A stretch of DNA of 64,000 nucleotides from the IMG/VR virus record IMGVR_UViG_3300031851_000001; one strand, given 5' to 3'. The notes beneath the pieces are model-generated. The model saw nothing but the letters and a program-made list of their open reading frames with translations. It searched no databases and was not told the DNA's origin. Shown here piece after piece: positions 1 through 64,000 of this stretch (positions are counted from its first letter, which is position 1; each line of letters starts with the position of its first letter). This DNA comes from a virus (Duplodnaviria; Caudoviricetes). The position numbers and the translations under genes were made by a program.

Positions 1-222
1 TTCAAAATAATTTGCCATGTTTTCGTCTACGATAAAGCTTAGATCTAATTCTTGGTACAATAACTTATCAGGAGTATTATATAAAGTACTTAGAGGGTTT
101 GGCGTTTCCGCTGCACCAGCACTTACACCCGGAACTTGCATCCTTTGAGTAAAGAATTCTACGTTAGGTAATCGTTTGACATTGACTGTAAAACCAATAG
201 GAGATAAAAAATTAGTGTTCAT
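1..222 (-). CDS. T4 gp3-like tail completion/sheath stabilizer protein (runs off the window edge)
   Basis: Manual minus-strand translation MNTNFLSPIGFTVNVKRLPNVEFFTQRMQVPGVSAG... matches the NFLSPxGF/FFxQ/IPG pattern of marine T4-like gp3; not in ORF track. Confidence 0.65.
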   Translation of the reverse strand, partial: MNTNFLSPIGFTVNVKRLPNVEFFTQRMQVPGVSAGAAETPNPLSTLYNTPDKLLYQELDLSFIVDENMANYFE

Positions 223-331
223 TGGATCATTTTCCTGTTTACATTTGTTTAGAACTGTGGTAGTATTTATCTAAATAGGGTTTACTGATTCTAAATAAAT
301 AGTATTCCCAGCAATAACAAAGGAAGATTGC

Positions 332-379
332 ATGGATGATCCTTGCGATGATAGCACACACTGGATAGGTTATATATAA
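332..379 (+). CDS. Candidate 15-aa microprotein MDDPCDDSTHWIGYI
   Basis: SD-like AAAGGAAG at 319-326 just upstream of ATG; fills the gap before the topoisomerase gene. Confidence 0.35.
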   Translation: MDDPCDDSTHWIGYI

Positions 380-404
380 TATAGCGAAATAATGGAGCTT
401 TTGA

Positions 405-2228
405 ATGAGTAATGACTTTAGAATTTTAACAGCACGTCAACACGTTAGAGAACGTATTGGTATGTACCTTGGTTCAAGTTCTCAAGAATCGGTTGAACGT
501 TTTGTGAAAGGCGAATGGAAAACATCAAAGTATGTACCTGCGCTTTCTAAAATGATTGACGAAATACTTGATAACTCGATTGACGAGGCAATTCGTACTA
601 ACTTTAAACATGCGAATAAAATTGATGTATCTATTAATATGGATATGGTAACCGTTACTGATAACGGTCGTGGTATTCCACAAGATGAGATATACGACGA
701 AACCAGTAAGGAACAAATCCTTCGACCAGTGGCTGCTTGGACTCGAGTAAATGCCGGTACATCGTTTGATGATGAACGTGTAACAATCGGTACTAACGGT
801 GTCGGTTCAGCTGCTACCAACTTTCTTTCATCAAAGTTTACTGGTAAAACGTGGTCAAAAGGTAATCAGATTATGGTTACTTGTAAAAATGGCGGCGAAG
901 ATGTTAAAGTTACTACACGAGATAAGAATGGTTCTGGTACTGAAGTATCGTTCGTTGCAGACTTCGATTGTTTTGAAACTGATTGTCTTGCCAACTTGGA
1001 TACTATTGAATTACTCGAAGATCGTTTAATGAGTCTACAAATGGCTTTTCCTGAAATCAAGTTCTCTTTCAATAAGAAAAAGATTTCAGTATCCGATATG
1101 AAAAAGTATTCAGCATTGTTTAATCCAAATGTTGTAATTGAAAAGTCTGAAAACGTTTCATTCTTCTTTACTACATCAGAGGATGGTTTCCGAACTAACT
1201 CTTTTATTAATGGTGTGAATACTCGAATGGGTGGTACATATGTTGATTTCGTAGTGAATGGTATTGTTGACGAATTGGTAACAATGGTCAAACGTAAATA
1301 TAAAGTTGAAGTCGCAAAGAATACTATTAAAGGTGGATTAACCTTTGTACTATTCGCTCGTAATTTCGTTAATCCAAAGTTTGACTCACAAACTAAAGAA
1401 CGTCTAACAAATCCAATGACTAACGTTCGTGAGCACTTTCAAGGTGCTGATTGTAAAGACTTCCAATTCTATGCTCGTAAGATTATTAATAATCCAGATA
1501 TTATTGATCCAATCATTGAGGCTCAGTTGGCTAAAAAGATAGCAGCCGACAAACGAGCAGCCACGATGGCTCAGAAAAAACTTCAACGAGTTAAGGTTGC
1601 TAAACATATCTCAGCAAATCGAAACGATGCTACATTAAAAATCGTTGAAGGTGACTCAGCGATGGGCTTCTTGTTAAAAGTAAGAGATGCCGATAAAGTT
1701 GGTGCTTACCCTCTCCGAGGTGTGATTATGAATACGTGGGATATGAAACCTGCTGATGTACTTAAAAACAAAGAGTTGTCAGAATTGGTTAATGTTCTTG
1801 GATTAAATATCAATGATCCAAATAGTGTTGATGATATGACATATGAGAATATTGCTACACTAACTGATGCTGACCACGATGGTATTGGTCATATTAGTCC
1901 GCTGCTTATTGCTTTCTTCTATAAGTTTTGGCCACGTTTGTTAACTGAAAAACATGTAAAGATTACTCGTACACCAATTATGATTTCATCTAAAGGTGAT
2001 AAAGTCGAGTGGTTTTATAACTATGAAACAGCATCTAAGTTTAAGACTGACAATCAAGCAGGTTGGAAACATCGTTACATTAAAGGTCTCGGATCACTTA
2101 CCGAAGAAGAATATGACGTGATTATTAATAAACCACAATATGATACTGTAACAGTTGATGATGCTTCCATATTCCAAATGATGTTTGGGAAAGATAGTTC
2201 TTTACGCAAAGAATATATGTTTGCATAA
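405..2228 (+). CDS. 39: Type II DNA topoisomerase large subunit (T4 gp39+gp60 fused, GyrB/ParE-like)
   Basis: GHKL motifs EILDNSIDE, DNGRGIP, GTNGVG; TOPRIM motifs VEGDSA, PLRG, DADHDG, YIKGLGS. Confidence 0.95.
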   Translation: MSNDFRILTARQHVRERIGMYLGSSSQESVERFVKGEWKTSKYVPALSKMIDEILDNSIDEAIRTNFKHANKIDVSINMDMVTVTDNGRGIPQDEIYDETSKEQILRPVAAWTRVNAGTSFDDERVTIGTNGVGSAATNFLSSKFTGKTWSKGNQIMVTCKNGGEDVKVTTRDKNGSGTEVSFVADFDCFETDCLANLDTIELLEDRLMSLQMAFPEIKFSFNKKKISVSDMKKYSALFNPNVVIEKSENVSFFFTTSEDGFRTNSFINGVNTRMGGTYVDFVVNGIVDELVTMVKRKYKVEVAKNTIKGGLTFVLFARNFVNPKFDSQTKERLTNPMTNVREHFQGADCKDFQFYARKIINNPDIIDPIIEAQLAKKIAADKRAATMAQKKLQRVKVAKHISANRNDATLKIVEGDSAMGFLLKVRDADKVGAYPLRGVIMNTWDMKPADVLKNKELSELVNVLGLNINDPNSVDDMTYENIATLTDADHDGIGHISPLLIAFFYKFWPRLLTEKHVKITRTPIMISSKGDKVEWFYNYETASKFKTDNQAGWKHRYIKGLGSLTEEEYDVIINKPQYDTVTVDDASIFQMMFGKDSSLRKEYMFA

Positions 2229-2234
2229 TGTTTA

Positions 2235-2263
2235 TTGACATTACGTTAAAAGTGTGATAGAAT
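2235..2263 (+). promoter_or_regulatory. Sigma70-type promoter for gene 52
   Basis: TTGACA-17 nt-TAGAAT with TG just upstream of the -10. Confidence 0.7.
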
Positions 2264-2291
2264 ACTATAGAATCAAAAAGGACAATACTTT

Positions 2292-3641
2292 ATGAGTATA
2301 TTAGAATTTACTAAGGATGACGTTAATACTAATGATTATCCAATCAGCCACGTAGCTAAAAACGAATGGCTTTCATTTGCCATGTACACGGTTGAATCAC
2401 GTGCCATTCCAAATATGATTGATGGTTTAAAACCAGTTCAACGTTTTTATCTTTATAGTTCTCTATTGAATTCCAAAAGAGATTTTAAAAAGGTATCAGC
2501 AGTTGCTGGTATCATTTCAGATTATGGATATAACCACGGTGAAGCATCGGCTGCAGGTGCCGGTCAACTTATGGCAGCTACATGGAACAACAATGTTTGT
2601 TTGGTTGAAGGTAGAGGTTCTTTTGGTACTCGATTAGTACAGGAACCCGGAGCTGCACGTTATGTTTATACTCGAGTTCATAATAACTTTGAAAAATACG
2701 TTAAAGATATGGATCTATCACCAGTACACGATGATCCTGAGCATGAGCCTCCTTCATACTATCTACCAGTAATCCCTCTAGTATTGGCTAACGGAACTAA
2801 GGGTATTGCTACTGGATTTGCTACCAACATCCTTCCACGGTCCCCTAATGATCTCTCTCGTGCAGTTCGTGAATATTTGCTGAACGGTAATATAGCGAAC
2901 AGGCTTCCAGTGTCATTCCCTGAATTTGGTGGTTCTGTCACGTATGATATTGAAAACAAACGCTTTATTGTGAATGGCACCTTTGTACGTAACAGTAAGA
3001 CAGTACTAACCATTACTGAAGTACCATATGGGTATGATCGTGAGTCATACGTTAAAGTATTGAATAGATTGGAAGATGACAACGATATCGTCTCTTATGA
3101 GGACAAATGCGATAAGCAAGGTTTTAAGTTTGAAATCAAGTTAAAACTGGCTTCAGCAAATGCTTGGACAGATGAACGTATTATTCGTAAGTTTAAACTG
3201 ACTAAACCGTTATCTGAAAACCTTACGGTAATTGATGAGAATGGTAGACTACGTGAGTACGAAGATGAACGTGATTTAATTAAAGACTTTTGTGAATTCC
3301 GTATTGGTGTATTACAAAAGAGAATTGAATTGCGATTGGTTGAAGCTGCCGAGGAAATTCGTTGGTTAAAAATTAAAATGCAGTTTATTCAAGCTGTTCT
3401 TGATGATAAGATTAAGTTTAAAAACCAAAAGAAAAAAGCTGTTGGCGTACAAATCCTAGCTAACACTGAAGCAACTGATGCCGATGTAGACCGGCTGCTT
3501 CGTATTAACATTATGAGTTTGACTGACGAGATGGTCAAAGAACTTGCTAAAGAAATCGCAAAGGCTGAAAAGGATGTTCGTTACTGGACAAATACAACGC
3601 CAAAGAAACAGTTTATTTTAGATTTAGAAGGAATTGAGTAA
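2292..3641 (+). CDS. 52: Type II DNA topoisomerase medium subunit (T4 gp52, GyrA/ParC-like)
   Basis: RAIPNMIDGLKPVQR, YNHGEAS, GSFGTR, AARY catalytic Tyr. Confidence 0.95.
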   Translation: MSILEFTKDDVNTNDYPISHVAKNEWLSFAMYTVESRAIPNMIDGLKPVQRFYLYSSLLNSKRDFKKVSAVAGIISDYGYNHGEASAAGAGQLMAATWNNNVCLVEGRGSFGTRLVQEPGAARYVYTRVHNNFEKYVKDMDLSPVHDDPEHEPPSYYLPVIPLVLANGTKGIATGFATNILPRSPNDLSRAVREYLLNGNIANRLPVSFPEFGGSVTYDIENKRFIVNGTFVRNSKTVLTITEVPYGYDRESYVKVLNRLEDDNDIVSYEDKCDKQGFKFEIKLKLASANAWTDERIIRKFKLTKPLSENLTVIDENGRLREYEDERDLIKDFCEFRIGVLQKRIELRLVEAAEEIRWLKIKMQFIQAVLDDKIKFKNQKKKAVGVQILANTEATDADVDRLLRINIMSLTDEMVKELAKEIAKAEKDVRYWTNTTPKKQFILDLEGIE

Positions 3642-3825
3642 TATGTTTAATATGTTTAAAAAACCACTTGCCGAAGAACCCATGGAAATGGATATGGACT
3701 TTGTAACTGGTTTAACACAAAACCCAGTTCAACCTGAGTTAACATTAGAAGAATCATTTGACCTTGTCTTAGACAGATTAGATTCTATTGAGTCAAAACT
3801 TGACATACTGATTGAAAAGAACTAA
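3634..3825 (+). CDS. Hypothetical protein
   Basis: 63-aa ORF with overlapping junctions to both neighbours. Confidence 0.55.
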   Translation: MSNMFNMFKKPLAEEPMEMDMDFVTGLTQNPVQPELTLEESFDLVLDRLDSIESKLDILIEKN

Positions 3826-4244
3826 TGTATTACTCAACCTACGGTAAACCAAAAAAAGTATCAAATCCTTTAATGGATAAGATGGTAGTATTTGCAGCCG
3901 ACTTTTTAGAGATTGATGAAACAATTGAGATTGACTTTGAGGACGACTTTGACGAAGAGTGTGGTTACTGTAATTACAATGAGGAAGGTATTACCATAGG
4001 TATTAAACCAACATTAAGTAGAACTGAAATATGTAAAACTCTATTCCACGAAATGGTACATGCCAAACAATATATTAAAGGCGAACTTATTTCTGGCGTA
4101 GGAAAGAAACCGTCGCGTTGGTTTGGTAAACCAATTAAAGGAGATAACTATTGGGATTTACCGTGGGAACGTGAAGCATATGAAACTGAAGCTGCCATGT
4201 GGGCAATTTTTTCAACTGAAATACTAAAGAAAAGACTTAGATGA
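3825..4244 (+). CDS. HExxH zinc metallopeptidase-like protein
   Basis: FHEMVHAKQY and downstream PWEREA third-ligand motif. Confidence 0.65.
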   Translation: MYYSTYGKPKKVSNPLMDKMVVFAADFLEIDETIEIDFEDDFDEECGYCNYNEEGITIGIKPTLSRTEICKTLFHEMVHAKQYIKGELISGVGKKPSRWFGKPIKGDNYWDLPWEREAYETEAAMWAIFSTEILKKRLR

Positions 4245-4624
4245 TTATTGACGTATACATTTCTGAAGACTCTGCTCTAAATGATCTTGCAGCTCGGTTC
4301 GTTAAATGGATATGCAAAGAGTATGGAATATTACCAAGAAAAGTTTCTGTTGAGGCACATGATTTAGTTGGAAACAATGGTATGTGCTTTGACGAGCCTG
4401 ATGGTAAGTTTACTATATTAGTAAAAGACAATAGAGATCTTGGTCATATGTTTACAACGATTGCTCACGAAATGATCCATGTCAAACAATATATGACTCA
4501 AAACCTTGGACGTTTACTAGACGAAAACGTTGATATGCCATATGCAGATCGTTGGTGGGAAGAAGAAGCTTTTTCAAATGCAATTCCGTTAGTGACAAGA
4601 TTTACTAATTTAATTGCACTTTAA
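4241..4624 (+). CDS. HExxH zinc metallopeptidase-like protein (paralog of upstream gene)
   Basis: AHEMIHVKQY and WWEEEA. Confidence 0.65.
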   Translation: MIIDVYISEDSALNDLAARFVKWICKEYGILPRKVSVEAHDLVGNNGMCFDEPDGKFTILVKDNRDLGHMFTTIAHEMIHVKQYMTQNLGRLLDENVDMPYADRWWEEEAFSNAIPLVTRFTNLIAL

Positions 4625-4680
4625 CTATTGACATTTGATATAGAATCAGTTATATTAGAATCAACAAATAAAGGAATTAC
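4621..4680 (+). promoter_or_regulatory. Repeated early promoter cassette, copy 1
   Basis: TTAACTATTGACA-17-TATATT, spacer ending TAGAATCAGT, then AGAATCAACAAATAAAGGAA with SD. Confidence 0.8.
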
Positions 4681-4682
4681 AC

Positions 4683-4847
4683 ATGTTTTTTGCAACGATA
4701 ATTATAGGGTCAACTCTTGGAATGTTAATTGGAGCACAATTCATTAGTGATACTAAAACTCCTGAAGGAGAACTTGGTATGCTTGCTTGGGCCCTAGTTG
4801 GTGTTATCGCAGGTTGTTTAGGTGCAGCTTTTTTAGGATTTGTGTAA
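4683..4847 (+). CDS. Small two-TM membrane protein (54 aa)
   Basis: Manual translation MFFATIIIGSTLGMLIGAQF...MLAWALVGVIAGCLGAAFLGFV; SD AAAGGA. Confidence 0.55.
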   Translation: MFFATIIIGSTLGMLIGAQFISDTKTPEGELGMLAWALVGVIAGCLGAAFLGFV

Positions 4848-4848
4848 A

Positions 4849-4915
4849 TTAACTGTTGACATTCTTTATAGAATCAGTTATATTAATTAAATAAACAAAC
4901 AGAAAGAGAATCAAT
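4849..4915 (+). promoter_or_regulatory. Repeated early promoter cassette, copy 2
   Basis: TTAACTGTTGACA-17-TATATT with TAGAATCAGT in the spacer. Confidence 0.8.
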
Positions 4916-5146
4916 ATGGCTTCAATTAATCTAACATTCTTCGAGCAAACTGCAAGACAAAGACGTATCGCTGCATTTGGTCGTAAGATGATGAGTTTTT
5001 CGGAAGATGGATTGAATATGAATGTACCTTTAGAAATTCTAAATGCTTTCTCACGTATCGGTGAGGAAATGGCTGAAACAGGCTCAATGAAAAATCTACT
5101 ACCTGTAGATATTCAAGTTATTAAGTATGCACGGAAGGTTTTATAA
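4916..5146 (+). CDS. Hypothetical early protein
   Basis: ORF directly downstream of promoter copy 2. Confidence 0.6.
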   Translation: MASINLTFFEQTARQRRIAAFGRKMMSFSEDGLNMNVPLEILNAFSRIGEEMAETGSMKNLLPVDIQVIKYARKVL

Positions 5147-5382
5147 TGAATATTGATTACTCACCATCTTTTGAAGATATGCTAATCTCTGATATTAGAG
5201 ACTGGGGTATAGATAACATTGAGGATAGCTTCTCTATGTCGTTAACTGATTTAACAGATAAATATTGGGATAACAAAACTTCCGTTTGGGAAGGTAATGA
5301 ACTTGACCTTATTTTAGAAGCTGAAGGGTCAGAACCAATCGTTGATTTAGAAACTACATATGGAGAACAACCTTATGAATAA
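5146..5382 (+). CDS. Hypothetical acidic protein
   Basis: TAATG coupling to upstream ORF. Confidence 0.55.
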   Translation: MNIDYSPSFEDMLISDIRDWGIDNIEDSFSMSLTDLTDKYWDNKTSVWEGNELDLILEAEGSEPIVDLETTYGEQPYE

Positions 5383-5866
5383 TAGTTTAAAGAATACTAG
5401 TGCGGCAATTGCTTCACTAGTTCTAGTGACCGCACTGGCGGCGCCTACCATATCTATGGCTGAACAACCAAGCAAAGTGCGAGTTGTTGATTACAATAAG
5501 ACCATAGTAACATCAGTACCAAGTACACAAGAGGTCTGTGAAAACGTTAAAGTACCTATCTACTCATCTGTGACTACACAAGGTGATGCAGGTGGTGGCG
5601 CCTTACTCGGTATGATCCTCGGAGGTATCCTTGGCAAAGGGGTAACCGGAGATGATGGAGGGGCAGCCGCCGGTGCGGTCTTAGGAGGAGTTATTGGCGC
5701 GAATGAAGGTCAAACTCGAACAGAGCAACGCATTGTTGGATATGAAACCGAACGTCAATGTGGAACGCGCACTACATATGTTAACAAAGAACGCGAAGTA
5801 TATAGTCATTCTATTATTCACTTCCGATCTGGTGGACAAGAATACGCTCTAAGGTTTCAACGTTAA
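5360..5866 (+). CDS. Exported glycine-zipper 2TM protein
   Basis: Signal-peptide-like N-terminus; GALLGMILGGILG...GAAAGAVLGGVIG glycine zipper. Confidence 0.7.
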   Translation: MENNLMNNSLKNTSAAIASLVLVTALAAPTISMAEQPSKVRVVDYNKTIVTSVPSTQEVCENVKVPIYSSVTTQGDAGGGALLGMILGGILGKGVTGDDGGAAAGAVLGGVIGANEGQTRTEQRIVGYETERQCGTRTTYVNKEREVYSHSIIHFRSGGQEYALRFQR

Positions 5867-5961
5867 TGGAAATATTAATCTATAACATTATCTTTTGGAC
5901 AATATATATTACAGTAGGATCAATTCCTTACATGATAATACAAAAGGAAATAGACAAATAA

Positions 5962-6129
5962 ATGCCATACATATTACTTCGCAACAAGAGTGTGGTTCAG
6001 CATATTATAATGGTTGGACCAACAAACGATAACTTTAGAGAGTCAAAAGTAGTTGACTTAAAGTTTGAAACATTAGAGGCAGCCAATGAGGTTGCTGAAG
6101 TTTTGAAAGCTAAAGTAAAAGCAGCATAG
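5962..6129 (+). CDS. Small hypothetical protein (55 aa)
   Basis: Manual translation MPYILLRNKSVVQHIIMVGP...KAKVKAA; its TAG stop shares the first G of tRNA-Arg. Confidence 0.45.
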   Translation: MPYILLRNKSVVQHIIMVGPTNDNFRESKVVDLKFETLEAANEVAEVLKAKVKAA

Positions 6130-6206
6130 GTTCCTTAGCTCAGCCGGATTAGAGCAAGTGCCTTCTAAGCACTAGGTCGTAGGTTCGAGTCCTACAGGAA
6201 TCACCA
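6129..6206 (+). tRNA. tRNA-Arg(UCU)
   Basis: GGTTCCT/AGGAATC acceptor, AGTGC-CT TCT AA-GCACT anticodon arm, GTTCGAGTC T-loop, encoded CCA. Confidence 0.95.
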
Positions 6207-6215
6207 AATCAATAA

Positions 6216-6290
6216 TGGAACGTAGCATAATGGTAATGCATCGCTTTTTGGTAGCGCAGAGTATAGGTTCGAGTCCTATCGTTCCAGCCA
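6216..6290 (+). tRNA. tRNA-Gln(UUG)
   Basis: TGGAACG/CGTTCCA acceptor, anticodon loop TT TTG GT, GTTCGAGTC, encoded CCA. Confidence 0.9.
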
Positions 6291-6306
6291 AATAATAGGA
6301 AACAAA

Positions 6307-6489
6307 ATGTGGGTATTAGTCTTTATATATTTTTATGACTCAACACCATACGTAGAAACATATGACGTATATACTTCAATGACTGAATGCTTTAGAGGTA
6401 GAGAAGCATTGGCTGATGAAGTTGGAAAAGGCGCTGGGTATTTTAAACCCGGACAACAAGCAGTTTGCATAAACCTTCAGTCTACATAG
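6307..6489 (+). CDS. Hypothetical protein between tRNA genes
   Basis: 60-aa ORF with SD AGGAAA and two Cys. Confidence 0.55.
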   Translation: MWVLVFIYFYDSTPYVETYDVYTSMTECFRGREALADEVGKGAGYFKPGQQAVCINLQST

Positions 6490-6498
6490 AGACTGTTA

Positions 6499-6575
6499 GC
6501 CCGCGTGATGGAATTGGTATACATATTTGACTTAAAATCAAAGTTTTGCCGGTTCGAGTCCGGCCGCGGGTACCA
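6499..6575 (+). tRNA. tRNA-Leu(UAA) with short variable arm
   Basis: GCCCGCG/CGCGGGT acceptor, TTTGA-CT TAA AA-TCAAA, Leu-type D-arm, A73, encoded CCA. Confidence 0.9.
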
Positions 6576-7086
6576 ATACAGGAGAACGACGAATGCCAAT
6601 TAAATTTGATACTGGGTACTGTTTAATAGAAACGGCGTCGTCTTGATTCCCTCCGAGCACGGAATAATGTGGTTGGCCATTCACAATCTTGGTACTTACA
6701 TAGAATCCGACATGCCCTTGCCACCCACTATTCCCACGTGTAAAAATGACTACATCGCCTTGCTGAGGTTTATTAACTGGGTTTCCCCACTCTAAAAACG
6801 AACGAGCCATTAACGGATATTGGCTTACTTCAGAAGAAGTAGGGTGTCCGTTTTGCTCTAAAATCATATTGACAAACGCTGCACACCACTCAGTTGTTAC
6901 AGGATCTACACCAAGTAATTGGTAAATAATATTACGATCTTTTACTTCTTCGAGTTTATGGTATGCAAAGGCTTTGTGAGTTAATGTATGTTTAGTAGGG
7001 ATGTGTACGTGTTGTATAGGAACATTCTCACCTACACATCCTGACAAAAATAATAGTGTCGTAATTATAATAAATACATTTTTCAT
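6538..7086 (-). CDS. NlpC/P60-CHAP-like (TIGR02594-type) peptidoglycan amidase, probable lipoprotein
   Basis: Lipobox LSGC; catalytic WCAAFV and GHVGF; VLGGNQ. Confidence 0.75.
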   Translation of the reverse strand: MKNVFIIITTLLFLSGCVGENVPIQHVHIPTKHTLTHKAFAYHKLEEVKDRNIIYQLLGVDPVTTEWCAAFVNMILEQNGHPTSSEVSQYPLMARSFLEWGNPVNKPQQGDVVIFTRGNSGWQGHVGFYVSTKIVNGQPHYSVLGGNQDDAVSIKQYPVSNLIGIRRSPVLVPAAGLEPAKL

Positions 7087-7101
7087 ACAAGGTTATTTAT
7101 A

Positions 7102-7956
7102 ATGAAAGTTTTAGTTACAGGCGCAACGGGTTATATCGGATCACATGTTTGTTACAAACTGAAACAAAATGGACACTATGTTGAAGGCTGGGATATTAAT
7201 TTCCATGGTGAGTATAACGACGTATCTTTTATTGACTTGTTTGAAAAGGTAGACATTACAAACATAATGTATAATGAACAAAAGTTTGATGCCGTTGTTC
7301 ATCTTGCTGGTAGAAGTATAGTACCACAAAGTCTTAAAGAGCCATCTGAATATTATAGAGTAAATGCAATGGGTACTGACCATTTACTTAAAAAAGTTAA
7401 AACACCAAACTTTATATTCGCCAGTACTAGCTCGGCATTTGAAATGGCATCGCCATATGCTCGTAGCAAAGTAGCAGCTGAGGATATAATTAAGGAGAAA
7501 GCCAATGGGCACACTATTTTTCGCTTTTATAATGTTTCTGGCACTAATGGGACATTACGGCAGCTCGGTGTTCCAAGTCATCTTATTCGCGTGGCTAGTT
7601 TGGTTGCTCACGGACAATTACCCGATATTAAAATCTTTGGCACAGACTACCCTACTCGTGATGGGACTTGCATACGTGATTATATACATGTTAGTGATCT
7701 TTGTAGCGCTATCGTAAAAGCAGTAGAAACCGGTCCAACAAATACACCATATGAATGCCTTGGTTCTGCGCAAGGGTATTCGGTATTAGATGTAATTGAT
7801 TCAATGGAAAGAGTTACTGGTAAAAAACTTAAAAAGGTTTTAACAGATAGAAGAGCAGGTGATGCAACTTCATGTATTGTTGATAATTTATCGGAATTGT
7901 GTGAGCTTACTAAAACACTTGATGATATGTGCCTAGACCAATATAATCTAGCTTAG
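7102..7956 (+). CDS. galE: NAD-dependent epimerase, UDP-glucose 4-epimerase-like
   Basis: TGATGYIGSH, YARSK (YxxxK), RDGTCIRDYIHV. Confidence 0.85.
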   Translation: MKVLVTGATGYIGSHVCYKLKQNGHYVEGWDINFHGEYNDVSFIDLFEKVDITNIMYNEQKFDAVVHLAGRSIVPQSLKEPSEYYRVNAMGTDHLLKKVKTPNFIFASTSSAFEMASPYARSKVAAEDIIKEKANGHTIFRFYNVSGTNGTLRQLGVPSHLIRVASLVAHGQLPDIKIFGTDYPTRDGTCIRDYIHVSDLCSAIVKAVETGPTNTPYECLGSAQGYSVLDVIDSMERVTGKKLKKVLTDRRAGDATSCIVDNLSELCELTKTLDDMCLDQYNLA

Positions 7957-7985
7957 TGTACGACTCCCAATGGGAGCCATACTTT

Positions 7986-8270
7986 TTAAACAGCGAAGCT
8001 TTCGCCACAACCACATGATGCAGTTGCGTTAGGGTTTACCACCTTCAAATAAGATCCGCCAAGTTCCTCGATGTAATCAACTGTACATCCAAAAACAAAC
8101 ATTTCTGCCATTGGGTCAAGCCATAAGTTATCAACGGTCGCTTCCTTATCGGTAACTCCCCACTCATACTGAAATCCAGAACAGCCACCACCTTTTACAT
8201 TAAGTGATACATTTGGCTTACCGACTTTCTTTAAATAGTCTTTTGCTCTATCAGTGACATTTAAAATCAT
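7986..8270 (-). CDS. iscA: A-type Fe-S carrier (IscA/HesB/ErpA family)
   Basis: GGGCSGFQY and C-terminal CGCGESF. Confidence 0.9.
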   Translation of the reverse strand: MILNVTDRAKDYLKKVGKPNVSLNVKGGGCSGFQYEWGVTDKEATVDNLWLDPMAEMFVFGCTVDYIEELGGSYLKVVNPNATASCGCGESFAV

Positions 8271-8425
8271 TCAGATTTCCACATAGTCCAAGCACCCCAA
8301 GCAATCGCAACGCCTGCTGCAATTTTAGCCAATGGTGCCATAAATAAAATCATAAGACCAAGCGCAATACACACTCCGCCGTCCCATGTGGTTCTTTCTT
8401 TTAGTCTGTTTTTAATCCAGCTCAT
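8267..8425 (-). CDS. Small membrane protein (52 aa)
   Basis: Manual translation MSWIKNRLKERTTWDGGVCIALGLMILFMAPLAKIAAGVAIAWGAWTMWKSE; overlapping junctions both sides. Confidence 0.65.
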   Translation of the reverse strand: MSWIKNRLKERTTWDGGVCIALGLMILFMAPLAKIAAGVAIAWGAWTMWKSE

Positions 8426-8739
8426 TTTTTTGTTCCCTTCTGTCTAATAATCTTAGTATTAGATTTGGTTTCTAAGTGTTTTAGACGCATTTCCATATCG
8501 TCAATCTTTTGAGTGATTTTTGGATACTTTTTACGCCAAGCATTTTCCGGCTGCTCTAACCATGTCCAACCCCAACGTTCAACCAAGAAATCCATTCCTC
8601 TATCAAATCGAGCGTATAACCATAAAGCCATTCGCGTGGTGCTGAACCATGTCGAAAACGCGAGTCCAATAATAGACCCGCCTATCGCAGTATAGATCCA
8701 TAAACGATCTCCTGCCATATTAGATAACATTTCCCACAT
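8422..8739 (-). CDS. Hypothetical membrane-anchored protein
   Basis: N-terminal TM segment; coupled to neighbours. Confidence 0.6.
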   Translation of the reverse strand: MWEMLSNMAGDRLWIYTAIGGSIIGLAFSTWFSTTRMALWLYARFDRGMDFLVERWGWTWLEQPENAWRKKYPKITQKIDDMEMRLKHLETKSNTKIIRQKGTKK

Positions 8740-9470
8740 TATTCATTTCCCTTTGTATATTTACAATAATGGTTCATACCATGATCGTATGCTCCATCAA
8801 AAGGCATTCCTTTTTTCAGTGCCCTCCAACGACCTCTCCATTGGTCTTTAACTCGTTGCCATTTGGAAGCTTTTCTAATTTTTCCGTAGTAATTGATATA
8901 ACGCGGAGCGGTAGTATGTCTATACCCGAGGAATGCGAACGGTACTTTTGGTACGATATCATTATTGTTGACATGCCGATAGTGAGGAATATGATTAAAG
9001 CTTTTAACAAATTTTCGTGTTCCTGCTCTTGGAGATCCATATGTATATAACGCATCACATACGTCAGGCAGTCGGCTCGCTGCAATAGTAGCCATTGCTC
9101 CACCAAGTGAATGCCCAGTTATATAAAACATCTTTCCTTCTAATTTCATTTTTGCCATGGCTGTTCTAATTTCATCCCAGATTTTTTCAATTTCTGTTTG
9201 GAAACCATTATGAACATATCCATAGCCATTTGCTGCTTTATCTGGTAAAGCATTTAAGTCTGCTTTAATATCAGAAAACTCAGAAGGCTCAGTACCTCGG
9301 AAACATAATACTATTTCGCTTTTATTTGAAACGATATGAACTTGAGCTCCATCGTTTTCAATAAATTTGTGCGAAGTGTAACCAACTTTTTTATATGCAG
9401 CCTTGGCTTCTTTTCCATCCATATATGCTATTTGTGCGCATTGCGCCATTAATGAACATTTATTTTCCAT
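8739..9470 (-). CDS. Class 3 lipase (alpha/beta hydrolase)
   Basis: FRGT, VHNGF, GHSLGGA nucleophile elbow, DIVP, C-terminal DH. Confidence 0.88.
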   Translation of the reverse strand: MENKCSLMAQCAQIAYMDGKEAKAAYKKVGYTSHKFIENDGAQVHIVSNKSEIVLCFRGTEPSEFSDIKADLNALPDKAANGYGYVHNGFQTEIEKIWDEIRTAMAKMKLEGKMFYITGHSLGGAMATIAASRLPDVCDALYTYGSPRAGTRKFVKSFNHIPHYRHVNNNDIVPKVPFAFLGYRHTTAPRYINYYGKIRKASKWQRVKDQWRGRWRALKKGMPFDGAYDHGMNHYCKYTKGNE

Positions 9471-9663
9471 TTTGTCTATCCTTTAGAATGTCTTGCATTG
9501 TTTTAGTTGCAGTGTTTATAAACAGACGAGGTGCAATTGCATGTATTAATAATATAGGAACTAATCCTTGTAATTTAATAGCAGCTTTTACCGCGCCTTT
9601 TGCATGTTCTAAACCAGTTTCACCAACATCTTCTAGATGAGCTTTACATTTTTTACTAAACAT
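9460..9663 (-). CDS. Hypothetical protein
   Basis: 67 aa, HLEDVGETGLEH and IHAIAP motifs; coupled junctions. Confidence 0.6.
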   Translation of the reverse strand: MFSKKCKAHLEDVGETGLEHAKGAVKAAIKLQGLVPILLIHAIAPRLFINTATKTMQDILKDRQNGK

Positions 9664-9824
9664 TAATCTACCTTATCGTTATTGTAATGAGTTGGGTTTA
9701 AGCGCTCATCCATAATAGGTCCAACGTTTTCCCAGTAATTTTTACTCTTCATTACAGTTTCTTGGTATACATGGCAGACAATAGCTCCCATTACAACTCC
9801 TAGTACTAATAAAAACCATTTCAT
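9663..9824 (-). CDS. Small membrane-anchored protein (53 aa)
   Basis: Manual translation MKWFLLVLGVVMGAIVCHVYQE...; coupled junctions. Confidence 0.55.
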   Translation of the reverse strand: MKWFLLVLGVVMGAIVCHVYQETVMKSKNYWENVGPIMDERLNPTHYNNDKVD

Positions 9825-9973
9825 TTTAAGTATCCATCCCATGATCGTGCGTCTGTTTCTGTTTCTTTACATTTACATTTAGTACAAACATCGTTGTGGC
9901 ATTCATCACAATCTGGTCTATAACAATGACATTTATGTCCGCACGTTTGACATGTTCTTGATGGTCCTTGCAT
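9821..9973 (-). CDS. Cys/His-rich metallothionein-like microprotein (50 aa)
   Basis: MQGPSRTCQTCGHKCHCYRPDCDECHNDVCTKCKCKE...; 9 Cys and 3 His; SD AGGAG; not in ORF track. Confidence 0.7.
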   Translation of the reverse strand: MQGPSRTCQTCGHKCHCYRPDCDECHNDVCTKCKCKETETDARSWDGYLK

Positions 9974-9982
9974 ATGTTTCTC

Positions 9983-10678
9983 CTAGTTTGCTAACGGGTT
10001 GTCTAATGCTCTCTGTAATTTATTCATTAATGTTGTTTCGAGTTCAGTCATTTCTCTTTTGATTGATGATCTTAAAGCTTCGTTATCGCGTTCAACCTTA
10101 CCTTCCAAATCAGTCATACGACTGTCGTTGGAATCTCTAAGGTTGTTTGCTTTATTGTCGTATTGGTTTTGTAATGCATCACGTTTATTATCAAAACGTT
10201 CTTCAGCATTTTGAATTATTTGTCTTACGTCTGCTTCTAAATCTCGTACTAATTTTTCAACTCTTCTAACTTGCGCGTCCAAATTATTCATTTGGTCTCG
10301 AGTATCAACTTTGCCTTCTCTATTTCGTTTTTCAGCATCATCAATTTGTTTTTGAATTGCAGTTAACTGAATAGTAATTTCTTTATTAACATTTGCTAGT
10401 GATGCTTCTATTTCTTGATTTCTTGTTTCAATAACATCAACATCAATATTTCGCACAATCTCTTTCATGCCCATGTAATCATCATACACTTGGAAAGCGC
10501 CGTATAGTCCACCTAAAATAGAACTGATTAAAGCGAACAACATACCGATCGTTGTGGGAGTCATAGTAATACCTAAGAATTTCATCTTGGTATTTTTTAA
10601 ATTCTCTACCTCAGCTTCAAAATTCTCAATGCCTTCGCCTAAGTCTTTGTCGGCCATGTTGCTCTCCTTAGTTTTCAA
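9983..10678 (-). CDS. Single-TM coiled-coil protein of the exported-protein operon
   Basis: TM segment (IGMLFALISSILGGLYGAF) followed by long heptad-rich region. Confidence 0.7.
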   Translation of the reverse strand: MKTKESNMADKDLGEGIENFEAEVENLKNTKMKFLGITMTPTTIGMLFALISSILGGLYGAFQVYDDYMGMKEIVRNIDVDVIETRNQEIEASLANVNKEITIQLTAIQKQIDDAEKRNREGKVDTRDQMNNLDAQVRRVEKLVRDLEADVRQIIQNAEERFDNKRDALQNQYDNKANNLRDSNDSRMTDLEGKVERDNEALRSSIKREMTELETTLMNKLQRALDNPLAN

Positions 10679-11081
10679 ATCCAGAATTGCCGGACTCGTT
10701 TAATTTTCTTAGTTGTTCTAATTCTTGTTGTAGTTTTAAAACTTCTAATCTCTTTTTACGCAATTCTAATTGATATAATGAATTGCAATTAATTCTTTCT
10801 TTTGGTTTATCAAGTGGTATAGTAATTCGTGCATATACACCAACATCTTTTGTATCAGTTCCGCTGCCACTAAAGGGGCTTGAATAATTATCAATAACTC
10901 CAGTAACGCCAAACTCAAAATTCGTTGCACCACCAATAGAGTTTTTACAATCTAAATCTCCAGTACTAATACTATCTTGACCATACGTGGCACCCATCCC
11001 TGGGAGCGATAATCCTATAGAACTACTATCAGCATTCGCCATGCATGGCATCAACAATATACATGTTATAATACGTTTCAT
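10668..11081 (-). CDS. Exported protein with Cys-flanked beta-hairpin and C-terminal coiled coil
   Basis: Signal peptide; DLDC...NFEFGVTGVI...VGVYARITIPL...INC. Confidence 0.7.
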   Translation of the reverse strand: MKRIITCILLMPCMANADSSSIGLSLPGMGATYGQDSISTGDLDCKNSIGGATNFEFGVTGVIDNYSSPFSGSGTDTKDVGVYARITIPLDKPKERINCNSLYQLELRKKRLEVLKLQQELEQLRKLNESGNSGFEN

Positions 11082-11491
11082 TATTCACCAACCTTTTTCA
11101 CTCTAGAACAAATTCTTGAACTTACCGCAGTACGTATCGTATTGTCTTTTTTAAGTTTAGACTGAGAACAAATATATGTTACTATTTTTGCGTCTTGGTC
11201 TCTTATAAAAATATCAAACGAAACAGTACTTAAATAAGGTATCTTCCAAACTTTATATTGCGAAACAAATGGAATAGGTTTCCAATCTTCAGTGAATACA
11301 CCTATTTCATAATATTCAACGTCTGCTCTTTTATTAAACATAGTCATGGTAGTCTTCTGCAGCCCGTCTATATAGGAACCACTAATCTTAGGATAAGTTG
11401 GAACCATTTCGTGAGACGAGGCTGCAGCGGATATTGTAATCAAAACTATACTTATAACGAATATCAATCTTTTTTTCATAATCTTTTCCAC
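11081..11491 (-). CDS. Exported single Ig-domain protein, fimbrial-chaperone-like
   Basis: Signal peptide; TMTMFNKRADVEYYEIGVF...PIPF pattern reminiscent of the PapD N-domain. Confidence 0.5.
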   Translation of the reverse strand: MEKIMKKRLIFVISIVLITISAAASSHEMVPTYPKISGSYIDGLQKTTMTMFNKRADVEYYEIGVFTEDWKPIPFVSQYKVWKIPYLSTVSFDIFIRDQDAKIVTYICSQSKLKKDNTIRTAVSSRICSRVKKVGE

Positions 11492-11576
11492 CTTTATTTA
11501 AGAGCTCCAGTTATGGACACCCAGGCCATCTTCTACAACTTGCACCAGATGAACTTGAACTACTGCTCCCACCATT

Positions 11577-12092
11577 TCATTGAGCGATACACTCCGCTAC
11601 AACGATAGCCGTATAATTACCACCAGCGAAGGCTTTGTTACCACCCATAACTGCTGATGATGAAGTCTTAAACCAAGTTGATCCTGTCGCTGTTAGATCG
11701 TAGCGATCCATCATTCCAATTTCAACCTTGTTAGTTTCATAAGCACTCATACCTGTAGAGTCTGACACTGTTTGCACAACTGTATCACCAGTCCATGTTA
11801 CAACATCAGGTAAACTTGGTGCTGATGAAAAACTGCTTGGCGCAGTGATTTGGGCATAGTACGCATCAGCCAATGAAACATCAAAACGAATTACTGCTAA
11901 TTCACCACCGTCTGATGGTGTTGTAGTAAGAGTATACGCATTAGGGTTACCATATGTACCTGCAGTATCTGTTTGAATAACACAACGTGATTGTACTGTT
12001 CCGTTAATAGGCGTGTCGTTAGCTAAGACCATTGTTGAGGAAATTGTCATAGCTGCTATCGCACCTAATCCAAAAATCTTTTTACTTAACAT
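11577..12092 (-). CDS. Exported pilin/fimbrial-subunit-like protein
   Basis: Signal peptide; INGTVQSRC N-strand and GGNYTAIVVAEC C-strand; Ser/Thr-rich beta content. Confidence 0.55.
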   Translation of the reverse strand: MLSKKIFGLGAIAAMTISSTMVLANDTPINGTVQSRCVIQTDTAGTYGNPNAYTLTTTPSDGGELAVIRFDVSLADAYYAQITAPSSFSSAPSLPDVVTWTGDTVVQTVSDSTGMSAYETNKVEIGMMDRYDLTATGSTWFKTSSSAVMGGNKAFAGGNYTAIVVAECIAQ

Positions 12093-12106
12093 TTTTTGTC
12101 TCCTAA

Positions 12107-13024
12107 TTAATTGTTTAAATTATATTGCATACCAACCATTTGTTGGTGTAATAATTGCTGTGCGAGACCAACCCGTGCGCCGCTATTTGCATCAGGCATT
12201 TTACCATCGGGTATATTAATAACTTCGTTATATGTACCACCCGGTATAGTTACGTTAAGATAAGATCTATTCAATGCAGCTTGCGCAATGTCATTCATTA
12301 TACTAATTCGTTGATTTTCAGCAAAGTAAGTTGCGGTTTCTCCCGCAGCCATTGCATCTTCCAATCTCATTTTTGATCTCTTATCCTCTTTCATCTCAGC
12401 TTCTTTTCTACTATCAGCATCCTCTAAATCATCAGCGTCTTCTTGGACCTCTGCTTGATCGTTGAGTTCAACATCTCCATCTTTTGTCACGTCGTATATA
12501 TCGTCTAAATCATATTCTATTATTTCAGGAACTGGCTTTTTATATCCTGGGCAGTTTGGATCATATTGCGGATCATAACACGGTGTAACTTTATATGTAT
12601 AAACAACACTTGCGCCTTCAACCTTACCTTCTCCAACTACTTCAATACTTCCCATTCCCCATAGTTCTCTTGGTATATTACCTACAGGAACAGCTTTACT
12701 AATTTCCATACCGGATATAGAACCCGGCTTCCAATCATCTCTTTCTCTAAATATATATCCATTTCCATCTATTCTTTCATTCTGAACATAAACGGTTACC
12801 CATTCGCCAGTTTCTTTTTGTATCGTATAGCGGTATATTACGTTTTGTATATCAATCCCAGGAACCCCTTGTGGCAAAAGGTCAGGCATAGACCATTGTA
12901 AAGCTTGGTCTGCTACTGCATTTCCAGTATAACCATAATATGGCGCAATGCTCTTAGTCTCCTCAGAGGAAGAGTAAGAAGGCCAGAATGCCAGCGCCAA
13001 CAGCAGGAGCAACTTTTTCTGCAT
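12107..13024 (-). CDS. Exported protein with beta-rich N-domain and acidic linker
   Basis: Signal peptide; PCYDPQYDPNCPGY motif. Confidence 0.7.
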   Translation of the reverse strand: MQKKLLLLLALAFWPSYSSSEETKSIAPYYGYTGNAVADQALQWSMPDLLPQGVPGIDIQNVIYRYTIQKETGEWVTVYVQNERIDGNGYIFRERDDWKPGSISGMEISKAVPVGNIPRELWGMGSIEVVGEGKVEGASVVYTYKVTPCYDPQYDPNCPGYKKPVPEIIEYDLDDIYDVTKDGDVELNDQAEVQEDADDLEDADSRKEAEMKEDKRSKMRLEDAMAAGETATYFAENQRISIMNDIAQAALNRSYLNVTIPGGTYNEVINIPDGKMPDANSGARVGLAQQLLHQQMVGMQYNLNN

Positions 13025-13550
13025 CTATAGGTCCCATTAATTTAAGTTCTTTTTTAGTTTCTGCTACGTGAGTTTCCCAACCAAGTTTGGCAGCCTCACC
13101 AATTTGTCCATCGTACGGGCAGGGTGTTCCGGCTTGCATCATTGCGTCAAAAACACCAGTATCCTGACACATCACGGATACCGCTGCCACCTTCATTCCC
13201 ATATCATATAATGTTTTTGCATTCTTTAATCTCTGACAATTTTCTTCAGTGAATGTACCACCACCAGAAATACCTAGGATCTGCGTTTGAACCGCAGCTG
13301 ATACGCCGATAGTACATAAGTCCGTATTATTGCCTGCTGAAAATTGTGGGGAGATTGCTGTAGGAGGTGGTTGGTTAATTGTAGTTTCCATCGTACCAGT
13401 AGAATTGATATTACTGTCAGTACCTGATTTTGTACATACGTAACCTGTTGGACATTCAACATCTTCTGCTGAAGCTATCGTTCCCATAGTAATGAAAATC
13501 GCGATCAAACATATTGCGTATAACCATACCATTGCTTTTTTAACAAACAT
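12963..13550 (-). CDS. Exported/membrane-anchored Cys-containing protein
   Basis: Signal peptide; PPTAISP, DLC-hairpin-ENC, C-terminal TM segment. Confidence 0.7.
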   Translation of the reverse strand: MFVKKAMVWLYAICLIAIFITMGTIASAEDVECPTGYVCTKSGTDSNINSTGTMETTINQPPPTAISPQFSAGNNTDLCTIGVSAAVQTQILGISGGGTFTEENCQRLKNAKTLYDMGMKVAAVSVMCQDTGVFDAMMQAGTPCPYDGQIGEAAKLGWETHVAETKKELKLMGPIDAEKVAPAVGAGILAFLLFL

Positions 13551-13616
13551 AATCTTTCTCCAAATTAATACATGCGATTAAGGCACAACCGCGCAGCCAA
13601 ATTTTGCTATTCCTTT

Positions 13617-13628
13617 TATTTATAAATA
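13617..13628. promoter_or_regulatory. Bidirectional T4-type late promoter (palindrome TATTTATAAATA)
   Basis: TATAAATA on both strands between divergent genes. Confidence 0.7.
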
Positions 13629-13681
13629 TTAGCGTATTCAACAGAGAATTTAAATGAAATCGAATTGGGAGTGTAACAATT

Positions 13682-14164
13682 ATGTACGAGTATAGAGCAA
13701 ACATTAATAGAGTAGTCGACGGCGACACAGTAGACTGTGATATTGAATTGGGCTTCGGCGTGGTTTTAGCTGATGAAAGAGTGCGAATTATGGGTATTGA
13801 TACACCAGAATCGAGAACATCAGATAAAGTCGAAAAGGTTTTTGGTCTAGCAGCCAAAGAACAGTTAAAGAAATTATTAGGTAAACAATGTATTCTTAAA
13901 ACACAAATTGCGCGTAATGGTGAGGATATGAAAGGTAAATTTGGACGTATCCTTGGCGATTTTATTGCTGAAGATGGTAGAATGATTACCGATATCATGG
14001 CAGAAACTGGACACTGCGTTCCTTATATGGGTGGATCTAAAGAAGATACACAAGCAGGACACGAGGCGAATAGAAAACGTTTATTGAGCGAAGGTGTTGT
14101 ATCAAAAGAAGCATACGACAAAGCAGTAAAAATTATGGAAAAGAAGGCGAAAAAGAATGGATAA
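13682..14164 (+). CDS. Thermonuclease (SNase-like) family nuclease
   Basis: VVDGDTVD, RIMGIDTPESR, KFGRILG. Confidence 0.85.
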   Translation: MYEYRANINRVVDGDTVDCDIELGFGVVLADERVRIMGIDTPESRTSDKVEKVFGLAAKEQLKKLLGKQCILKTQIARNGEDMKGKFGRILGDFIAEDGRMITDIMAETGHCVPYMGGSKEDTQAGHEANRKRLLSEGVVSKEAYDKAVKIMEKKAKKNG

Positions 14165-14474
14165 CTTTACGTTAGCAGAATTACAAGAAATGGTTGACAA
14201 CTTAAGTACTGGTACTATTTTAGCGTCAGCAGTTTACGTACATATGAATGCATCAGGCGAAGGCGTATACGATGCAACAGATACTGACGGCGACAATGGA
14301 CACGTTTATATAACCGATCGCGGGGCTTCTGGATTTACAATTAATATAAATTCATTAATTACTGCGGAAGACGTTGTACATACATACCCTACATATGGTG
14401 AAAACGAAGAAGGTGAAATGATTGTAACTGGTGAATCTGGTAAAAACCAAGTTGCTGAAGACGAATATAATTAA
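14157..14474 (+). CDS. Hypothetical acidic protein
   Basis: Overlaps the nuclease stop region. Confidence 0.55.
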   Translation: MDNFTLAELQEMVDNLSTGTILASAVYVHMNASGEGVYDATDTDGDNGHVYITDRGASGFTININSLITAEDVVHTYPTYGENEEGEMIVTGESGKNQVAEDEYN

Positions 14475-14486
14475 AATAAACTTAAA

Positions 14487-14545
14487 TTAACTATTGACAT
14501 TCCTGTTCTAATATGGTAAATTAGAATCAACAAATAAAGGAATAT
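14487..14545 (+). promoter_or_regulatory. Repeated early promoter cassette, copy 3
   Basis: TTAACTATTGACA-17-TAAATT then AGAATCAACAAATAAAGGAA identical to copy 1. Confidence 0.8.
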
Positions 14546-14548
14546 GTT

Positions 14549-14920
14549 ATGAAAAAGTTTAAACTATATCAAATCCAAATGACAAACGAAATCGTTGATG
14601 CGGTTAATGCTGGTAAAACAGTACCTGCATATTCAGCAAAGATGAAAATGTCAATGGATTTAAGAGGAACTAACATCGGTAACTTAGCCGGTGATGCTTT
14701 TGCTGAAGAGTATTACACACATGTTTCAACTATTACTGCTGAAGACTTTAACCAAGTTTTTGAAATTGGTAACATTGGTCCAGAGTCAAACATCGAAAGA
14801 TTTTCACGTATGGCATCCGTATCAATAGGTGATATAATTGTTGACGACGAAGGTACAATGGTTGTTGTTGCTCCAACAGGTTTTGTAGCTTTTGCGTATT
14901 TTCCAAAATTAGCAGCCTAA
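14549..14920 (+). CDS. Hypothetical early protein (YodL-like SVSIGDII motif)
   Basis: RMASVSIGDIIV motif. Confidence 0.55.
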   Translation: MKKFKLYQIQMTNEIVDAVNAGKTVPAYSAKMKMSMDLRGTNIGNLAGDAFAEEYYTHVSTITAEDFNQVFEIGNIGPESNIERFSRMASVSIGDIIVDDEGTMVVVAPTGFVAFAYFPKLAA

Positions 14921-14921
14921 T

Positions 14922-14984
14922 TTAACTATTGACATTCTCTTTAGAATCAGTTATATTAGAATTAAATAAACAAAGGAAAATACT
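14922..14984 (+). promoter_or_regulatory. Repeated early promoter cassette, copy 4
   Basis: TTAACTATTGACA-17-TATATT with TAGAATCAGT. Confidence 0.8.
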
Positions 14985-15224
14985 ATGACAACTTACAATA
15001 TCGAGCTTGACATATCTCACGAACCAACTAACGAAGAGGTTCAGCAATTCGCAAAAGATCACGGGTGTTCGGCAACTCTATTACAAGCTAATGGTCCTGC
15101 TGGTGGTAATCCACTTTACCTATTTCAATCTGATAATTTTGACCATCTTGATGAATTGGCTTCTCAAGTCTTGGGAGTAAATACAGACATTGAATTTATC
15201 AAAACTTCAATATATCAAAATTAA
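14985..15224 (+). CDS. Hypothetical early protein
   Basis: GPAGGNP motif; lies between two promoter cassettes. Confidence 0.6.
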   Translation: MTTYNIELDISHEPTNEEVQQFAKDHGCSATLLQANGPAGGNPLYLFQSDNFDHLDELASQVLGVNTDIEFIKTSIYQN

Positions 15225-15287
15225 CTATTGACATTCTCCTTAGAATCAGTTATATTGATTATATAAACAAATGGAAAGAGAATCAAA
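15221..15287 (+). promoter_or_regulatory. Repeated early promoter cassette, copy 5
   Basis: TTAACTATTGACA-17-TATATT with TAGAATCAGT. Confidence 0.8.
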
Positions 15288-15446
15288 ATGCGTATCGTAA
15301 TTAAAGACATTATGAAAGTTTGTAAATGCTCAGACAAAGTTGCACTTAACATTGAAGAGCAAATGGAAATTGAAGGTTTTGATTTTTCTCAGGCAACTAA
15401 AAAAGAATTTCGCATTGCTGCTAAATTCGCTATGATGGAAATATAA
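15288..15446 (+). CDS. Small hypothetical early protein (52 aa)
   Basis: Manual translation MRIVIKDIMKVCKCSDKVALNIEEQMEIEGFDFSQATKKEFRIAAKFAMMEI. Confidence 0.6.
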   Translation: MRIVIKDIMKVCKCSDKVALNIEEQMEIEGFDFSQATKKEFRIAAKFAMMEI

Positions 15447-15464
15447 ATAAAGGAACTCTATATT

Positions 15465-15791
15465 ATGAAAACAGTAATTAAAGCAAGTGACGTTGGAAGC
15501 ACACTAACACATAAGCCAAACAATCGTGCAAAGGCAGTGTTTAAAACACTAGACCAAGGTCAGTATGCTATTGAAGCAAAAAATATTTTGATGGAAAATG
15601 TTAAAACTGGCGAAGTATGGGAACTTGGCTCTTCCACACCAGTATACTCGAAAGAGTTAATTGAATATCAAATGTTAATGCCAAAGGATCGTCTATTAGA
15701 AACATTTCCTGGGATTGTAGGAAAGTTTTTTGAAAGCCGAGGAACGTGGTCCGACAAAGACGAGTGGAACGTAAAGTACACTCGAGCATAA
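15465..15791 (+). CDS. Hypothetical protein
   Basis: SD AAAGGA; 108-aa ORF. Confidence 0.6.
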   Translation: MKTVIKASDVGSTLTHKPNNRAKAVFKTLDQGQYAIEAKNILMENVKTGEVWELGSSTPVYSKELIEYQMLMPKDRLLETFPGIVGKFFESRGTWSDKDEWNVKYTRA

Positions 15792-15794
15792 TTC

Positions 15795-16062
15795 AGAGGC
15801 GGGTATTAGAGAGTAAAGACTAATATCGGCCAATGAAAAGCCTAACAGCCAATGTACAAGGTTTTGTTAGGTGGGTATAATCGCCGGTACCGAAGGAAAC
15901 CCGGACGTTTGCTACTAACGAGATTGTAGATAAGGGGAGAGGCACTGCAGAAAGTCTCTCCCACGAAAACTATATTAACCTGCGTCTTGCAAATGAGGGA
16001 ACCGGACCTAAACTTTGCCAGACAATATCGTCAAAGAACCAAGGCGCAGATTAATATAGTTT
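15795..16062 (+). ncRNA. Candidate structured non-coding RNA(s) upstream of tRNA-Pro
   Basis: ORF-free, GC-richer, several hairpins including GGGAGAGGC/GTCTCTCCC (15935-15962) and a 22-bp closing stem 15967-16062. Confidence 0.5.
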
Positions 16063-16064
16063 AA

Positions 16065-16141
16065 CAGGGTGTAGCTCAGTATGGTAGAGTGTCGCACTTG
16101 GAATGCGAAGGTCGTTGGTTCAAGTCCAGCTACCCTGACCA
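16065..16141 (+). tRNA. tRNA-Pro(UGG)
   Basis: CAGGGTG/TACCCTG acceptor, TCGCA-CT TGG AA-TGCGA, GTTCAAGTC, encoded CCA. Confidence 0.95.
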
Positions 16142-16205
16142 ATTGGCAGGATCAGCCTAGGAGAGGTGTAACACACAGCCTAAAGATCACATAGAAGACC
16201 CGAGT

Positions 16206-16240
16206 AATAGGGAGGTTATTAATTTAGCCTCCCTATTTTT
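16206..16240. terminator. Probable bidirectional intrinsic terminator
   Basis: AATAGGGAGGTT...AGCCTCCCTATTTT stem between convergent units. Confidence 0.75.
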
Positions 16241-16243
16241 GTT

Positions 16244-16585
16244 TTATTTTTTGCCTACTGCATCAGCAGCAAAGAATGCTGAAACCAATACCGCAATTGA
16301 TGCAAAGTATGTTGGTGCAATATCAGCAACTAATCCAGCCGCTGTGTCTAAGTTTAACCAAGAAGTTAAAATGATTGCTAATGGATATACTAATAATCCA
16401 ATAAGTGAAAACCAAGCCATTTTACGGATAGCGTCACGCTGAGCGTCTTTATCCTCTAATGCTTTGCGTTTGAATTCTAAATGCATTGCCATTTCTTCAG
16501 CTGAGATATGACCGTCTCCGTTCACGTCAATAGCTGCCGCTGCTTCTGCATCGATAGTTGTCTTGTCTGCCATGTTATTCTCCAT
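16244..16585 (-). CDS. EF-hand-containing two-TM membrane protein
   Basis: DVNGDGHISAEE canonical EF loop plus two hydrophobic segments. Confidence 0.65.
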   Translation of the reverse strand: MENNMADKTTIDAEAAAAIDVNGDGHISAEEMAMHLEFKRKALEDKDAQRDAIRKMAWFSLIGLLVYPLAIILTSWLNLDTAAGLVADIAPTYFASIAVLVSAFFAADAVGKK

Positions 16586-16629
16586 TAAATTTATATGCGC
16601 ATTACAAAGACTTCAATACTTTTATTTAT

Positions 16630-16637
16630 TATAAATA
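16630..16637 (+). promoter_or_regulatory. T4-type late promoter
   Basis: TATAAATA. Confidence 0.65.
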
Positions 16638-16668
16638 ACTGTAATGCCTAGTCAATTTAGCAAAGGAG

Positions 16669-16857
16669 ATGAACATGGCCATTAAAGTATCGACGACAAC
16701 TGTCATAGATAACGCATTACAAATGCAAAACATCGCAACGATGGATACAGTTACCCAAACCACAATTATTGATTTCATTAAAGCTGTTGACCACAAACTT
16801 ATTATACGTGACTCAGCTGGTAATGAAACTTTTAGAATTTACGGCTTGCCAGCGTAA
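16669..16857 (+). CDS. Small late protein, probably virion-associated
   Basis: After late promoter; SD AAAGGAG. Confidence 0.55.
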   Translation: MNMAIKVSTTTVIDNALQMQNIATMDTVTQTTIIDFIKAVDHKLIIRDSAGNETFRIYGLPA

Positions 16858-17858
16858 TGGCAGGTTGGATATTACAAGGTGATTTAACGGGAGCTGGCGT
16901 TGGCCTTGATATGCCAAACCCAGCCTTTGACCCGTATGAAGGTCAGGTATTACGAAGAATTGCTTATTTGTATTCTTTAAATACCACCGTTAATTTATCG
17001 GTAGTTAATTCTGGTGGAAATTTAGGTACGATAGGTTCTGACACAAGAATGCAGGCTGGTGCAAGTACATCTACAACTGCAGCTCAAGGTGGCTTTGCTA
17101 CCTCAGGCAATACACCTGACATATCCACCGTCGCAGGCGGTACATACGCTCGTATTAGCCAATCAGTAAGCGGTTCTCCTCCTGCATTACCTACTGATAC
17201 AGACTTGCATAGGTTTCCATTGCTTATGACTCCAACTGCTGGCGATCTTCAGTCTATGGACTTGGCTGATTGCTACGAATTCTTTATTGCACCAGCAATG
17301 GCAATTATTCAAAACGGAACAGTAGATGCCAACTCGGGTGGCATGTATCATATATCTTCATCAAGCAGTGTTTCCGGTTCAACACTAATATCATCAACAC
17401 CGGTATTCATTGATACTAGAGCAAATGCTGCCGCGTACACTGCGGGAGGCATTGGTGAAACTCAGGACCAACCTACGACTGTTAGTAATTATTATTTACA
17501 TAAAGTTACTCCGGCAGCCAACACGCCTAGCTTTATGCCAGTATATTGGAGTTACGCAAATAGCGATATAAGAGAAATGTCTTTATCTATGTTTGACGAT
17601 ATATTTGGACCAATGATACAAAACGCTGCAGTGAACGGAACAGGCATAGCGGGTTTTGATTCAGTTTTAAGATATAACTTAAATGGATCTGGTAATACTA
17701 TGGGTTCAGTAATGGCTGATACAAGATTAAGTGGTTCATCAGCTTCTGGTTATACACAAAGATTTGTAAGTACGTCTGATTATCGAACACAAGAGTTTCC
17801 TAATGGTACTCCCACAACAATCAACTCTTATACATTAAAAGCAACATTAACTAACTAA
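16857..17858 (+). CDS. Probable virion structural protein
   Basis: Gly/Ser/Thr-rich, late operon, weak internal repeat (DLQSMD/DIREMS). Confidence 0.5.
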   Translation: MAGWILQGDLTGAGVGLDMPNPAFDPYEGQVLRRIAYLYSLNTTVNLSVVNSGGNLGTIGSDTRMQAGASTSTTAAQGGFATSGNTPDISTVAGGTYARISQSVSGSPPALPTDTDLHRFPLLMTPTAGDLQSMDLADCYEFFIAPAMAIIQNGTVDANSGGMYHISSSSSVSGSTLISSTPVFIDTRANAAAYTAGGIGETQDQPTTVSNYYLHKVTPAANTPSFMPVYWSYANSDIREMSLSMFDDIFGPMIQNAAVNGTGIAGFDSVLRYNLNGSGNTMGSVMADTRLSGSSASGYTQRFVSTSDYRTQEFPNGTPTTINSYTLKATLTN

Positions 17859-17869
17859 GGATTTATATT

Positions 17870-18448
17870 ATGGCAGAATTTAGTGGCGCGGTTGACGCGG
17901 CGTATTACATGGATGAAAACTACAGCTTAATTGAAGTTGTATATACAAATCCTAATAACGAAAAAGTTAATTACATGGTTGAAGTAGGAGACAATGCAGA
18001 TTATAATGCGTTAGTTTCAGAAGGTTGGGATCCAGAAAAGCTTGTTGAAACTACTTCAGAATTTAAAAGAGAAAGCGCTCGTGAATTTGGTGAATTAGTT
18101 AATGCGCAAGCGCAAGCCTTGGCAGAGGAAATGCTAGGAATGCGTTTCCTTATGGAACGTAAAGAAATTCTCGAAAAGCAAACAGCTGAGCTAGACCAAC
18201 AGACACAAGAAAAAGAAAATCAACTATTAAGCCTTGACCAAGATGTTAAAGTAAAAACAAACAAAGTTGACCACGCAGTGTATGACTTTATTCGCGACAA
18301 TAACGAAAGCAAAGAAGAACTCTTTAAGTTTAAACTTTGGGCATTAGAACAAGACGTGGTTAAAAAATCTGACAAATCAATTAAGTCTTCTATACGTAAG
18401 TCAACTCGTATTACATCAGCAATGGCGATTTACAACGATCTCTTATAA
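17870..18448 (+). CDS. Hypothetical coiled-coil protein
   Basis: Central heptad-rich region. Confidence 0.6.
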   Translation: MAEFSGAVDAAYYMDENYSLIEVVYTNPNNEKVNYMVEVGDNADYNALVSEGWDPEKLVETTSEFKRESAREFGELVNAQAQALAEEMLGMRFLMERKEILEKQTAELDQQTQEKENQLLSLDQDVKVKTNKVDHAVYDFIRDNNESKEELFKFKLWALEQDVVKKSDKSIKSSIRKSTRITSAMAIYNDLL

Positions 18449-19165
18449 AAAACTTGTAGGTCTATTGGTTTGAAAAGGATTAAGACACGCTATGATAAAG
18501 TCTACTTCCTTTTTGCTCAATCCTGTTTCTAAAAGTTTTGTCGTAAATTTTGGTACTATATTTTTGTAAGTTGTTTGATAATTTTTCTTGGCTAACTCTG
18601 AATTTTTCTCATCATTTAAATATGGTACACTACCTATCATGCAAGTATATATTACACAGGCATACGCAAAGTAATCATCTGTATAGTGTACGTTAGCTAG
18701 TAAACTTTCATATGGTCTACTAAAATGTCTACCTGATCCTAACAAAGGTGTGAGAATTACATCAAAACGCACTGAAGCATCAAAATCAAAATACCTAAAC
18801 TGGCCTTCGTTATAAGCTATGTTTTTAAGAGTATAGTCTAATAAAATATAATTACTGCTATGAACAATATCAAATAATTCTTTAGTGTATTTTGTGAATT
18901 TTCTTATAAGTTCTTTAGTTGGTGTGATATGAACACAGTCGAGTGGTTCACCTTCAACCCATTCTTTTATAAGTCTGCCATTGTTATAATCTATTATTTC
19001 TGGCAAAGACTCGTGGTTTATATGTAGGAGTGCTTCGTATTCATAATACGCTTGGTCTTTGTAACAGTAAGTTACATTATCTTTTTTAACGCGATATACG
19101 TTGCGCGTTGATTTTGGTTTAACACGCAAATGCTCGTCGAACATGACTTCATAGCCTGTTAACAT
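18443..19165 (-). CDS. Ser/Thr protein-kinase-like protein with degenerate motifs
   Basis: YCYK (beta3 Lys), LLDYTLKNI catalytic loop, YFDFD in place of DFG, DYFAYAC, RPT. Confidence 0.65.
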   Translation of the reverse strand: MLTGYEVMFDEHLRVKPKSTRNVYRVKKDNVTYCYKDQAYYEYEALLHINHESLPEIIDYNNGRLIKEWVEGEPLDCVHITPTKELIRKFTKYTKELFDIVHSSNYILLDYTLKNIAYNEGQFRYFDFDASVRFDVILTPLLGSGRHFSRPYESLLANVHYTDDYFAYACVIYTCMIGSVPYLNDEKNSELAKKNYQTTYKNIVPKFTTKLLETGLSKKEVDFIIACLNPFQTNRPTSFL

Positions 19166-19177
19166 TTTTTAATATCC

Positions 19178-19199
19178 TATAAATACATCTATATTTATA
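19178..19199. promoter_or_regulatory. Oppositely oriented T4-type late promoters
   Basis: TATAAATA (+) at 19178-19185 and TATTTATA (-) at 19192-19199. Confidence 0.6.
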
Positions 19200-19207
19200 A
19201 TGAAAGT

Positions 19208-20401
19208 ATGACAATGAAATGTATAGTTCCGGAAACCGGGATTACAATTAATCCTATTGGCGAAATGGTTATATGTTGTGCAGGTGACAACGTAGCGCTT
19301 TCGCATATCAAAGATGTGGATAACCTTACCGAGTTTTTTAATGGCGAAGTGTATGATAAACTTCGTTCTGACTTCAAAGAAAAGTCGTTTCCAAAACAAT
19401 GTAACGTATGTTGGAGACATTGGGATGCAGGTCGTATTGCTAGGTTTGACTCATACAACCGATTTAGCTTTCCTACATATGAAGAAGATTTAGCGTCTGA
19501 CGTTATTCCTATTAGATTTCTTGAGATCACAACAAGTAACATATGCAATCAAATGTGTGTCTCTTGTTCTGGTAAGTATTCTTCTAAGTGGTCGCCATAT
19601 GAAAAAATGGCGGTTGAGTCTGGTCTAACATGGCGCAACGAAAACCACAAGTTCCATACCAAAATGTATAAAATGACTAAGGCTGATGTTGATAAGGTAT
19701 TGGATATAGTTCCACACCTGCAGCATTTAACTATTAAGGGTGGTGAACCTTTTGCTGATCCTAATAACATAAAGATACTAAAAAAGTTAGCCGAAACTAA
19801 TCCCGGCTGCAGGGTAGAGATATGCACAAACATGCAACTCGTAACTAACACAGTTATTGAAATATTGCATCAGATAAACGAAGTACATATTCAAGCAAGC
19901 ATTGACGGCATACATGAAATGTATGATTGGATACGTGGAGGTAACTTTAAGAAGACAGTAAACAACATTAAGAGATACCACGAACACTCTGGACGTAAGG
20001 TAGTTATTGTATCAACAGTATCTGTATATAATTGGATGCACCTTCCAGAACTTATCGACTATTGGAAAACTATTGAGGGCGTGGATAGAATTAGCATGGC
20101 TAACCTTGTTACATTCCCTAAATATTGTAGTCCATGTTACCTAGACGAACACCACATAGAAGAAGGCAGAAACAAACTATTTGATTACTTAAAAGATTGG
20201 GATAAAAAGTCAGACACTTATTATACGACAGACAACCTACATTTATCAGGCATGAATAATGTATTGAGTGTGGTACAAGGTGATGATGATATTAAACTAA
20301 TACAAAAACGAATGATACAATGGATCGACTTTTGTTTAGTCGCTCGTGAAAACAATGAAGATATATATGAGTTAGCACCATACTTAGAGGATTACAGATG
20401 A
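19208..20401 (+). CDS. Radical SAM protein with N-terminal SPASM/twitch-like domain
   Basis: CNQMCVSC (CxxxCxxC), GGEP; N-terminal C...CC...CxxC. Confidence 0.88.
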   Translation: MTMKCIVPETGITINPIGEMVICCAGDNVALSHIKDVDNLTEFFNGEVYDKLRSDFKEKSFPKQCNVCWRHWDAGRIARFDSYNRFSFPTYEEDLASDVIPIRFLEITTSNICNQMCVSCSGKYSSKWSPYEKMAVESGLTWRNENHKFHTKMYKMTKADVDKVLDIVPHLQHLTIKGGEPFADPNNIKILKKLAETNPGCRVEICTNMQLVTNTVIEILHQINEVHIQASIDGIHEMYDWIRGGNFKKTVNNIKRYHEHSGRKVVIVSTVSVYNWMHLPELIDYWKTIEGVDRISMANLVTFPKYCSPCYLDEHHIEEGRNKLFDYLKDWDKKSDTYYTTDNLHLSGMNNVLSVVQGDDDIKLIQKRMIQWIDFCLVARENNEDIYELAPYLEDYR

Positions 20402-21468
20402 GTTGGGATTTTTTTCAATCCAATAGAACAATACCATCTCAACATAAGATGGTTTCTTGTTATGCTCCATTTAATCATATGCGAATCCGTAGAAACGGAG
20501 AAATGCACCCATGCTGTTTTTCAACACAAAAAACACGTTGGAAAAAAGATGAAGTTAGCCTAAAAGATTATTGGTTTGGAGAGTTAAACCAATCATATCA
20601 AGAAGCATTATTAGAAAATACTCTACACGACGGTTGCCAAAAAGTATGCGGTGCTAGAATAAATTCTAAAATAAAGCCGCCTATCAATGAATACGATCAT
20701 AATGTTGGTGACGATAGACTTAAACACGCATTATCATTATCTTATCCTAGAATTTTTGAGTTCGAAATATCAAATCTTTGCAACATGGCTTGTCCAATGT
20801 GTATGGGTGAGTTAAGTTCAAAGCATATGTTAGGACGCGATAAAAACTTAAAAGTTTATGACCCAAACACATTTGACGATGATGAAAATTTACAATCGTT
20901 ACTAGAAGAATTTAAAGAATTTGTTCCACACCTTGATGAAATAAGATTTGTTGGTGGAGAACCTTTTTCGCACAAAGCGTTATATAAACTATGTAGTATG
21001 ATTGCTAAAATTAATCCTAGTATGCGTATTCAAGTGTGTACTAATGGAAGTGTGTTTAATAAAAAAGTTCTTAAAATATGTAATGAAAATAATTTAAAGT
21101 TAACCATATCTGTTGATACAGTTGTTCCAAAAGAATATAGCCAGATTAGAATTGGTGGTAATTATGAAGAGACTTATAATAATGTGAAGAGATTTGGCGA
21201 ACGTTGCAAAGTTACAGTAAACGCGACTCTTATGTCTATAAACGCATTGAATATAGACAAGTTATTTGAATATGCTATGGAAAATGAATATGGTGTTTTC
21301 ATAAACACTTATGATAGATCAGGCAGAAGTCATACTGAAGATTGGAGCATAAGTACAATGAAAATGGTTGACAGGCAAGCTTCAGTTGACAGGCTTACTG
21401 CTTTATTGGGTGATGAAAATTATAAGAGACACTATGAAGAAATTAGAAAGATTATTAATTTGTTATGA
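20398..21468 (+). CDS. Radical SAM protein with N-terminal SPASM/twitch-like domain (paralog)
   Basis: CNMACPMC, GGEP; CYAPF...HPCC...CQKVC. Confidence 0.88.
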   Translation: MSWDFFQSNRTIPSQHKMVSCYAPFNHMRIRRNGEMHPCCFSTQKTRWKKDEVSLKDYWFGELNQSYQEALLENTLHDGCQKVCGARINSKIKPPINEYDHNVGDDRLKHALSLSYPRIFEFEISNLCNMACPMCMGELSSKHMLGRDKNLKVYDPNTFDDDENLQSLLEEFKEFVPHLDEIRFVGGEPFSHKALYKLCSMIAKINPSMRIQVCTNGSVFNKKVLKICNENNLKLTISVDTVVPKEYSQIRIGGNYEETYNNVKRFGERCKVTVNATLMSINALNIDKLFEYAMENEYGVFINTYDRSGRSHTEDWSISTMKMVDRQASVDRLTALLGDENYKRHYEEIRKIINLL

Positions 21469-22073
21469 AACCAGATAATATAATATTCGTAAAGCATGGT
21501 GATAAGTATACTGCCGAACATGTCAATAGATTAAGAGATCAGCTTAGAGAATATTACCCTAAGGCTCAATACCTGTGTTATACAGAAGATCCGTCTGGCG
21601 TTGAAATCGAAAAAATTCCATGTTTTAAAAAACCAACACTCAGATTTTGGTGGAATAAACTTGCAATGTTTAGTGCAGACTTTCCTGTAGAAGGTAAGTG
21701 TTTATTTTTTGATTTAGATATGGATATTAAAGAAGATCCATCGACATTTTTAAAATGGGACGGATTAACAATACTTAAAGATTATTGGAAAGACGATTTG
21801 TACATGGCCGCGCATGCTTATGATGTTCACATAAATAGTTCTGTGATCACGTGGACTGCTGGAGAACAGACGCACATATGGGATCACTTCTTATCTAACA
21901 AAGATTACTTCATGCGTAAGTATAAAGGTATAGATAGATTTTTAGTCCACGAAGGATTAGAGTTTAATACCTTTGAGCATGGTTTAGTAAACAGTGTCGC
22001 TAATGAATTTAGGAATGCACCAATTGATATGTATAATGGAATGAAATATGAGCTACCTAGAAACAATCTATAA
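21465..22073 (+). CDS. GT-A fold glycosyltransferase-like protein
   Basis: WWNKL, FFDLDMDI (DxD), NSSV. Confidence 0.7.
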   Translation: MKPDNIIFVKHGDKYTAEHVNRLRDQLREYYPKAQYLCYTEDPSGVEIEKIPCFKKPTLRFWWNKLAMFSADFPVEGKCLFFDLDMDIKEDPSTFLKWDGLTILKDYWKDDLYMAAHAYDVHINSSVITWTAGEQTHIWDHFLSNKDYFMRKYKGIDRFLVHEGLEFNTFEHGLVNSVANEFRNAPIDMYNGMKYELPRNNL

Positions 22074-22713
22074 AAATGCATTAAACGAATGTGAAAATAT
22101 TTACAGAGAATCACAGTACAATAAAGACGTAGATTTATATAGAAGCTACGACATTATGAACTCTGTCAACGAAACACAGTTGAAAAGCAAGCAATGGCTT
22201 GTTGACACCCTAGTACCTTTTCTTACAGACAAACAATTTAGATGGTGTCCACTGCAAGATATTATTATTCTTGGCGGGTGGTATGGCATGAATGGAATGT
22301 TGCTTCGCCAAAAGATCGACAACGATATTAATATATGGAACGTTGATACAGACCCACTATGTTTAAAATATTCATATGCACTACAGGCTGGCAACGATGA
22401 TTACAAAAACAATCATTCAATTACTGATGATGCTTTAGACTATTTTTTTACTAGGTCCGATGCATATCAACTTATTATTAATACAAGCTGTGAGCATATG
22501 GAACCAGATGATATACGTTTAATCCTTGGTGCTAAGACACGAGAAACTGTGATTTGTTTTCAAAGCAATAATTACCATTCTATCCAAAGTCATATCAATA
22601 CACACAATAGCCTAGATGAGTTTGTTGAGTCGCTAGACTTAGCTGGTGTTTTGTGGAAGGGTGAAATGCAAGTTAATGAGGAATGCACACGTTATATGGT
22701 GATAGGCGTATGA
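22048..22713 (+). CDS. Class I SAM-dependent methyltransferase-like protein
   Basis: IILGGWYG, VDTD, INTSCEHM. Confidence 0.65.
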   Translation: MSYLETIYKNALNECENIYRESQYNKDVDLYRSYDIMNSVNETQLKSKQWLVDTLVPFLTDKQFRWCPLQDIIILGGWYGMNGMLLRQKIDNDINIWNVDTDPLCLKYSYALQAGNDDYKNNHSITDDALDYFFTRSDAYQLIINTSCEHMEPDDIRLILGAKTRETVICFQSNNYHSIQSHINTHNSLDEFVESLDLAGVLWKGEMQVNEECTRYMVIGV

Positions 22714-24425
22714 AGAGAGTTATTTTCACAACATATGACGATATAAAAAAAGAGAACGACCAGTGGGGAATGAATTATTACGCTACTGAGTCTATTAATG
22801 AATATTTTGATAGGTTAATCTCAAACAAAGAAGAGTATGCCAACAGTCTAATCAATGTTGAGTTTAAGTTTTATCACAATACGATGAAAGACTTTAATGT
22901 TGACACTGAACTAGAGTTTACAAAGGCTAATATATACAAACACCATATTATGGCAGAGTTAGCTGAAGAGTTTGACGAAGTTATGTATGTAGATATGGAT
23001 GTTGTTTTCAATACGGAAAAGAACGTGTTTGATGAATTGGATTTGAGTAAAGGCATTCACATCCAAGTACAGACACACGAAGTTACAAGCAAGGACATTG
23101 AAGGTGTTATGTTTGAAAATATCGGAAACCGTTCTCCTACATTGAAATACCACATCACAAAAGATTTATTAAATGGTAAAGATAACCACGTAATGAATAC
23201 TGGTATTATGATCGCCAAGTCTGAGCATATCAAGAAAATTAAATACATTGAAAGACTTCCTAGCATCATAAAAAGAATACAAGATATGCGAGTTTCTGGA
23301 GTAAGCAATGATGAATACAAATTTCTTAGAATGTATTACTACCCAAACAACGAAAGCATTTTTTCGTATATCATGGAAAGTACAGACATTCCTTATGAGA
23401 TTATGGATGAGAGATGGCACAAGATCATCAAAGATACCCCGCAACCATTGGATTGGGATAACATTGAGATTGCGCATTTCATAGGTAAAAAGTTTAGCAC
23501 GTTCTTCCAAGATAAGACAAAGTTAATATATTCTATTTACATTGAAATACCCGATGAACACTTAGATAATCCAAGAGGACCTAAAGACGATCCTGTAAAC
23601 AAAAGCAAGCGAACTAAAGAAAGGCTGGCTGCATATAAAGATAAGCTGTACGACAACCATCTTGAATATGCACATGCTCAAAAGGCAACTTATATTCACT
23701 TTGGCAGAGATGATAGATACGAAAAGTTTCGTGCTAGGTTTCCCGATTTGTCAGAATATGATATAATCAATTTATATAAGGTATATCTTTTAGATTACAT
23801 GACGCACTATTATGATTTAGTATTGTACGTGGACTTTGATGTTTGGTTTGATAAATTCGAAGTTAACACCTTTGATTGGTTAATGGGTGAGCATCTGCTT
23901 TGTTGTGATGCAGCTAACGCTGAAAATTCTGGCGTAAAACTTTGGGATGCATTATATCTTAAAAACTATGATAAAGACTTTAGGTCACCAGAAGCCAAGT
24001 ATTGGAACTGCCATGCAATGTTATCTGAAGAAGATGTTGAGCCTGACAATTATGTTTTCAATACAGGTATTATGATGGCAAGTAAAAAGGTTATGGAACA
24101 GTTAGATTACTTTTCTGATATAGATGAAACCCTTGCTATGATGAAAGAACTAAAGGAAGACTCCATATATCCACCACAAGTGCAAGAATCATTTGGGTAC
24201 GACAATGAAACAATCATGGCGTACAAAGTTAAAATGAATAATGTGTTTGTGCAAAGATTATCTCAGACGTGGCATCTTAAACATATGAGCGAAAAAATTC
24301 AAGCGTTTGATAAAAATACAAATGAATATGAAATTAGTAAACAAAAACTAAAAGCAGAAATGGCTGAACACAATACAGTAATGGTTCACATGATTTCTAA
24401 GAACTTTGGATTACTGGTCGAGTAA
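22683..24425 (+). CDS. Tandem two-domain GT-A glycosyltransferase-like protein
   Basis: Duplicated YVDMDV/YVDFDV, NTGIM/NTGIM, NNESI/DNETI. Confidence 0.7.
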   Translation: MHTLYGDRRMKRVIFTTYDDIKKENDQWGMNYYATESINEYFDRLISNKEEYANSLINVEFKFYHNTMKDFNVDTELEFTKANIYKHHIMAELAEEFDEVMYVDMDVVFNTEKNVFDELDLSKGIHIQVQTHEVTSKDIEGVMFENIGNRSPTLKYHITKDLLNGKDNHVMNTGIMIAKSEHIKKIKYIERLPSIIKRIQDMRVSGVSNDEYKFLRMYYYPNNESIFSYIMESTDIPYEIMDERWHKIIKDTPQPLDWDNIEIAHFIGKKFSTFFQDKTKLIYSIYIEIPDEHLDNPRGPKDDPVNKSKRTKERLAAYKDKLYDNHLEYAHAQKATYIHFGRDDRYEKFRARFPDLSEYDIINLYKVYLLDYMTHYYDLVLYVDFDVWFDKFEVNTFDWLMGEHLLCCDAANAENSGVKLWDALYLKNYDKDFRSPEAKYWNCHAMLSEEDVEPDNYVFNTGIMMASKKVMEQLDYFSDIDETLAMMKELKEDSIYPPQVQESFGYDNETIMAYKVKMNNVFVQRLSQTWHLKHMSEKIQAFDKNTNEYEISKQKLKAEMAEHNTVMVHMISKNFGLLVE

Positions 24426-25269
24426 GTGGACTCCAAGGAGTATAATGTCCTTTTATACTATTCTTATAACTATCATCCTGCTTCATAAGATGTAATGTTA
24501 AACCAATCTTAGAACCCTCAAATTCGGTTGGCGCATGCAGCACTGATGTATCTTGTACGATTGCATGGCAATGTTCCCACGGAAATATATTTTCAATACT
24601 TAACCCATCGTATACAGATAAAGGAATATGTTTAGGCATGATTTCTTTCAACTTATGTACGTCTCTATTACCAACATCAATATTATCCACTCCATAATAT
24701 GAGTAGTTCATATGCTTAATCACGTTATGGTAATTTGCAAAGGAAGCTATTTCCCTTCCCTTCATAAACATAGTTGCATGTCCACGATACCTTTGATGGA
24801 ACGTTACATAAGTGCCGGGACCATTAATTTCTAGTGGTATAATAATATCTTTGTATGGTCTGTAACCATCTAAGTGCGTAACGGCGTCGGTATGTAAACC
24901 ATATGGCTTTACAGCTTTAAACATTTGATCGCCAACACTCATAGGATCATCGCCAGCTATATCCGAATAGAATATTGTATCCTCACCAAACTCTTCATAT
25001 ATTTTTGGTCTGATAATATCTGATATTTCTTTGATAAGCATTGGATATACTATTCTATAAATATGTTCGTTAATTATTTCGCCATTTGTATTAAAGTGGT
25101 AATCCCATGCACATAGTAATTGTTCTCTTTCCGTGTCTGTTATGAAATCATGAATTACATAGGAAGGCTCGTTTTGATCTTTGAACATCTTAACGTTTGG
25201 GTTATGTATAATGTCCATAGTTCTGAGTTCATCATCAGAAAAAGGTCTATCAGTTCTGTATATATTCAT
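24397..25269 (-). CDS. 2OG-Fe(II) oxygenase-like protein
   Basis: LHTD (HxD) and distal LHAPT His. Confidence 0.6.
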   Translation of the reverse strand: MNIYRTDRPFSDDELRTMDIIHNPNVKMFKDQNEPSYVIHDFITDTEREQLLCAWDYHFNTNGEIINEHIYRIVYPMLIKEISDIIRPKIYEEFGEDTIFYSDIAGDDPMSVGDQMFKAVKPYGLHTDAVTHLDGYRPYKDIIIPLEINGPGTYVTFHQRYRGHATMFMKGREIASFANYHNVIKHMNYSYYGVDNIDVGNRDVHKLKEIMPKHIPLSVYDGLSIENIFPWEHCHAIVQDTSVLHAPTEFEGSKIGLTLHLMKQDDSYKNSIKGHYTPWSPLTRPVIQSS

Positions 25270-25729
25270 TAGGTATTGCCTCTATTACTTCTTGCCAAGT
25301 TTCTCTCATTACAAATTTCATCTGCAGCCTTTCATACGGTACTGGGTCAACCCAATGTCTTATATCGCCATTGTTAATTGCCATTGCTTCGTAAGGTACG
25401 TTGCCTACACCTTCAATACCTATAACTGGCGTTTGATCCATTAAGTTTATTTGTATAGATGTAACATGATCTTCATCATAGTGTATAGGTATGTCGTTAT
25501 TAGTTTCTAACCAATAAAACCTTGGTCTATTATCAAACTGTTGAATATTCAAAGCCTCTGCTACTTCATTTATATTAGGGTCCTCACCTTGTTGCGGATA
25601 AGTCTGCCACCATTTATCTACTTGGTCAAACTGTTTCCACTGATACCAGCGTCCGGTATTTCGCCATGCCTCTGCTACTTCTCTAAAGCGCGGTTTATCT
25701 ATTTTAAAGTTAAGATGTAGTAAATTCAT
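25250..25729 (-). CDS. 2OG-Fe(II) oxygenase/cupin-like protein
   Basis: IPIHYD, distal RHWV, R-x-x-x-K ending. Confidence 0.65.
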   Translation of the reverse strand: MNLLHLNFKIDKPRFREVAEAWRNTGRWYQWKQFDQVDKWWQTYPQQGEDPNINEVAEALNIQQFDNRPRFYWLETNNDIPIHYDEDHVTSIQINLMDQTPVIGIEGVGNVPYEAMAINNGDIRHWVDPVPYERLQMKFVMRETWQEVIEAIPNEYIQN

Positions 25730-26153
25730 ATTCAGATAATTCGTTAAAAATTTCTATTGCTTCATTAATTGGTTCTTGGAATGATATATTGATACTATAC
25801 CTAGTATGTTCGTTATTAAATACAGCATGCCTAGATTGAGTATTCAACAACATTACACCACTAAACGTTTCATCCTCAAAAGAGCAGGGTGCATAATGGC
25901 CAGATAGCGGATAGCTTAGTGCAGCGTTTCGTTTACCATCAACATGCCAATCCATAACGTCGTGTGGTTCTAACTTTATGAGTGCAACATTACGATTTGC
26001 AAATTTTAATCCTGTTTGATAATAATACATTCCCATACGATTACCTGATACTGTGGATTGATATGGTGTCCACTCTTTAACACTTTCAGCCATGTTTAAA
26101 AAATCGTTGTGACGCTCTTCCGATAAAAACCGTGGCAATTCATAATAATTCAT
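25710..26153 (-). CDS. 2OG-Fe(II) oxygenase/cupin-like protein
   Basis: DWHVD, RHAVFN, RYSINISF. Confidence 0.7.
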   Translation of the reverse strand: MNYYELPRFLSEERHNDFLNMAESVKEWTPYQSTVSGNRMGMYYYQTGLKFANRNVALIKLEPHDVMDWHVDGKRNAALSYPLSGHYAPCSFEDETFSGVMLLNTQSRHAVFNNEHTRYSINISFQEPINEAIEIFNELSEYEFTTS

Positions 26154-26869
26154 TTGTAAAATCCTTTAAATATTCTAAATATTTCTTGGTGACCTTTTGC
26201 ATTAGGGTGTCTATCTTGTTTGCTAATCATACAATCCCCTTGCATTAATTCTTCAAAACAACAACCGCCATATTGCCAGTGAAAAGGCCAACCAAACATA
26301 TTGCCTTTTCTCTTGTGTATCATATTAAAGTAATTAGAGTCTAACATATCATATACATCTTTGTTTTCAACAAGTGGATATATCATTTGAAACACAATAA
26401 GTTCTATATTTTTGTGTGAACATAAATCCATTAATACATATAATTGAAATAGAGTTTCTTCTACAAGGCATTTTTTAGTATTATCATCAAATGGAATAAT
26501 ATTAAAATAATCGTCGTGTCTATTTGTCCATTTTTGATGTTTGGCTTTTTGTTCTTCAGACACGTCATTATCCCATACAACATTTTTGTTTGTGTTTGGA
26601 TTAAAACGATTGTCACCGGGAGTAGAAAATCTATACCACTGAGATAAGGCTATAATACATCTAGTAGTATTACATGTATATATTTGTTTTATTGCTCTCT
26701 TTATTATTTCTACATTACCGAGAGCATCTCCATAAACGTTAACAACGTCCCAGTCATAATAATCTTGTAATAACTCATCCCACTTTGGATATGATGTGTC
26801 GTAGCTGGGGTGGATCCTTGGAAAATAATTTCTGTTAGACCAACTGCAGCCAGACAGTATTGTTTTCAT
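26150..26869 (-). CDS. SGNH-hydrolase-like protein
   Basis: SGCSWS N-terminal block and DRHPN C-terminal block. Confidence 0.55.
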   Translation of the reverse strand: MKTILSGCSWSNRNYFPRIHPSYDTSYPKWDELLQDYYDWDVVNVYGDALGNVEIIKRAIKQIYTCNTTRCIIALSQWYRFSTPGDNRFNPNTNKNVVWDNDVSEEQKAKHQKWTNRHDDYFNIIPFDDNTKKCLVEETLFQLYVLMDLCSHKNIELIVFQMIYPLVENKDVYDMLDSNYFNMIHKRKGNMFGWPFHWQYGGCCFEELMQGDCMISKQDRHPNAKGHQEIFRIFKGFYK

Positions 26870-27360
26870 AACATAGTGCCGACGATATGAGTTCGAGATG
26901 ATGTAGAAGCATTAACAAATGTGTGAATGTTTGTTGTGTCTACCTCATAAACACTGCCATCTGCCGGCAGCCTAAAGATTTCATCGTTCATAACAAAGAA
27001 GTTATTATCGTTGGTTTCAATTGGTATATGTATTCTTTTAGTAAAGTCTTTGTGATAAGTATAACATGTTTTACCATTCAATATCATAACCCTACTATAT
27101 GCCAGATTGTATTTTCCTAACAAAGAGTTGATATATGGCAATGCAAAATGAAACTCAACCAAGTCTTTGGCTGTTACTTTCGTTTGTCTTTCCCAAGCGT
27201 TAGTTTGGTTTGTTGCAGGTACTATATGTTTAAATACACTATCTTCAACACGTTCACCTTGAAGTGCGTAAGTCGTTTCATGGTGAATAAGAGATAACTC
27301 ACTCTTAATTTTTTCGAGATCAACTGTATCAATTACTCTATAATAAGATTGTCTATCCAT
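26866..27360 (-). CDS. Aspartyl/asparaginyl beta-hydroxylase-like 2OG oxygenase
   Basis: YHKD...RIHIP, HTFVN, RTHIV. Confidence 0.75.
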   Translation of the reverse strand: MDRQSYYRVIDTVDLEKIKSELSLIHHETTYALQGERVEDSVFKHIVPATNQTNAWERQTKVTAKDLVEFHFALPYINSLLGKYNLAYSRVMILNGKTCYTYHKDFTKRIHIPIETNDNNFFVMNDEIFRLPADGSVYEVDTTNIHTFVNASTSSRTHIVGTML

Positions 27361-27797
27361 GCTTGTTCGCTCACTGTAAAATCATTTGGATGGTTAATTG
27401 TTATAGCGGTTTGTGTACCCGTAATTCCAGAAACGGAATTTTTAACGTGCGAGTCAATAAGATACCATTCTCCTGCTACCGCTGTAATAGAAGACGTAAC
27501 ATTATCGTCAGCATCGTGAGCATGTAATATTGTGCCTACAGGATCAATAATATATAATATTCTCCAACGCGACTCCGTTGTAAAAATTCTACTATTTTTA
27601 GTCGAGTCTGACTCCTGATAACGAGTGTGTGAGTTATTTAAAATCTCTTCTAATATTTGTTCGTCTACTAAAGTTGATGTTGCGTCTGCAAGAGTCCAAG
27701 CAGTGTAATTGATAATTGAACTATCGTATTCAATTTCTAGTGCGTTGTGGATTGGCGAAGGCATTGTCAACTGTGGTAAGTTTAGTTTTTTAATCAT
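27333..27797 (-). CDS. Degenerate cupin/2OG-oxygenase-like protein
   Basis: GEWYLID..VKNSV fold pattern, metal ligands not conserved. Confidence 0.4.
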   Translation of the reverse strand: MIKKLNLPQLTMPSPIHNALEIEYDSSIINYTAWTLADATSTLVDEQILEEILNNSHTRYQESDSTKNSRIFTTESRWRILYIIDPVGTILHAHDADDNVTSSITAVAGEWYLIDSHVKNSVSGITGTQTAITINHPNDFTVSEQAWIDNLIIE

Positions 27798-28321
27798 TTT
27801 AGTTCTCCGAATGGAATGTCGTGTATCCCCATATGAAAGACGATACGTTCCTTTGTTGGCGATTTTACACCATGTGGTTTTTTTGTATTAAGTACAGTCA
27901 TAGTGTCATATACTATGGAGTCTCTTGTATTCCCATCATCAACATATAATTCGCCAGTATTTTCAGTTACAGGTATCAGTACTGAGCAATGGCTCTTAAC
28001 ATCAACATGAACTGGCAACTCTCCACCTTCTAATACTCTAAAAAAGTTGCAGCGGAATTCTTGTGGTCTTATTTCAAATGTATTCCATATTTTTTTAATC
28101 AACCTAAGAAGTGGTCTATTAAAATTGTGTATCTCTTGGACAAAGAACTTATTCATTTCTTTACCACCTGTTGCATCACTAACATATTCTGAATATAGTT
28201 TATTACTATCAGTCCATTCGCCAGTTATATAATTTTCCCAAAAAATTGGGTCAACCTTATAATCAGTTTTTATAAACGAATCATTTATCCATGTTTTATC
28301 CATGTAAATCTTCCTGACCAT
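27794..28321 (-). CDS. 2OG-Fe(II) oxygenase-like protein
   Basis: LPVHVD, KPHGV, RIVF. Confidence 0.7.
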   Translation of the reverse strand: MVRKIYMDKTWINDSFIKTDYKVDPIFWENYITGEWTDSNKLYSEYVSDATGGKEMNKFFVQEIHNFNRPLLRLIKKIWNTFEIRPQEFRCNFFRVLEGGELPVHVDVKSHCSVLIPVTENTGELYVDDGNTRDSIVYDTMTVLNTKKPHGVKSPTKERIVFHMGIHDIPFGELK

Positions 28322-29099
28322 TAACTGATATAATAATATGTGACCGTGTAGTCGTACCTTTGTTCCAAGCCGAATGCCTCATGCCTTGATTTAAAAACCA
28401 TAGTGATCCCGGTTCCATAGTCTGATTTATTTTGCTCCCATCTTTATCTATACAATAAAATCCACAATCATCATTTGTTGTAATCGGAATATGAAACCGA
28501 ATAGAATAATCGGTATTGTAGTCGATATGCTCGGCAACGTAAGCACCCGGCTCCATAATAGCAATTCTTGCTCGTGTAACTTCGCCTTTAAATGTTTTAA
28601 GTATTTCTTCTAGGTAAGTACCCTTTACCCAGTCTTTCATTAAGTTATAGTGTCTTTCGTCAAGTCTGCTTTTAGGTATTTTCTTTTCATAGATCCGATC
28701 TTCTTCATCTGGGTTATATTTAGTCAAAGCAATTTGTTTATATGGCGATCCATTAACTTCAAATTTGCCCTTGCCATCTTCTACAATATAATCTTCAAAT
28801 GGCTTTACATAGTTTCTAAAATCCCAAGCCATACGCTTGCCGCCTAAACCATTACGGAACTCAGACTCTTTTACATCGTTATCTTGTAAGAATTGATAAG
28901 CATCTTCAATCGTATCAAATTTTAAACCAAAAGCTTTTTGTAACTTTGCAGTTTTTCCACCAACCAAATCTCCATAGCCATCTTTTTCTTTTAGATCGTC
29001 ATTTTCTGGTGGCATATTACGAACAACTTCAATGATTTTGTTTACATCAAAATGTGCGTCAAGTTTTTGAAACGGTGGCAGCTCATATCTGGTTTTCAT
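28296..29099 (-). CDS. Aspartyl/asparaginyl beta-hydroxylase-like 2OG oxygenase
   Basis: AEHID...RFHIP, RHSAWN, RSHII. Confidence 0.75.
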   Translation of the reverse strand: MKTRYELPPFQKLDAHFDVNKIIEVVRNMPPENDDLKEKDGYGDLVGGKTAKLQKAFGLKFDTIEDAYQFLQDNDVKESEFRNGLGGKRMAWDFRNYVKPFEDYIVEDGKGKFEVNGSPYKQIALTKYNPDEEDRIYEKKIPKSRLDERHYNLMKDWVKGTYLEEILKTFKGEVTRARIAIMEPGAYVAEHIDYNTDYSIRFHIPITTNDDCGFYCIDKDGSKINQTMEPGSLWFLNQGMRHSAWNKGTTTRSHIIISVNGQEDLHG

Positions 29100-29623
29100 A
29101 ATTTTGTATATCCTTTATATTGTAAACATCCATGACCGTCACAAACCGGTACTTTTTTGTCATGCATATTCCATATTGTATCTGTTGCCATTGCCACTTT
29201 ATTTATAAACTCTCGCAGCATTCTGGGGTTCTTTTCTCTACTTATAAATGCTGAGGTATATCCGAGTTCTTTTGCAAACTTCAATTGGTCTTTGACGGTA
29301 GATATAATATGGCTTCTTGCTAATTCTCTACCGATACGACGCAATTCTTGGTTTTCCCAATAACGATTTAATATTCTAACCTCACCCTTTTCATAATATT
29401 CAGGTCTATGCCATATAGAACTAAATCCTACTATGTCGTCACCATTTTGTAATATAGAAACACAATCAAACTGAAACCAGTCTAAACCATCATAATTAAC
29501 GTGGTCATAAACTGTTTCTGATAATTGCTTTATAATGTCTGGCCTATCCTCTGGAAAAAAGCTAGTGACACTACATTCTGAGTTCAGCAATGTCATTCCA
29601 AAACTCTTTCTTTTTCTTACCAT
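29096..29623 (-). CDS. GNAT-like fold protein (tentative)
   Basis: IVGFSSI...VRILNRYW pattern. Confidence 0.4.
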   Translation of the reverse strand: MVRKRKSFGMTLLNSECSVTSFFPEDRPDIIKQLSETVYDHVNYDGLDWFQFDCVSILQNGDDIVGFSSIWHRPEYYEKGEVRILNRYWENQELRRIGRELARSHIISTVKDQLKFAKELGYTSAFISREKNPRMLREFINKVAMATDTIWNMHDKKVPVCDGHGCLQYKGYTKL

Positions 29624-30173
29624 GAATTAATAAATGTAATCTGTCTTCGTCAGAATTATTTTCAACCATATGTGGGTAGTGAATGTTTAAAACAAACGAT
29701 GAACCGGGATGATATGGTATTTCCTCGCCGTCCATAACAAACTTACTTCCCTTTGGATATGTAATAGATATATTAAGAGGATCCAGCCAGTTATGTTCTG
29801 GCACATCGATATGTTCAGCAATATAACCACCAGATTTTATAACAAGATATCTGACATCATCTATTCGAGCATATGGTAATGAATTAACAAAATCCATAGT
29901 TGCAGGACATTGCTTTCCAATTTCAGTAATATCCTTTTTAACTTTACGTCCATATTCCCAATGACTATTTGTATTATCAGAAGCAGTGCCGTATAATGTC
30001 ATAGCAAACCAATCCTTATGACCATCCTCTGGTCTATGGATAACTAATGAGTCTTTGACTAATTTATATTCTTTTTCTATATCAGAGCAAGGAACATTAA
30101 AGTTCATCTTTACCCAATGTGCGTCGCTACTTCTTTGCATGATGATCACTGTGGTTTCCTTCAAGTGGAGCAA
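29571..30173 (-). CDS. Aspartyl/asparaginyl beta-hydroxylase-like 2OG oxygenase
   Basis: AEHID, PHMVEN, RLHL. Confidence 0.75.
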   Translation of the reverse strand: MLHLKETTVIIMQRSSDAHWVKMNFNVPCSDIEKEYKLVKDSLVIHRPEDGHKDWFAMTLYGTASDNTNSHWEYGRKVKKDITEIGKQCPATMDFVNSLPYARIDDVRYLVIKSGGYIAEHIDVPEHNWLDPLNISITYPKGSKFVMDGEEIPYHPGSSFVLNIHYPHMVENNSDEDRLHLLIHGKKKKEFWNDIAELRM

Positions 30174-30693
30174 AAAGATTTATCCACCATTTATTAGCAG
30201 CGCCGTCGTCGTCATGGGCTACCAAATTAAGTAATCCGTAAAACATAAATGATGTTGGTAATAATAACAATAAATGCGCAAGAAATATTGGATTTATATA
30301 AAATGCTACAATATAAGTTATAACGAAAACATATAATTTGTTCTTGTGGAAAAACATAACTCTTGGATTATTATAAAGGTCCTTTACAAACTTTCTTGGT
30401 ATATGCTTTACTTTATAAGCCGAAAACAATACTTCATACCATTTTTTATATTTTGGACTATGTGGGTCTAACTCAGTATCAGCATATGCGTGATGCATAC
30501 GATGAACGCCTGCCCAACTTAATGGCGAACATGCGCTAGCCATAGTACCTAAGTAAATTATTATTGTTTCTAATATTGGGTGCAGTTTTATTTGCTTATG
30601 TGATATGCATCTATGATACCCTATCGTCAACCCGACAGCAGCTACTACCCAATAAAATATATAAAAGTGGACTAAAAACATAATTATCCTCAA
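30127..30693 (-). CDS. Membrane fatty-acid desaturase (delta-9-like)
   Basis: His boxes YHRCISH, HRMHH, HSDHH; hydrophobic segments. Confidence 0.85.
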   Translation of the reverse strand: MRIIMFLVHFYIFYWVVAAVGLTIGYHRCISHKQIKLHPILETIIIYLGTMASACSPLSWAGVHRMHHAYADTELDPHSPKYKKWYEVLFSAYKVKHIPRKFVKDLYNNPRVMFFHKNKLYVFVITYIVAFYINPIFLAHLLLLLPTSFMFYGLLNLVAHDDDGAANKWWINLFAPLEGNHSDHHAKK

Positions 30694-30720
30694 AAACCTT
30701 CATGTAGTTATTTATATCTA

Positions 30721-30861
30721 TTGACATTGTTTGAAAACCGTATATAATAGATTTATCTACTAAACAATAATAATAGTTGTTATAATGGCTGTAACAAAAT
30801 AGTAACAGTATTTTTATTAAAATGGAAATCTATTGACATTTTAGCTCTACTGTATTATATA
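30721..30861 (+). promoter_or_regulatory. Two tandem sigma70-type promoters upstream of tmRNA
   Basis: TTGACA(30721)-16-TATAAT and TTGACA(30833)-17-TATATA. Confidence 0.7.
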
Positions 30862-30867
30862 TAACTA

Positions 30868-31150
30868 GTGAACGTTGAAATGACGTGAATACGGATCGGA
30901 CCTCGGGGCAGTACCGAGCATCTCCACCAAATTTACTCTGTAGGGTAAAAACTGATAATTTACTTTGTAGAGTAAATTTGATGGGGATGAACAAGGATCG
31001 ACGGACGGAATAGCTTAATGGAGTTCATCGGGTGATCGCGTATAGATCAATTAAACTAAATGCAAATGAAAATTTCGCACCATCTGGATTTGCTCTAGCA
31101 GCATAATCACAGGGGGGTTGTCCACTTACCTAGCAACAGAAAAGTGGTAC
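30868..31150 (+). ncRNA. ssrA: Circularly permuted (two-piece) tmRNA, alphaproteobacterial type
   Basis: Acceptor piece with T-arm CTCGG-GGCAGTA-CCGAG and CATCTCC-A-CCA (ends 30929); intervening hairpin 30930-30982; coding piece starts GGGGATG (30983) giving G3-U70; tag ORF 31062-31106 ANENFAPSGFALAA*. Confidence 0.93.
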
Positions 31151-31181
31151 TTAATAAAACTATTACAAGGAAAAAGGTAAC

Positions 31182-31970
31182 ATGGGTAAATTCTTATTAA
31201 CAACGGCACTAACTTTGGTAGCCGGTGCAGCGATTGCACAGGAAGTAACCGAAGCACCAGTAGGATTAACTGGTAAAATTGAAACAGTAATTGCTGAAGG
31301 TGCTGGTGGAGATTGGGGTGCAACGTCATCTTTTGATCTTGGCGTATCTGCAGGATCTGGCTTAGCATCAGGTTCTATGTCTTTCGTCGTTGACTCAAAT
31401 AACGATTTGGCTTTAGACGAATATTCAATCGGTACATCAATCGGTGGAACTGAATTGTCATTTGGAGACCAAGGCAATATTTGGATTGACACAGAAAACG
31501 GTTCTTCTATTGAAGAAGCAAAGATTGCTGATGAAAGCATTCAAGCAACTATCGCAGGTGTATCAGTAGCAGCCGGCTTAAACATGGATGATTTAACTGA
31601 CATTCAAAACGTACAAGCTGGTTACGGTATTCCATTAGGAATTGCTAACATCAACGCAGTAGGTGACTATAACCTAAACAGTGAATCATGGATTGTAGCA
31701 GGTCGCGCAGACACAGACGGTATGTTGGAAAATGTACGTATCGGTGGTGCAGTATCATACGGTTCAATTTCAGAAAAACTTGGCTTTGAAGCTGACGCTA
31801 CAGTAGGACCATTAACTGGTTATATTGGCGGTGACCAAGATGATCTAATGAAAGATGCAGGCGTTAATGGTGAAGTTGCTGTTGCAGGTATCGATGTAGA
31901 AACTAAATTGAACTATAACTTTGACAGTGAAGAATTAACACCATCAGTTGGTTTAAGTTTCAACTTCTAA
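31182..31970 (+). CDS. Outer-membrane porin-like beta-barrel protein
   Basis: Signal peptide, alternating amphipathic strands, C-terminal VGLSFNF. Confidence 0.75.
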   Translation: MGKFLLTTALTLVAGAAIAQEVTEAPVGLTGKIETVIAEGAGGDWGATSSFDLGVSAGSGLASGSMSFVVDSNNDLALDEYSIGTSIGGTELSFGDQGNIWIDTENGSSIEEAKIADESIQATIAGVSVAAGLNMDDLTDIQNVQAGYGIPLGIANINAVGDYNLNSESWIVAGRADTDGMLENVRIGGAVSYGSISEKLGFEADATVGPLTGYIGGDQDDLMKDAGVNGEVAVAGIDVETKLNYNFDSEELTPSVGLSFNF

Positions 31971-31992
31971 GTTTATAAAAAATCAATACTTT

Positions 31993-32016
31993 AGAGGGGC
32001 TTCGGCTCCTCTTTTA
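31993..32016 (+). terminator. Intrinsic terminator with C(UUCG)G loop
   Basis: AGAGGGGC-TTCG-GCTCCTCT followed by T-run. Confidence 0.85.
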
Positions 32017-32021
32017 GTTTG

Positions 32022-32029
32022 TATAAATA
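32022..32029 (+). promoter_or_regulatory. T4-type late promoter
   Basis: TATAAATA upstream of heme oxygenase. Confidence 0.6.
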
Positions 32030-32062
32030 AAAGGTACACCATAAAATAGAGGGCATTATATT

Positions 32063-32605
32063 ATGACTAATAAATTGAAGCAACTCACATGGGCACATCA
32101 CCAAGCAGCTGAACGTAGAAAATTTGCTAAGCAACTAATTAGTGGTGGCATAGACCCATTCGTATATTATAAGTTTTTAAATTGTCAGTACTTAGTATAC
32201 AGACTATTAGAAGACATTGTAATTATTCCACCAAACCTTACTGCAATTTATAGAGCTCCGCGTATTCTTCAGGATATGGATGAGTTATCAGAAATTTATG
32301 GATTTGACGATATTGATAGTTATCCAGAATCAGTTGGCAGATGTATGACACACATGCAAGGATTGGCTGATGCAGACGATAACGATAGTCTATTAGCACA
32401 TATGTATGTAAGGCATTTTGGTGAACTTCATGGTGGACAAATCATTAAAGCTAAGACACCCGGAAAAGGGATTATGTATGAATTTGAAGGTGACACAAAA
32501 GTACTTATCGAAGAATTTAGAAAACTATTGCACGATGGTATGGAAGTAGAAGCTAAGAAATGCTTTGATTTCGCATCAGAATTATTTGACGAATTATCCA
32601 AATAA
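32063..32605 (+). CDS. hemO: Heme oxygenase
   Basis: LKQLTWAHHQAAE proximal His helix; AHMYVRHFGELHGGQII distal helix. Confidence 0.9.
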   Translation: MTNKLKQLTWAHHQAAERRKFAKQLISGGIDPFVYYKFLNCQYLVYRLLEDIVIIPPNLTAIYRAPRILQDMDELSEIYGFDDIDSYPESVGRCMTHMQGLADADDNDSLLAHMYVRHFGELHGGQIIKAKTPGKGIMYEFEGDTKVLIEEFRKLLHDGMEVEAKKCFDFASELFDELSK

Positions 32606-32608
32606 CTA

Positions 32609-32637
32609 TTGACATTCTTAGCTATTTGTTATAAAAT
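32609..32637 (+). promoter_or_regulatory. Sigma70-type promoter related to the repeated cassette
   Basis: AACTATTGACA-17-TAAAAT. Confidence 0.7.
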
Positions 32638-32671
32638 ACTAATATAAATCAAAACATATAAGGAGAGTAAA

Positions 32672-32839
32672 ATGCAAGATGACGCATTAGATACAGTTAA
32701 CCTTAAACCAAAACCGCGCGCTGAACGAATGCTTAAAAGTAACAGCGCACGTCGGCGGCGAAGTGTACTCAAATCAATTAGAGAAACACGTTTGTTAAAT
32801 GAATTCGCAAAACTCCGAAGATTAAGAAAAAGCAAATGA
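32672..32839 (+). CDS. Small Arg/Lys-rich protein (55 aa)
   Basis: Manual translation MQDDALDTVNLKPKPRAERMLKSNSARRRRSVLKSIRETRLLNEFAKLRRLRKSK; SD AAGGAG; ATGA overlap with pcyX. Confidence 0.65.
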   Translation: MQDDALDTVNLKPKPRAERMLKSNSARRRRSVLKSIRETRLLNEFAKLRRLRKSK

Positions 32840-33522
32840 CTCCATTATGGGATAAATTGAATGATTACGCTGCGCATATTCGTGGCAAGTTTCAAGACAA
32901 CTTTACTGAATATGAAGAGCCTGCTATGAACGATCTTTATTTTAAAGATTGGGATGATAGGTTTTGGCATTCACCCATTGTTAATAAAGCACATTTAAAG
33001 ACTATCGTACCAGCAGATGGTAAAGGTCTTTGGTTGATGCACGTTAATGTTTTCCCTAAGGCTGGTTTAGAATTGCCAATCTTAGGGTTTGACATCGTTG
33101 CTGGACCAAAGAAAATTACTGGTTCGTTTATGGATTTCTCTCCGCTGCATGGCTTTGAGCATCCATATAGTGATTACATGGCTAATAAGGTTAAAGACTT
33201 AGAATGGAATAAACCAAGAGAACTACCAGATTGGGCAAAAGAAATATTTTCAAAATCAATGATTGCAGTTGGAAATATTAATACTGATAAAGAATTAGAC
33301 CAATTCATTGCTGTAACATCAGATCTAGTTAATTATTATTTAGATAATTTAAAAGATATGACTTATGTATCAAATCGCGATACATCACCTTTATTAAACA
33401 AATATTGTGTTAACCAAAAGAAAAATCCGCACCTTCATCGGTCAATACTTGCTATGGGTATTACTGAAGAAGACAAAGACGATTATGTAAATAATGTTCT
33501 TTTTGCGGAGATTAACGGTTGA
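32836..33522 (+). CDS. pcyX: Ferredoxin-dependent bilin reductase, PcyX/PcyA-like
   Basis: LMHVNVFP (His69), LGFDIVAG (Asp86), DFSP, YCxNQKKNPH. Confidence 0.85.
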   Translation: MTPLWDKLNDYAAHIRGKFQDNFTEYEEPAMNDLYFKDWDDRFWHSPIVNKAHLKTIVPADGKGLWLMHVNVFPKAGLELPILGFDIVAGPKKITGSFMDFSPLHGFEHPYSDYMANKVKDLEWNKPRELPDWAKEIFSKSMIAVGNINTDKELDQFIAVTSDLVNYYLDNLKDMTYVSNRDTSPLLNKYCVNQKKNPHLHRSILAMGITEEDKDDYVNNVLFAEING

Positions 33523-33866
33523 CACTTTACGGTTGTTGTGATACAGTAGATATAAATCAAGGTTATGAGTATATAGAAATTGGCGGTTATCATTTTAAGG
33601 TAACTGTCACGTACTGCTCTAACTGTGGGTCAATGAAATCAACTTCAAATATTAAGGAAAGTAAAATGGCAGGCGACACTATTATTATGGAAAAAGCAGG
33701 TAAAACACTTAAGGCTGAATACTTCAGTACAACTGATGGCAGCGGATGCCGGTTTTTTATTAATGAAGAATTTATTCAAGAAGAACTATATGAAGGTAAG
33801 TCAATTCATTGGGCAGAAAGCGCGGCTGAAAACTGGCTTAGTGGGGTTAAATCATTGAATGGATAA
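33519..33866 (+). CDS. Hypothetical protein (start may be 33666)
   Basis: CC/CxxC in the N-terminal part; SD before internal ATG 33666. Confidence 0.5.
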   Translation: MTLYGCCDTVDINQGYEYIEIGGYHFKVTVTYCSNCGSMKSTSNIKESKMAGDTIIMEKAGKTLKAEYFSTTDGSGCRFFINEEFIQEELYEGKSIHWAESAAENWLSGVKSLNG

Positions 33867-34122
33867 AGGCAATTCCCAAGAAAAAGTTATTAACCCTCGT
33901 ACGCCTGAAAAGGTACATCACGAGATTTCAAGCATGTTATCAAATGGAGTTAATTATATTGATGCGTTAGTTGAATACGCGCGACAAAATGGATTGGAAA
34001 TAGAGGCAGTAGCCGATATAGTCAAAAAGTCTTCTATCCTAAAAGAAAAAGTTAGGACTGAAGCAGTGAAAATGAAAATGGTGATAAAAGATGATCAAGA
34101 CATCACAGAGCTTTGCGAATGA
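33859..34122 (+). CDS. 33: Late promoter transcription coactivator (T4 gp33)
   Basis: YIDALVEY...LKEKVRTEA; canonical 33-59-32 gene order. Confidence 0.85.
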   Translation: MDKGNSQEKVINPRTPEKVHHEISSMLSNGVNYIDALVEYARQNGLEIEAVADIVKKSSILKEKVRTEAVKMKMVIKDDQDITELCE

Positions 34123-34693
34123 GGAATCATTTAACTGTTACGTAAAATACCTTGCAATGAAAAAGCATTTTACTACAGATGGATATGATTATCATAAGTA
34201 CAGAGGAAAAATTAGAGCATCGTTTGAGACATACCGTACTCGGAACGATGTTTTCTTTTTTCACAAACTCGCTCAAAAGGAAGACCCTGAAAAATTGTTA
34301 ATGGCTAACATGATAGTCAAACCAAACATATGGATTAGGGAAATCGTTGAGCAAGACGGAGAAGATCGTTATGTGGAATGGACCAAGAAACGGGATTCAT
34401 TATCACGCGTCGTTAAAGACGATCTTAATAAACTTAGAGACGAATACCAAGATAACTTTGTGTCTGTTCAAGGACAGCATCCAGCTATTATGACTCTCTA
34501 TATTCAACGGCAAATAACACTTGAGACGTTTACTATTTTAACCCATTGCGCAAATATTTTTTCGTATTGGGACCAAAAAGTAGTTGACAAAATCGTAGCA
34601 AGTGATATAATTAGATTATCTAAGAAGTACTATCCTTTCTTAGAAATCGAACAGAAAAAGTTTAAAAATATTATACGTGAACACTTTTTCTAA
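34091..34693 (+). CDS. 59: Helicase loader (T4 gp59)
   Basis: YLAMKKHF...YDYHKYRGK, ITLETF. Confidence 0.9.
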   Translation: MIKTSQSFANEESFNCYVKYLAMKKHFTTDGYDYHKYRGKIRASFETYRTRNDVFFFHKLAQKEDPEKLLMANMIVKPNIWIREIVEQDGEDRYVEWTKKRDSLSRVVKDDLNKLRDEYQDNFVSVQGQHPAIMTLYIQRQITLETFTILTHCANIFSYWDQKVVDKIVASDIIRLSKKYYPFLEIEQKKFKNIIREHFF

Positions 34694-34701
34694 TATAAAT
34701 A
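34694..34701 (+). promoter_or_regulatory. T4-type late promoter
   Basis: TATAAATA upstream of gene 32. Confidence 0.6.
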
Positions 34702-34774
34702 GATGGTCGGCTTAACGACAAATACATCGCAATATAAACAAACGCTATACACAGCAAAATTAGGAGATATAACC

Positions 34775-35713
34775 ATGTCAATGGATTTCAACGCACTTAA
34801 GAAGAATCGTTCAGCTTCTCTAAACAAATTGAACTCACAGCTCGAGAAAATTCAAACTAAGAGCTATTCAGATCCCAACGAAGGTAAAATGTGGAAACCA
34901 ACGCGCGATAAAGCGGGTAACGGTTTTGCTATTATTCGATTCTTGCCAGCCGCGCAAGGTGAAGAAATGCCATTCGTTCGCATCTGGGACCACGGTTTTC
35001 AAGGACCAACAGGATTATGGTATATTGAAAACTCACTTACGACCGTTAACCAAGACGATCCAGTATCCGAGTACAACTCAAAGTTGTGGAACTCTGGTCT
35101 CGAGTCTGATAAAGAGTTAGCTCGTAAACAAAAGCGTCGACTAAAGTACGTGGCAAATATCCTCGTCGTAAAAGACGGTGCAAACCCTGAAAATGATGGT
35201 AAAGTCTTTATGTACCAATTTGGTAAAAAGATTTTTGACAAACTAAACGATCTGATGAACCCAACGTTCGAAGACGAGAGACCAGTCAATCCATTTGATT
35301 TCTGGGAAGGCGCTAACTTCCGTTTGAAAATTCGTAAGTTTGAAGGATATCCTAACTATGACAAATCTGAGTTTGACTCACCATCGGCTATTGCTGATGA
35401 CGACTCAGTAATCGAAGGTATTTGGAACCAACAGCACAAGTTGCAAGAGTTGGTAGATCCAAAGAACTTCAAATCATACGCAGAGTTGAAAACAAAACTT
35501 TATCGTGTACTTGCTTTAGGTGAAGAAGCTGCAGTGCCAGCCACCGCTGAGGAAAATGATGATTTGGATTTGAGCAGCTTTGGTAATACTAGCAAGTCAG
35601 CTCCAGAACCAACCTTGAAAGAAGCAATGCCTGAGGCAAGCACTTCGCAAGGAATGTCAATGGACGATGACGACGATGATCTATCTATTTTTAAGGAACT
35701 AGCAAATGGCTAA
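34775..35713 (+). CDS. 32: Single-stranded DNA-binding protein (T4 gp32)
   Basis: GNGFAIIRFLP, WYIENSLTT, YPNYDKSEF, acidic tail; start moved to ATG 34775 (SD GGAG). Confidence 0.95.
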   Translation: MSMDFNALKKNRSASLNKLNSQLEKIQTKSYSDPNEGKMWKPTRDKAGNGFAIIRFLPAAQGEEMPFVRIWDHGFQGPTGLWYIENSLTTVNQDDPVSEYNSKLWNSGLESDKELARKQKRRLKYVANILVVKDGANPENDGKVFMYQFGKKIFDKLNDLMNPTFEDERPVNPFDFWEGANFRLKIRKFEGYPNYDKSEFDSPSAIADDDSVIEGIWNQQHKLQELVDPKNFKSYAELKTKLYRVLALGEEAAVPATAEENDDLDLSSFGNTSKSAPEPTLKEAMPEASTSQGMSMDDDDDDLSIFKELANG

Positions 35714-36032
35714 TAAAGTCTACGAAGAAGTTCTAGACTTTGACTTTGGTTTCAGCTTTATTGATGAAGAGCTTCAAGAAAAAGAAGCTGAAGCCAAGGA
35801 CGCCATTCAAAAAGTCAGCAGCGAGAAGCAAACACTTGAGGATCAACTCACTGATGCTAAACTTGCGGCTGACGACCTTGAATATCGTTTAGAACTATTA
35901 TTTAAATCGGTAACACCGTTCTTGGATAACTTATGTAAGAATTCTGAGAAATCAACAATTTATTGGCCTGATCGCGTAAGTAAGATTGAGGCTTATAAGA
36001 GTAAACTTAAATCAATAGTAGAAGGTAGTTAA
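35706..36032 (+). CDS. Conserved hypothetical protein of T4-like phages
   Basis: DFDFGFS and IYWPDR motifs. Confidence 0.65.
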   Translation: MANKVYEEVLDFDFGFSFIDEELQEKEAEAKDAIQKVSSEKQTLEDQLTDAKLAADDLEYRLELLFKSVTPFLDNLCKNSEKSTIYWPDRVSKIEAYKSKLKSIVEGS

Positions 36033-36033
36033 T

Positions 36034-37116
36034 ATGAGTCTTTTAGACAAGTTAGTGAAAAACAGTACAATTAAAATGACAGCGCCATTAATGGAATCAA
36101 AGGTTTTTGGTAAAAAGGATATGGCGCCGACAGATGTTCCAATGGTAAACGTTGCTTTATCAGGAAGAATTGACGGTGGTTTATCACCGGGACTATTGGT
36201 ATTAGCAGGACCATCAAAACACTTTAAATCGGCATTTGCTCTGTTAATGGCAGGTGCTTATATGAAGCGTAATAAAGATGCTATCTTATTGTTTTATGAT
36301 GCAGAGTTTGGTACGCCACAAGCGTACTTTGAAAGCTTTGGTATTGATATGGATAGAGTTGTACATACACCAATCACAGATGTTGAGCAACTTAAATTTG
36401 ATATTTCCCAACAGCTTGATAAAATTGAAAAGAAAGATAATGTAGTTATTGTTATTGACTCAGTCGGTAACTTGGCATCAAAGAAAGAAACACAGGATGC
36501 ACTTGACGGTAAATCAGTTGCTGATATGTCAAGGGCAAAAGCCTTGAAATCTCTATTCCGTATTGTAACACCGCATCTTAATCTTAAAGATATTCCACTG
36601 ATTGCGGTTAACCATACTTACCAAGAGATTGGTTTGTTTCCAAAGGCTATCGTATCTGGCGGTACAGGGATTTATTACTCTGCTGATGCCATTTGGATTA
36701 TCGGTCGACGCCAAGAAAAGGTTGGTACTGAAATTACAGGTTATCATTTCGTTATCAATATTGAGAAATCTCGACATGTTAAAGAGAAATCAAAAATTCC
36801 AATCTCAGTATCTTGGGATGGCGGTATTGTTAAATGGTCAGGTTTAATGGAAGTTGCTGAAAAAGGTGGTTACCTCAACAAACCAAAAGTTGGTTGGTAT
36901 GAAGCAATCAATCCAGAAACAGGCGAAGTTATTTCTGATAAGTTAATGAGAGCTAAAGAAGTAAACGATAATAAAGAGTTTTGGCTAAAAATGTTTGAAG
37001 AAACAAACTTTGGTCAATATATCAAAGATGCGTTTACTGTCGGAGGATCAGGTGCTATCATGCGTGATGATGATATCGCCGCGATTGACGAAGCGATTGC
37101 TGACGCAACGGAGTAA
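36034..37116 (+). CDS. uvsX: RecA-like recombinase UvsX
   Basis: AGPSKHFKS Walker A, IDSVGNL, VSGGTG, EKSR. Confidence 0.95.
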   Translation: MSLLDKLVKNSTIKMTAPLMESKVFGKKDMAPTDVPMVNVALSGRIDGGLSPGLLVLAGPSKHFKSAFALLMAGAYMKRNKDAILLFYDAEFGTPQAYFESFGIDMDRVVHTPITDVEQLKFDISQQLDKIEKKDNVVIVIDSVGNLASKKETQDALDGKSVADMSRAKALKSLFRIVTPHLNLKDIPLIAVNHTYQEIGLFPKAIVSGGTGIYYSADAIWIIGRRQEKVGTEITGYHFVINIEKSRHVKEKSKIPISVSWDGGIVKWSGLMEVAEKGGYLNKPKVGWYEAINPETGEVISDKLMRAKEVNDNKEFWLKMFEETNFGQYIKDAFTVGGSGAIMRDDDIAAIDEAIADATE

Positions 37117-37123
37117 TTTTTAG

Positions 37124-37152
37124 TTGACATTTGTAACAAAATGTATTATTAT
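37124..37152 (+). promoter_or_regulatory. Sigma70-type promoter upstream of gene 41, followed by a GC hairpin
   Basis: TTGACA-17-TATTAT; ATGGCGGTTC/GAGCCGCCAT hairpin just downstream. Confidence 0.65.
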
Positions 37153-37211
37153 AAAAGTATGGCGGTTCAATTACAGAGCCGCCATATTCAACTCAGCCAC
37201 TGGAATTAACA

Positions 37212-38642
37212 ATGATAGAGAACACCGTATTATCTAACCTCGTATTTAACGAGGATTATTTTCGTAAAGTATATCCGTACATAAAAACAGATTACTTTGA
37301 AGATAATAACCACAAGAAAATATTTGAAACGTATTCAAGTTACGTTGAAGAATATAGAGATCCTCCTTCAGTTGAGGTACTCAAACTAACACTTGACAAA
37401 CGTAAAGATATGAATGAAGAGTCTTACAAAAGTGTAATGGCTTCAGTTGATACTCTTAAGCGCGATGAAGATACGGACCAAGAATGGTTGGTCAAAGAAA
37501 CTGAAAAGTTTTGTCAAGATCGCGATTTATATAACGCAATTCGTAAAGCAATCCTCGTAGTTGATGGATCAGAAGCCGAACTCGGTAAAGATGGACTGCC
37601 TGCCTTATTACAAGACTCACTCAGTATTAGTTTTGATAGTTCGGTTGGTCATGATTACCTTGAAGATTATGAATCACGTTATGATTTTTACCACAAGAAA
37701 GAAGAGCGTATTCCTTTTGATATTGAATTGCTCAACAAGATTACCAAAGGTGGATTACCACGTAAATCCATGACAGTCTTATTGGCTACAACCGGTGGTG
37801 GTAAATCATTAGTCAAATGTCATGCGGCTGCTTCGGCTTTACTTCAAGGTAAAAACGTATTATATATTACAATGGAAATGGCAGAGGAACGTATCTCTGA
37901 ACGTATTGATGCTAATATGATGGGTGTTACTATTGATGAAGTATCGGAAATGCCACGTGATGTATATAATAAAAGAATGGAACGTATCAAAGGTAAAACC
38001 ACGGGTAAACTAGTTGTTAAAGAATATCCGACAGGTTCTGCTCATACTGGTCACTTCCGACATTTATTAACAGAGTTGCGAATGAAACGTAACTTCAAAC
38101 CAGATGTTATTATGATTGACTATTTGAACATTTGCGCATCATCTCGAGTTAAAGGTGCCGCGGCTGCTAATTCATATACATTAGTTAAATCAATCGCTGA
38201 AGAAATCCGTGGTCTTGCTATGGAATATAATTGTGCCGTGATTACATCATCCCAGTTCAATAGAGATGGTTATGGTAATACTGATGTTGATTTGACAAAT
38301 ACGTCTGAGTCAATGGGTATTACTCACACAGCTGATTGTATCCTTGGTTTGATTACATCTGAAGAACTTGATGGTCTTGGACAATTAATGATTAAGCAAC
38401 TTAAAAATCGTTGGGGTGACTTGAGCCATTATCGTCGGTTTGTTGTTGGTGTTGATAGAGCAAAGATGCAGATATATGATTTAGAAGATAGTGCTCAAAA
38501 AGGTATCACGCAAGGACAAGCAGTTGCTAACTCTATGCCTAAACCTTCAGTATCATTTAGTGATGATAGTCCTGTATTTGATAAAGGTAATATTGGTAAA
38601 GTCAAAAAGAAAGATTTGTTTAGTGCTGGCGAATTGATGTAG
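37212..38642 (+). CDS. 41: Replicative DNA helicase (T4 gp41, DnaB-like)
   Basis: TTGGGKS Walker A, ITMEMAE, IDYLNI, TSESMG, LKNR. Confidence 0.95.
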   Translation: MIENTVLSNLVFNEDYFRKVYPYIKTDYFEDNNHKKIFETYSSYVEEYRDPPSVEVLKLTLDKRKDMNEESYKSVMASVDTLKRDEDTDQEWLVKETEKFCQDRDLYNAIRKAILVVDGSEAELGKDGLPALLQDSLSISFDSSVGHDYLEDYESRYDFYHKKEERIPFDIELLNKITKGGLPRKSMTVLLATTGGGKSLVKCHAAASALLQGKNVLYITMEMAEERISERIDANMMGVTIDEVSEMPRDVYNKRMERIKGKTTGKLVVKEYPTGSAHTGHFRHLLTELRMKRNFKPDVIMIDYLNICASSRVKGAAAANSYTLVKSIAEEIRGLAMEYNCAVITSSQFNRDGYGNTDVDLTNTSESMGITHTADCILGLITSEELDGLGQLMIKQLKNRWGDLSHYRRFVVGVDRAKMQIYDLEDSAQKGITQGQAVANSMPKPSVSFSDDSPVFDKGNIGKVKKKDLFSAGELM

Positions 38643-38650
38643 TTAGATAT

Positions 38651-38658
38651 TATAAATA
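38651..38658 (+). promoter_or_regulatory. T4-type late promoter
   Basis: TATAAATA. Confidence 0.65.
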
Positions 38659-38687
38659 ACTCTAAACGAAGCACTACGGAGTTAACT

Positions 38688-39926
38688 ATGAAGCGTTTTC
38701 AGGAATTTGTCACAGAAGCGAAACGCGGTGGCGCAAAGAAAAACCAAGTAAGTGCCACTGATATGGAAGCGGTTATCGTTGTTGCTTTCAACGGTGGTTG
38801 GGACAAAGCCAAAGATACATACGGTTTAAAACAAAATACATATGAAATTGGCGCTCCAATTGCAGAAAAAATTGCTGATGATATTAGAAAAACAACCAAG
38901 GCTTCTGCGAACTCACTAATACATTTTGGTTCTGGCGCAGGTCAGTTAAATCCAAAATGGTTAGGTTCCAATGGTACTCCTAAAACTGATTTATATTCAA
39001 CAGACGGTATAAACATATCACTTAAACAAAAAGGTGGTTCTCAAGTTATGTCTGGATATAAAGAAGAAACAATTTCTACATTCTATGCAGCGATGGATAG
39101 TATGGGAGATAAAGCTCCTAAAGAAATTAATAAATTAGTAGCACAATTGGATCCTGTTCTCAAAAAGATTACTGTACCCGGAAATGTTAATACAATTATT
39201 AACTCAATCAAAGGTAAATCAATGCCTAAAGGTGTTAAAGCACAAGTAGGTAATAGTAAACGTGTAATGGACATTAAGTTTGATAAAAGAGAATATGCTG
39301 CCAAGCAAGCAGAAATTGTCGACTGGAAAAACTCAATGAAGGAACTCAACCCAGTGTTTAGAGAATTCTTTGAGGACAACCAAGAGTTTAGACGATACTT
39401 TGTATATGAAGCAGCTACTGGTGATTTTAAATTTGCCCCGGATAAATATGCTAACTCAAATTGGATGGTAGAGTTTGACCCTGCGTCTGGTACTAATAAT
39501 AACATTGTCCAACTATCATTAGGCAATAACATACCGGCACCTTTTATTGATAAGCTAGCTAAAAAAGTTCAAGTTAGAATATCTCCAAAAACACCAACAG
39601 GTTCAAAAGTATCTGCGCAAGGTACATCATCAACTGTTGGATCGTTTAGATTAACAGTGGCTGAAAACAAAGGCGGGTTTGATACATTTGAAACAATGAT
39701 GATAAGAGAACAAGCAAAGTTTACTGAGTCATTATTAACTGAAGATGTGTTAACTGAAGCAGGATTGTTTAGTAAACTTAAAACATGGTTATCTAAATTA
39801 TATTACAAAGTAATTAAAAAGATTAAACAAATTGCTAAACTAGGATACGAAGCGTTATTATCGTTTTTCCAATTTGAAGTAAGCAAAGTTGATACAAAAG
39901 GCCTACAACAGTTTGGATTTAAATAA
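38688..39926 (+). CDS. Putative internal head protein with PD-(D/E)xK-like motif
   Basis: N-terminus MKRFQEFVTE; TPKTDL...ISLKQ. Confidence 0.55.
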   Translation: MKRFQEFVTEAKRGGAKKNQVSATDMEAVIVVAFNGGWDKAKDTYGLKQNTYEIGAPIAEKIADDIRKTTKASANSLIHFGSGAGQLNPKWLGSNGTPKTDLYSTDGINISLKQKGGSQVMSGYKEETISTFYAAMDSMGDKAPKEINKLVAQLDPVLKKITVPGNVNTIINSIKGKSMPKGVKAQVGNSKRVMDIKFDKREYAAKQAEIVDWKNSMKELNPVFREFFEDNQEFRRYFVYEAATGDFKFAPDKYANSNWMVEFDPASGTNNNIVQLSLGNNIPAPFIDKLAKKVQVRISPKTPTGSKVSAQGTSSTVGSFRLTVAENKGGFDTFETMMIREQAKFTESLLTEDVLTEAGLFSKLKTWLSKLYYKVIKKIKQIAKLGYEALLSFFQFEVSKVDTKGLQQFGFK

Positions 39927-41156
39927 ATGTTAAGTTTTAAAAATTACCTCGCTGAGGAAAAGAATGTTCATATGGAGCATCTTGAAGACTCGATTTTAAA
40001 CCTTGGTGTTGATGGTACACGTTCTGCTATTAATTTCCTTAGAGCATTAAGAGATATGCTACAAGGTAGTTCAAAATCTAAAGTTAACGTATCAGTTAAA
40101 TGGGACGGAGCACCTGCTATATTTGCGGGCGTTGATCCAAGCGACAAAAAATTCTTTGTTGCTAAAAAGGGTATTTTTAATAAGAACCCTAAAGTATATA
40201 AAACCGCCGCTGATGTCGATGCAGACACCAAAGGCGATTTAGCAGTGAAATTAAAACTAGCCTTGGAAGAGTTTCCTAAACTTGGTATCAAAGGTGTAGT
40301 ACAAGGTGACTTTCTATATGATAAAAAAGATCTCAAGATATTGGACATTAAGGGTGAACCGCATGTTACTTTCCATCCTAATACGATCGTATACGCGGTA
40401 CCTTCGGCATCAGACCTCGGTAAACAAATACTCAAATCCAAAATCGGAGTGGTCTGGCATACGGTATACAGAGGACGTAGCTTTGAAGAAATGTCTGCAA
40501 GTTTTGGAGAGGAGATTGCATCAAGCCTCAAAACAACGAAAACGTGCTGGTCGGTAGACGCGGTATATAGAGACGTTTCAGGCACGGCAACGATGACGGC
40601 TGCAGAGACTGAAAAGGTTAATAAAATATTATCGGCTGCAGGAACTTTATTTCAAAAAATAAAACCAGCAACTCTAAACGGCGTAGCAAACAATCCTGAC
40701 ACGCTAATGCGGACAAAAACATTTGTTAATACTAAAATTAGAGCTGGTGAAAAGATACGTAACACTCGTATGTTTGTAAAAGATTTAGAAAAGTATATTG
40801 ATGATATATACGAAAAAGAAGCTGGCAAACGAAAAACCGATAAAGGTAAAAGAGCACAACGAGTTAAAAAAGATGCTACATTAGAATACTTTAAGAAAAC
40901 ATCAACAAAAGAATTAGTTGCTATGTTTGATTTGTATAACTTGCTCATAGATGCCAAACTTTTAATCATAAAGAAACTCGACAAAGCTGGTGGTTTAACA
41001 ACGTTCCTTAAAACAGCTGACGGGCTTCAAGTAACAGGGCAAGAAGGCTTTGTTGCTATTGACCACATGGGTAAAACCGCAGTTAAGCTTGTTGACAGAC
41101 TTGACTTTAGTAATGCTAATTTTAACGACAAGTATATTAAAGGGTGGGACAAATAA
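39927..41156 (+). CDS. Putative internal head protein with ligase-like KxDG motif
   Basis: N-terminus MLSFKNYLAE; SVKWDGAPA, QGDF, EGFV, KLVDR. Confidence 0.6.
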   Translation: MLSFKNYLAEEKNVHMEHLEDSILNLGVDGTRSAINFLRALRDMLQGSSKSKVNVSVKWDGAPAIFAGVDPSDKKFFVAKKGIFNKNPKVYKTAADVDADTKGDLAVKLKLALEEFPKLGIKGVVQGDFLYDKKDLKILDIKGEPHVTFHPNTIVYAVPSASDLGKQILKSKIGVVWHTVYRGRSFEEMSASFGEEIASSLKTTKTCWSVDAVYRDVSGTATMTAAETEKVNKILSAAGTLFQKIKPATLNGVANNPDTLMRTKTFVNTKIRAGEKIRNTRMFVKDLEKYIDDIYEKEAGKRKTDKGKRAQRVKKDATLEYFKKTSTKELVAMFDLYNLLIDAKLLIIKKLDKAGGLTTFLKTADGLQVTGQEGFVAIDHMGKTAVKLVDRLDFSNANFNDKYIKGWDK

Positions 41157-41491
41157 TGGCATGGGTTGACGTACCAGGATCACCAACAGTTTTAGTGGGT
41201 GGAACACCTACTGCGATTTGGCAATATGATAATGCTCCTGTTTTAGGCACATTGGTAAACGCGAATGCAAAGGTCCAAGACGATCCTAATGTTGGCCCTA
41301 CTGACCAATATTACCGCGCTAACGGAACCGTAACTGCAGGGATTAGATCCTTTACACCAACAGGTGGTCCTATACAAGAAACATATGTAAAATGTAAAAA
41401 GGTTCAACCAACTGGAAAAATTTATACTGATTCCAACACAAACGGTCCTTGGTCTGAATTAAACAAAAACTATTATGACGGAAAAATTTAA
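41144..41491 (+). CDS. Hypothetical protein
   Basis: Gly/Thr/Pro-rich ORF in late operon. Confidence 0.55.
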   Translation: MGQIMAWVDVPGSPTVLVGGTPTAIWQYDNAPVLGTLVNANAKVQDDPNVGPTDQYYRANGTVTAGIRSFTPTGGPIQETYVKCKKVQPTGKIYTDSNTNGPWSELNKNYYDGKI

Positions 41492-41507
41492 GAGGTAGGC
41501 AAGAGCA

Positions 41508-42293
41508 ATGGCTATTTGGAACAAATTAACTCAAGCATATTTACAAGGTAATAAAACTTTATTTGAAGCGTTTATGCTGGCAGATAAAGATGGTAATATC
41601 ATCAATACATTTGGTTCGGCGTCTAATATTCCAATTGCTGCAGGGCAAGTAGAAGGCTATTCACATATTAATAAGTTCGGTCATACAGGTGCCGATATTA
41701 ATGGTACGACTACTATTTGGGATGGTTCAAATGGTGTATATACTTGGCCAACCGCAGCGGGCGTAGTTACAGTTGCTTCTTCATCTCAATCTGGTGAAAC
41801 AGTTGTGGTTGAAGGTCTTGATGTAAATTATAATATCATATCAGAAGAAACAACAATTGGTGGAACAACTACCGCAGAGTTTTATCGTATCTATCGTGCA
41901 TATATGACAGGCGACCAAAATGAGAATGATGTTACCTTCTCAATTGGTGGAACATCATACGCTATTATCCTAGCAGATAACGGTCAAACTTTGATGACGA
42001 CCTATACAGTTCCTGCTGGTAAAACGGCTTACCTAATGCAATTAACTTGCACAATGGATAAAGCAAATGCTCCAACATACTTTAGATTAATGTCACGCCC
42101 AGTTGATAATGGAACTTCGTTTAATATCAAATCACAGCTTGGATCACAAGGTGGTAATCCAGTAAACTTTGAATATGCTGTACCCCTTAGGTTTCCAGAA
42201 AAAACTGACATTAAAGTTGATGTTATTACTCAAGGTGCAGTTGGTGTTGGTGCAACTTACGATCTTATATTAGTGGATAATCCTACTCCATAA
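41508..42293 (+). CDS. Probable virion structural protein
   Basis: Beta-rich; YTVPAGKTAYL and LRFPEKTDI motifs. Confidence 0.55.
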   Translation: MAIWNKLTQAYLQGNKTLFEAFMLADKDGNIINTFGSASNIPIAAGQVEGYSHINKFGHTGADINGTTTIWDGSNGVYTWPTAAGVVTVASSSQSGETVVVEGLDVNYNIISEETTIGGTTTAEFYRIYRAYMTGDQNENDVTFSIGGTSYAIILADNGQTLMTTYTVPAGKTAYLMQLTCTMDKANAPTYFRLMSRPVDNGTSFNIKSQLGSQGGNPVNFEYAVPLRFPEKTDIKVDVITQGAVGVGATYDLILVDNPTP

Positions 42294-42422
42294 CACCTGA
42301 CATAATGTCACATTTGCATATAGTGAATACCGGCTAGTAAAAACTAGCAAGCCTAATTTTACCTTTTTACTAATAAATAAATTTGTTAAAACAAAGAAAC
42401 ATTTATTAGAAAAGGATTAATT

Positions 42423-42698
42423 ATGGCACACACGATTAATAGTAATTCATCTATTGCTTCAGTATTTGCATACAAAGTAGTAACATTCTTCGAAAGAATT
42501 GGCACGGCGATGGCTAAACGAGCAGAGCGTCGCGAAACATTCAAAACACTCCATAGATTAACAGATAGAGAATTAAACGACATTGGCATTAGCCGTGGCG
42601 ATATTCGTTCTATTGCTAATGACACTTGGGAAGATACTCGTAAACGCGATTCATTACCATATGTATCAGTTAACCCAAATTTAAGAGGATCAGTATAA
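42423..42698 (+). CDS. DUF1127 (YjiS-like) small protein
   Basis: RRETFKTLHRLTDRELNDIGISRGDI. Confidence 0.85.
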   Translation: MAHTINSNSSIASVFAYKVVTFFERIGTAMAKRAERRETFKTLHRLTDRELNDIGISRGDIRSIANDTWEDTRKRDSLPYVSVNPNLRGSV

Positions 42699-42886
42699 TG
42701 GAAATCACAGGTGAACAACCAGTAAGAATGCCAAAAATATTTAAACTATTAGCAAAAGGCTTAGTTGCTGTAGGAATGTTCTTATGGGCATTTGGCGAGT
42801 CAGCAGGCAGAGCAAGAGCAGCGAGTGAATTGTTTCGTCAAGGATATGTAGAAGAAGCAAGAAGATTAATGTTGGAGAGTAAATAA
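42698..42886 (+). CDS. Small Rhodobacteraceae-type hypothetical protein
   Basis: [23 protein letters not shown]. Confidence 0.55.
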
Positions 42887-43113
42887 TGACTGGTGATATA
42901 GCAACAATGGGCGCATTAATTGGCGCAGGATTGGCAACTTTAGGAATGGGTGGAGCGGCTATTGCCGTAGGAATTATAGTCGGAAGTGTGTTAAAAGTAA
43001 TGCCTAAAAAGGGTGAAGGCGATCAGGGAACAATGTTTGTAGGTATCGCATTTGCAGAAGCGTTGGGTATCTTTGCATTCTTGGTAGCGTTGCTACTAAT
43101 GTTTGCTGTATAA
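42886..43113 (+). CDS. atpE: ATP synthase F0 subunit c homolog
   Basis: [18 protein letters not shown] glycine helix; [13 protein letters not shown] with conserved Glu; ends LLMFAV as in alphaproteobacterial subunit c. Confidence 0.9.
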
Positions 43114-43334
43114 TGGTTGGTGATCAGCATATAGAAATATCAGCACAGGTAGTGCAGAAGTTAGGTTTTTATATGTTCGTCGTTATGACTTCATTAATAT
43201 TAATATGTATAGCGTTTGGATTTTACGCCGTGATTGACAAATACAAACAACCAAATTGGAAAGAAGTATGTATCGCAAAAGGCGGTGTACCAGTACAGTT
43301 AGAGAAATCATTCTTTGACTGCAAAAAGATGTAA
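43113..43334 (+). CDS. Small single-TM protein
   Basis: Hydrophobic helix, C-terminal C...C. Confidence 0.6.
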   Translation: MVGDQHIEISAQVVQKLGFYMFVVMTSLILICIAFGFYAVIDKYKQPNWKEVCIAKGGVPVQLEKSFFDCKKM

Positions 43335-43349
43335 GAAAGAGGAAACGGA

Positions 43350-43484
43350 ATGTTTAGACGATTTATGAAACTAATGGAATATAGAAGTTACTGCATGAGT
43401 ATTAAGCAGTTGAGAGAGATGGGCATGTATGACAAAGCTAACGAAATCTCAGAGTTCAAACACAACATGTATAAAACAAGTTAG
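43350..43484 (+). CDS. Small hypothetical protein (44 aa)
   Basis: Manual translation MFRRFMKLMEYRSYCMSIKQLREMGMYDKANEISEFKHNMYKTS; SD GAGGA. Confidence 0.55.
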   Translation: MFRRFMKLMEYRSYCMSIKQLREMGMYDKANEISEFKHNMYKTS

Positions 43485-43492
43485 GATATAAT

Positions 43493-43915
43493 ATGAAAAC
43501 ACTTTATTTTTATTTGGCACTATTCGCTGCAATTTTTACAGTGTCAGCAGCATCAGCAGACGTAACAATCGAAATGTTAAATAAGCGCGACGATGGCGCT
43601 AAGATGGTCTACTCACAAGATATTACACGTATCGAAGTAGGTGAGATTATCACATGGGTACCAACATCAAAAGGTCATAACGTAGAATTTATTGCAGGGC
43701 CAGACGGTTGGAAGAAACCAAAGAAATCAAAATTAAATAAAGTAGTTGAAATCCAGTTTAACACACCGGGTGTATATCTATATCAATGTTCACCACATAA
43801 GAGCATGGGTATGATTGCTATTGTAGTTGTAGGTGATGGAGATAATGATATTTCAAAAGCCAAAGTAAAGGGCAAATCAAAGAAAAAGCTTAAGGCTTTG
43901 TTAGGAGAACTATGA
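43493..43915 (+). CDS. paz: Pseudoazurin (type-1 blue copper protein)
   Basis: Signal peptide; KGHNV and YQCSPHKSMGM give His/Cys/His/Met ligands. Confidence 0.9.
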   Translation: MKTLYFYLALFAAIFTVSAASADVTIEMLNKRDDGAKMVYSQDITRIEVGEIITWVPTSKGHNVEFIAGPDGWKKPKKSKLNKVVEIQFNTPGVYLYQCSPHKSMGMIAIVVVGDGDNDISKAKVKGKSKKKLKALLGEL

Positions 43916-44081
43916 TAGATCCAGATCACACATTCATCAAACCTAAAGGTGAAAAGAAAAAAGGCGGCAAGTAATGCACGGTGATAGAGGTAACATTAAA
44001 ATTGTTTGGTTAATGTTATTCTTGTGCGTATTCTTACACGTTGGATTAATACCAGTTTGGATGTGGTATTTAGGTTTATAA
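43912..44081 (+). CDS. Two coupled micro-ORFs (43912-43974, 20 aa; 43974-44081, 35-aa TM peptide)
   Basis: MIDPDHTFIKPKGEKKKGGK and MHGDRGNIKIVWLMLFLCVFLHVGLIPVWMWYLGL; ATGA and TAATG overlaps. Confidence 0.5.
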
Positions 44082-44097
44082 TAACTTCAAAAAAACT

Positions 44098-44136
44098 TAT
44101 AAATAAAGGGTAGGCATTAAGTTGTCTACCTTTTTT
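44098..44136 (+). terminator. Late promoter followed by terminator-like hairpin
   Basis: TATAAATA at 44098; GGTAGGCA-TTAAGT-TGTCTACC-TTTTTT. Confidence 0.6.
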
Positions 44137-44719
44137 GATTCAACGGAGATATACTATGGGAAGAATACGTGATAGAGGTAATGACGGCGGAAACGTCTAT
44201 AGGTGGCAAACATTAGCCAACTTTGTTAACACTAATGGCTGGACAAAAGGCGCAGAGCTTGGTATCCACGATGGTGTTAATTTTAAATTTCTAATTAACA
44301 ATTGTCCAAAACTACACATGATTGGTGTGGATTTGTATGAAGCGCAGCCAGATAATAATGGACCAGAAAAATGGACACCCGGAGAACATGGGCACGCTTG
44401 GGATCATAATAGATACTATAACGATTTAAGAGAGTTTGAAGAATATAATCCAGACAGAGTTGATATTATAAAAGACTATACTACTGAAGCTGCTAAAACA
44501 GTTGACGATAAAAGTTTAGATTTTGTTTTTGTTGATGCTGACCACGGATACGAAGGTTGCCTAAGAGATATTAAAGCTTGGGATAGTAAAGTAAGAGATG
44601 GTGGTATTATGTTTGGACATGATATACATTTCCCTACTGTCAAACAGGCAGTAACAGAGTTTTATGGAGAGAACTCTTGGCACGTAGAAGACGATTTTAT
44701 TTGGTGGGTACAGAAGTGA
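44135..44719 (+). CDS. Class I SAM methyltransferase (Methyltransf_24-like)
   Basis: GAELGI, VDLY, FVFVDADH, GGIMFGHD. Confidence 0.8.
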   Translation: MIQRRYTMGRIRDRGNDGGNVYRWQTLANFVNTNGWTKGAELGIHDGVNFKFLINNCPKLHMIGVDLYEAQPDNNGPEKWTPGEHGHAWDHNRYYNDLREFEEYNPDRVDIIKDYTTEAAKTVDDKSLDFVFVDADHGYEGCLRDIKAWDSKVRDGGIMFGHDIHFPTVKQAVTEFYGENSWHVEDDFIWWVQK

Positions 44720-45366
44720 ACATTCCAAAAAGACTAAGCCAAATATGGGTTGGACCACGCCCTGCTCCACTCCAATGGCTTCACACTTGGAGAGACAAAC
44801 ATCCTGAGTGGGAATACTCTATATTTACTGATGAAATGTTACGATCGCGTAAATGGCATAATAGTCATTTGATTGAACACTATTATAACACAGGTAAATT
44901 CCCAGGAGTATCCGATCTTATCCGATACGAACTGCTATACGAACATGGTGGATTTTGGCCTGAGGCTGATATGACTTGTTTAGAAAATACTGATGAGTTA
45001 TTTACATCACCAGAGAATTACGCTTATTCTTGTTACGAAAATGAAAAACTACCAACACCAAACATTCAACCTATTATGGCATGTAATCCTGAGAATGTAT
45101 TCGTCAAACATGTTATTAATACACTCCATAAATTAAAACCAACTGATTTAAGCCCAGAGCCATTTAGATCCACGGGTAATCTATTTCTATCTAAACACCA
45201 CCCAAATTTTAAACATATGATAACTATATGGCCAAGTCATTATTTTATTCCGTTGTTTTATATTGGTGGCGCAAAAAGATATAATGGACCAGATAAAGTT
45301 TATGCAGACCATAAATGGGGATCTACTGGACATGCAAATAGTATAACATATGATAAGGGTATATAA
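44716..45366 (+). CDS. GT32-like (DxD) glycosyltransferase
   Basis: IPKRLSQIWVG, SDLIRYELLYEHGGFW.EAD; GTG start 44716. Confidence 0.75.
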   Translation: MNIPKRLSQIWVGPRPAPLQWLHTWRDKHPEWEYSIFTDEMLRSRKWHNSHLIEHYYNTGKFPGVSDLIRYELLYEHGGFWPEADMTCLENTDELFTSPENYAYSCYENEKLPTPNIQPIMACNPENVFVKHVINTLHKLKPTDLSPEPFRSTGNLFLSKHHPNFKHMITIWPSHYFIPLFYIGGAKRYNGPDKVYADHKWGSTGHANSITYDKGI

Positions 45367-46037
45367 TGTACATATCTCACAAATATAAATTAATATTTTT
45401 ACGAACACCAAAAACTGCGAGCAGCAGCTTATCTGAGTTCTTTATTAAAAACATTCCTGATCCTAACGCAATTTATACACCGGTTGAAGATTCTAATATA
45501 CCAGCCACGTTAAGCCAAGATATAATTAATAAGTATAAATTAAACTTTAAATATTATCATTTTACATTACAGGATTTAGTTGAAAATCGTATTATAACTC
45601 CAATGGCTGCTATTGAATATAAATCTATTGCGGTCGTAAGAGATCCTGTTGATAGACAAAAAAGCTTTTACTATTTCTATAAGAGGTGGACTAATAATCA
45701 TATACCGCCGTCAATAGAAGAATATAATTCTTGGACACCAAAAGGTCCTTTTATTGGCGAACCAAACTCTGGTATATTACAATCCGATATATTAAAATAT
45801 AATAACGAAATACACGGTGAGTATTGGCTATACGAAAACATAAGCAACGACTTAAGTGCTCTTATGCGCGAATTAAATATACAAGTAAAGCATATGTTAC
45901 CTAACCATAAAAACGATTTTAGAAAAAACCGAAATAACGAAATAACTTTTGATAATAGAGCGATGGATGTTATGTTAGAATACTTTGCAAACGATATAAC
46001 TTTATATAACGAACTTGCTGAGGAAACATACGTATGA
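45366..46037 (+). CDS. Sulfotransferase family 2 protein
   Basis: FLRTPKTASSS 5'-PSB loop, VVRDPVDR..S. Confidence 0.8.
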   Translation: MYISHKYKLIFLRTPKTASSSLSEFFIKNIPDPNAIYTPVEDSNIPATLSQDIINKYKLNFKYYHFTLQDLVENRIITPMAAIEYKSIAVVRDPVDRQKSFYYFYKRWTNNHIPPSIEEYNSWTPKGPFIGEPNSGILQSDILKYNNEIHGEYWLYENISNDLSALMRELNIQVKHMLPNHKNDFRKNRNNEITFDNRAMDVMLEYFANDITLYNELAEETYV

Positions 46038-46723
46038 AGGCGTATATTTTAAAAATTGATAATAAGTTATCGCACGATTATGCAAAAGTTGCTGCTGACT
46101 CTTGTGATAAGATTGGTTTACCTTGGACATATCATTTAGGATATAGTAATCAGTCAGGTAAAGCAGCATTTAAAGATTTAGGTATACCTAGATTACCAAC
46201 TGAAAATTATGAATATATTGCGGAACCAACTAATGGTCAAAAAGCAATGTGTTGTACCGCTGGTCATTTTGCTATATGGAAAAGGATTGCTGAAGGTACT
46301 GACAATATAGGGATTGTACTTGAACACGATGCAATAATGCTCCAACGCCCTTGCAAATTTATAACTATACCAGAAAATACTATTGTTGTGTTAGGATATA
46401 AAATATCAGATCCAGAAAATTATAAACATGAAGAGGCTGGTCCACCAACTGATTTGATACCAATTATTGGTCATGAAGGAGCTCATGCATACGCTATGAC
46501 TAGACGAACTGCACAGTTTTTAATTAACGAAATATCCCAAAAAGGTATAAGAAGCGCAGTTGATAATGATTACTTTATTCGTGGTCAGCGTAGAACAGCC
46601 ATGCCATTACACATAGCCTCGCCAACTCCTGCACTTGGATGGATTAGGGAGTCGACTATTTGGGCAAAATCGGCTTCTAATAACTATGAATTCATACCCT
46701 CTTTTCAAAAATATTATAAATAG
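46034..46723 (+). CDS. GT25-like glycosyltransferase
   Basis: CCTAGHFAIW, VLEHDA, HAYAMT, AVD. Confidence 0.7.
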   Translation: MKAYILKIDNKLSHDYAKVAADSCDKIGLPWTYHLGYSNQSGKAAFKDLGIPRLPTENYEYIAEPTNGQKAMCCTAGHFAIWKRIAEGTDNIGIVLEHDAIMLQRPCKFITIPENTIVVLGYKISDPENYKHEEAGPPTDLIPIIGHEGAHAYAMTRRTAQFLINEISQKGIRSAVDNDYFIRGQRRTAMPLHIASPTPALGWIRESTIWAKSASNNYEFIPSFQKYYK

Positions 46724-46754
46724 AATTAAATCTAATATACTAGGATCTACAATT

Positions 46755-49106
46755 ATGGTTGACGAACCGCAAGACATTAATGACCCGAAGAATAACGATG
46801 AAGACGAAGTCAAACCTAAGCCAAAGGCGAAGGATAAAGATGGCAAGCGAAAACTTCAAAGCTTTAAAGGATTTGATGCAAACAAATATGTTGATGTTGA
46901 ACCAACATTAGCTGAGGCAGCTGGCGACGATAAACCAGCAGTCGTAACATTTGGCAGAATGAATCCAATTACAGTAGGTCATGAAAAATTAGCAGCCGCT
47001 GTTATTTCAAACGCGAAGCAACGTGGTGGTACCCCTTATATTTACCTTTCGCAATCACAAGATAAAAACAAAAATCCATTAAGTTATAATGATAAAATCA
47101 AATACGCGCAAAAGGCGTTTGGGCCAGCAGTCATTAAATCAAAAGCTCGTACTATCATTGAAGTGATGGTTGAGTTAAGTGGCAAACATAAAGATGTTAT
47201 AGTAGTTGTTGGTTCTGACAGGGTAAAAGAATTTGATAGACTATTAAACAAATATAATAAATCCTCTGCTGGCTATGTATTCAATAATATAAAAGTTGTA
47301 TCAGCAGGCCAACGCGATCCTGATGCCGAAGGCGTTAAAGGAATGTCTGGAACTAAAATGCGTGGCTACGCCGCGGATAACGATGTTAAGAAATTCGCAA
47401 CCGGATTACCAAGTAAACTAAAAACAAGCGCAGCCGCGATATTAGCCGACGTGCGAAAGGGAATGAACATGTCAGAAGATAACGATAACGAATTTGAAAA
47501 CATTGAGGAAATTGTAGAAGATACACAAGATCTCGATGAAGTATTAGACCGTATGCAGCGCCGAGCTATTGGTATTAGAATGCGTAAAAACAGACATAAA
47601 ATGAAACGTGGTAGAGAAAAAGCGGCTCGACGAACTGCAACTATGGAAGTACTTAAGAAACGTGCTCGCAAACAGGCAATCATAAATCTTAAAAACCGTT
47701 TTGCAAAAAATAAACGATATGCTGATATGTCGTCTGGTGAAAAGATTGTAATTGATAAGCGTGTTGCTAAATTCTCTAAACAAAGATTAGATGCAATGGC
47801 GCGTAAGTTATTACCAAAAGTTAAAATTAAAGAACGCGATCGTAAAAGAGCTAAGAATAAAAATGAAAATTTGGATATGAATACGCAGTTCCAAAACTTT
47901 ATGACAGAAAAAACTGGACCATATTATAAAGGTGTAGCTCAGGATAAAAAAGACGATCGTGAAGATCACTTTGAGCGTAATGCCAAAAAGGCTGATAACG
48001 ATGCCTCTGCATATAAGCCGGCTCCCGGAGATAAAGAAGCAAAGACTAAAGAGTCAAAGCATACTAAAAAAGCTCGTGCAATGGGTTATACTGAAGAGTT
48101 GGAAGAAAGCCATATCTGGGGACAACGTCAAGGTAAACGCCCTCATATGCTTTTAGACAAAAATGGCAAGACAAAGTTTGATAAGCGTTTCAAAATGTAT
48201 AAGCCAAAACTTCAAGAAAACGTTGATGAGTTTAACATTGAAGATATTACAGATTTAATGGAATCAACAGAGTCATATATTAAAGAAGATGCTGCTGATA
48301 AATCTTTGGCTAAAAAAGCTGACAAATCTGGTATGCCACAAGGTGTTTTAAAACAAGTATATAACCGTGGTGTAGCTGCGTGGAAAACTGGTCATAGACC
48401 GGGAACTACACCAGAACAATGGGGACATGCTCGAGTAAACTCTTTTATTACTAAATCTTCTGGTACATGGGGCAAAGCTGATAAAGACTTGGCTGCTAAA
48501 GTACGTAAAGAAGAAGTAGAACTTGAAGAAACATATAAGATTACTAAAGTATATAATCCAACTACGAAAAAATCTCGTGCAGCTGGAAAAAGTACAGCAA
48601 CGTTTGCGGTACATACACATGATCGTAAATACTTTAAAGAGTTTCCAAATCAAAAAGATGCTGAAAACCATATGAAATCTCTCGGTAAAAAAGAAGAAAC
48701 CAACCTCGACGAAATGGATTTTTCTATTAAATCAGTAAAGAAATCTGGTTTAGCCAATGTTAAAAAGGCAAATAACTTTGATAAATTAAAAGCTGATATT
48801 GCTAAAATGAGAAAAAATCTCAATAAAGGTAAACCACTTCAAGCTGAAGCAGAAATTAATGAGTTAGATAAAGATACGCTTGCTAACTATGCCAATAAGG
48901 CTATTAAAGATAAAGAGCAAGCTCAATATAACAAAAGCCGTGCTCAAAATTCTAGAGCAGCTAATGTTGTTCGTGGTAACTCAGACGGCATCAAAAAAGA
49001 TGTTAAAGATATTGACAAAGCTGATGCGAGAATTAAACGTCGCGAACGTGGCGCAGCAAACTTCACTCGTAAAATATTAAAGGGTGATAAGGAAAACGAA
49101 GAATGA
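46755..49106 (+). CDS. Cytidylyltransferase-like (HxGH) nucleotidyltransferase fused to multiple small modules
   Basis: TFGRMNPITVGH, VVGSDR, SAGQRDPDAEG...MSGTKMR; late promoter at 46715; start moved to 46755. Confidence 0.75.
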   Translation: MVDEPQDINDPKNNDEDEVKPKPKAKDKDGKRKLQSFKGFDANKYVDVEPTLAEAAGDDKPAVVTFGRMNPITVGHEKLAAAVISNAKQRGGTPYIYLSQSQDKNKNPLSYNDKIKYAQKAFGPAVIKSKARTIIEVMVELSGKHKDVIVVVGSDRVKEFDRLLNKYNKSSAGYVFNNIKVVSAGQRDPDAEGVKGMSGTKMRGYAADNDVKKFATGLPSKLKTSAAAILADVRKGMNMSEDNDNEFENIEEIVEDTQDLDEVLDRMQRRAIGIRMRKNRHKMKRGREKAARRTATMEVLKKRARKQAIINLKNRFAKNKRYADMSSGEKIVIDKRVAKFSKQRLDAMARKLLPKVKIKERDRKRAKNKNENLDMNTQFQNFMTEKTGPYYKGVAQDKKDDREDHFERNAKKADNDASAYKPAPGDKEAKTKESKHTKKARAMGYTEELEESHIWGQRQGKRPHMLLDKNGKTKFDKRFKMYKPKLQENVDEFNIEDITDLMESTESYIKEDAADKSLAKKADKSGMPQGVLKQVYNRGVAAWKTGHRPGTTPEQWGHARVNSFITKSSGTWGKADKDLAAKVRKEEVELEETYKITKVYNPTTKKSRAAGKSTATFAVHTHDRKYFKEFPNQKDAENHMKSLGKKEETNLDEMDFSIKSVKKSGLANVKKANNFDKLKADIAKMRKNLNKGKPLQAEAEINELDKDTLANYANKAIKDKEQAQYNKSRAQNSRAANVVRGNSDGIKKDVKDIDKADARIKRRERGAANFTRKILKGDKENEE

Positions 49107-49678
49107 AAAAATTTAAACAACACGTTCAATCAAAAGCTGGTGCCGGTGATATTGGTACTGATGAATTAGTCAAAACTCTTAAGTCTGATACTCCAATGGA
49201 AGAAGCTTGTTGGAGTACTCACAAACAAGTTGGTATGAAGAAAAAAGGGGACAAGATGGTTCCTAACTGTGTACCTAAAAATGAAGATGCTGAATACGAT
49301 AACGAAGGTGGCATGTCAAAAAATCAATTAAAGACTATGATTGATGCTGCACAAGAGTTACATAGTATGCTTGACGACGACGAGAATATGCCTGAGTGGG
49401 TACAATCAAAAATTACAAAAGCAACTGATTACATTGATACTGTTAGAGATTATATGAAATCAAACGATGTAAGTGAAGGTTCTGAAACTTGGGAAGCTGG
49501 TTATAAACGTCGTGTAGTTAAAACAACTAGTCCTGAACATAAAGAGGCTGGTCACAAATGGCGCATCAAAGGTAAAGATAAAGCAAACCTTTCTATTAAA
49601 TTATATAAAGAAAAACCATCTCAACAAGAGTTTAATAAGCAAATGAAAAGAGTTGCTGGCCACGAGTTTGGCGGTTAA
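49103..49678 (+). CDS. Putative internal head protein, modular
   Basis: MKKFKQHV; CW...MVPNCVP and MPEWVQSKIT modules. Confidence 0.6.
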   Translation: MKKFKQHVQSKAGAGDIGTDELVKTLKSDTPMEEACWSTHKQVGMKKKGDKMVPNCVPKNEDAEYDNEGGMSKNQLKTMIDAAQELHSMLDDDENMPEWVQSKITKATDYIDTVRDYMKSNDVSEGSETWEAGYKRRVVKTTSPEHKEAGHKWRIKGKDKANLSIKLYKEKPSQQEFNKQMKRVAGHEFGG

Positions 49679-49679
49679 T

Positions 49680-50126
49680 GTGTTACGGTTTAAACAATAT
49701 ATGACTGAATATACTGTTAAGTCAATGGCAAAATACCATGAAATAACAGGCACAGAATTTATTAAGCCTAAGGTTAAATTATTAAAGTTACCAACAAAAA
49801 ACGTAACTGATAATGATTTAATATATGCTCATTTAATGTATGGTCACCTAGAAAGCTATCAGTATGCGGAACTTGCATTTCCGGGTTCTACCAGAAAGAC
49901 TAATGCGTGGTTTAGTAAATATTCTAAAATGGCTAAAGTATATGGCGAAGAAAACGACGCAGGCGACCATTTATCTGTTATGAGAAAAGCTGCTGAAATG
50001 ACTAGTGAACGTAGTAAAAACTTTAAATTAAATGGTAGAGAATGGAAATCTAGTAAACAAGGTAAAGCTTGGAATGCATGGGAAACTGAGCAAAGAAAAA
50101 TTTATCCGGAGCAATGGAATGATTAG
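49680..50126 (+). CDS. Putative internal head protein
   Basis: GTG start, (M)LRFKQYMTE. Confidence 0.6.
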   Translation: MLRFKQYMTEYTVKSMAKYHEITGTEFIKPKVKLLKLPTKNVTDNDLIYAHLMYGHLESYQYAELAFPGSTRKTNAWFSKYSKMAKVYGEENDAGDHLSVMRKAAEMTSERSKNFKLNGREWKSSKQGKAWNAWETEQRKIYPEQWND

Positions 50127-50883
50127 GTTTAAACGTTATATAACAGAAAGTGCTAACTCTTCGCACGATCACCATCATACAAGTTCTAGTAAAATTGATA
50201 CTGATAAGCACAATGCAGGTAAGGGTAAAAACCCAGAGCATCCTATGTGGTTATCTCATAATGCTCACCAAGCTGCGGGTTGGCATAAAAATCATGAACA
50301 AGAAAATGGTTCAGCGCATACCTATAAGGTAAAAGTAAAGAACGTTGCTCATCATACAGACCCAAAGGTTAAAGCCTTATTTAAAAAGCATGGTCATAGT
50401 ATGAAAGATTATCACTCTGAGCTTGTTAGCAATCCAAGCCATAAAGAAGTACATAACCACCCAGCAACAAAAATGCTCAAGAAGGCTGGTTATCATGGGC
50501 ATACTCACTCAGATTATCATTCACATGACTTTTCTAAGGACCATGACTCAACTGTAGTATTTCACAGAAAACATGCGACAATGCACGACGCAAATAAAGA
50601 ACCAGCTCATAAGCATGCTGATACTAAACACACCGTTGGAAATCATAGTGTTACACATAAAACTCATCAGGAATATATGGACGGAAGTCACCGACCACTA
50701 GACCATGGTGGTACAGAGTCTAGGCTATCAACATCACACGATCATGCCAAAACTCTTAAAGCAAAACTTAAAGGTACTGGTAATAAAATTAATATAACTA
50801 AAAATAAATCTGGATCTAGGATAAAGGTTACGCATTCTGATAGTGCTGCTCGAGACACGTTCCATAAACACTTAAAAGGGTGA
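50119..50883 (+). CDS. His-rich putative internal head protein, possible ADP-ribosyltransferase-like fold
   Basis: MIRFKRYITE; about 40 His; MWLS...A..W...G...YKV...LKKAGYHG...STVVF. Confidence 0.55.
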   Translation: MIRFKRYITESANSSHDHHHTSSSKIDTDKHNAGKGKNPEHPMWLSHNAHQAAGWHKNHEQENGSAHTYKVKVKNVAHHTDPKVKALFKKHGHSMKDYHSELVSNPSHKEVHNHPATKMLKKAGYHGHTHSDYHSHDFSKDHDSTVVFHRKHATMHDANKEPAHKHADTKHTVGNHSVTHKTHQEYMDGSHRPLDHGGTESRLSTSHDHAKTLKAKLKGTGNKINITKNKSGSRIKVTHSDSAARDTFHKHLKG

Positions 50884-50887
50884 AAGT

Positions 50888-51244
50888 ATGAAAAGTTTTA
50901 AGGTGCATTTAAACGAGGCGGTAGATAGACCACCTAGATGGAAAAAAGATACTTCTATGGGAGAGGGCGGCGCTCAAACTATTGAATTTCCAAAGACTAA
51001 GGGTAAGTACAGAGTTTCAAAGTTCCTTGATCATAATGAACGCCATAAAGGTGAATGGAATTTAGAAGTTTGGGACCCTCGGCGTAGAGAGTTCGTATGG
51101 TCTGAGACTCTTGCTCCAAAGGCTTGGGTAAAAGAACTTTGCATATACAGAGGTCAGTTCAAACACGATGCGCGTGGGGATTTTGATAAAAAACAACAAG
51201 TAGCAGATTATAGTAAAACATTTAAATTTGACGGGCATTACTAA
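50888..51244 (+). CDS. Putative internal head protein
   Basis: MKSFKVHLNE. Confidence 0.6.
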   Translation: MKSFKVHLNEAVDRPPRWKKDTSMGEGGAQTIEFPKTKGKYRVSKFLDHNERHKGEWNLEVWDPRRREFVWSETLAPKAWVKELCIYRGQFKHDARGDFDKKQQVADYSKTFKFDGHY

Positions 51245-51801
51245 TGAAAAGATTTAAAGAATTCACATCACACGATCTTAATGAAAGCGCCCTAACGGCA
51301 CTTAGGGTCGCGACAAAGGCCCATTCTGGTCAAACACGTAAAAGCGGCGGTCAATATATTGAACATCCAAAAGAAGTTGCGCGATTTGTAAAAAAGTTTA
51401 AAAAATCTAATAACCTTTCTGCATTAGTACAAGCGGCGTACTTGCACGATACTATTGAAGATACTGATACTACATATGCAGATTTAGTTAAACAGTTTGG
51501 TGCTCTCGTGGCTGACATGGTTAAAGAATTAACTACTGACAAAGCTGCATCTGATGCTATCGGTAAAGGCGAGTACATTGCTAATAAAATGGCTAAGATG
51601 TCAAGTTGGTCTTTAGTTATTAAACTTGCTGATAGATTAGCAAACGTACAGGATATTGATACACGACCAGCAGCTTTCCAGAAAAAATATGCTGCAGACA
51701 CTACATTAGCAATAAAACGTTTAAGATCTGATAGATATTTAAGTAAGACTCACAATAAAATCATTTCAGCTATCGAAAAGAAAATTAAGGAATACGTATA
51801 A
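51244..51801 (+). CDS. HD-domain (p)ppGpp hydrolase-like protein (SpoT/Mesh1 type)
   Basis: AHSGQTRKSG..YIEHP, LHDTIED, IKLADRLAN. Confidence 0.88.
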   Translation: MKRFKEFTSHDLNESALTALRVATKAHSGQTRKSGGQYIEHPKEVARFVKKFKKSNNLSALVQAAYLHDTIEDTDTTYADLVKQFGALVADMVKELTTDKAASDAIGKGEYIANKMAKMSSWSLVIKLADRLANVQDIDTRPAAFQKKYAADTTLAIKRLRSDRYLSKTHNKIISAIEKKIKEYV

Positions 51802-52445
51802 TGAAAAGTTTTAAAACACATATTAGTGAATTATATACTATCGGACATACGAGATCCTATGATGCTGTCGCCAATCGAGCAAAGCAAAATGTAAAACATG
51901 GTTCAACTGATCCAAAGGATAAAAGATTTGGTACTAAACTTGGTGGTCAAAAAGGTGAGCATGGAGGTGCAGCGTATAAAACTCCGGAAGATGCTACAAA
52001 AGGTGCTAAGGCGTTAAAGAAAGAGTTTCCGGGCAGAAAATACAGTGTATATAAAATGAAAGGTGATTTTGATAAAGACACTTATCATAGCAATAAAACT
52101 GGTATGAACCATGTAAAAAAAGATACTGAAATTACTCATAAAGTAGCTCATAATGTATCAGAAGAAAAAGATCCACGTTTAGCTCGAGCTGGCGTAAAAG
52201 GTTTTAACAAAGCCAAAGGTACTCCCTCGCATCCTACTAAAAGTCATATTGTTGTTGCTAAAGACGGCGACAAAATAAAGACTATTCGTTTTGGTGAGCA
52301 AGGTGCTTCGACTGCAGGCGATCCTAAAAAGGGTGAGTCTGATAAAATGAAAGCGAAACGTAAATCATTTAAGGCACGCCACGGTAAAAACATTGCTAAA
52401 GGCAAAATGTCAGCTGCATACTGGGCTGACAAGGTCAAATGGTAA
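51801..52445 (+). CDS. Putative internal head protein, two modules
   Basis: MKSFKTHISE; C-terminal TIRFG...RKSFKARH...SAAYWA module. Confidence 0.6.
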   Translation: MKSFKTHISELYTIGHTRSYDAVANRAKQNVKHGSTDPKDKRFGTKLGGQKGEHGGAAYKTPEDATKGAKALKKEFPGRKYSVYKMKGDFDKDTYHSNKTGMNHVKKDTEITHKVAHNVSEEKDPRLARAGVKGFNKAKGTPSHPTKSHIVVAKDGDKIKTIRFGEQGASTAGDPKKGESDKMKAKRKSFKARHGKNIAKGKMSAAYWADKVKW

Positions 52446-52451
52446 TTATTT

Positions 52452-52459
52452 TATAAATA
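52452..52459 (+). promoter_or_regulatory. T4-type late promoter
   Basis: TATAAATA. Confidence 0.65.
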
Positions 52460-52487
52460 GACAGTAATATATCTAAAGGAAATCACA

Positions 52488-53147
52488 ATGAAACGGTTTA
52501 AGACACATTTTAACGAAGCTAAAGACACACATTGTTCAGACAAGTGTTGTGGCGCTGATGTAAAAGCAGAAGATTGTGATTGCCCTGCTGATTGCGCTCA
52601 CTGTAATTGTAATGCCAAGAATGAAGCGTTTGACCCTAAACATCCAAAGGTTGTAGCTGCTCGTAAAGCTGTTAAAAACGGTACTTATAATGGTAATATG
52701 GATACGAATGGTAATGCTATTGTACACATTGATGGTAAACCTCATACAGTAACTAAAGGCGATCCTGCTGCAAAGAATGAAGCAACTAACGAAGACATTA
52801 TTGCTATTATTAACGAACATAATATTACTCTAGAACAATTAGAGAATATGACCGAAGAAGAACTTAACGAATTACTAGGAAAAGCAATTGGTGGCGTGGC
52901 TAAGGTTATTGGTGGGGTTGCCAAAGGCGCCGGAAGATTGGCGGGCGCAGGTATTAAACGAGCAGTAATGACAAAGCAAGGTAGTATTCGTGGTACTAAG
53001 GCTGCAAAACAAGATAAAGCAGGCGATAGAGCAGAAAAAATGGCTAGAGAAAGAGAAAAAGAATTCAAGCGCAAAAAGCGGATTTCTGACATGAAGCAAA
53101 GAGCTAGTGACTTGGATCAAAAAATCTCTGACTTAAATAATAAATAA
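52488..53147 (+). CDS. Putative internal head protein with Cys-rich module
   Basis: MKRFKTHFNE; HCSDKCCG...DCDCPADCAHCNC. Confidence 0.6.
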   Translation: MKRFKTHFNEAKDTHCSDKCCGADVKAEDCDCPADCAHCNCNAKNEAFDPKHPKVVAARKAVKNGTYNGNMDTNGNAIVHIDGKPHTVTKGDPAAKNEATNEDIIAIINEHNITLEQLENMTEEELNELLGKAIGGVAKVIGGVAKGAGRLAGAGIKRAVMTKQGSIRGTKAAKQDKAGDRAEKMAREREKEFKRKKRISDMKQRASDLDQKISDLNNK

Positions 53148-53184
53148 ATACAACTATAACTAAACCTCATTAAGGAGAACTACA

Positions 53185-53493
53185 ATGGGATCATGGGCAA
53201 AATTGGATAACGCAGCATCGGCACCGAAATGGCTTTCTGCTGACGCTAATAATCCAAATAAATCAAACGATAAAGATAACGCAATCTTTGTTTCTGATGA
53301 AGAAGCAGCTGTTGCATCAAACCGTGCCAAAGGTATTACAGGACCGGGTTGGTGGTTGTATCATACAGATGGTGGAAGACACCACGCTGAATGCTTAGTG
53401 CCAATGAAAGGCGGAACAGTGGATCAAGCTACTGTCGGCGATGATGGTGTTACTGGTACAGGCGACGATACAATCGTAGCAGATCCTGCATAA
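53185..53493 (+). CDS. Probable virion structural protein
   Basis: WAKLD, GITGPGWW motifs. Confidence 0.5.
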   Translation: MGSWAKLDNAASAPKWLSADANNPNKSNDKDNAIFVSDEEAAVASNRAKGITGPGWWLYHTDGGRHHAECLVPMKGGTVDQATVGDDGVTGTGDDTIVADPA

Positions 53494-53511
53494 TAGAATA
53501 GAAGATAAATT

Positions 53512-53886
53512 ATGAAATTGACAGAATCAACCTTTCTGTTGTTTGCTTCGAAATATTACGACAATCCTAATTGTACTGATATAGTCGAATTTGATGAGGA
53601 CTTGAAAAGATTTCAGTATTTACGCAAACTATTTGGTAGATACAAACAAGATAATGATTTGAAAGAAAGGTTGATCCTGAACCACTTGATCGTTATATAC
53701 AATATCTTTGGGCCTGAAGCAACTAACATGCTTTTTATGAAACTCCATGAATACCATGGGTTTTTAAAACCATTCGTGGAATATTTAAATTTCATGCCAC
53801 AGGTCGTTATGTACGACGAATTTGTAATACATAGAGATAGTATAGAATCAGATAAATACATTAGCGATAAGCTAAAAGGAATATAA
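53512..53886 (+). CDS. Conserved hypothetical protein of T4-like phages
   Basis: FLLFASKYYDNP, LKERLILNHLI. Confidence 0.65.
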   Translation: MKLTESTFLLFASKYYDNPNCTDIVEFDEDLKRFQYLRKLFGRYKQDNDLKERLILNHLIVIYNIFGPEATNMLFMKLHEYHGFLKPFVEYLNFMPQVVMYDEFVIHRDSIESDKYISDKLKGI

Positions 53887-53888
53887 AC

Positions 53889-54608
53889 ATGGTAGTAGAT
53901 CTATTTTTAGTATACCAATTTATCCGTCGTCTAGCAACTCCATTTGAAAAATGGGATGCATACAAAGAAGGCATTATTGATAAAAATGGTAAGGTACTAA
54001 TTAAATCAAAGAATTTTACAACGAAAAAGCAACGTGCTGCTTGGCGTATTTTTGATCGTATGATTGCTAACCTGAAAAAATTATTGGCTAAAGTACCGGG
54101 TGGTAGTTCAAAACTAGCATCATATGCGGCTGCCTTATTTTTAATTAAAGAATATAAAGCGTTTACCGACGAGTCAATGTTAAATGAAGATATCACTGAT
54201 GAAAAACTAGATGAATCAATACAATTATTTTCTAGTAGATATAATCATTATACCACACTTGCAGAAAATGTCAATAGAAAAAATGAAGCGTTTGGCAGAG
54301 CAAGGTTTAGACAACAATTGGCAAAACGTGGAATGGACGTTGATAAACTCCATACTCAAAATGTTAAAGACGCTGATGCTGCAAAGAAAAGACAGCAAGC
54401 CGCGTCAGCTGATTTAAAATCGTTTAGAAAAAAATATAAAATCAATACAAAACCAGAGATCCAAGAAGAACCTACAAATAGCGTTAGTAGTGGAAACATT
54501 GCTGGCATGGATGGCGGTCATATGTCTAAAGAAGGACAAAAGAAATGGACGTCAAGTAATAAAAGTTCAAAGAAAAAGAGACTAAGAGACATAATGGGAG
54601 ACAAATAA
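53889..54608 (+). CDS. Conserved hypothetical protein of T4-like phages
   Basis: YQFIRRLATPFEKWDAY..GIIDKNG. Confidence 0.65.
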   Translation: MVVDLFLVYQFIRRLATPFEKWDAYKEGIIDKNGKVLIKSKNFTTKKQRAAWRIFDRMIANLKKLLAKVPGGSSKLASYAAALFLIKEYKAFTDESMLNEDITDEKLDESIQLFSSRYNHYTTLAENVNRKNEAFGRARFRQQLAKRGMDVDKLHTQNVKDADAAKKRQQAASADLKSFRKKYKINTKPEIQEEPTNSVSSGNIAGMDGGHMSKEGQKKWTSSNKSSKKKRLRDIMGDK

Positions 54609-55457
54609 GTGATTACTTTAGAACAATTTAGTGCAATGATTCCTTCAAATAAAGATCCCGAGGCTTGGTACGAAGCAGCGGTTCCGATGTTTGAAAAATA
54701 TGAAATCAATACAAATAATCGTATCGCTGGCTTTATGGCACAATGTGCACATGAGTCATTAGACTTTACCCGCTTAGTAGAAAATCTTAATTATTCAGAA
54801 AAAGCATTGAACTCAGTGTTTGGTCGTTATTTTGGAAAAGGAAAACGTGATGCAAAGGAATATGCAAGAGACCAAGAAAAAATCGCAAACTATGTCTACC
54901 AAGATGAGTTTAGATCCAAACGAGGAGCCTTGGGAAACGTTAATCCCGGCGATGGCTGGCTCTTTAGGGGTAGAGGTATCAAGCAGCTTACAGGAAGAAA
55001 TAATTACGCACAATTTGGAAGTTCAATCGACATAAGTGCTGAGGAAGCTGCTGAATATGTATCAACACCAAAAGGCGCTCTCGAGTCTGCTTGTTGGTTT
55101 TGGTCTACTAATAAATTAGAAAAGTGGGCTGACAAAGGTGACAATAAAGGTTTAACCAAAAAGATTAATGGTGGTACAATTGGATTAGAAGATCGTAATC
55201 GCCGTTGGGACGAAGCGTTAGCAATCCTTGGTGGTAAAGTACCAGCTCCTAAGAAAACAACAAAAGGCGCAGTACGTACTCTACGTAAAGGTATGCAAGG
55301 CGATGACGTTAAGAAAATGCAAAAAGCAATTGGCGTAGCAGCTGACGGCGATTTTGGATTTGGAACTCTTACCGCCGTAAAGAAATGGCAAAATGTAAAT
55401 GGATTAGTTGCTGATGGCATTGTAGGTCCTGCTACCCAGACTAAAATGTTTAAATAG
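54609..55457 (+). CDS. GH19 endolysin with C-terminal peptidoglycan-binding domain
   Basis: FMAQCAHES, FRGRGIKQLTG, INGG..GLEDR; C-terminal DGDFG...DGIVG. Confidence 0.9.
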   Translation: MITLEQFSAMIPSNKDPEAWYEAAVPMFEKYEINTNNRIAGFMAQCAHESLDFTRLVENLNYSEKALNSVFGRYFGKGKRDAKEYARDQEKIANYVYQDEFRSKRGALGNVNPGDGWLFRGRGIKQLTGRNNYAQFGSSIDISAEEAAEYVSTPKGALESACWFWSTNKLEKWADKGDNKGLTKKINGGTIGLEDRNRRWDEALAILGGKVPAPKKTTKGAVRTLRKGMQGDDVKKMQKAIGVAADGDFGFGTLTAVKKWQNVNGLVADGIVGPATQTKMFK

Positions 55458-55495
55458 ATAAATAGAATATAGAAATCAACCAAAAGGAGATAGAA

Positions 55496-55864
55496 ATGTC
55501 TTTAGAAAAAATTATCAAAGAAGCGTTGGATAAAAATCCATTGGAAATGAAAGACGCATTCGCAGAAGAAATGGCAACACGTATTGCCGCTGCTTTAGAA
55601 GAAAAATATAAATCAGCTTTAAAAGAAGATTTAGAAGAAGCAAAAGACGACGATGATGAAGACGAAGATGATGATGATGACGATGACGACGACGACGATT
55701 CTGACGACGACGATGACTCGGACGACGACGCTAAAATCGGCGCTGACATGAAAAAATTAAATGCATCTTGCACAAAAACAGAAATGTATGGTAAGATGAA
55801 AGAAAAGTATGGCTGTTCAAAAGGAAAATTTGAAGGTCTATACGCATCATATTGCTCAAAGTAA
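55496..55864 (+). CDS. Acidic prohead-core-like protein with poly-Asp tract
   Basis: DAFAEEMATRIAAALE helix plus D-rich run, reminiscent of T4 gp67. Confidence 0.5.
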   Translation: MSLEKIIKEALDKNPLEMKDAFAEEMATRIAAALEEKYKSALKEDLEEAKDDDDEDEDDDDDDDDDDDSDDDDDSDDDAKIGADMKKLNASCTKTEMYGKMKEKYGCSKGKFEGLYASYCSK

Positions 55865-55876
55865 TAAGGTGTCAGG

Positions 55877-56320
55877 ATGGCTAAACTATATCTATTAATT
55901 ATTGTCTGTGGTTTATTTGCAGGTGTAGGATATGGTGCCAAACAGTATTACGATTGGTCTGAGGAAACGATAAGCGTTCTTCGGACCAATAACGTTAAAC
56001 TAGTAGCGGCTACTGAAACATTACAAAATACTGTGGACACAATGGTTGCCGATGCCCAGAGAAACGAAAAATTAAACCAAAATCTTACAAAACAATTAGC
56101 AGAGTCGCGTGAGTATTTAAATACATTGCGTAACAAATTTGCTCGCATTGATTTAGACATGGAAGCGTTAACTGACCCTGTTGATCTAGAAGAAAGAGTA
56201 CAGAATGCAGTTAACAAACTTATTGACGAAATCGCCGAAGATACTACTCCTCCTTCCGATGTTGATGATACTGACGGGGTGTCTGAGCCAACCGGAACCA
56301 GTAGTGGTAACTCAGACTGA
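55877..56320 (+). CDS. Inner-membrane spanin (Rz-like)
   Basis: N-terminal TM plus coiled coil; overlaps downstream lipoprotein. Confidence 0.7.
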   Translation: MAKLYLLIIVCGLFAGVGYGAKQYYDWSEETISVLRTNNVKLVAATETLQNTVDTMVADAQRNEKLNQNLTKQLAESREYLNTLRNKFARIDLDMEALTDPVDLEERVQNAVNKLIDEIAEDTTPPSDVDDTDGVSEPTGTSSGNSD

Positions 56321-56579
56321 ATATCAAAAACAAAATATCCCAATACAAGAGAGACCGCCTTTAGTTGACTTCCCTCCTATGGAGTGGATGGTTATTACTG
56401 AGGATAACCTTGACGAAAAAGTAAATGAGCTCAAAGGTAAAAATGGAAATTTTGTAGTATTTGCTATTAGCTCAAAAGGTTATGAAAACCTTGCTATTGG
56501 TATTGGAGAATTGCGAAGATATATAAACGAACAAAAAGCAATAATTGTCTATTATGAAGAGGCGTTGCGTGATAAATAG
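56205..56579 (+). CDS. Outer-membrane spanin lipoprotein (Rz1-like)
   Basis: Lipobox LTGC, Pro-rich segment, overlap with i-spanin. Confidence 0.7.
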   Translation: MQLTNLLTKSPKILLLLPMLMILTGCLSQPEPVVVTQTEYQKQNIPIQERPPLVDFPPMEWMVITEDNLDEKVNELKGKNGNFVVFAISSKGYENLAIGIGELRRYINEQKAIIVYYEEALRDK

Positions 56580-56673
56580 TAGCGTATACAAATTATATTA
56601 TTTTAAGTGATTAAGTTAATCATGGAGTTCGCCACTAGCCTCCGTTATCAAAAGGCATTAAAGGAATAATATT

Positions 56674-57165
56674 TTGGCTACAGAAAAAAATTGGGAAACC
56701 GATATACGGTTAATCCAAAGTGATATTAAACAAATTCAAAAGTTCTTTAACAAGGTTGAAACATCAATGGATGTTATGGTTGACCTTAGCAAGAACGTAG
56801 CTGTTCAATCAGAAGTAATTGCTTTTACTAAAGAAAAGCTTGAAGAAATTGAAAGAACAGTAGACGAAACGCGAAAAACTGAAGATTTACGTTTGCAAGT
56901 ATTGAGCGATAGGCTCGAAGAATATAGGCGATCGTCACGTGGTGACCATGAAAAACTTGCTCAGCACAACGCTGAAAAACGAGCTATGAGTAATAAAGAA
57001 ATACTCGAAAAGCTTGAAATCATGGAGCGTGGTTTGCATTCTCGTATTAACGATCAAACAAAAAAGATTTCAACATTGGAAAACTGGCGTTACTATATCA
57101 TGGGTGTAAGTGCTGTTATTATGTTTTTCTTTGCTAAATGGTCTTGGCCTGATCTATTTGGTTGA
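56674..57165 (+). CDS. Coiled-coil protein with C-terminal TM (possible holin)
   Basis: Heptad-rich body, LENWRYYIMG plus TM. Confidence 0.5.
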   Translation: MATEKNWETDIRLIQSDIKQIQKFFNKVETSMDVMVDLSKNVAVQSEVIAFTKEKLEEIERTVDETRKTEDLRLQVLSDRLEEYRRSSRGDHEKLAQHNAEKRAMSNKEILEKLEIMERGLHSRINDQTKKISTLENWRYYIMGVSAVIMFFFAKWSWPDLFG

Positions 57166-57229
57166 CATACAATTAAATCTGTGATATACTAAATTAACGG
57201 TTGACATTATAGCGCTCTATTGTTATAAT
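57162..57229 (+). promoter_or_regulatory. Two tandem sigma70 promoters upstream of primase
   Basis: TTGACA-17-TATACT and consensus TTGACA-17-TATAAT. Confidence 0.8.
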
Positions 57230-57256
57230 GTTTATATTCAATATGGAAAGTATATA

Positions 57257-58276
57257 ATGGTAGATTTTGTCGACATTCAGTATGCTCAGATGTTATCTGG
57301 CAGACTTGATAACTTTAAAATACGTAACACAAATCCCTATAAAATTAACTTCCGCTGCCCTATTTGTGGTGACTCTCAAAAGTCCCGCTCAAAGGCACGT
57401 GGTTGGTTATTGGAGCGGGATAATAAGTTCTCTTTTTACTGTCACAACTGTGGTACATCTCAGGGCTTCTCGTACTTCCTTAAAGGACAAGACCAGCAAC
57501 TATATAATGACTATGTGGCTGATAAGTTTGTAGGTAAAGCCAATAATACTATCAAGGATACTAAAGATAAAGAAGTTGACGATAGTAAGTTTAAAACAAA
57601 AGCACCTACGTTTAAAAAACAAAATCCCCTTTCTAAAATCAAAAAAGTTAGTCAATTAAAACATGACCACCCAGTCAAGTATTATATTGAACAACGCAAA
57701 ATCCCTACAAGTCACCATTATCGTTTATACTATGCTCCTAAGTTTAAGACATGGATCAATAGTATTATACCAAATAAATTTCCAAATTTTAAAAAAGACG
57801 AACCGCGTTTAATCATACCATTTCTTGATGAACGTGGCAATTGCTTTGGTGTATCCGCTCGTGGTTTTGATCCAGACGGAATTAGATATATAACTATATT
57901 GTTTGAAGAAAGACCAAAGATTTTTGGTTTGGACAAAGTCGATTTCAGCCAACCTTATTATATTGTTGAAGGCGCCATAGACAGTATGTTCCTCGAGAAT
58001 GCTATCTCTATGAATGGCGCAGAAGGCAATGGCAACTCTGCAAGTGATAATGCGATATATGTATTTGATGCTGAGCCACGTAATAAGGAAATTTGCGATC
58101 GTATGGAAAAAGTAATCAAAGCTGGATATAAAGTATGTATTTGGCCTGAGAACGTTCCCGCGAAAGACATAAACGATATCTATATGAAAGGGTATGATCC
58201 TGAAAAAATGATAGAAGAAAATATCTACCAAGGTTTGGTAGCTGAATTAAAATTTGCTAATTGGAGGAAATCTTGA
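57257..58276 (+). CDS. 61: DNA primase (T4 gp61)
   Basis: CPICGDS...CHNC zinc finger; VEGAIDS, KDIND TOPRIM. Confidence 0.95.
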   Translation: MVDFVDIQYAQMLSGRLDNFKIRNTNPYKINFRCPICGDSQKSRSKARGWLLERDNKFSFYCHNCGTSQGFSYFLKGQDQQLYNDYVADKFVGKANNTIKDTKDKEVDDSKFKTKAPTFKKQNPLSKIKKVSQLKHDHPVKYYIEQRKIPTSHHYRLYYAPKFKTWINSIIPNKFPNFKKDEPRLIIPFLDERGNCFGVSARGFDPDGIRYITILFEERPKIFGLDKVDFSQPYYIVEGAIDSMFLENAISMNGAEGNGNSASDNAIYVFDAEPRNKEICDRMEKVIKAGYKVCIWPENVPAKDINDIYMKGYDPEKMIEENIYQGLVAELKFANWRKS

Positions 58277-58428
58277 ACTTACTTAATTTAAAACCAGAAT
58301 TAATAGAAACTATAATTAAAACACTTGAACCATCAAAAGATAAAGAGTGGCTTGAGCTGCAATTTAAAGAACAACAAAATGGCGGCGCATGGAAGGCCCG
58401 CATCCGCGAACAAGGATACGTAATATGA
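58273..58428 (+). CDS. Small hypothetical protein (51 aa, TTG start)
   Basis: Fills the primase-thyX gap with overlaps at both ends. Confidence 0.45.
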   Translation: MNLLNLKPELIETIIKTLEPSKDKEWLELQFKEQQNGGAWKARIREQGYVI

Positions 58429-59093
58429 AAGCTAGACTAATTGCATACTCACAACCAGTTAAAGATGAAATCATTGGCTTAGATGATGTACAAGATTTGA
58501 TTGCATATTGTGCTAGAGTATCAAATCCATCCAATCAGTTAAACCAAGAGACTGCGCCTAAACTGCTCAACTATCTATCAAAACATTCTCATTGGTCTCC
58601 ATTTGAAATGGCTAATGCAACATTGGAAATTGAAACAACTCGTGATATCGCTCGCCAAATGTTACGCCACCGTTCATTTGCATTCCAAGAGTTTAGTCAA
58701 CGCTATGCCGATATTCGTGACTTAGATAGTAAAATGGTTGTTCGTAAGGCTCGATTGCAAGATCCAAAGAACCGTCAAAATAGTGTTATGACTGATGATG
58801 TTTCTCTGCATATGGCTTGGGAAGTTCATCAACGAAAGGTTTGGAACGAAGCTATGAAATCATATGCTTGGGCTATTGAAAACGGTATCGCAAAAGAACA
58901 AGCTCGTGCCCTTTTACCTGAAGGTAATACACCAAGCCGTTTATATATGCAAGGTTCTATTCGTTCATGGATCCATTATGTTGAACTGCGTTCGTCTAAT
59001 GGAACACAACAAGAACATATGGAAATTGCTATAGCTTGTGCCGAAGCGATTACAAAAATCTTCCCGTCAATGGATAAGTTTATTGAAAAATAA
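58425..59093 (+). CDS. thyX: Flavin-dependent thymidylate synthase
   Basis: RHRSFAFQEFSQRY signature; start moved to MKARLI at 58425. Confidence 0.95.
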   Translation: MKARLIAYSQPVKDEIIGLDDVQDLIAYCARVSNPSNQLNQETAPKLLNYLSKHSHWSPFEMANATLEIETTRDIARQMLRHRSFAFQEFSQRYADIRDLDSKMVVRKARLQDPKNRQNSVMTDDVSLHMAWEVHQRKVWNEAMKSYAWAIENGIAKEQARALLPEGNTPSRLYMQGSIRSWIHYVELRSSNGTQQEHMEIAIACAEAITKIFPSMDKFIEK

Positions 59094-59269
59094 TGTTTCC
59101 AAAATAAATTTATTTTTATTGACATTTAGGGATATATGTAGTATAGTAACTTATAAATATAGCTACCAGTTGACTGTAGAAGTCAATGAATATCCAATTA
59201 GAATAAACAATATAGTGCCTTATGGGTGCCGTGTTGTTTATACACATTAACATATAAGAGGCGCCAAGG

Positions 59270-60562
59270 ATGTTAGAAAACACTCAATCAATTTCAAATG
59301 TAATAGAATTACCTAGACTAGTTAATTATGTAACTAAACGTGACGGGACCACTAAGGACTTCGATAAAAATAAGATTACATATGCAGTAGAAAAGGCAAT
59401 GAAAGGAATTGGTATTCGAAGTAAAAACTTATCAAGTGAAATTACTTCAGAGGTGGTTGAAACCATCAACAACGAATCAACTGACGTTATTGTGAGTGTT
59501 GATACTATTCACAAAACAGTTGAAAACGTTATTATGGATATGGGATTACACGACTTGGCGAGAGAGTATATCCTATTCCGTTTTAACAATAAGCCTGACA
59601 TCTTTCGTAAACGTACGAGTCTTAAACCATACGAATATCCTCAGCTGGTAGAATTTACTGATGCTATTCGCCATTCATATTGGGTACATACAGAGTTTAA
59701 TTACTCGTCAGATATCCAAGATATGAAAGTTAAAATGACAGAGCCAGAAGTTGAAATCGTAAAGAAAGCTATGTTGGCTATCTCTCAGATTGAAGTTGCG
59801 GTTAAAACATTTTGGGCTAAGATTGGCGACCGTTTCCCTAAACCAGAAGTAGCAGCGGTAGGCATTACGTTTGGCGAATCAGAAGTACGTCATGCTGATG
59901 CGTATTCAAATCTAATTGAAATCATGGGTCTTAACGAAGAGTTTGAAAAGGTAGTCGAAGTACCGGCTATGAAAAAGCGTATCGCTTACCTTGAGCAATC
60001 AATCGGTGCCCCCGCAGATGATAAAGACTATTTCCACAAAATTATTCTATTCTCTATGTTTGTGGAAAACGTTTCATTGTTTAGTCAATTCCTTATTATG
60101 ATGGCTTTCAATAAACATAAGAATGTTCTCAAAGGTATTTCAAATGCTGTTGAAGCAACATCAAAAGAAGAAGATATTCACGCTCGTTTTGGTTTTGAAC
60201 TAGTGAATATTATTAGAGAAGAAAACCCAGATTGGTTCGACAAAGATAGTAACAATGAAGTTAATCGTCTTTGCCGTGACGCATTCAAAGCAGAGTCTGC
60301 TATCGTTGATTGGATTTATGCCGACCACGATTTAGACTTTTTACCTAAAGCAACAGTGAAAGAATTCTTAAAGCATCGTTTCAATCAATCATTGAAAGCA
60401 ATTGATATGAAGCCTTTATATGAGGTAGACGAAGAGGCAGTCGCAAGTACTGACTGGTTTGTAGAAGAAATCCTAAGTACTAAAAATGTTGACTTTTTCG
60501 TCAAGCGTTCAACCGCTTATTCAAAGAAAACAAAAGCCTTCACCGAAGACGACCTCTTTTAG
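59270..60562 (+). CDS. nrdB: Ribonucleotide reductase class I beta subunit with N-terminal ATP-cone
   Basis: VTKRDG...FDKNKI ATP-cone; EVRHADAY and EDIHARFG di-metal motifs. Confidence 0.92.
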   Translation: MLENTQSISNVIELPRLVNYVTKRDGTTKDFDKNKITYAVEKAMKGIGIRSKNLSSEITSEVVETINNESTDVIVSVDTIHKTVENVIMDMGLHDLAREYILFRFNNKPDIFRKRTSLKPYEYPQLVEFTDAIRHSYWVHTEFNYSSDIQDMKVKMTEPEVEIVKKAMLAISQIEVAVKTFWAKIGDRFPKPEVAAVGITFGESEVRHADAYSNLIEIMGLNEEFEKVVEVPAMKKRIAYLEQSIGAPADDKDYFHKIILFSMFVENVSLFSQFLIMMAFNKHKNVLKGISNAVEATSKEEDIHARFGFELVNIIREENPDWFDKDSNNEVNRLCRDAFKAESAIVDWIYADHDLDFLPKATVKEFLKHRFNQSLKAIDMKPLYEVDEEAVASTDWFVEEILSTKNVDFFVKRSTAYSKKTKAFTEDDLF

Positions 60563-60573
60563 AAAGATATATT

Positions 60574-62271
60574 ATGAGAAAATACAAGAAATTTTATTGG
60601 CTAAACGATGATGCGCGTACATTTTTGTCGCGCGGTTATCTAGAAGAAAAAGAAAAGCCACAAGACCGCATCCGTGTCATTGCTGATAAAGCTGAATGGT
60701 ACCTAAAGGATATGGCAAAAACAAAAGCAAGTAAAGCCAAATACGATGGCTTTGCTGATAAATTTTATGACTATATGAGTCGTGGATTTTATTCATTAGC
60801 ATCACCTATATGGGCTAACTATGGTAAAGAACGAGGTTTACCAGTATCATGTTTTGGCTCATTCATTGATGATAGTATGCAAGCTATTTTATTTGGTCAT
60901 GCCGAGAATGGTATGTTAATGAAAAACGGTGGTGGTACATCGGGTTACTTTGGTGCAATTCGTCATCGTGGTGCTCCTATTAGAGACTCAGGTGAATCTT
61001 CAGGTTCAGTACACTTTATGCAAATGTATGATACGTTGGCGTCAGTTGTATCGCAGGGTTCAGTACGTCGAGGCTTCTTCGCTGCCTACCAAGATATTGA
61101 ACACCCAGATGCTGATGAGTTTTTAGATATTGGTACAGAAGGTAATCCTATCCAAGGCTTAACGACTGGTATTAATGTTAGTAACAAATTCATTGACGAA
61201 ATGAAAGCTGGCGATCCAGAAAAACGTCGTCTATGGGCAAAGGTATTACAACGTCGTTCTGAAATTGGTTTCCCTTATATTCTATTCTCAGATAACGTAA
61301 ACGATGGTAGACCACAAGTATATAAAGATAAAGATATGCGAGTACATGCTTCAAATATGTGTGCTGAAATCGCATTGCCATCTTCGCACGAAGAAACGTT
61401 TACATGCGTATTATCATCTCTTAATGTTTTACATTGGGATGAAATTAAAGAAACAGACGCGATTGAAACATTGACTATGTTCCTTGATACAGTATGCGAA
61501 GAGTTTGTTCGTAAGACTGCTGGTCAAATATATATGAAACGTGCTCGTGATTTTGCTATGAAACACCGTGCCCTTGGTGCTGGTATTTTAGGTTGGCATT
61601 CGCATTTACAATCTAAAATGATTTCTTTTGAGTCAAAAGAAGCAGCTCAGTTAAACCTCGAGATTGCCAAAACGATGCAGGAAAAATCATATGAAGCTTC
61701 TCGTCAAATGGCAAAAACATTAGGTGAACCAGAGTTGCTTGAAGGTTATGGAATGCGTAATACCACAACAATGGCTATTGCTCCAACAAAATCATCAAGC
61801 TTTATTCTTGGTCAAGTATCACAGTCTATTGAGCCAGAATTCTCTAACGCGTATGTTAAAGATTTGGCGAAAATGAAAGTTACTATTCGTAATCCATACC
61901 TAAAAGAATTATTAATTGAAAAAGAACAAGATACACCAGATGTATGGGAATCAATTAAAAATCGCGACGGTTCAGTTCAGCACCTTGAGTTTTTAACTGA
62001 AGACGAACGCGCAGTATTTAAAACATTCTCAGAAATTAGTCCAAATACTATTATTGACCAAGCTGCTATTCGTCAAGAATACATTGACCAATCTCAAAGT
62101 TTAAATCTTATGCTTGATCCAGATATGACAGTTAAAGATATTAACGCGTTATATCTATATGCAAATGAAATGGGTGTGAAAAGTTTATATTACGCTTACT
62201 CAATGTCAGCGGCTCAATCATTAACAAGAAAACGCGTTATGAGCGCAGATTGTGCGGCATGTGAAGCATAG
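60574..62271 (+). CDS. nrdA: Ribonucleotide reductase class I alpha subunit, no ATP-cone
   Basis: PVSCF, SNMCAEI, IAPTKSSS, KSLYY, C-terminal CAAC. Confidence 0.95.
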   Translation: MRKYKKFYWLNDDARTFLSRGYLEEKEKPQDRIRVIADKAEWYLKDMAKTKASKAKYDGFADKFYDYMSRGFYSLASPIWANYGKERGLPVSCFGSFIDDSMQAILFGHAENGMLMKNGGGTSGYFGAIRHRGAPIRDSGESSGSVHFMQMYDTLASVVSQGSVRRGFFAAYQDIEHPDADEFLDIGTEGNPIQGLTTGINVSNKFIDEMKAGDPEKRRLWAKVLQRRSEIGFPYILFSDNVNDGRPQVYKDKDMRVHASNMCAEIALPSSHEETFTCVLSSLNVLHWDEIKETDAIETLTMFLDTVCEEFVRKTAGQIYMKRARDFAMKHRALGAGILGWHSHLQSKMISFESKEAAQLNLEIAKTMQEKSYEASRQMAKTLGEPELLEGYGMRNTTTMAIAPTKSSSFILGQVSQSIEPEFSNAYVKDLAKMKVTIRNPYLKELLIEKEQDTPDVWESIKNRDGSVQHLEFLTEDERAVFKTFSEISPNTIIDQAAIRQEYIDQSQSLNLMLDPDMTVKDINALYLYANEMGVKSLYYAYSMSAAQSLTRKRVMSADCAACEA

Positions 62272-62274
62272 ATT

Positions 62275-63471
62275 ATGAACTATCTGAAATACTTTGAAAA
62301 AACAGTTAAAGAATTTAAAGCCGATGGCAGATATAGAGTCTTTAACGATATACTTAGAGAGCGAGGGTCTTTCCCTCGTTCAATATGGTATGGTAAGTAT
62401 GCTCCAAAAAATATAGTGAACTGGTGTTCTAATGATTATTTAGGTATGGGTCAAAATCCATATGTTATTGATTCAATGCATACAGCTTTGGATCAGACAG
62501 GTGCTGGATCAGGCGGTACTCGTAATATAGGTGGAACATCACATTACCATGTTACATTAGAGCGAGAGATAGCATCTTTACATAAAACTCAATCGGCATT
62601 AATATTTACAAGCGCATATGTTGCTAATGAATGGTCACTTATAGCCTTATCTAAAATTATACCAAATATATGTTTTGTTTCTGATAGCAAAAACCATGCT
62701 TCAATTATTATGGGTATGGTAAATAGTAGAGCAGAAAAACTAATATTTGAACATAACGATATGTCTGATTTGGAAACAAAACTCAAACTGGCGCTTAAAC
62801 GTAAACTAAACCCCGTAATTGTATTTGAGTCAATATACTCGATGGACGGAGATGTATCACCTATAAAATCAATAGTTGATCTGGCATATAAATATAAGGC
62901 AATGACTTATATAGACGAGGTCCATGCAGTAGGTCTTTATGGTAAAACAGGCGCTGGGTATTGTGAAGAGCTAAACTTATATTCTGATAGTATCGACATT
63001 GTGAACGGTACATTGGGAAAAGCTTACGGCGTCCAAGGAGGTTACATTGCAGGTAATCAAACTATTATTGACGCTATTAGGTCGACGGCAAGTGGTTTCA
63101 TATTCACTACCAGTATGTCACCAGTTATATGCGCTGGGGCACTCGCCAGTATAAATTATCTAAAGGATCACAACTCCCTTAGAGAAAAACATCAAGAACG
63201 TGTTGCCAAACTCAAAGGCATGCTTATTGATGCAGGAATAAATATCCATCCAAACGCTTGTACTCACATTATACCAGTGATGGTCAATGATGCGTTTAAA
63301 TGTAAAGAAGCTTCGGATAGATTAATAAACGAATTCGGTATATACATACAACCAATTAATTCTCCAACAGTGGAACAAGGGACCGAGCGATTACGTATCG
63401 CACCTACTCCATACCATACCGATATAATGATGGTAGAATTAGTTGAAGCGCTGAAAGAAGTATTGAAATGA
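62275..63471 (+). CDS. hemA: 5-aminolevulinate synthase
   Basis: [33 protein letters not shown] (PLP Lys), FIFTTS. Confidence 0.93.
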
Positions 63472-63932
63472 ATCAATTAGAAAATGCATTCTTCAGTAAA
63501 AAGGAAAATAACATGACTAGAATTAAAAAAGCTTTTTGGTTTACACTTGGAATTCTATTAGTCGGCGTAGCTTACCTCGGTGTAATACTACCCGGACTAC
63601 CTTGGAGTACACCAATCTTAGGCGCAACATTTTGTTTTGCAAAGTCAAGTGATAGGCTACACGGTTGGATTATGAATCATCCAAAGTTTGGTCCGTTTGT
63701 TAAAAACTGGTCAACATACAGAGTTTATCCAACCTTAGCAAAATGGGCAATGGTTGGCGTTATGTCAACATCATTAGCATTTATGTACTTTGGTACAGGT
63801 AATGAAAAAGCAACATTATATATGTTTATTACTTTTGCACTTATAGTTTTTTGGGCATGGCGTTACCCAGGATCGCAAGCTGAAGCTGAACGTCGTATTG
63901 AAGCCGGTGAAAAAATCGGTTGGTTGAAATAA
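63468..63932 (+). CDS. YbaN/DUF454 family inner-membrane protein
   Basis: [12 protein letters not shown]...[20 protein letters not shown]. Confidence 0.85.
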
Positions 63933-63943
63933 AGGATTAAGAT

Positions 63944-64000
63944 ATGAAAACACTTACAAGTACTATTATTGCATCACTTATGGCATCAGGTGCCATAGCT
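63944..64000 (+). CDS. Exported protein, N-terminus only (truncated by window)
   Basis: MKTLTSTIIASLMASGAIA signal-peptide-like; SD AAAGGA. Confidence 0.55.
   Translation, partial: MKTLTSTIIASLMASGAIA

Follow-up and report, generated by a model that had tools for sequence, protein, structure and literature searches.

The question raised by this locus is why genes whose products are otherwise unrelated should begin with the same few residues. Within the 64,000-nucleotide (64-kb) stretch of DNA analysed here, which we refer to as the window, nine plus-strand ORFs between positions 38688 and 53147 start with M-x-x-F-K/Q-x-(F/Y/H)-(hydrophobic)-x-E. An earlier note had listed these N-termini, and all nine are present where it placed them on the plus strand (Table 1). 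It had also described the bodies as otherwise unrelated, in agreement with our BLASTP comparison of the nine, which found no similarity past the first 10-13 residues.

A T4-type leader on nine unrelated proteins

Among the nine leaders, Phe at position 4, Lys or Gln at position 5 and Phe, Tyr or His at position 7 are found in 9/9, a hydrophobic residue at position 8 in 8/9 and Glu at position 10 in 7/9; positions 2, 3, 6, 9 and 11 vary freely, both here and in homologues of the DUF6267 member of the set. The pattern is that of phage T4, as the earlier note had proposed. T4 IPII and IPIII begin with MKTYQEFIAEA, and suppressor mutagenesis of the T4 capsid-targeting sequence (CTS) mapped targeting to residues 4 and 7 and processing to residues 8 and 10 (PMC9026906), which are the positions conserved in the window. 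Judged from their sequences, the leaders would combine aromatic-type targeting residues at 4 and 7 with a hydrophobic-x-Glu processing site. In both structure models that we obtained the leader is a disordered tail outside the folded domain.

The tag is confined to ORF starts on the coding strand and is far above chance. When the window was scanned in six frames, a strict peptide regex applied at start codons matched eight ORF starts and nothing else, and the DNA pattern ATG-N6-TTY-MAR-N12-GAR occurred at 6 sites against 0.35 expected, a count reached in 0/100 shuffles. With a PSSM trained on leaders of DUF6267 homologues together with seven window leaders, seven starts scored 15.8-30 bits and the top score over 20 shuffles was 7.0; the version we rely on was trained solely on leaders of DUF6267 homologues from outside the window. 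The start at 51244 scored 6.6 and that at 49103 scored -4.6, the latter having the targeting half only and a residue 10 that is not Glu. Taken together, nine unrelated late proteins of an uncultured marine T4-like phage bear one T4-type ten-residue capsid tag.

Seven of the leaders are canonical, with a processing-type site (V/L/M/I/F)-x-E at residues 8-10. The two that lack Glu at position 10 appear to have displaced sites: (i) the leader at 51244 has 14 residues and a processing-type L-N-E at residues 12-14, and a homologue in a related locus (L019) has the canonical leader MKTFKKYIAE/DTLNE/S; (ii) the 49103 protein probably has a 34-residue propeptide ending in PMEE and cut before ACW, with M-E-E at residues 32-34 as the candidate site, and in a homologue from a relative (G001) the ACW lies directly behind the leader (MISFKQYLEE/KACW).

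The earlier note had assigned these genes to late-promoter units. The T4-type late promoter motif TATAAATA is indeed found ahead of the starts at 38688, 46755 and 52488, at a spacing of 28-33 nt, so that the nine tagged genes fall into three late units; the motif occurs 18 times in the window against 10.5 expected. The same promoter and unit arrangement is present in relatives, and late (gp55-dependent) expression is accordingly a prediction from the promoter sequences. Contigs from RNA libraries span the region, although contigs of this kind cannot show transcript starts.

Table 1. Tagged genes, their untagged neighbour and predicted late promoters (slash, predicted cut).
Feature	Length (aa)	Leader	Position	Strand	Basis and remarks
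Predicted late promoter TATAAATA, unit 1			38651..38658	+	29 nt before ATG 38688
Tagged protein 1	412	MKRFQEFVTE/A	38688..39926	+	Motif, PSSM, fold
Tagged protein 2, DUF6267	409	MLSFKNYLAE/E	39927..41156	+	Pfam PF19782
Predicted late promoter TATAAATA, unit 2			46715..46722	+	32 nt before ATG 46755
Cytidylyltransferase-like + DUF5824 protein	783	No N-terminal tag	46755..49106	+	Domain/orthologue matches
Tagged protein 3	191	MKKFKQHV..., targeting half of tag only	49103..49678	+	Motif
Tagged protein 4	148	(M)LRFKQYMTE/Y	49680..50126	+	Regex, PSSM 23.7 bits; GTG start, 2 nt past upstream stop
Tagged protein 5	254	MIRFKRYITE/S	50119..50883	+	Motif, PSSM; starts at an ATG inside a longer ORF, with an 8-nt overlap into the end of the upstream gene; basic body, 17% histidine
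Tagged protein 6	118	MKSFKVHLNE/A	50888..51244	+	Motif, PSSM
Tagged protein 7, HD_4 body	185	MKRFKEFTSHDLNE/S (14 residues)	51244..51801	+	Pfam, PDB matches
Tagged protein 8	214	MKSFKTHISE/L	51801..52445	+	Motif, PSSM; Lys-rich, pI 10.1; C-terminal half matches phrog_7595
Predicted late promoter TATAAATA, unit 3			52452..52459	+	28 nt before ATG 52488
Tagged protein 9	219	MKRFKTHFNE/A	52488..53147	+	Motif, PSSM; Cys-rich N-terminal part, then Lys-rich helical tail; homologues in related loci bear same leader (body cluster 3)

The tag, a gp21-type protease and virion proteins in relatives

The claim that this is a modular set is supported by the relatives. Across 79 related loci (1.06 Mb) we found 134 tagged ORFs, all on the plus strand and falling into 24 unrelated body clusters. 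In the family of the 38688 protein the tag is present on 45/150 representatives at 25-50% identity, against 0 reversed controls, and in some homologues ~60-200 residues are inserted after an N-terminal MLSFK..., ahead of a second ...YITE site adjoining the conserved body. Of 114 DUF6267 homologues, 98-100% retain the conserved residues at leader positions 4, 7, 8 and 10, with F/Y at position 4 and F/Y/H at position 7 in 112/114 each. The tag is gained and lost on one and the same body between phages: DUF6267 is tagged in the window and in phage DLP_6 and untagged in P-SSM4 and S-SM1, and a G001 protein starting with MISFKRFLNE has an untagged counterpart in DLP_6.

A Peptidase_S77 (gp21-type) gene is present in 4/5 large contigs (E 1e-36 to 1e-40) of relatives with about 60-65% protein identity, and these contigs carry the same tagged genes. 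One of these is a complete 194.6-kb genome, in which the tag pattern occurs 8 times on the forward strand, in two syntenic clusters, against 0 in the control. No prohead protease gene was found in the 64-kb window, and it is thus only in the relatives that a gp21-type protease was seen.

Virion mass spectrometry bears on the locus through the untagged neighbour at 46755. This gene is a fusion of two genes that are adjacent in cyanophages, and it is orthologous to the T4-GC190 cytidylyltransferase family within a syntenic uvsX-gp41-...-DUF6267-cytidylyltransferase arrangement. Its orthologues in S-SM1, P-SSM4 and S-CREM2 begin with the tag, whereas in the window the orthologue is fused to its downstream neighbour and, although this is the one family with mass-spectrometric support elsewhere, has no tag at its N-terminus. 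In its place the 46755 protein has an embedded LQSFKGF...TLAE/A segment and an internal leader-like MNTQFQNFMTE/K at 47877, and from these sequences the product is possibly a polyprotein that the head protease cleaves. In purified virions, tagged T4-GC190 (MKKFSAFLNE/A) was detected for S-SM1 (Sullivan 2010 PMC3037559) and gp154 (MKNFSSFLTE/A) and gp136 (MQTFSMFFSE/D) for S-CREM2 (PMC10665884); this amounts to three tagged proteins from two cyanophages and reports presence, not cleavage. The untagged T4-GC71 carries no structural flag in published virion data. In neither of the two papers was virion presence tied to the N-terminal tag.

Predicted enzymes among the tagged proteins and what the tag may do

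Several of the tagged bodies look like enzymes. The AF2 model of the 38688 protein (pLDDT 87.6, residues 1-17 disordered) has an endonuclease-like fold and, C-terminal to it, a helical hairpin. Structure comparison matched it to MspI (Z 9.9, 207 aligned residues, rmsd 4.9), HinP1I (Z 9.3) and HhaI (Z 6.4), well separated from unrelated entries, and Foldseek also returned MspI (E 2.8e-3, prob 0.99). Invariant in 38 homologues are E27 in helix 23-34, D101 next to strand 102-104, and S111 and K113, both in strand 109-114; of these, E27, D101 and K113 are candidate catalytic residues. The modelled body is likely an MspI/HinP1I-like PD-(D/E)xK endonuclease fold carried as cargo. The 51244 body is likewise a likely cargo enzyme, a predicted small alarmone hydrolase of the MESH1/SpoT type: it matches Pfam HD_4 (PF13328) above cut-off and over the full domain length (E 3e-16), as well as solved (p)ppGpp/(p)ppApp hydrolases in the PDB, among them 3nr1, 5vxa and RelA/SpoT hydrolase domains (E 5e-15 to 1e-10), with human HDDC3/MESH1 matching at E 5e-15. 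The 39927 protein (PF19782, E 1e-112) has invariant K58-x-D60-G61, Q126-G-D128, E373-G374-x-V376 and K387, and its best non-helical structural matches are RNA/DNA ligases throughout, at middling Z scores of 5.4-6.9 (below 8); Foldseek gave no significant match and a PDB sequence search no match. From the model, DUF6267 is probably a ligase-like covalent nucleotidyltransferase.

The tagged proteins are also distinctive in composition. In mature form all nine have a pI of 8.4-10.1, compared with 18% of 66 other ORFs. Among 29 representative tagged bodies, internal [LI]xE sites are scarcer than in neighbouring genes (O/E 0.73 vs 1.27, P 5e-4); in the window alone the depletion was not significant. 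It is consistent with exposure of these bodies to a prohead protease but could be due in part to differences in secondary structure.

We think it likely that the shared leader functions in this phage as the CTS does in T4 and that the nine proteins are packed, cut and injected. According to this model the nine genes would be transcribed late from TATAAATA promoters, and the first ~10 residues, with the aromatics at 4 and 7 as key contacts, would dock onto the scaffolding core during prohead assembly. A gp21-type prohead protease (Peptidase_S77) would then cut after the Glu of hydrophobic-x-Glu at residues 8-10 or, in two members, at sites further along the chain (residues 12-14 and about 32-34). 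The basic mature proteins would remain with the DNA in the head and exit with it at infection, and the injected enzymes, i.e. those with MspI/HinP1I-like, ligase-like nucleotidyltransferase and alarmone hydrolase folds along with the adjoining nucleotidyltransferase polyprotein, would be active in the host ahead of all phage gene expression. Packaging in this phage is suggested by analogy with the tagged cytidylyltransferase orthologues detected in virions of S-SM1 and S-CREM2; cleavage after Glu, injection and anti-defence or in-host roles we infer. As several of the cargo proteins look like enzymes, the DNA of this phage probably enters the cell together with a set of enzymes that are ready to act. 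If this is true, the cargo exceeds T4's small DNA-binding proteins in that it includes enzymes.

It is possible, but in our view unlikely, that the tag targets these proteins to the prohead and that they act inside the particle only, as core or scaffold accessories or in condensing DNA, their enzyme folds being inactive or irrelevant. The nine proteins share a basic character with DNA-bound internal proteins, 5/9 have no recognisable family, and we know of no enzymatic role for T4 IPII and IPIII. However, E27, D101 and K113 of the 38688 protein and the KxDG and EGxV motifs of DUF6267 are invariant in distant homologues, the HD hydrolase matches MESH1/SpoT over its entire domain, the tagged genes of relatives include a P-loop kinase and a HAD phosphatase, and the substrates of such enzymes are in the cell, not the capsid.

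The tagged region is hypervariable between relatives, and strain variants exchange cassettes with a junction at the leader, as in a contig that joins at 52159 and bears a different leader; leader codons 2-5 are A/T-rich; and in T-even phages repeated regulatory elements on either side of the IP loci are considered to favour exchange (PMC2839356). This would fit a common N-terminus that is a by-product of cassette exchange or translation, either a recombination joint travelling together with the ribosome-binding region or a start rich in A that helps translation to initiate. We consider this quite improbable: the leader copies share a mean nucleotide identity of 60%, the 25 nt upstream are dissimilar, and the Arg and Ser codons differ from copy to copy, so that the conservation is at the level of the peptide. 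A translation effect would not explain the constraint on residues 4, 7, 8 and 10 (Glu10 and the aromatic at 7 in particular), and neither version explains why the proteins have a basic pI, why (L/I)xE is depleted in tagged bodies or why mass spectrometry detected tagged orthologues. Still harder to credit is some other N-terminal signal, for export, membrane insertion or degradation; the leader is short, N-terminal and common to unrelated proteins, but it is amphipathic and charged, with no hydrophobic core or signal-peptidase site, genuinely exported proteins of the window (for example 11577, 12107) show classical hydrophobic signals, and the match to the T4 CTS falls on its mapped functional positions.

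Comparison with known packaged proteins

The T4 internal proteins IPI, IPII and IPIII (Mullaney & Black 1996; PMC9026906, PMC3012670) share with the window set a ten-residue leader M-K-x-(Y/F)-(Q/K)-x-F-(I/V/L)-x-E, with aromatics at 4/7 and hydrophobic-x-Glu at 8-10, as well as late expression (predicted here), basic cargo, unrelated bodies and a lineage that has a gp21-type protease. With nine members the window set outnumbers that of T4 (ipII and ipIII, plus ipI), as the earlier note had claimed, and positions 4-5 are F-K rather than Y-Q. The window cargo reaches 44 kDa and has enzyme folds, whereas that of T4 is 8-20 kDa and non-enzymatic, and for some tagged members longer propeptides or two cleavage sites are predicted from the genes, unlike T4.

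T4 Alt is a packaged ADP-ribosyltransferase in the T4-type head that is delivered with the DNA and acts at time zero. It is processed by gp21 (PMC9026906), and the window enzymes may resemble it in being head-packed, gp21-processed and injected with the DNA. Unlike them, it has no 10-residue CTS and is trimmed at both termini; we identified no ADP-ribosyltransferase in the window cargo. The ejection proteins of phiKZ and SPN3US and the Dar proteins of P1 provide precedent for many head-packaged proteins, protease-removed N-terminal propeptides and anti-restriction cargo (PMC5694885, PMC7411985, PMC9024508), but with other cleavage motifs, targeting determinants and capsid lineages and no common 10-residue address tag.

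No publication that connects marine or cyanobacterial T4-like phages with the CTS came up in our literature search. For T-even and other T4-type coliphages, PMC2839356 (citing Repoila 1994, Comeau 2007) describes IP loci that are highly variable and tagged, with >30 IP variants. These loci resemble the window in their clustered cassettes, in a leader that is kept as bodies are replaced between related phages and in a role after injection that is presumed to be defensive or adaptive; they belong to enterobacterial T4 relatives, whereas the window clusters follow gp41 and the cytidylyltransferase gene, and their transcription is predicted to be late. The >30 variants known in T-even phages lower the novelty of the window set: variable tagged IP loci are already known, and the extension is to marine T4-like phages with a large enzyme cargo.

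The leader in the window

We consider it likely that the nine tagged proteins of the window are packaged and protease-processed. When the ORFs were read out, all nine N-termini listed in the earlier note were present at its positions. The shared leader was confirmed, in canonical form in seven ORFs and as variants in 51244 and 49103 (ORFs are named by their starts). Phe at position 4, Lys or Gln at position 5 and Phe, Tyr or His at position 7 occur in all nine, a hydrophobic residue at position 8 in eight and Glu at position 10 in seven; positions 2, 3, 6 and 9 are variable. The bodies proved as unrelated as had been stated, pairwise body alignments being limited to the first 10-13 residues, and the proposed late-promoter units could be recognized by the motif TATAAATA about 30 nt upstream of the first ORF in each of three units. 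Arg and Ser codons are not the same across leader copies and the 25 nt upstream of the ORFs are dissimilar.

The case for the leader as a true counterpart of the T4 capsid targeting sequence (CTS) rests most strongly on its constrained positions. The first 10 residues suffice for incorporation of IPIII, suppressor analysis of the T4 CTS assigned targeting mainly to residues 4 and 7 and processing to residues 8 and 10, and Asp at position 10 blocked processing with targeting kept (PMC9026906). Positions 4, 7, 8 and 10 are the constrained ones in the window leaders, and in 114 DUF6267 homologues they are 98-100% conserved while the other positions drift.

A strict peptide expression requiring a start codon matched eight of the nine leaders in six frames of the window and nothing else, and a degenerate leader DNA pattern gave 6 sites where 0.35 were expected. 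We also scored starts with a position matrix built on leaders from DUF6267 homologues that body similarity had identified elsewhere. Seven window starts scored 15.8-30 bits (best of 20 shuffles, 7.0), top scores that are partly circular in that the matrix behind them also took in the seven window leaders; a matrix without window leaders gave the same picture in relatives. The variant leaders scored 6.6 bits (51244) and -4.6 bits (49103).

Independent signals were also found: (i) the predicted mature proteins are basic in nine of nine cases (pI 8.4-10.1), as against only 18% of 66 other ORFs (median pI 5.8); (ii) the gp21 motif [LI]xE is rarer inside 29 representative tagged bodies than in neighbouring genes (observed/expected 0.73 versus 1.27, Poisson P 5e-4), with no significant depletion in the window's nine alone (9 observed, 11.3 expected; five of nine have no site); and (iii) both AlphaFold models place the leader outside the fold, as a tail of low confidence. 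RNA-library contigs from four studies span the tagged region; being contigs, they reveal neither transcript starts nor RNA versus DNA origin.

With regard to the variant leaders, the HD domain of 51244 begins at residue ~17, directly past MKRFKEFTSHDLNE from its 14-residue leader, and a homologue in a related locus (L019) has a canonical MKTFKKYIAE followed by DTLNE. In 49103 a conserved ACW... motif comes after PMEE at residue 34, whereas in its homologue on a 194.6-kb contig the motif lies right behind the leader (MISFKQYLEE^KACW; the caret marks the predicted cut after Glu), and therefore 49103 likely has a longer propeptide. Homologues of 38688 at ~70% identity start MLSFKTKQL(D/E)E and continue through an insert of ~60-200 residues to a second ...YI(T/S)E site adjoining the conserved body, a two-site layout that would be expected if the N-terminal half serves targeting and hydrophobic-x-Glu the cut. 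The leader-to-body extensions in these homologues (L008-L015) contain recurring small modules, e.g. APPGM..LVKGFKADGMDDD.AFALAW.IYNKK, and cleavage at the second site may free these as separate parts of the propeptide or cargo.

Features of the window (plain positions) and of related loci (L- and G-numbers); the caret marks a predicted cut
Position	Feature
36034	UvsX, upstream of tagged region
37212	gp41 helicase, upstream of tagged region
38651, 46715, 52452	TATAAATA
38688 (+)	tagged, probable nuclease
39927-41156 (+)	tagged, DUF6267
41508-42293	261-aa protein in first late unit
43493-43915	140-aa exported protein with C-x2-H-x4-M end motif, between the two tagged clusters
46755-49106	cytidylyltransferase-like domain and DUF5824; N-terminal tag absent
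47877	internal leader-like MNTQFQNFMTE in 46755-49106
49103, 49680, 50119, 50888 (+)	tagged
51244 (+)	tagged, HD domain
51801 (+)	tagged
52159	point at which one RNA-library contig joins
52488 (+)	tagged
52773-53159	385 bases within the 52488 gene omitted by a second RNA-library contig
54609	lysozyme-like gene
55496-55864	122-aa protein with Asp/Glu run of ~35 residues, just downstream of 54609
L013:6515-7201	late promoter, then tagged Zeta-toxin/AAA_33 P-loop kinase (MQSLKGYLSE^G...)
L015:8931-9602	late promoter, then tagged Zeta-toxin/AAA_33 P-loop kinase (MQSFKIFIYE^G...)
L057:5608-6210	tagged HAD-type phosphatase (FDIDETLF)
L037 (G001 18076-21747)	extra TATAAATA-preceded ORFs, absent from window
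L123:467-631 (NC_000866 18966-19130)	T4 gp61.1, 54-residue hypothetical protein

Probable cargo proteins and their neighbours

The structural model of 38688 (pLDDT 87.6) matched MspI (Z 9.9 over 207 residues), HinP1I (Z 9.3) and HhaI (Z 6.4), all scoring much higher than unrelated entries. Among 38 homologues, at identities down to 23%, there is no variation at E27 in the first helix or at D101 and S111-x-K113, which lie on consecutive strands. The 38688 protein is probably a nuclease belonging to the MspI/HinP1I structural family. The ESM Atlas yielded no more than clusters of viral hypothetical proteins and a single weak lead to a restriction enzyme. For 39927, KxDG, EGxV and a downstream Lys are invariant and the top structural matches, helical ones aside, are without exception RNA or DNA ligases (Z 5.4-6.9), while Foldseek against the PDB gave no significant match; we regard it as a probable ligase-like nucleotidyltransferase. 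By sequence, 51244 is a MESH1/SpoT-type small alarmone hydrolase. Five further tagged proteins fall into no recognizable family, and one of these is 17% His. PDB sequence searches gave no match for 38688, DUF6267, the cytidylyltransferase part, 50119, 51801 or 52488, and PADLOC returned nothing meaningful.

The neighbour at 46755-49106 corresponds to two adjacent cyanophage genes fused. A hidden start at 46854, which would have given MQSFKGF, was rejected as its codon, CTT, is no start codon. In PHROG phrog_455 (764 positions) the first half is DUF6267 and the second the cytidylyltransferase region; since this family spans both, some phages have them fused, an arrangement suggesting that the two cargo enzymes are functionally linked. 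As to other genes in the region, the 43493-43915 protein looks like a plastocyanin/pseudoazurin-type copper protein, and the genes around it encode membrane proteins of small size and proteins resembling glycosyltransferases or sulfotransferases.

Related loci and apparent exchange at the leader

The window belongs to an uncultured marine T4-like myophage. The closest record in the phage collection is Kyanoviridae phage C48C1 (UvsX identity 65%), and none of 50,697 phage records was nearly identical to the region in DNA sequence; the window's phage is known from metagenomes only. DUF6267 has more than 8000 metagenomic homologues. No gp21 was found in the 64-kb window by tblastn with gp21 proteins of four relatives, and Peptidase_S77, the gp21 family, is present in four of five large DUF6267-carrying IMG/VR contigs (E 1e-36 to 1e-40). 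One of the four (G001) is a genome of 194.6 kb, complete and with terminal repeats, whose forward strand has eight matches to the leader pattern (control, 0). These matches form two clusters syntenic with the window, one after gp41 and one between the cytidylyltransferase gene and an MGSW.K... gene; flanking genes share 52-73% identity with their window counterparts, but most tagged bodies differ. Extra ORFs that interrupt the uvsX and gp41 regions of G001 resemble insertions of the HNH or intein type.

We counted 134 tagged ORFs in 79 related loci (1.06 Mb), all 134 on the coding strand, with 24 unrelated body clusters. Most of these bodies lack a Pfam family, and a Pfam search with another 20 tagged bodies of relatives yielded no more than a weak HAD phosphatase match and DUF6321. 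Together with ligase-like DUF6267, the tagged P-loop kinase and HAD phosphatase of relatives resemble a kinase-phosphatase-ligase repair set. Contigs with extended 38688 homologues are also T4-like (UvsX, gp41), and on them the tagged P-loop kinase gene comes after a late promoter. No tagged ORF was found in a 41-kb stretch around uvsX of C48C1, whose complete genome has four leader-pattern matches further along; the complete P-SSM4 genome has one strict match and others by eye.

DUF6267 is tagged in the window and in Stenotrophomonas phage DLP_6 (MMKFTQFLAE) and untagged in P-SSM4 and S-SM1, and a G001 protein tagged MISFKRFLNE has an untagged counterpart in DLP_6; judged from such homologues, the tag is gained and lost on the same body. 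RNA-library contigs show strain variation, and in natural populations there appears to be cassette exchange at the leader. Upstream of its junction with the window, one RNA-library contig has other sequence encoding a different leader, MKKFKQF (ATG AAA AAG TTT AAA CAG TTT).

Virion data, proposed role and comparison with T4

The cytidylyltransferase T4-GC190 was detected in purified S-SM1 virions and flagged as structural, a flag that the DUF6267 homologue T4-GC71, untagged in S-SM1 and P-SSM4, does not have in the same table (Sullivan et al. 2010, PMC3037559). The S-SM1 T4-GC190 gene (NC_015282) starts MKKFSAFLNE^AERS and its P-SSM4 orthologue MKKFSAFLKE. In a 42-kb stretch of S-CREM2 only two ORFs have a leader-like start, the cytidylyltransferase gp154 (MKNFSSFLTE^AD, 13.9 bits) and gp136 (MQTFSMFFSE, 3.6 bits), and both are in the S-CREM2 virion proteome (PMC10665884). 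These tagged proteins speak directly to virion presence, in a small sample in which cleavage is not addressed. Separately, the N-terminal part of the 41508-42293 protein (…NTFGSASNIPIAAGQVEGYS…) resembles by eye S-CREM2 gp176 (…NTYGSAANIPIADGTVPGYT…), which was detected in S-CREM2 virions.

We lean slightly towards the nine tagged proteins being injected effectors. In the mechanism we propose, they would be made late, the leader would dock on the scaffolding core, an S77 protease would cut them behind Glu of the leader, and in their basic mature form they would stay with the DNA and be ejected with it, the enzymes then acting at time zero. Endonuclease-like 38688 might attack host DNA, with phage DNA tolerant if cytosine-modified; the ligase-like protein, and the tagged kinase and HAD phosphatase in relatives, could serve nucleic-acid repair; and removal of the alarmones behind them could counter the stringent response or defences based on toxic alarmone synthetases. 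Proteins that enter with phage DNA act ahead of phage gene expression, and injected proteins are for this reason prime counter-defence candidates; normally they are found only through virion proteomics of cultured phages.

A broader reading, which we put forward tentatively as somewhat short of an even chance, is that marine T4-like phages (among them cyanophages and the abundant uncultured clade of this phage) rely on one universal 10-residue address tag for filling the capsid with a large, fast-exchanged set of enzymes: restriction-endonuclease-like nucleases, ligase-like nucleotidyltransferases, P-loop kinases, HAD phosphatases, alarmone hydrolases and, besides these, dozens of unknown families. 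If it is true, the injected first-strike proteome could be read straight from phage genome sequence, the ligase, kinase and phosphatase cargo would be a nucleic-acid repair kit, loaded in advance to withstand host nucleases, and endonuclease-like cargo would be safe to co-package provided that phage DNA is cytosine-modified. A tag valid across these phages would make it possible to catalogue the candidate injected proteins of ecologically dominant viruses that are uncultured; at least 24 body families occur in ~1 Mb of related contigs, most without a known family. It would also explain the recurrent 'non-structural' enzymes (e.g. cytidylyltransferase) in cyanophage virion proteomes.

The T4 CTS and CTS-based protein delivery are textbook knowledge, and natural leader variants could be used in the T4 delivery platform. 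T4 IPII and IPIII (NC_000866) both start MKTYQEFIAEA; leader-pattern matches in the complete T4 genome are ipII, ipIII and gp61.1. The last starts MKTFKEFIKE, a sequence closer than that of IPII/IPIII to the marine leader, and may be an unrecognized CTS-bearing protein. Our search of mostly non-subscription literature found no paper that extends the CTS to marine T4-like phages or uses it to explain their virion-associated enzymes. The IP loci of T4-type coliphages are described as highly variable, with more than 30 variants, in a passage of PMC2839356 that cites Repoila 1994 and Comeau 2007. Because the CTS and variable IP loci are already established in T-even phages, we view the window system as an extension and not as a new mechanism; it differs from the T-even case in its wider lineage, more numerous members, large enzyme-like cargo and probable extended propeptides.

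What the first reader, a model, noticed from the sequence alone, without database searches (positions are those of the whole stretch)
42886..43113. ATP synthase c subunit with its F1-coupling loop rewritten
Seen: both TM helices and the proton-binding Glu (FAEAL) look like Rhodobacteraceae AtpE, but the polar loop reads [12 protein letters not shown] instead of the conserved R-(N/Q)-P. No other atp gene is in the window. Established: the R(Q/N)P loop contacts the F1 gamma/epsilon rotor. Inference: incorporation into host c-rings could uncouple or throttle ATP synthase, or it may form its own ring affecting proton motive force.
Basis: partly seen in the sequence, partly recalled or inferred. 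Interest (0 to 1): 0.75.

Follow-up and report, generated by a model that had tools for sequence, protein, structure and literature searches.

The report
Phage rotor subunit lacking F1 dock
A marine T4-like phage carries a copy of its host group's ATP-synthase rotor protein (subunit c) that keeps the membrane helices and the proton-binding residue. It has lost the loop that docks the ATP-making head, and it always travels with a phage-only one-helix membrane protein, so it probably alters the host's energy machine and is not a spare part.

Summary
ORF 42886-43113 (+) is a 75-aa subunit-c homologue (Pfam PF00137, E=1.5e-11; 67% identical to a Rhodobacterales AtpE). Helix 2 and the FAEAL Glu are intact, but the loop reads [12 protein letters not shown] where cells have GALRNPSAA.

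The window is a T4-like phage, and no other Fo gene was found in it. All 113 loop-altered sequences form one clade nested in Rhodobacterales AtpE, and none keeps RNP. All 80 closest cellular genes do keep it.

The gene is under purifying selection as strong as the cellular gene (dN/dS 0.085 against 0.073) and changes 3-5 times more slowly than its cassette neighbours.

It lies in a translationally coupled cassette: DUF1127, a 62-aa protein, c-like, a 73-aa one-helix partner. RNA contigs from three studies cover the cassette. The partner family is tiny and sat next to a c-like gene in every context examined, including other phage types.

Best reading (about 0.4): an F1-blind rotor subunit that enters or mimics host c-rings and loosens the link between proton flow and ATP.

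I found no paper on it. This scan had already found the family in another genome (e1-5401276).

The parts
42297..42324 (+). sigma-70-like promoter candidate (CTGACA-16-TATAGT) just after the stop of the upstream structural-type gene
   Evidence: 10 of 12 consensus matches. Such sites are no more frequent here than in shuffles, so this is a candidate only. RNA contigs of three runs begin 100-120 nt downstream.
42423..42698 (+). DUF1127 (YjiS-like) small arginine-rich protein, 91 aa; first gene of the cassette
   Evidence: Pfam PF06568 E=3.4e-12. Present in 76 of 80 related loci directly upstream. Its stop overlaps the next start by 1 nt. Also next to c-like genes in polA-type phage contigs.
42698..42886 (+). 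62-aa protein: one hydrophobic helix plus a conserved C-terminal motif G-x-(S/A)-R-A-A-x-E-L-x-R-x-G-x-x-E-E-A-x-x-L-M
   Evidence: No Pfam, PHROG or NCBIfam hit. Homologues in 73 of 80 loci. Its ESM Atlas neighbours are viral only. Its stop overlaps the c-like start by 1 nt.
42886..43113 (+). c-like protein: F-type ATP synthase subunit c homologue with the R-N-P loop replaced by [12 protein letters not shown]
43113..43334 (+). 73-aa single-pass membrane partner: N-terminal amphipathic stretch, TM helix with the C-I-x-(F/I)-G-F-(Y/F)-A-V motif, and an optional tail with two Cys
   Evidence: Found in 75 of 80 loci. The start overlaps the c-like stop by 1 nt in 44 of 54 distinct loci. Homologues flank c-like genes in other phage types. 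Only 10 cluster representatives among 1.84 billion proteins. The model is one long helix, residues 3-45.
43350..43484 (+). 44-aa basic helical protein (MEYRSYCM...EISEFKHNMY); accessory member of the cassette
   Evidence: Homologues in 38 of 80 loci. It has only a weak motif likeness to the 62-aa protein (hhalign probability 25%).
43493..43915 (+). pseudoazurin-like blue copper protein with a signal-peptide-like N terminus; accessory member
   Evidence: Pfam PF00127 E=2.9e-14. NCBIfam TIGR02375 pseudoazurin scores 96.7 bits, below the cut-off of 109.85. Present in 14 of 80 loci. Lies on the same RNA contigs.
43974..44081 (+). 35-aa hydrophobic ORF at the end of the RNA-covered unit
   Evidence: KD19 2.56. 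Covered by RNA contigs that end at 44044-44073. No evidence that it is a real gene.
44107..44137 (+). terminator-like hairpin (AAAGGGTAGGC...GTCTACCTTTTTT) before the next gene
   Evidence: Read by eye. The automatic scan did not list it, because the loop is longer than its limit.

Best explanation
The gene is a host-derived ATP-synthase c subunit that phages have turned into an 'F1-blind' rotor subunit.

Shown here:
- It descends from a Rhodobacterales-type AtpE by a single capture.
- It keeps the ring-forming Gly-rich helix 1, the proton-binding Glu, and a helix 2 that is nearly letter-identical to the cellular one.
- Its cytoplasmic R-N-P loop is rewritten and shortened in every member of the phage clade.
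- It is under purifying selection as strong as that on the cellular gene.
- It is co-transcribed and translationally coupled with a phage-specific one-helix membrane protein, and usually with a DUF1127 protein.

Inferred:
- Made during infection, the hairpin inserts into the host inner membrane and, helped or capped by its one-helix partner, assembles into c-rings, either pure or mixed with host c.
- These rings can still meet the host a subunit's proton path but cannot dock the gamma/epsilon stalk of F1.
- The result is that proton flow through Fo is loosened from ATP synthesis and hydrolysis, as a throttle, uncoupler or brake on the host enzyme. It is not extra ATP synthase.
For: 1. Homology and fold. 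PF00137 E=1.5e-11. The nearest solved chain is the P. denitrificans c subunit 5DN6. The model is a hairpin.

2. Loop loss is universal and old. 113 of 113 loop-altered sequences form one clade (UFboot 100, aLRT 87) nested in Rhodobacterales AtpE, sister to a cellular gene in an atpI-B-E-F'-F operon. The loops shorten stepwise: 78-aa ALPHRS forms, then 77 aa, then 73-75-aa MPKK forms. The gene's GC is 43% against 61% in the nearest cellular gene.

3. All 80 best cellular relatives keep GALRNP.

4. Selection. Phage dN/dS is 0.085 overall, 0.036 in helix 2 and 0.105 in helix 1; loop pN/pS is 0.22. Cellular Rhodobacterales give 0.073, 0.019 and 0.114. In the same 66 loci, pN is 0.082 for c-like (0.035 in helix 2), against 0.26-0.38 for the three neighbours and 0.21 for the partner's TM helix. 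So helix 2 is held by something that evolves slowly, such as host Fo parts or the ion site, and not merely by being a membrane helix.

5. Not an equivalog. NCBIfam NF005733 gives 65.8 bits against a cut-off of 85. No a, b, b' or AtpI gene is in the window or in about 80 phage loci.

6. Partner. The 73-aa family is adjacent in 75 of 80 loci, with 1-nt overlaps. It also flanks c-like genes in polA-type phages, on either side. It is a tiny family.

7. Expression. Six RNA runs from four studies hold the stretch. Contigs from three of these studies span 42425/42445 to 44044/44073 with flanks near zero.

8. From established knowledge: the c-loop R-(Q/N)-P contacts gamma/epsilon, and E. coli mutants in it uncouple F1 from Fo.
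Against: There is no direct evidence of binding, ring formation or any effect on ATP synthase.

Assembled c-rings are stable, so a poison subunit could only affect rings made after infection begins.

The host is unknown. The helix 2 argument needs a host with a Rhodobacterales-type c subunit. The phage's 5-aminolevulinate synthase belongs to a phage group reported as closest to Pelagibacteraceae (PMC11480375), and c subunits of SAR11-like genomes (1.2-1.3 Mb, 30% GC) are only 35-39% identical.

Strong conservation of helix 2 could also reflect intrinsic needs of a self-made ring.

Why a lytic phage would gain from uncoupling is unclear.
Confidence: 0.4

Rival explanations
1. Autonomous proteolipid assembly. 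The c-like protein and its one-helix partner build an F1-free and a-subunit-free ring or pore of their own. That structure acts as a regulated ion or proton leak or a membrane organiser, for example for lysis timing, superinfection exclusion or depolarisation. It would have no contact with host ATP synthase.
For: A dedicated phage-only partner is always adjacent and translationally coupled. No other Fo gene is present. The loop is shortened in all members. Further small membrane proteins lie in the cassette. From knowledge: single-pass helices sit inside V-ATPase c-rings, and a c-ring leak channel has been proposed for mitochondria.
Against: The proton-binding Glu and the whole outer helix stay almost letter-identical to the cellular protein despite saturated synonymous change. 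This is hard to explain if neither the a subunit nor host c is met. The partner has no conserved charged residue in its helix that could stand in for the a-subunit Arg.
Confidence: 0.25
2. A still-coupling rotor variant ('gear change'). The phage subunit mixes into host rings, or replaces them, and the ring still binds F1 through remaining host subunits or through the new loop. The change would be in ring size or in the H+/ATP ratio during infection, not an uncoupling.
For: Heteromeric c-rings exist, as in the Acetobacterium woodii c1/c2/c3 ring, 4BEM, which is among the PDB matches. Only a few c loops touch the stalk at any time (knowledge). Helix 1 differs at Gly-motif and neighbouring positions, GVGNVVGN in cells against AVGIIVGS here. 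The new loop is itself under purifying selection: K-x-M-P-K-K is conserved and pN/pS is 0.22.
Against: Every phage copy has lost R-N-P (0 of 113), and the loop is up to 5 residues shorter. It fails the equivalog cut-off. If better coupling were the aim, the docking motif would be expected to stay.
Confidence: 0.12
3. Not a working gene, or not phage: a decaying fragment of a captured atpE, or cellular DNA mis-assembled or mis-binned with phage DNA.
For: NCBI nr labels one member 'F0F1 ATP synthase subunit C [Saprospirales bacterium]' from a MAG. One carrier is a 328-kb contig with translation-type genes.
Against: dN/dS is 0.085 over saturated dS. The reading frame is intact in more than 100 variants. 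RNA contigs cover it. There are 72 IMG/VR loci. T4 hallmark genes lie in the same window and contigs: topoisomerase II, UvsX, gp41, gp32, gp45, gp44 and NrdAB. The genes of the 328-kb contig match PHROG families strongly.
Confidence: 0.02

Closest known systems
AtpE (F-type ATP synthase subunit c) of Rhodobacterales; solved example Paracoccus denitrificans c12 ring, PDB 5DN6
   Same: Two-helix hairpin; Gly-rich helix 1; helix 2 with the FAEAL proton-binding Glu, nearly letter-identical. Best sequence and fold match. The phage clade nests inside this group.
   Different: The R-N-P loop that docks gamma/epsilon is replaced and is 3-5 residues shorter. The gene lies in a phage with no a, b, b' or AtpI gene. 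It scores below the NCBIfam equivalog cut-off. It is coupled to phage-only small proteins.
Heteromeric c-ring of Acetobacterium woodii (c1 with c2/c3; PDB 4BEM)
   Same: It is a precedent for a variant c subunit that co-assembles with normal ones and changes what the ring does. It appears among the PDB matches.
   Different: There the variant has lost an ion site, is encoded in the atp operon of the cell, and the ring still couples to F1. Here the ion site is kept, the F1 dock is lost, and the gene is viral.
Single-pass helices associated with proteolipid rings (V-ATPase Voa1 / Ac45 / PRR inside the c-ring) and the c-ring assembly helper AtpI/UncI (from knowledge)
   Same: A small membrane protein dedicated to a c-type ring, as the 73-aa partner may be.
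   Different: No sequence relation was found: hhalign probability for the partner against AtpI is 8%, and against b or b' it is 0.2% or less. Contact between the partner and the c-like protein is not shown.
Phage auxiliary genes for host energy conversion (cyanophage plastocyanin PetE, PTOX, psbA)
   Same: A host-derived bioenergetic membrane or periplasmic gene carried by marine T4-like phages. A pseudoazurin lies in the same cassette.
   Different: Those genes are thought to keep the host function running. This one has lost the motif needed for its normal function.
DUF1127 small proteins (A. tumefaciens SDPs, Salmonella YjiS)
   Same: The first cassette gene carries this domain. The known members are inner-membrane-associated and bind membrane proteins such as PhoR (PMC12648545, PMC11707872).
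   Different: The phage versions are longer, with a conserved N-x-N-L-x-G-(W/S)-V end. Any link to the c-like protein is by gene neighbourhood only.

Membership tests
F-type ATP synthase subunit c (Pfam PF00137) | Sequence match above the curated Pfam threshold | tested here: met
   44.8 bits against a cut-off of 24, profile positions 1-60 of 60.
F-type ATP synthase subunit c (Pfam PF00137) | Hairpin of two transmembrane helices | tested here: met
   AlphaFold model with H5-38 and H47-73, pLDDT 79. The top Foldseek PDB matches are nearly all ATP-synthase c-ring subunits, best 5DN6 at TM 0.73.
F-type ATP synthase subunit c (Pfam PF00137) | Ion-binding carboxylate in helix 2 | tested here: met
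   E58 in FAEAL is invariant in the 40-sequence alignment A1 and in all phage variants listed.
F-type ATP synthase subunit c (Pfam PF00137) | Gly-rich packing motif in helix 1 | tested here: met
   [14 protein letters not shown]; G20, G29 and G33 are invariant or nearly so.
Functional AtpE equivalog (NCBIfam NF005733, alphaproteobacterial F0F1 subunit C) | Score above the curated equivalog cut-off | tested here: not met
   65.8 bits against a cut-off of 85.
Functional AtpE equivalog (NCBIfam NF005733, alphaproteobacterial F0F1 subunit C) | Conserved cytoplasmic R-(N/Q)-P loop that contacts F1 gamma/epsilon | tested here: not met
   The loop is [12 protein letters not shown]. 0 of 113 members of the phage clade have RNP, while all 80 best cellular relatives have GALRNP.
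Functional AtpE equivalog (NCBIfam NF005733, alphaproteobacterial F0F1 subunit C) | Encoded with the other Fo genes (atpI-atpB-atpE-atpF'-atpF) | tested here: not met
   No a, b, b' or AtpI gene in the window or in about 80 phage loci. The cellular sister gene does have the operon.
Functional AtpE equivalog (NCBIfam NF005733, alphaproteobacterial F0F1 subunit C) | Forms a ring that rotates against subunit a and drives F1 | not testable with these tools
   This needs biochemistry or structure work.

The most novel reading that the evidence does not exclude
Marine phages run a two-part membrane device of their own: a c-type proteolipid ring that keeps its proton site but has shed F1, built with a dedicated one-helix partner and tuned by a DUF1127 protein. 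It would either hijack the host a subunit to open a controlled proton path or work as a new F1-free rotor or channel. That would be the first viral takeover of the ATP-synthase rotor and a natural 'uncoupled Fo'.
Probability: 0.3. Interest if true: 0.85.

Novelty: new variant of a known kind. Interest (0 to 1): 0.7.

Why it matters
ATP synthase is not a known target of phage takeover, and my literature searches found no description of a phage-encoded c subunit. Public annotation names these genes as ordinary 'F0F1 ATP synthase subunit C'.

The variant is a natural, strongly selected c subunit that keeps the proton site but lacks the F1 dock. It is widespread in seawater: 72 IMG/VR contigs, protein clusters seen on up to 112 contigs, and near-identical DNA in 17 studies including RNA libraries.

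It offers a ready-made probe for three questions: how c-rings assemble, how far rings tolerate mixed subunits, and what an Fo without F1 does in a living cell. It may also point to a new way in which phages steer host energy during infection in the ocean.

Tried and rejected
1. Complex prediction (two copies of c-like plus the 73-aa partner). The machine was busy four times. There is no result, so contact between the two proteins is untested.

2. Derivation of the small neighbours from Fo subunits. The HMM of the 62-aa protein gave only weak hits (E 0.08-0.5) to Arg/Ala-rich ORFs upstream of cellular atp operons; I judge these to be noise. hhalign of the 62-aa and 73-aa families against AtpI, b' and b gave probabilities of 8% or less. 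The 62-aa protein against the 44-aa protein gave 25%, a shared-motif hint only.

3. The 'phages' GenBank collection. No match to the protein or to 10 kb of DNA. No cultured relative carries the gene. The nearest cultured helicase relatives are Sinorhizobium phages phiM12, phiM7 and phiN3 at 56%.

4. Independent captures of other c types. An IMG/VR scan with a non-Rhodobacterales c subunit returned only this same family. The sensitivity of that scan is limited.

5. Host identification.
- No whole genome is held for the window.
- The tmRNA matched only short conserved cores in 45 of 401 alphaproteobacterial genomes.
- The tag peptide (…APSGFALAA) ends like the two Rhodobacterales tags read (…AP(V/M)ALAA) and unlike five others (…AVAA, AIAA, RKAA). 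This is a weak hint only.
- GC content is not decisive.

6. Pfam, PHROGs, NCBIfam and the ESM Atlas gave no family for the 62-, 73- and 44-aa proteins.

7. Two papers that seemed relevant were not. K02110 in a 2026 preprint refers to eukaryotic expression. 'ATP synthase subunit C' in the glacier-ice paper is a qPCR target. The pelagimyophage survey does not mention ATP synthase.

Full report
**What is there**

The ORF at 42886-43113 (+) encodes 75 aa. It matches Pfam ATP-synt_C over the whole model (E=1.5e-11). It is 67% identical to an AtpE from a 60%-GC Rhodobacterales contig that carries the normal atpI-atpB-atpE-atpF'-atpF operon.

Helix 2, including the FAEAL glutamate, differs from the Rhodobacterales consensus only by two conservative changes. 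Helix 1 keeps the Gly-rich motif. The cytoplasmic loop reads [12 protein letters not shown] where cellular proteins read (A/S)GALRNPSAAxGQ, and it is three residues shorter.

An AlphaFold model is a plain hairpin, H5-38 and H47-73. Its best structural and sequence match in the PDB is the Paracoccus denitrificans c subunit 5DN6.

**Where it lies**

The window is a piece of a T4-like phage of about 36% GC. It carries topoisomerase II, UvsX, a gp41-type helicase, gp32 and NrdA/NrdB. No whole genome is held for it. No cultured phage in GenBank matches the gene or the region. The nearest cultured relatives by helicase are Sinorhizobium phages of the phiM12 group, at 56%. No gene for subunit a, b, b' or AtpI is in the window or in about 80 related phage loci.

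**A large phage family with one origin**

A protein search gave 868 relatives. By loop they fall into four groups:
- cellular Rhodobacterales forms with GALRNP;
- a 78-aa form with A(L/M)PHRS;
- a 77-aa form with KASTAVKD;
- the 73-76-aa MPKK form of this window.

Every loop-altered sequence whose context I examined lies in phage-like DNA:
- T4-like contigs with gp45, gp44, RegA and a B-family DNA polymerase;
- 72 IMG/VR contigs;
- polA-type phage contigs;
- one 328-kb contig whose genes match PHROG families strongly, probably a jumbo phage.

In one genome per species for 185,579 species, the 80 best relatives are at most 72% identical, and all carry GALRNP. One of them is frameshifted.

A maximum-likelihood tree puts all 113 loop-altered sequences in one clade (UFboot 100, aLRT 87; found in 100% of bootstrap trees). 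The clade nests within Rhodobacterales AtpE, next to the cellular operon gene just mentioned. The alignment has only 78 columns, and the loop columns themselves help the grouping, so the order inside the clade is uncertain. The full-length ALPHRS forms branch first and the short MPKK forms last, which suggests stepwise loss. The gene has drifted to 43% GC, against 61% in its nearest cellular relative, so the capture is old.

**It is a working gene**

Among 45 distinct phage genes of the MPKK group, dS is near saturation (0.88) and dN/dS is 0.085. By part, helix 1 gives 0.105, helix 2 gives 0.036, and the loop gives pN/pS 0.22. The true cellular genes give 0.073, 0.114 and 0.019, with 0.084 for the loop.

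In the same 66 loci, non-synonymous divergence is 0.082 for the c-like gene (0.035 in helix 2). It is 0.384, 0.335 and 0.258 for its three neighbours, and 0.214 for the neighbour's membrane helix. So the outer helix is held far more tightly than an ordinary membrane helix in the same genomes. The new loop is also conserved (K-x-M-P-K-K).

**The cassette**

The gene is the third of four genes whose stops and starts overlap by 1-11 nt in nearly all of 56 distinct loci:
- DUF1127 (42423-42698);
- a 62-aa protein with one hydrophobic helix and a conserved C-terminal motif (42698-42886);
- c-like (42886-43113);
- a 73-aa single-pass protein (43113-43334).

Homologues of these four are found in 76, 73, 78 and 75 of 80 loci. 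A 44-aa basic protein follows in 38 loci, and a pseudoazurin-like copper protein in 14. The cassette sits at different places in different T4-like genomes, so it moves as a unit.

The most faithful companion is the 73-aa family. Its conserved core is an amphipathic N-terminus plus a helix with the motif C-I-x-(F/I)-G-F-(Y/F)-A-V. Versions of 37-42 aa lack the tail.
- It flanks c-like genes on either side in polA-type phages.
- A profile search of 1.84 billion representatives found only 10 clusters.
- Two look-ups that started from such partners both landed next to a c-like gene.
- No relation to AtpI, b or b' was detectable.

DUF1127 is also found next to c-like genes in those other phages. 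Published work describes cellular DUF1127 proteins as inner-membrane-associated binders of membrane proteins (PMC12648545, PMC11707872).

**Expression**

Near-identical DNA is held by 20 public runs from 17 studies, six of them RNA libraries from four studies. In three RNA runs from three studies, assembled contigs start at 42425-42445 and end at 44044-44073 with no loose ends there, while the flanks have little or no cover.

This fits a unit running from a sigma-70-like site at 42297-42324 to a hairpin with a T-run at about 44107-44137. These are contigs from runs that were chosen because they hold this stretch, and no DNA run was laid beside them. I therefore count this as a weak to moderate hint of a discrete, well-expressed transcript, not as proof.

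**How it most likely works**

Established knowledge: the c-loop R-(Q/N)-P contacts gamma and epsilon, and loop mutants uncouple F1 from Fo.

A copy that keeps everything needed for ring packing and proton binding, has shed exactly that loop in every one of 113 variants, and is kept under strong selection is best read as a rotor subunit meant not to bind F1. The near-identity of helix 2 to the cellular protein, against fast-evolving phage neighbours, suggests that it still meets slowly evolving host parts, meaning host c subunits and/or the a subunit.

I therefore favour (about 0.4) an F1-blind subunit that, with its one-helix partner, forms pure or mixed rings engaging host Fo and loosens the coupling of proton flow to ATP. 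The rivals are:
- an autonomous ring or pore (0.25);
- a still-coupling 'gear-change' subunit (0.12);
- an artefact or dead gene (0.02).

**Weak points**

- Assembled rings do not readily exchange subunits.
- The benefit to the phage is unclear.
- The host is unresolved.

On the host: an alpha-type permuted tmRNA, a 5-aminolevulinate synthase, DUF1127 and pseudoazurin all point to an alphaproteobacterium. The tmRNA tag ends like roseobacter tags. However, phage AlaS genes were reported as closest to Pelagibacteraceae (PMC11480375), and c subunits of SAR11-like genomes are only 35-39% identical to this protein.

**Comparison and novelty**

The protein is a member of the PF00137 superfamily but not an AtpE equivalog. 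It fails the NCBIfam cut-off (65.8 against 85), the loop motif and the operon context.

The closest functional precedent is the mixed c-ring of Acetobacterium woodii. The partner recalls single-pass helices that accompany V-ATPase rings. Both comparisons come from knowledge, not from tests here.

I found no paper on a phage c subunit. Databases name these genes as ordinary subunit C. This scan had already reported the same family from another genome (e1-5401276). What I add here is the single-origin tree, the selection comparison with cells and with neighbours, the reciprocal partner test across phage types, the RNA contigs and the host caveat.

Noticed in passing
window 30813-31151 (+): The phage carries an alphaproteobacterial-type permuted (two-piece) tmRNA: Rfam RF01849 at 104.5 bits and RF04321 at 100.7 bits. 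ARAGORN reads the tag as ANENFAPSGFALAA. The tag end resembles the two Rhodobacterales tags read (ANDNRAPVALAA, ANDNKAPMALAA) more than five other alphaproteobacterial tags.
   Followed up: partly
window 62275-63471 (+): 5-aminolevulinate synthase (Shemin pathway): NCBIfam TIGR01821 at 544 bits against a cut-off of 338.6. It belongs to the phage AlaS group described in PMC11480375. A DUF454-like membrane protein follows at 63468-63932.
   Followed up: partly
window 59270-60562 (+): The ribonucleotide reductase small subunit carries an N-terminal ATP-cone domain (Pfam PF03477 plus PF00268). This is an uncommon arrangement, since the ATP-cone usually sits on the large subunit.
   Followed up: no
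window 19208-21468 (+): Two adjacent radical SAM proteins, each with a SPASM domain at the N-terminal side of the radical SAM domain. Function unknown.
   Followed up: no
window 43493-43915 (+): Pseudoazurin-like copper protein with a signal-peptide-like start, on the same RNA contigs as the c-like gene. It scores below the NCBIfam pseudoazurin cut-off (96.7 against 109.85). It is present in only 14 of 80 related loci.
   Followed up: partly
window 44135-49106 (+): A run of glycan-modification genes directly after the cassette: methyltransferase, DXD glycosyltransferase, sulfotransferase, family-25 glycosyltransferase, and an 823-aa cytidylyltransferase-like protein with DUF5824.
   Followed up: no
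window 6129-6575 and 16065-16141 (+): Four tRNA genes: Arg-TCT, Gln-TTG, Leu-TAA and Pro-TGG.
   Followed up: no
window 42698-42886 and 43350-43484 (+): The 62-aa and 44-aa cassette proteins share a short helical motif (…A-x-E-L-x-R-x-G-x-x-E-E-A… against …I-K-Q-L-R-E-M-G-M-Y-D-K-A…). hhalign probability is only 25%, P=8e-4 over 21 columns. They may be distant paralogues.
   Followed up: partly
L006 (328-kb metagenome contig), 1-12237: A probable jumbo phage carries the same four-gene cassette next to IF3, ribosomal protein S21, ClpS, IMPDH, a class II aminoacyl-tRNA-synthetase-like gene and a xanthine/uracil-permease-like gene. Several of these match PHROG families at E below 1e-100.
   Followed up: partly
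L003-L005 and L006: A PEPCK_ATP-domain gene (PF01293) recurs in c-like-bearing T4-like contigs, beside the gp46-like SMC_N gene.
   Followed up: no

Follow-up and report, generated by a model that had tools for sequence, protein, structure and literature searches.

The stretch of DNA analysed here (the window) is the IMG/VR record IMGVR_UViG_3300031851_000001, 64,000 nt long with a GC content of 36%, and it comes from an uncultured, marine T4-like phage. The phage origin is evident from the genes encoding a T4-type topoisomerase II (large and medium subunits), a gp41-like helicase, gp59, gp32 and UvsX. The nearest cultured phages share at most 56% identity with the helicase of this phage, and a megablast search with positions 59000-64000 against INPHARED (50,697 GenBank phage records) returned no match. 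In the same region as the replication genes, at 43493-43915, a gene encoding a plastocyanin/azurin-family copper protein was also found (PF00127, 53.7 bits).

At the right end of the window four tightly packed ORFs are placed on the plus strand in the order nrdB-nrdA-alaS-DUF454 (Table 1). The stop codon of nrdA (TAG, 62269-62271) is followed by a spacer of three nucleotides (ATT) and by the ATG of alaS at 62275, while the TGA of alaS (63469-63471) and the ATG of the DUF454 gene (63468-63470) share the sequence ATGA and thus overlap by 4 nt. Two candidate starts were identified for this last gene. The ATG at 63468 gives a protein of 154 aa carrying a conserved MNQLE extension; the ATG at 63513 gives 139 aa, has the better Shine-Dalgarno sequence (AAGGA, 63501-63505) and corresponds to the start position of distant homologs. 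An earlier note on this DNA had described an intact 5-aminolevulinate synthase (ALAS) gene 3 nt past nrdA that overlaps a YbaN-family gene, and the coordinates proved to be exact, the literal 4-nt overlap hinging on which of the two starts is used. It had also placed hemO, pcyX and iscA in the same phage, and matches to PF01126, PF05996 and PF01521 are indeed present within the window. Thirteen nucleotides past the DUF454 gene another ORF begins (63945-64000), which has a signal-peptide-like N-terminus (MKTLTSTIIASLMASGAIA...) and is cut by the end of the window; the counterpart on a related contig (L001:9646-10614), 322 aa long, gave no Pfam match.

Table 1. Position of the genes and motifs of the window that are discussed in the text
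Feature	Coordinates	Strand	Basis
nrdB, RNR small subunit with N-terminal ATP-cone	59270..60562	+	PF00268 191 bits, PF03477 64 bits
nrdA, RNR large subunit without ATP-cone (NrdE-prime type)	60574..62271	+	TIGR02510 761 bits, cut-off 602
viral 5-aminolevulinate synthase (valaS/hemA), 398 aa	62275..63471	+	TIGR01821 544.4 bits, cut-off 338.55
DUF454/YbaN-family putative inner-membrane protein, 154 aa	63468..63932	+	PF04304 89.1 bits, cut-off 35.1
heme oxygenase hemO	32063..32605	+	PF01126 66 bits
ferredoxin-dependent bilin reductase (PcyX/PcyA-like)	32836..33522	+	PF05996 61 bits
A-type Fe-S carrier iscA (IscA/ErpA-like), 94 aa	7986..8270	-	PF01521 40.9 bits, CGCGESF motif
promoter-like motifs 5' of nrdB	59119..59159	+	consensus scans only

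ALAS is a PLP-dependent enzyme which converts glycine and succinyl-CoA to 5-aminolevulinate (ALA), the first building block of heme. On the 398-aa ORF the ALAS model TIGR01821 (EC 2.3.1.37) scored 206 bits above its cut-off, and the models of the sister enzymes stayed below theirs (BioF 309 vs 426 bits, Kbl 306 vs 460 bits, SPT at most 228 vs at least 500 bits). The closest structures in the PDB are also ALAS enzymes, namely 7x98 (1.7e-132) and 2bwn of Rhodobacter capsulatus (3.3e-114). Residues R21, N53, T82, N84, S136, H141, K155, D214, H217, T246 and R374 of the phage protein align to their counterparts in 2bwn, which we take to be PLP and substrate contacts and active-site residues, and together with K249 they are invariant across 13 diverse viral homologs. 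K249 is the PLP Schiff-base lysine and aligns to K248 of R. capsulatus, which is named as the PLP lysine of that AlaS in PMC11480375. A quick maximum-likelihood tree with SH-aLRT support placed the window protein inside the AlaS clade, and a branch longer than 4 substitutions per site sets Kbl and BioF apart as the outgroup. The viral clade to which it belongs is sister to Pelagibacteraceae AlaS (98% SH-aLRT), and three Neisseriaceae/Francisella sequences also fall inside the viral-side clade. The ORF is a real and intact ALAS and not a BioF or Kbl, in agreement with the earlier identification: TIGR01821 alone is above its cut-off, and the phylogeny against BioF and Kbl gave no clustering with either.

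Viral alaS genes (valaS) have been described by Wegner et al. 2024 (Nat Commun 15:8783, PMC11480375) on marine and freshwater phage contigs, as single genes, within hemO-pcyA/X-alaS cassettes or within 'broken' ones. The vAlaS proteins were reported to be about 55% identical to Pelagibacteraceae AlaS, many of them have lost the heme-feedback residues H342 and C400 (R. capsulatus numbering), and the freshwater vAlaS CB_2 was able to complement ALA auxotrophy in E. coli (PMC11480375). In the ALAS of the window H342 is replaced by K342, and the protein ends at position 398, before C400, with no C-terminal Cys. Its sequence has no exact match in the supplements of PMC11480375, which do hold related sequences. 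Nor are the three genes contiguous in this phage, since hemO and the bilin reductase (FDBR) at 32063-33522 lie 29.7 kb upstream of alaS at 62275. Relatives of the window ALAS (69-99% identity) were found on 283 IMG/VR contigs. When the ALAS and DUF454 proteins were used as tblastn queries against the 50,697 GenBank phage records of INPHARED, all the matches had at most 37% identity; where annotated these are BioF, Kbl or YbaN, and several are bacterial genome or MAG-type records among the phages. None of the INPHARED phages has an ALAS of the window kind or a DUF454 of the viral type.

As ALAS, hemO and a PcyX-like reductase are encoded in one phage, both the entry to heme synthesis and the breakdown of heme are covered, as had been noted earlier for this DNA. 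However, phage ALAS and the make-and-break picture of ALAS with hemO/pcyX are already published, and viral ALA synthase counts among the established auxiliary metabolic genes; the window copy thus adds only a new member to the family.

What is new with respect to the searchable literature is that DUF454 is a near-constant companion of viral alaS. The text and tables of PMC11480375 mention neither DUF454 or YbaN nor an nrd or RNR context of valaS, and a search of the literature found no report linking DUF454/YbaN to phage heme genes. We scanned 80 viral loci seeded with alaS, five of which end too early to be judged. DUF454 adjoins alaS in 72 of the 75 informative loci, loci without an nrd context included, and is absent beside alaS in the other three (L012, L014 and L018). 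The two genes mostly overlap by 4-14 nt, although an insert of 130-600 bp separates them in nine loci and their order is reversed in L079. In L055 they form a two-gene island on the plus strand with minus-strand genes on both sides, one of them encoding an HNH endonuclease. The reciprocal scan covered 80 viral loci seeded with DUF454, and alaS adjoins DUF454 in 54 of the 78 that were informative. In the remaining 24 the nearest 6 kb are free of alaS, and unrelated genes (gp5, NADAR) surround DUF454 in some of them, so DUF454 is not strictly dependent on AlaS.

The association extends to other heme genes. In three loci (L229, L230 and L258) DUF454, alaS and a bilin reductase gene overlap in this order as a cassette, with 4-nt overlaps in L229, and in L241 a divergent hemO-pcyX operon is found 1.2 kb from DUF454. 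In the complete 201-kb genome (L226) to which the locus L012 belongs, DUF454 is placed behind nrdB-nrdA and alaS lies 35 kb off, both genes being kept. Among ten large contigs bearing DUF454, hemO is present in nine, that is in all five with alaS and DUF454 together and in four of the five without an adjacent alaS. Moreover, the pairwise identities of AlaS and of DUF454 are correlated (r = 0.78, 54 distinct pairs), which fits co-inheritance of the two proteins and is no proof of interaction.

The synteny statistics also tell that the pairing is restricted to viral contigs. We examined the 80 loci of the genome collection most similar to vAlaS, 9 of which turned out to be of phage type and 71 genuinely bacterial. 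None of the 71 bacterial loci, Pelagibacteraceae, SAR116, Hyphomicrobiales and Bacteroidota among them, has DUF454 within 10 kb of alaS. The nine others (L081-L089) carry a phage-type alaS (68-80% identity) with DUF454 adjacent in eight, the ninth (L086, 1263 bases) being too short to judge. The MAGs into which they were sorted are assigned to Rhodobacteraceae, Saprospiraceae, Vibrio, Crocinitomicaceae, Neomarinimicrobiota, Polynucleobacter and Flavobacteriales, and the nine are most likely phage contigs that were mis-binned. The AlaS of L087 is identical to that of the IMG/VR locus L080.

No PF04304 protein was found in 151 Pelagibacterales genomes, and 68 of 301 alphaproteobacterial genomes have one. 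In about 55 alphaproteobacterial genomes with both coordinates listed, the distance between DUF454 and alaS is never below 8 kb. The closest bacterial spacing seen belongs to an alphaproteobacterium with four alaS copies (L193, G312:C11:4000-22000), in which DUF454 lies 8 kb from one of them. The AlaS of a Neisseriaceae bacterium PsAf, a Francisella MAG and a Neisseriaceae MAG (L090, L095 and L096, 56-63% identity) stands on the viral side of the tree, apart from Pelagibacteraceae, a placement which hints at a transfer of alaS from phage to bacterium. DUF454 is not found near alaS in any of the three, nor anywhere in the genomes of L090 and L095.

The neighbourhoods of bacterial DUF454 genes were sampled at 30 alphaproteobacterial loci (±1.5 kb) and 20 gammaproteobacterial loci (±4 kb). 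The neighbours are heterogeneous, and no heme or iron family is among the 25 commonest neighbour families of either sample. In the literature, a subset of DUF454 genes co-occurs with hemO near type 11 secretion system (T11SS)/hemophore genes, and DUF454 is induced by iron starvation in Avibacterium. The statement of the earlier note that YbaN genes often sit in iron/heme loci is therefore borne out for the T11SS/hemophore subset of the literature only and does not hold for the 50 bacterial loci sampled here.

The match of the phage DUF454 protein to PF04304 spans positions 1-114 of the 115 of the profile. Since the protein reaches 62.1 bits with the YbaN equivalog model PRK10527, far from its cut-off of 163, it is a member of the family and not the equivalog of E. 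coli YbaN; it is 25-36% identical to representatives of the non-viral type. A DUF454 profile search of 1.8 billion representatives distinguished two groups. One is a clade of about 25 clusters, of the type present on the viral contigs, with more than 115 bits and a match that extends to the very end of the profile; the other consists of ordinary DUF454 proteins, which score at most 100 bits and match only to about profile position 120-128. A conserved C-terminal tail, WRYPGS-x2-E-x3-R-x8-W, is found only in the viral-contig clade. Throughout the family P42, P45 and G75 are invariant, and W67, H71, W81 and K92 are kept in at least 90% of the sequences.

The AF2 model of the protein (pLDDT 92) has a long helix at 18-40, a shorter one at 47-60, short helices at 62-69 and 74-84, a helical hairpin at 89-110/113-131 and a tail helix at 137-145. 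According to the positive-inside rule, the region 62-84 (W67-x3-H71-x2-FG-x5-W81) and the tail should lie on the cytoplasmic side of the membrane, the side of AlaS and HemO. A sequence search of the PDB with the DUF454 profile gave no match. With the model, Foldseek against the PDB gave E values of at least 0.7 throughout, a wide VIA-align search gave Z scores of at most 6.6 to generic helical hairpins, and the ESM Atlas gave low-score PGPGW membrane clusters only. Longer fused forms of DUF454 and an AlaS-DUF454 fusion were searched for and none was found, which counts as weak evidence. In bacteria, DUF454 occurs in fusion proteins with an ABC exporter (ABC_membrane + ABC_tran + DUF454), with a TonB C-terminal domain or with a molybdopterin oxidoreductase carrying pentapeptide repeats (examples P0167, P0191, P0220, P0238, L177 and L186). 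These fusions are compatible with a role of DUF454 as a membrane anchor or adaptor and do not define its substrate.

Upstream of nrdB we identified a sigma-70-like promoter motif, TTGACA-17-TATAGT (59119-59147), with 11 of 12 matches to the consensus, and a T4-late-like motif TATAAATA at 59152-59159. A consensus scan of the plus strand from the end of nrdA to the end of DUF454 found neither a promoter with at least 10 of 12 matches nor a terminator-like site. With promoter-like motifs 5' of nrdB and no terminator-like site between nrdA, alaS and DUF454 a single transcription unit is plausible, and nrdB-nrdA-alaS-DUF454, with spacers of 3 nt (nrdA-alaS) and -4 nt (alaS-DUF454), probably form one unit in which alaS is the third gene. 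The octamer TATAAATA occurs 18 times in the window, 10.5 being expected, and none of 100 shuffles reached 18. One copy lies at 32022-32029, 34 nt upstream of hemO, and for this reason hemO may be under late control; the nrd-alaS unit carries early-like as well as late-like motifs.

We are inclined to suggest that the phage has a functional vAlaS together with a co-inherited DUF454 protein in the tetrapyrrole pathway, and that the placement next to nrd is non-functional; taken as a whole we regard this reading as probable. The vAlaS, in which both heme-feedback residues are missing, would condense glycine and succinyl-CoA to ALA, and with hemO, the bilin reductase and IscA it would maintain or raise the flux of tetrapyrroles in infected cells, as proposed for the published vAlaS. 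DUF454 would be a small inner-membrane protein, inherited along with AlaS and acting at the membrane in the same pathway; from its association with alaS it may dock or handle AlaS, ALA, porphyrin or heme. A more specific version can be put forward only tentatively. In it DUF454 is a membrane partner dedicated to the tetrapyrrole module of the phage, and with its His/Trp region and tail facing the cytoplasm it might tether AlaS, or pass ALA, porphyrin or heme between HemO and the late enzymes of heme synthesis, which are membrane-bound.

Other explanations were considered. As the alpha-oxoamine synthases have one fold across the family, and the BioF and Kbl models also match the ORF with E values near 1e-90, it could be argued that the enzyme is a BioF, a Kbl or a cyclising or secondary-metabolite ALAS-like protein, providing no ALA for tetrapyrroles. 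The bit scores and the length of the branch to Kbl and BioF, both given above, speak against it, and the viral homolog CB_2 does make ALA (PMC11480375), so we consider this extremely improbable. A functionally unrelated DUF454, with a role of its own such as membrane remodelling or superinfection exclusion and placed beside alaS by descent, deserves more attention. It would account for the DUF454-seeded viral loci without a nearby alaS, some of them among structural or unrelated genes, for the heterogeneous bacterial neighbourhoods and for the fusion of the DUF454 hairpin to unrelated domains in bacteria. On the other hand, the adjacency outlasts changes of the flanking genes, of gene order (L079, L229) and of strand context, DUF454 turns up again near hemO-pcyX in L241, the L012 genome keeps both genes though they are separated, and the INPHARED phages have neither this type of DUF454 nor an ALAS. 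On balance such a passenger seems to us rather unlikely.

The earlier note had seen in the locus an ALAS coupled to the nrd operon. An iron economy tied to the RNR genes would mean that ALAS, YbaN, hemO, pcyX and iscA make and break heme in order to deliver iron or bilin to the RNR and the other Fe enzymes of the phage, co-transcription with nrdAB being functional. In accordance with this, alaS follows nrdA after only 3 nt and no terminator-like site intervenes, the phage has both iscA and hemO, and a role of hemO in iron supply is discussed in PMC11480375. The slot behind thyX-RNR is also kept for alaS/DUF454 in many relatives, even those with a different RNR type: nrdB(ATP-cone)-nrdA at 59270-62271 of the window has its place taken, in the close relative L024 (4510-7998), by a canonical nrdA(ATP-cone) followed by nrdB. 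Nevertheless the nrd linkage is missing in about a third of the alaS loci (L054-L080, L012, L229), where the linkage to DUF454 persists. Moreover, heme synthesis takes up one iron per heme, which is returned on breakdown, so that a make-and-break cycle would give zero net iron. The NrdB of the window with its ATP-cone also resembles what we take to be the Mn-dependent class Id enzymes. These points make an iron economy quite improbable. With another RNR type in relatives and no linkage in other lineages, a functional coupling to the nrd operon is not supported, and we read the nrd linkage as gene order inherited within one lineage, with no functional tie.

The conserved DUF454 partner is of more use than the ALAS copy itself. 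It offers a simple, testable handle on a protein family that has no assigned function, E. coli included, as well as on the phages of marine bacteria that do not photosynthesise, whose heme and bilin genes serve a still unexplained purpose. Should DUF454 really be a partner of the phage module, this would be the first functional assignment for the widespread DUF454/YbaN family, E. coli YbaN among its members. Furthermore, if the host is SAR11, the phage imports a membrane protein family that is missing from the 151 genomes searched of that order.

The combination of ALAS, heme oxygenase and bilin reductase is shared with the hemO-pcyA-alaS island of Bradyrhizobium sp. ORS278 (PMC11480375), which the same source describes as a contiguous bacterial locus with a linked phytochrome, DUF454 not being reported there. 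With the published vAlaS, the ALAS of the window has in common the marine T4-like (pelagimyophage-like) contig, the sister position to Pelagibacteraceae and the absence of H342 and C400. Like them it is paired with hemO and a PcyX/PcyA reductase in the same phage, and the distance between these genes assigns it to the 'broken cassette' or individual valaS class; activity was shown for the freshwater homolog CB_2 only. Compared with the bacterial AlaS/HemA (R. capsulatus 2bwn), the fold, the length, the PLP lysine and the substrate-binding residues are the same, but the copy described here is encoded by a phage, has K in place of H342, lacks the C-terminal Cys and, unlike bacterial alaS loci, has DUF454 as its neighbour. 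This neighbour shares P42, P45, W67, H71, G75 and W81 with E. coli YbaN and PF04304, an uncharacterised inner-membrane family, from which the phage protein differs by its extra conserved C-terminal tail.
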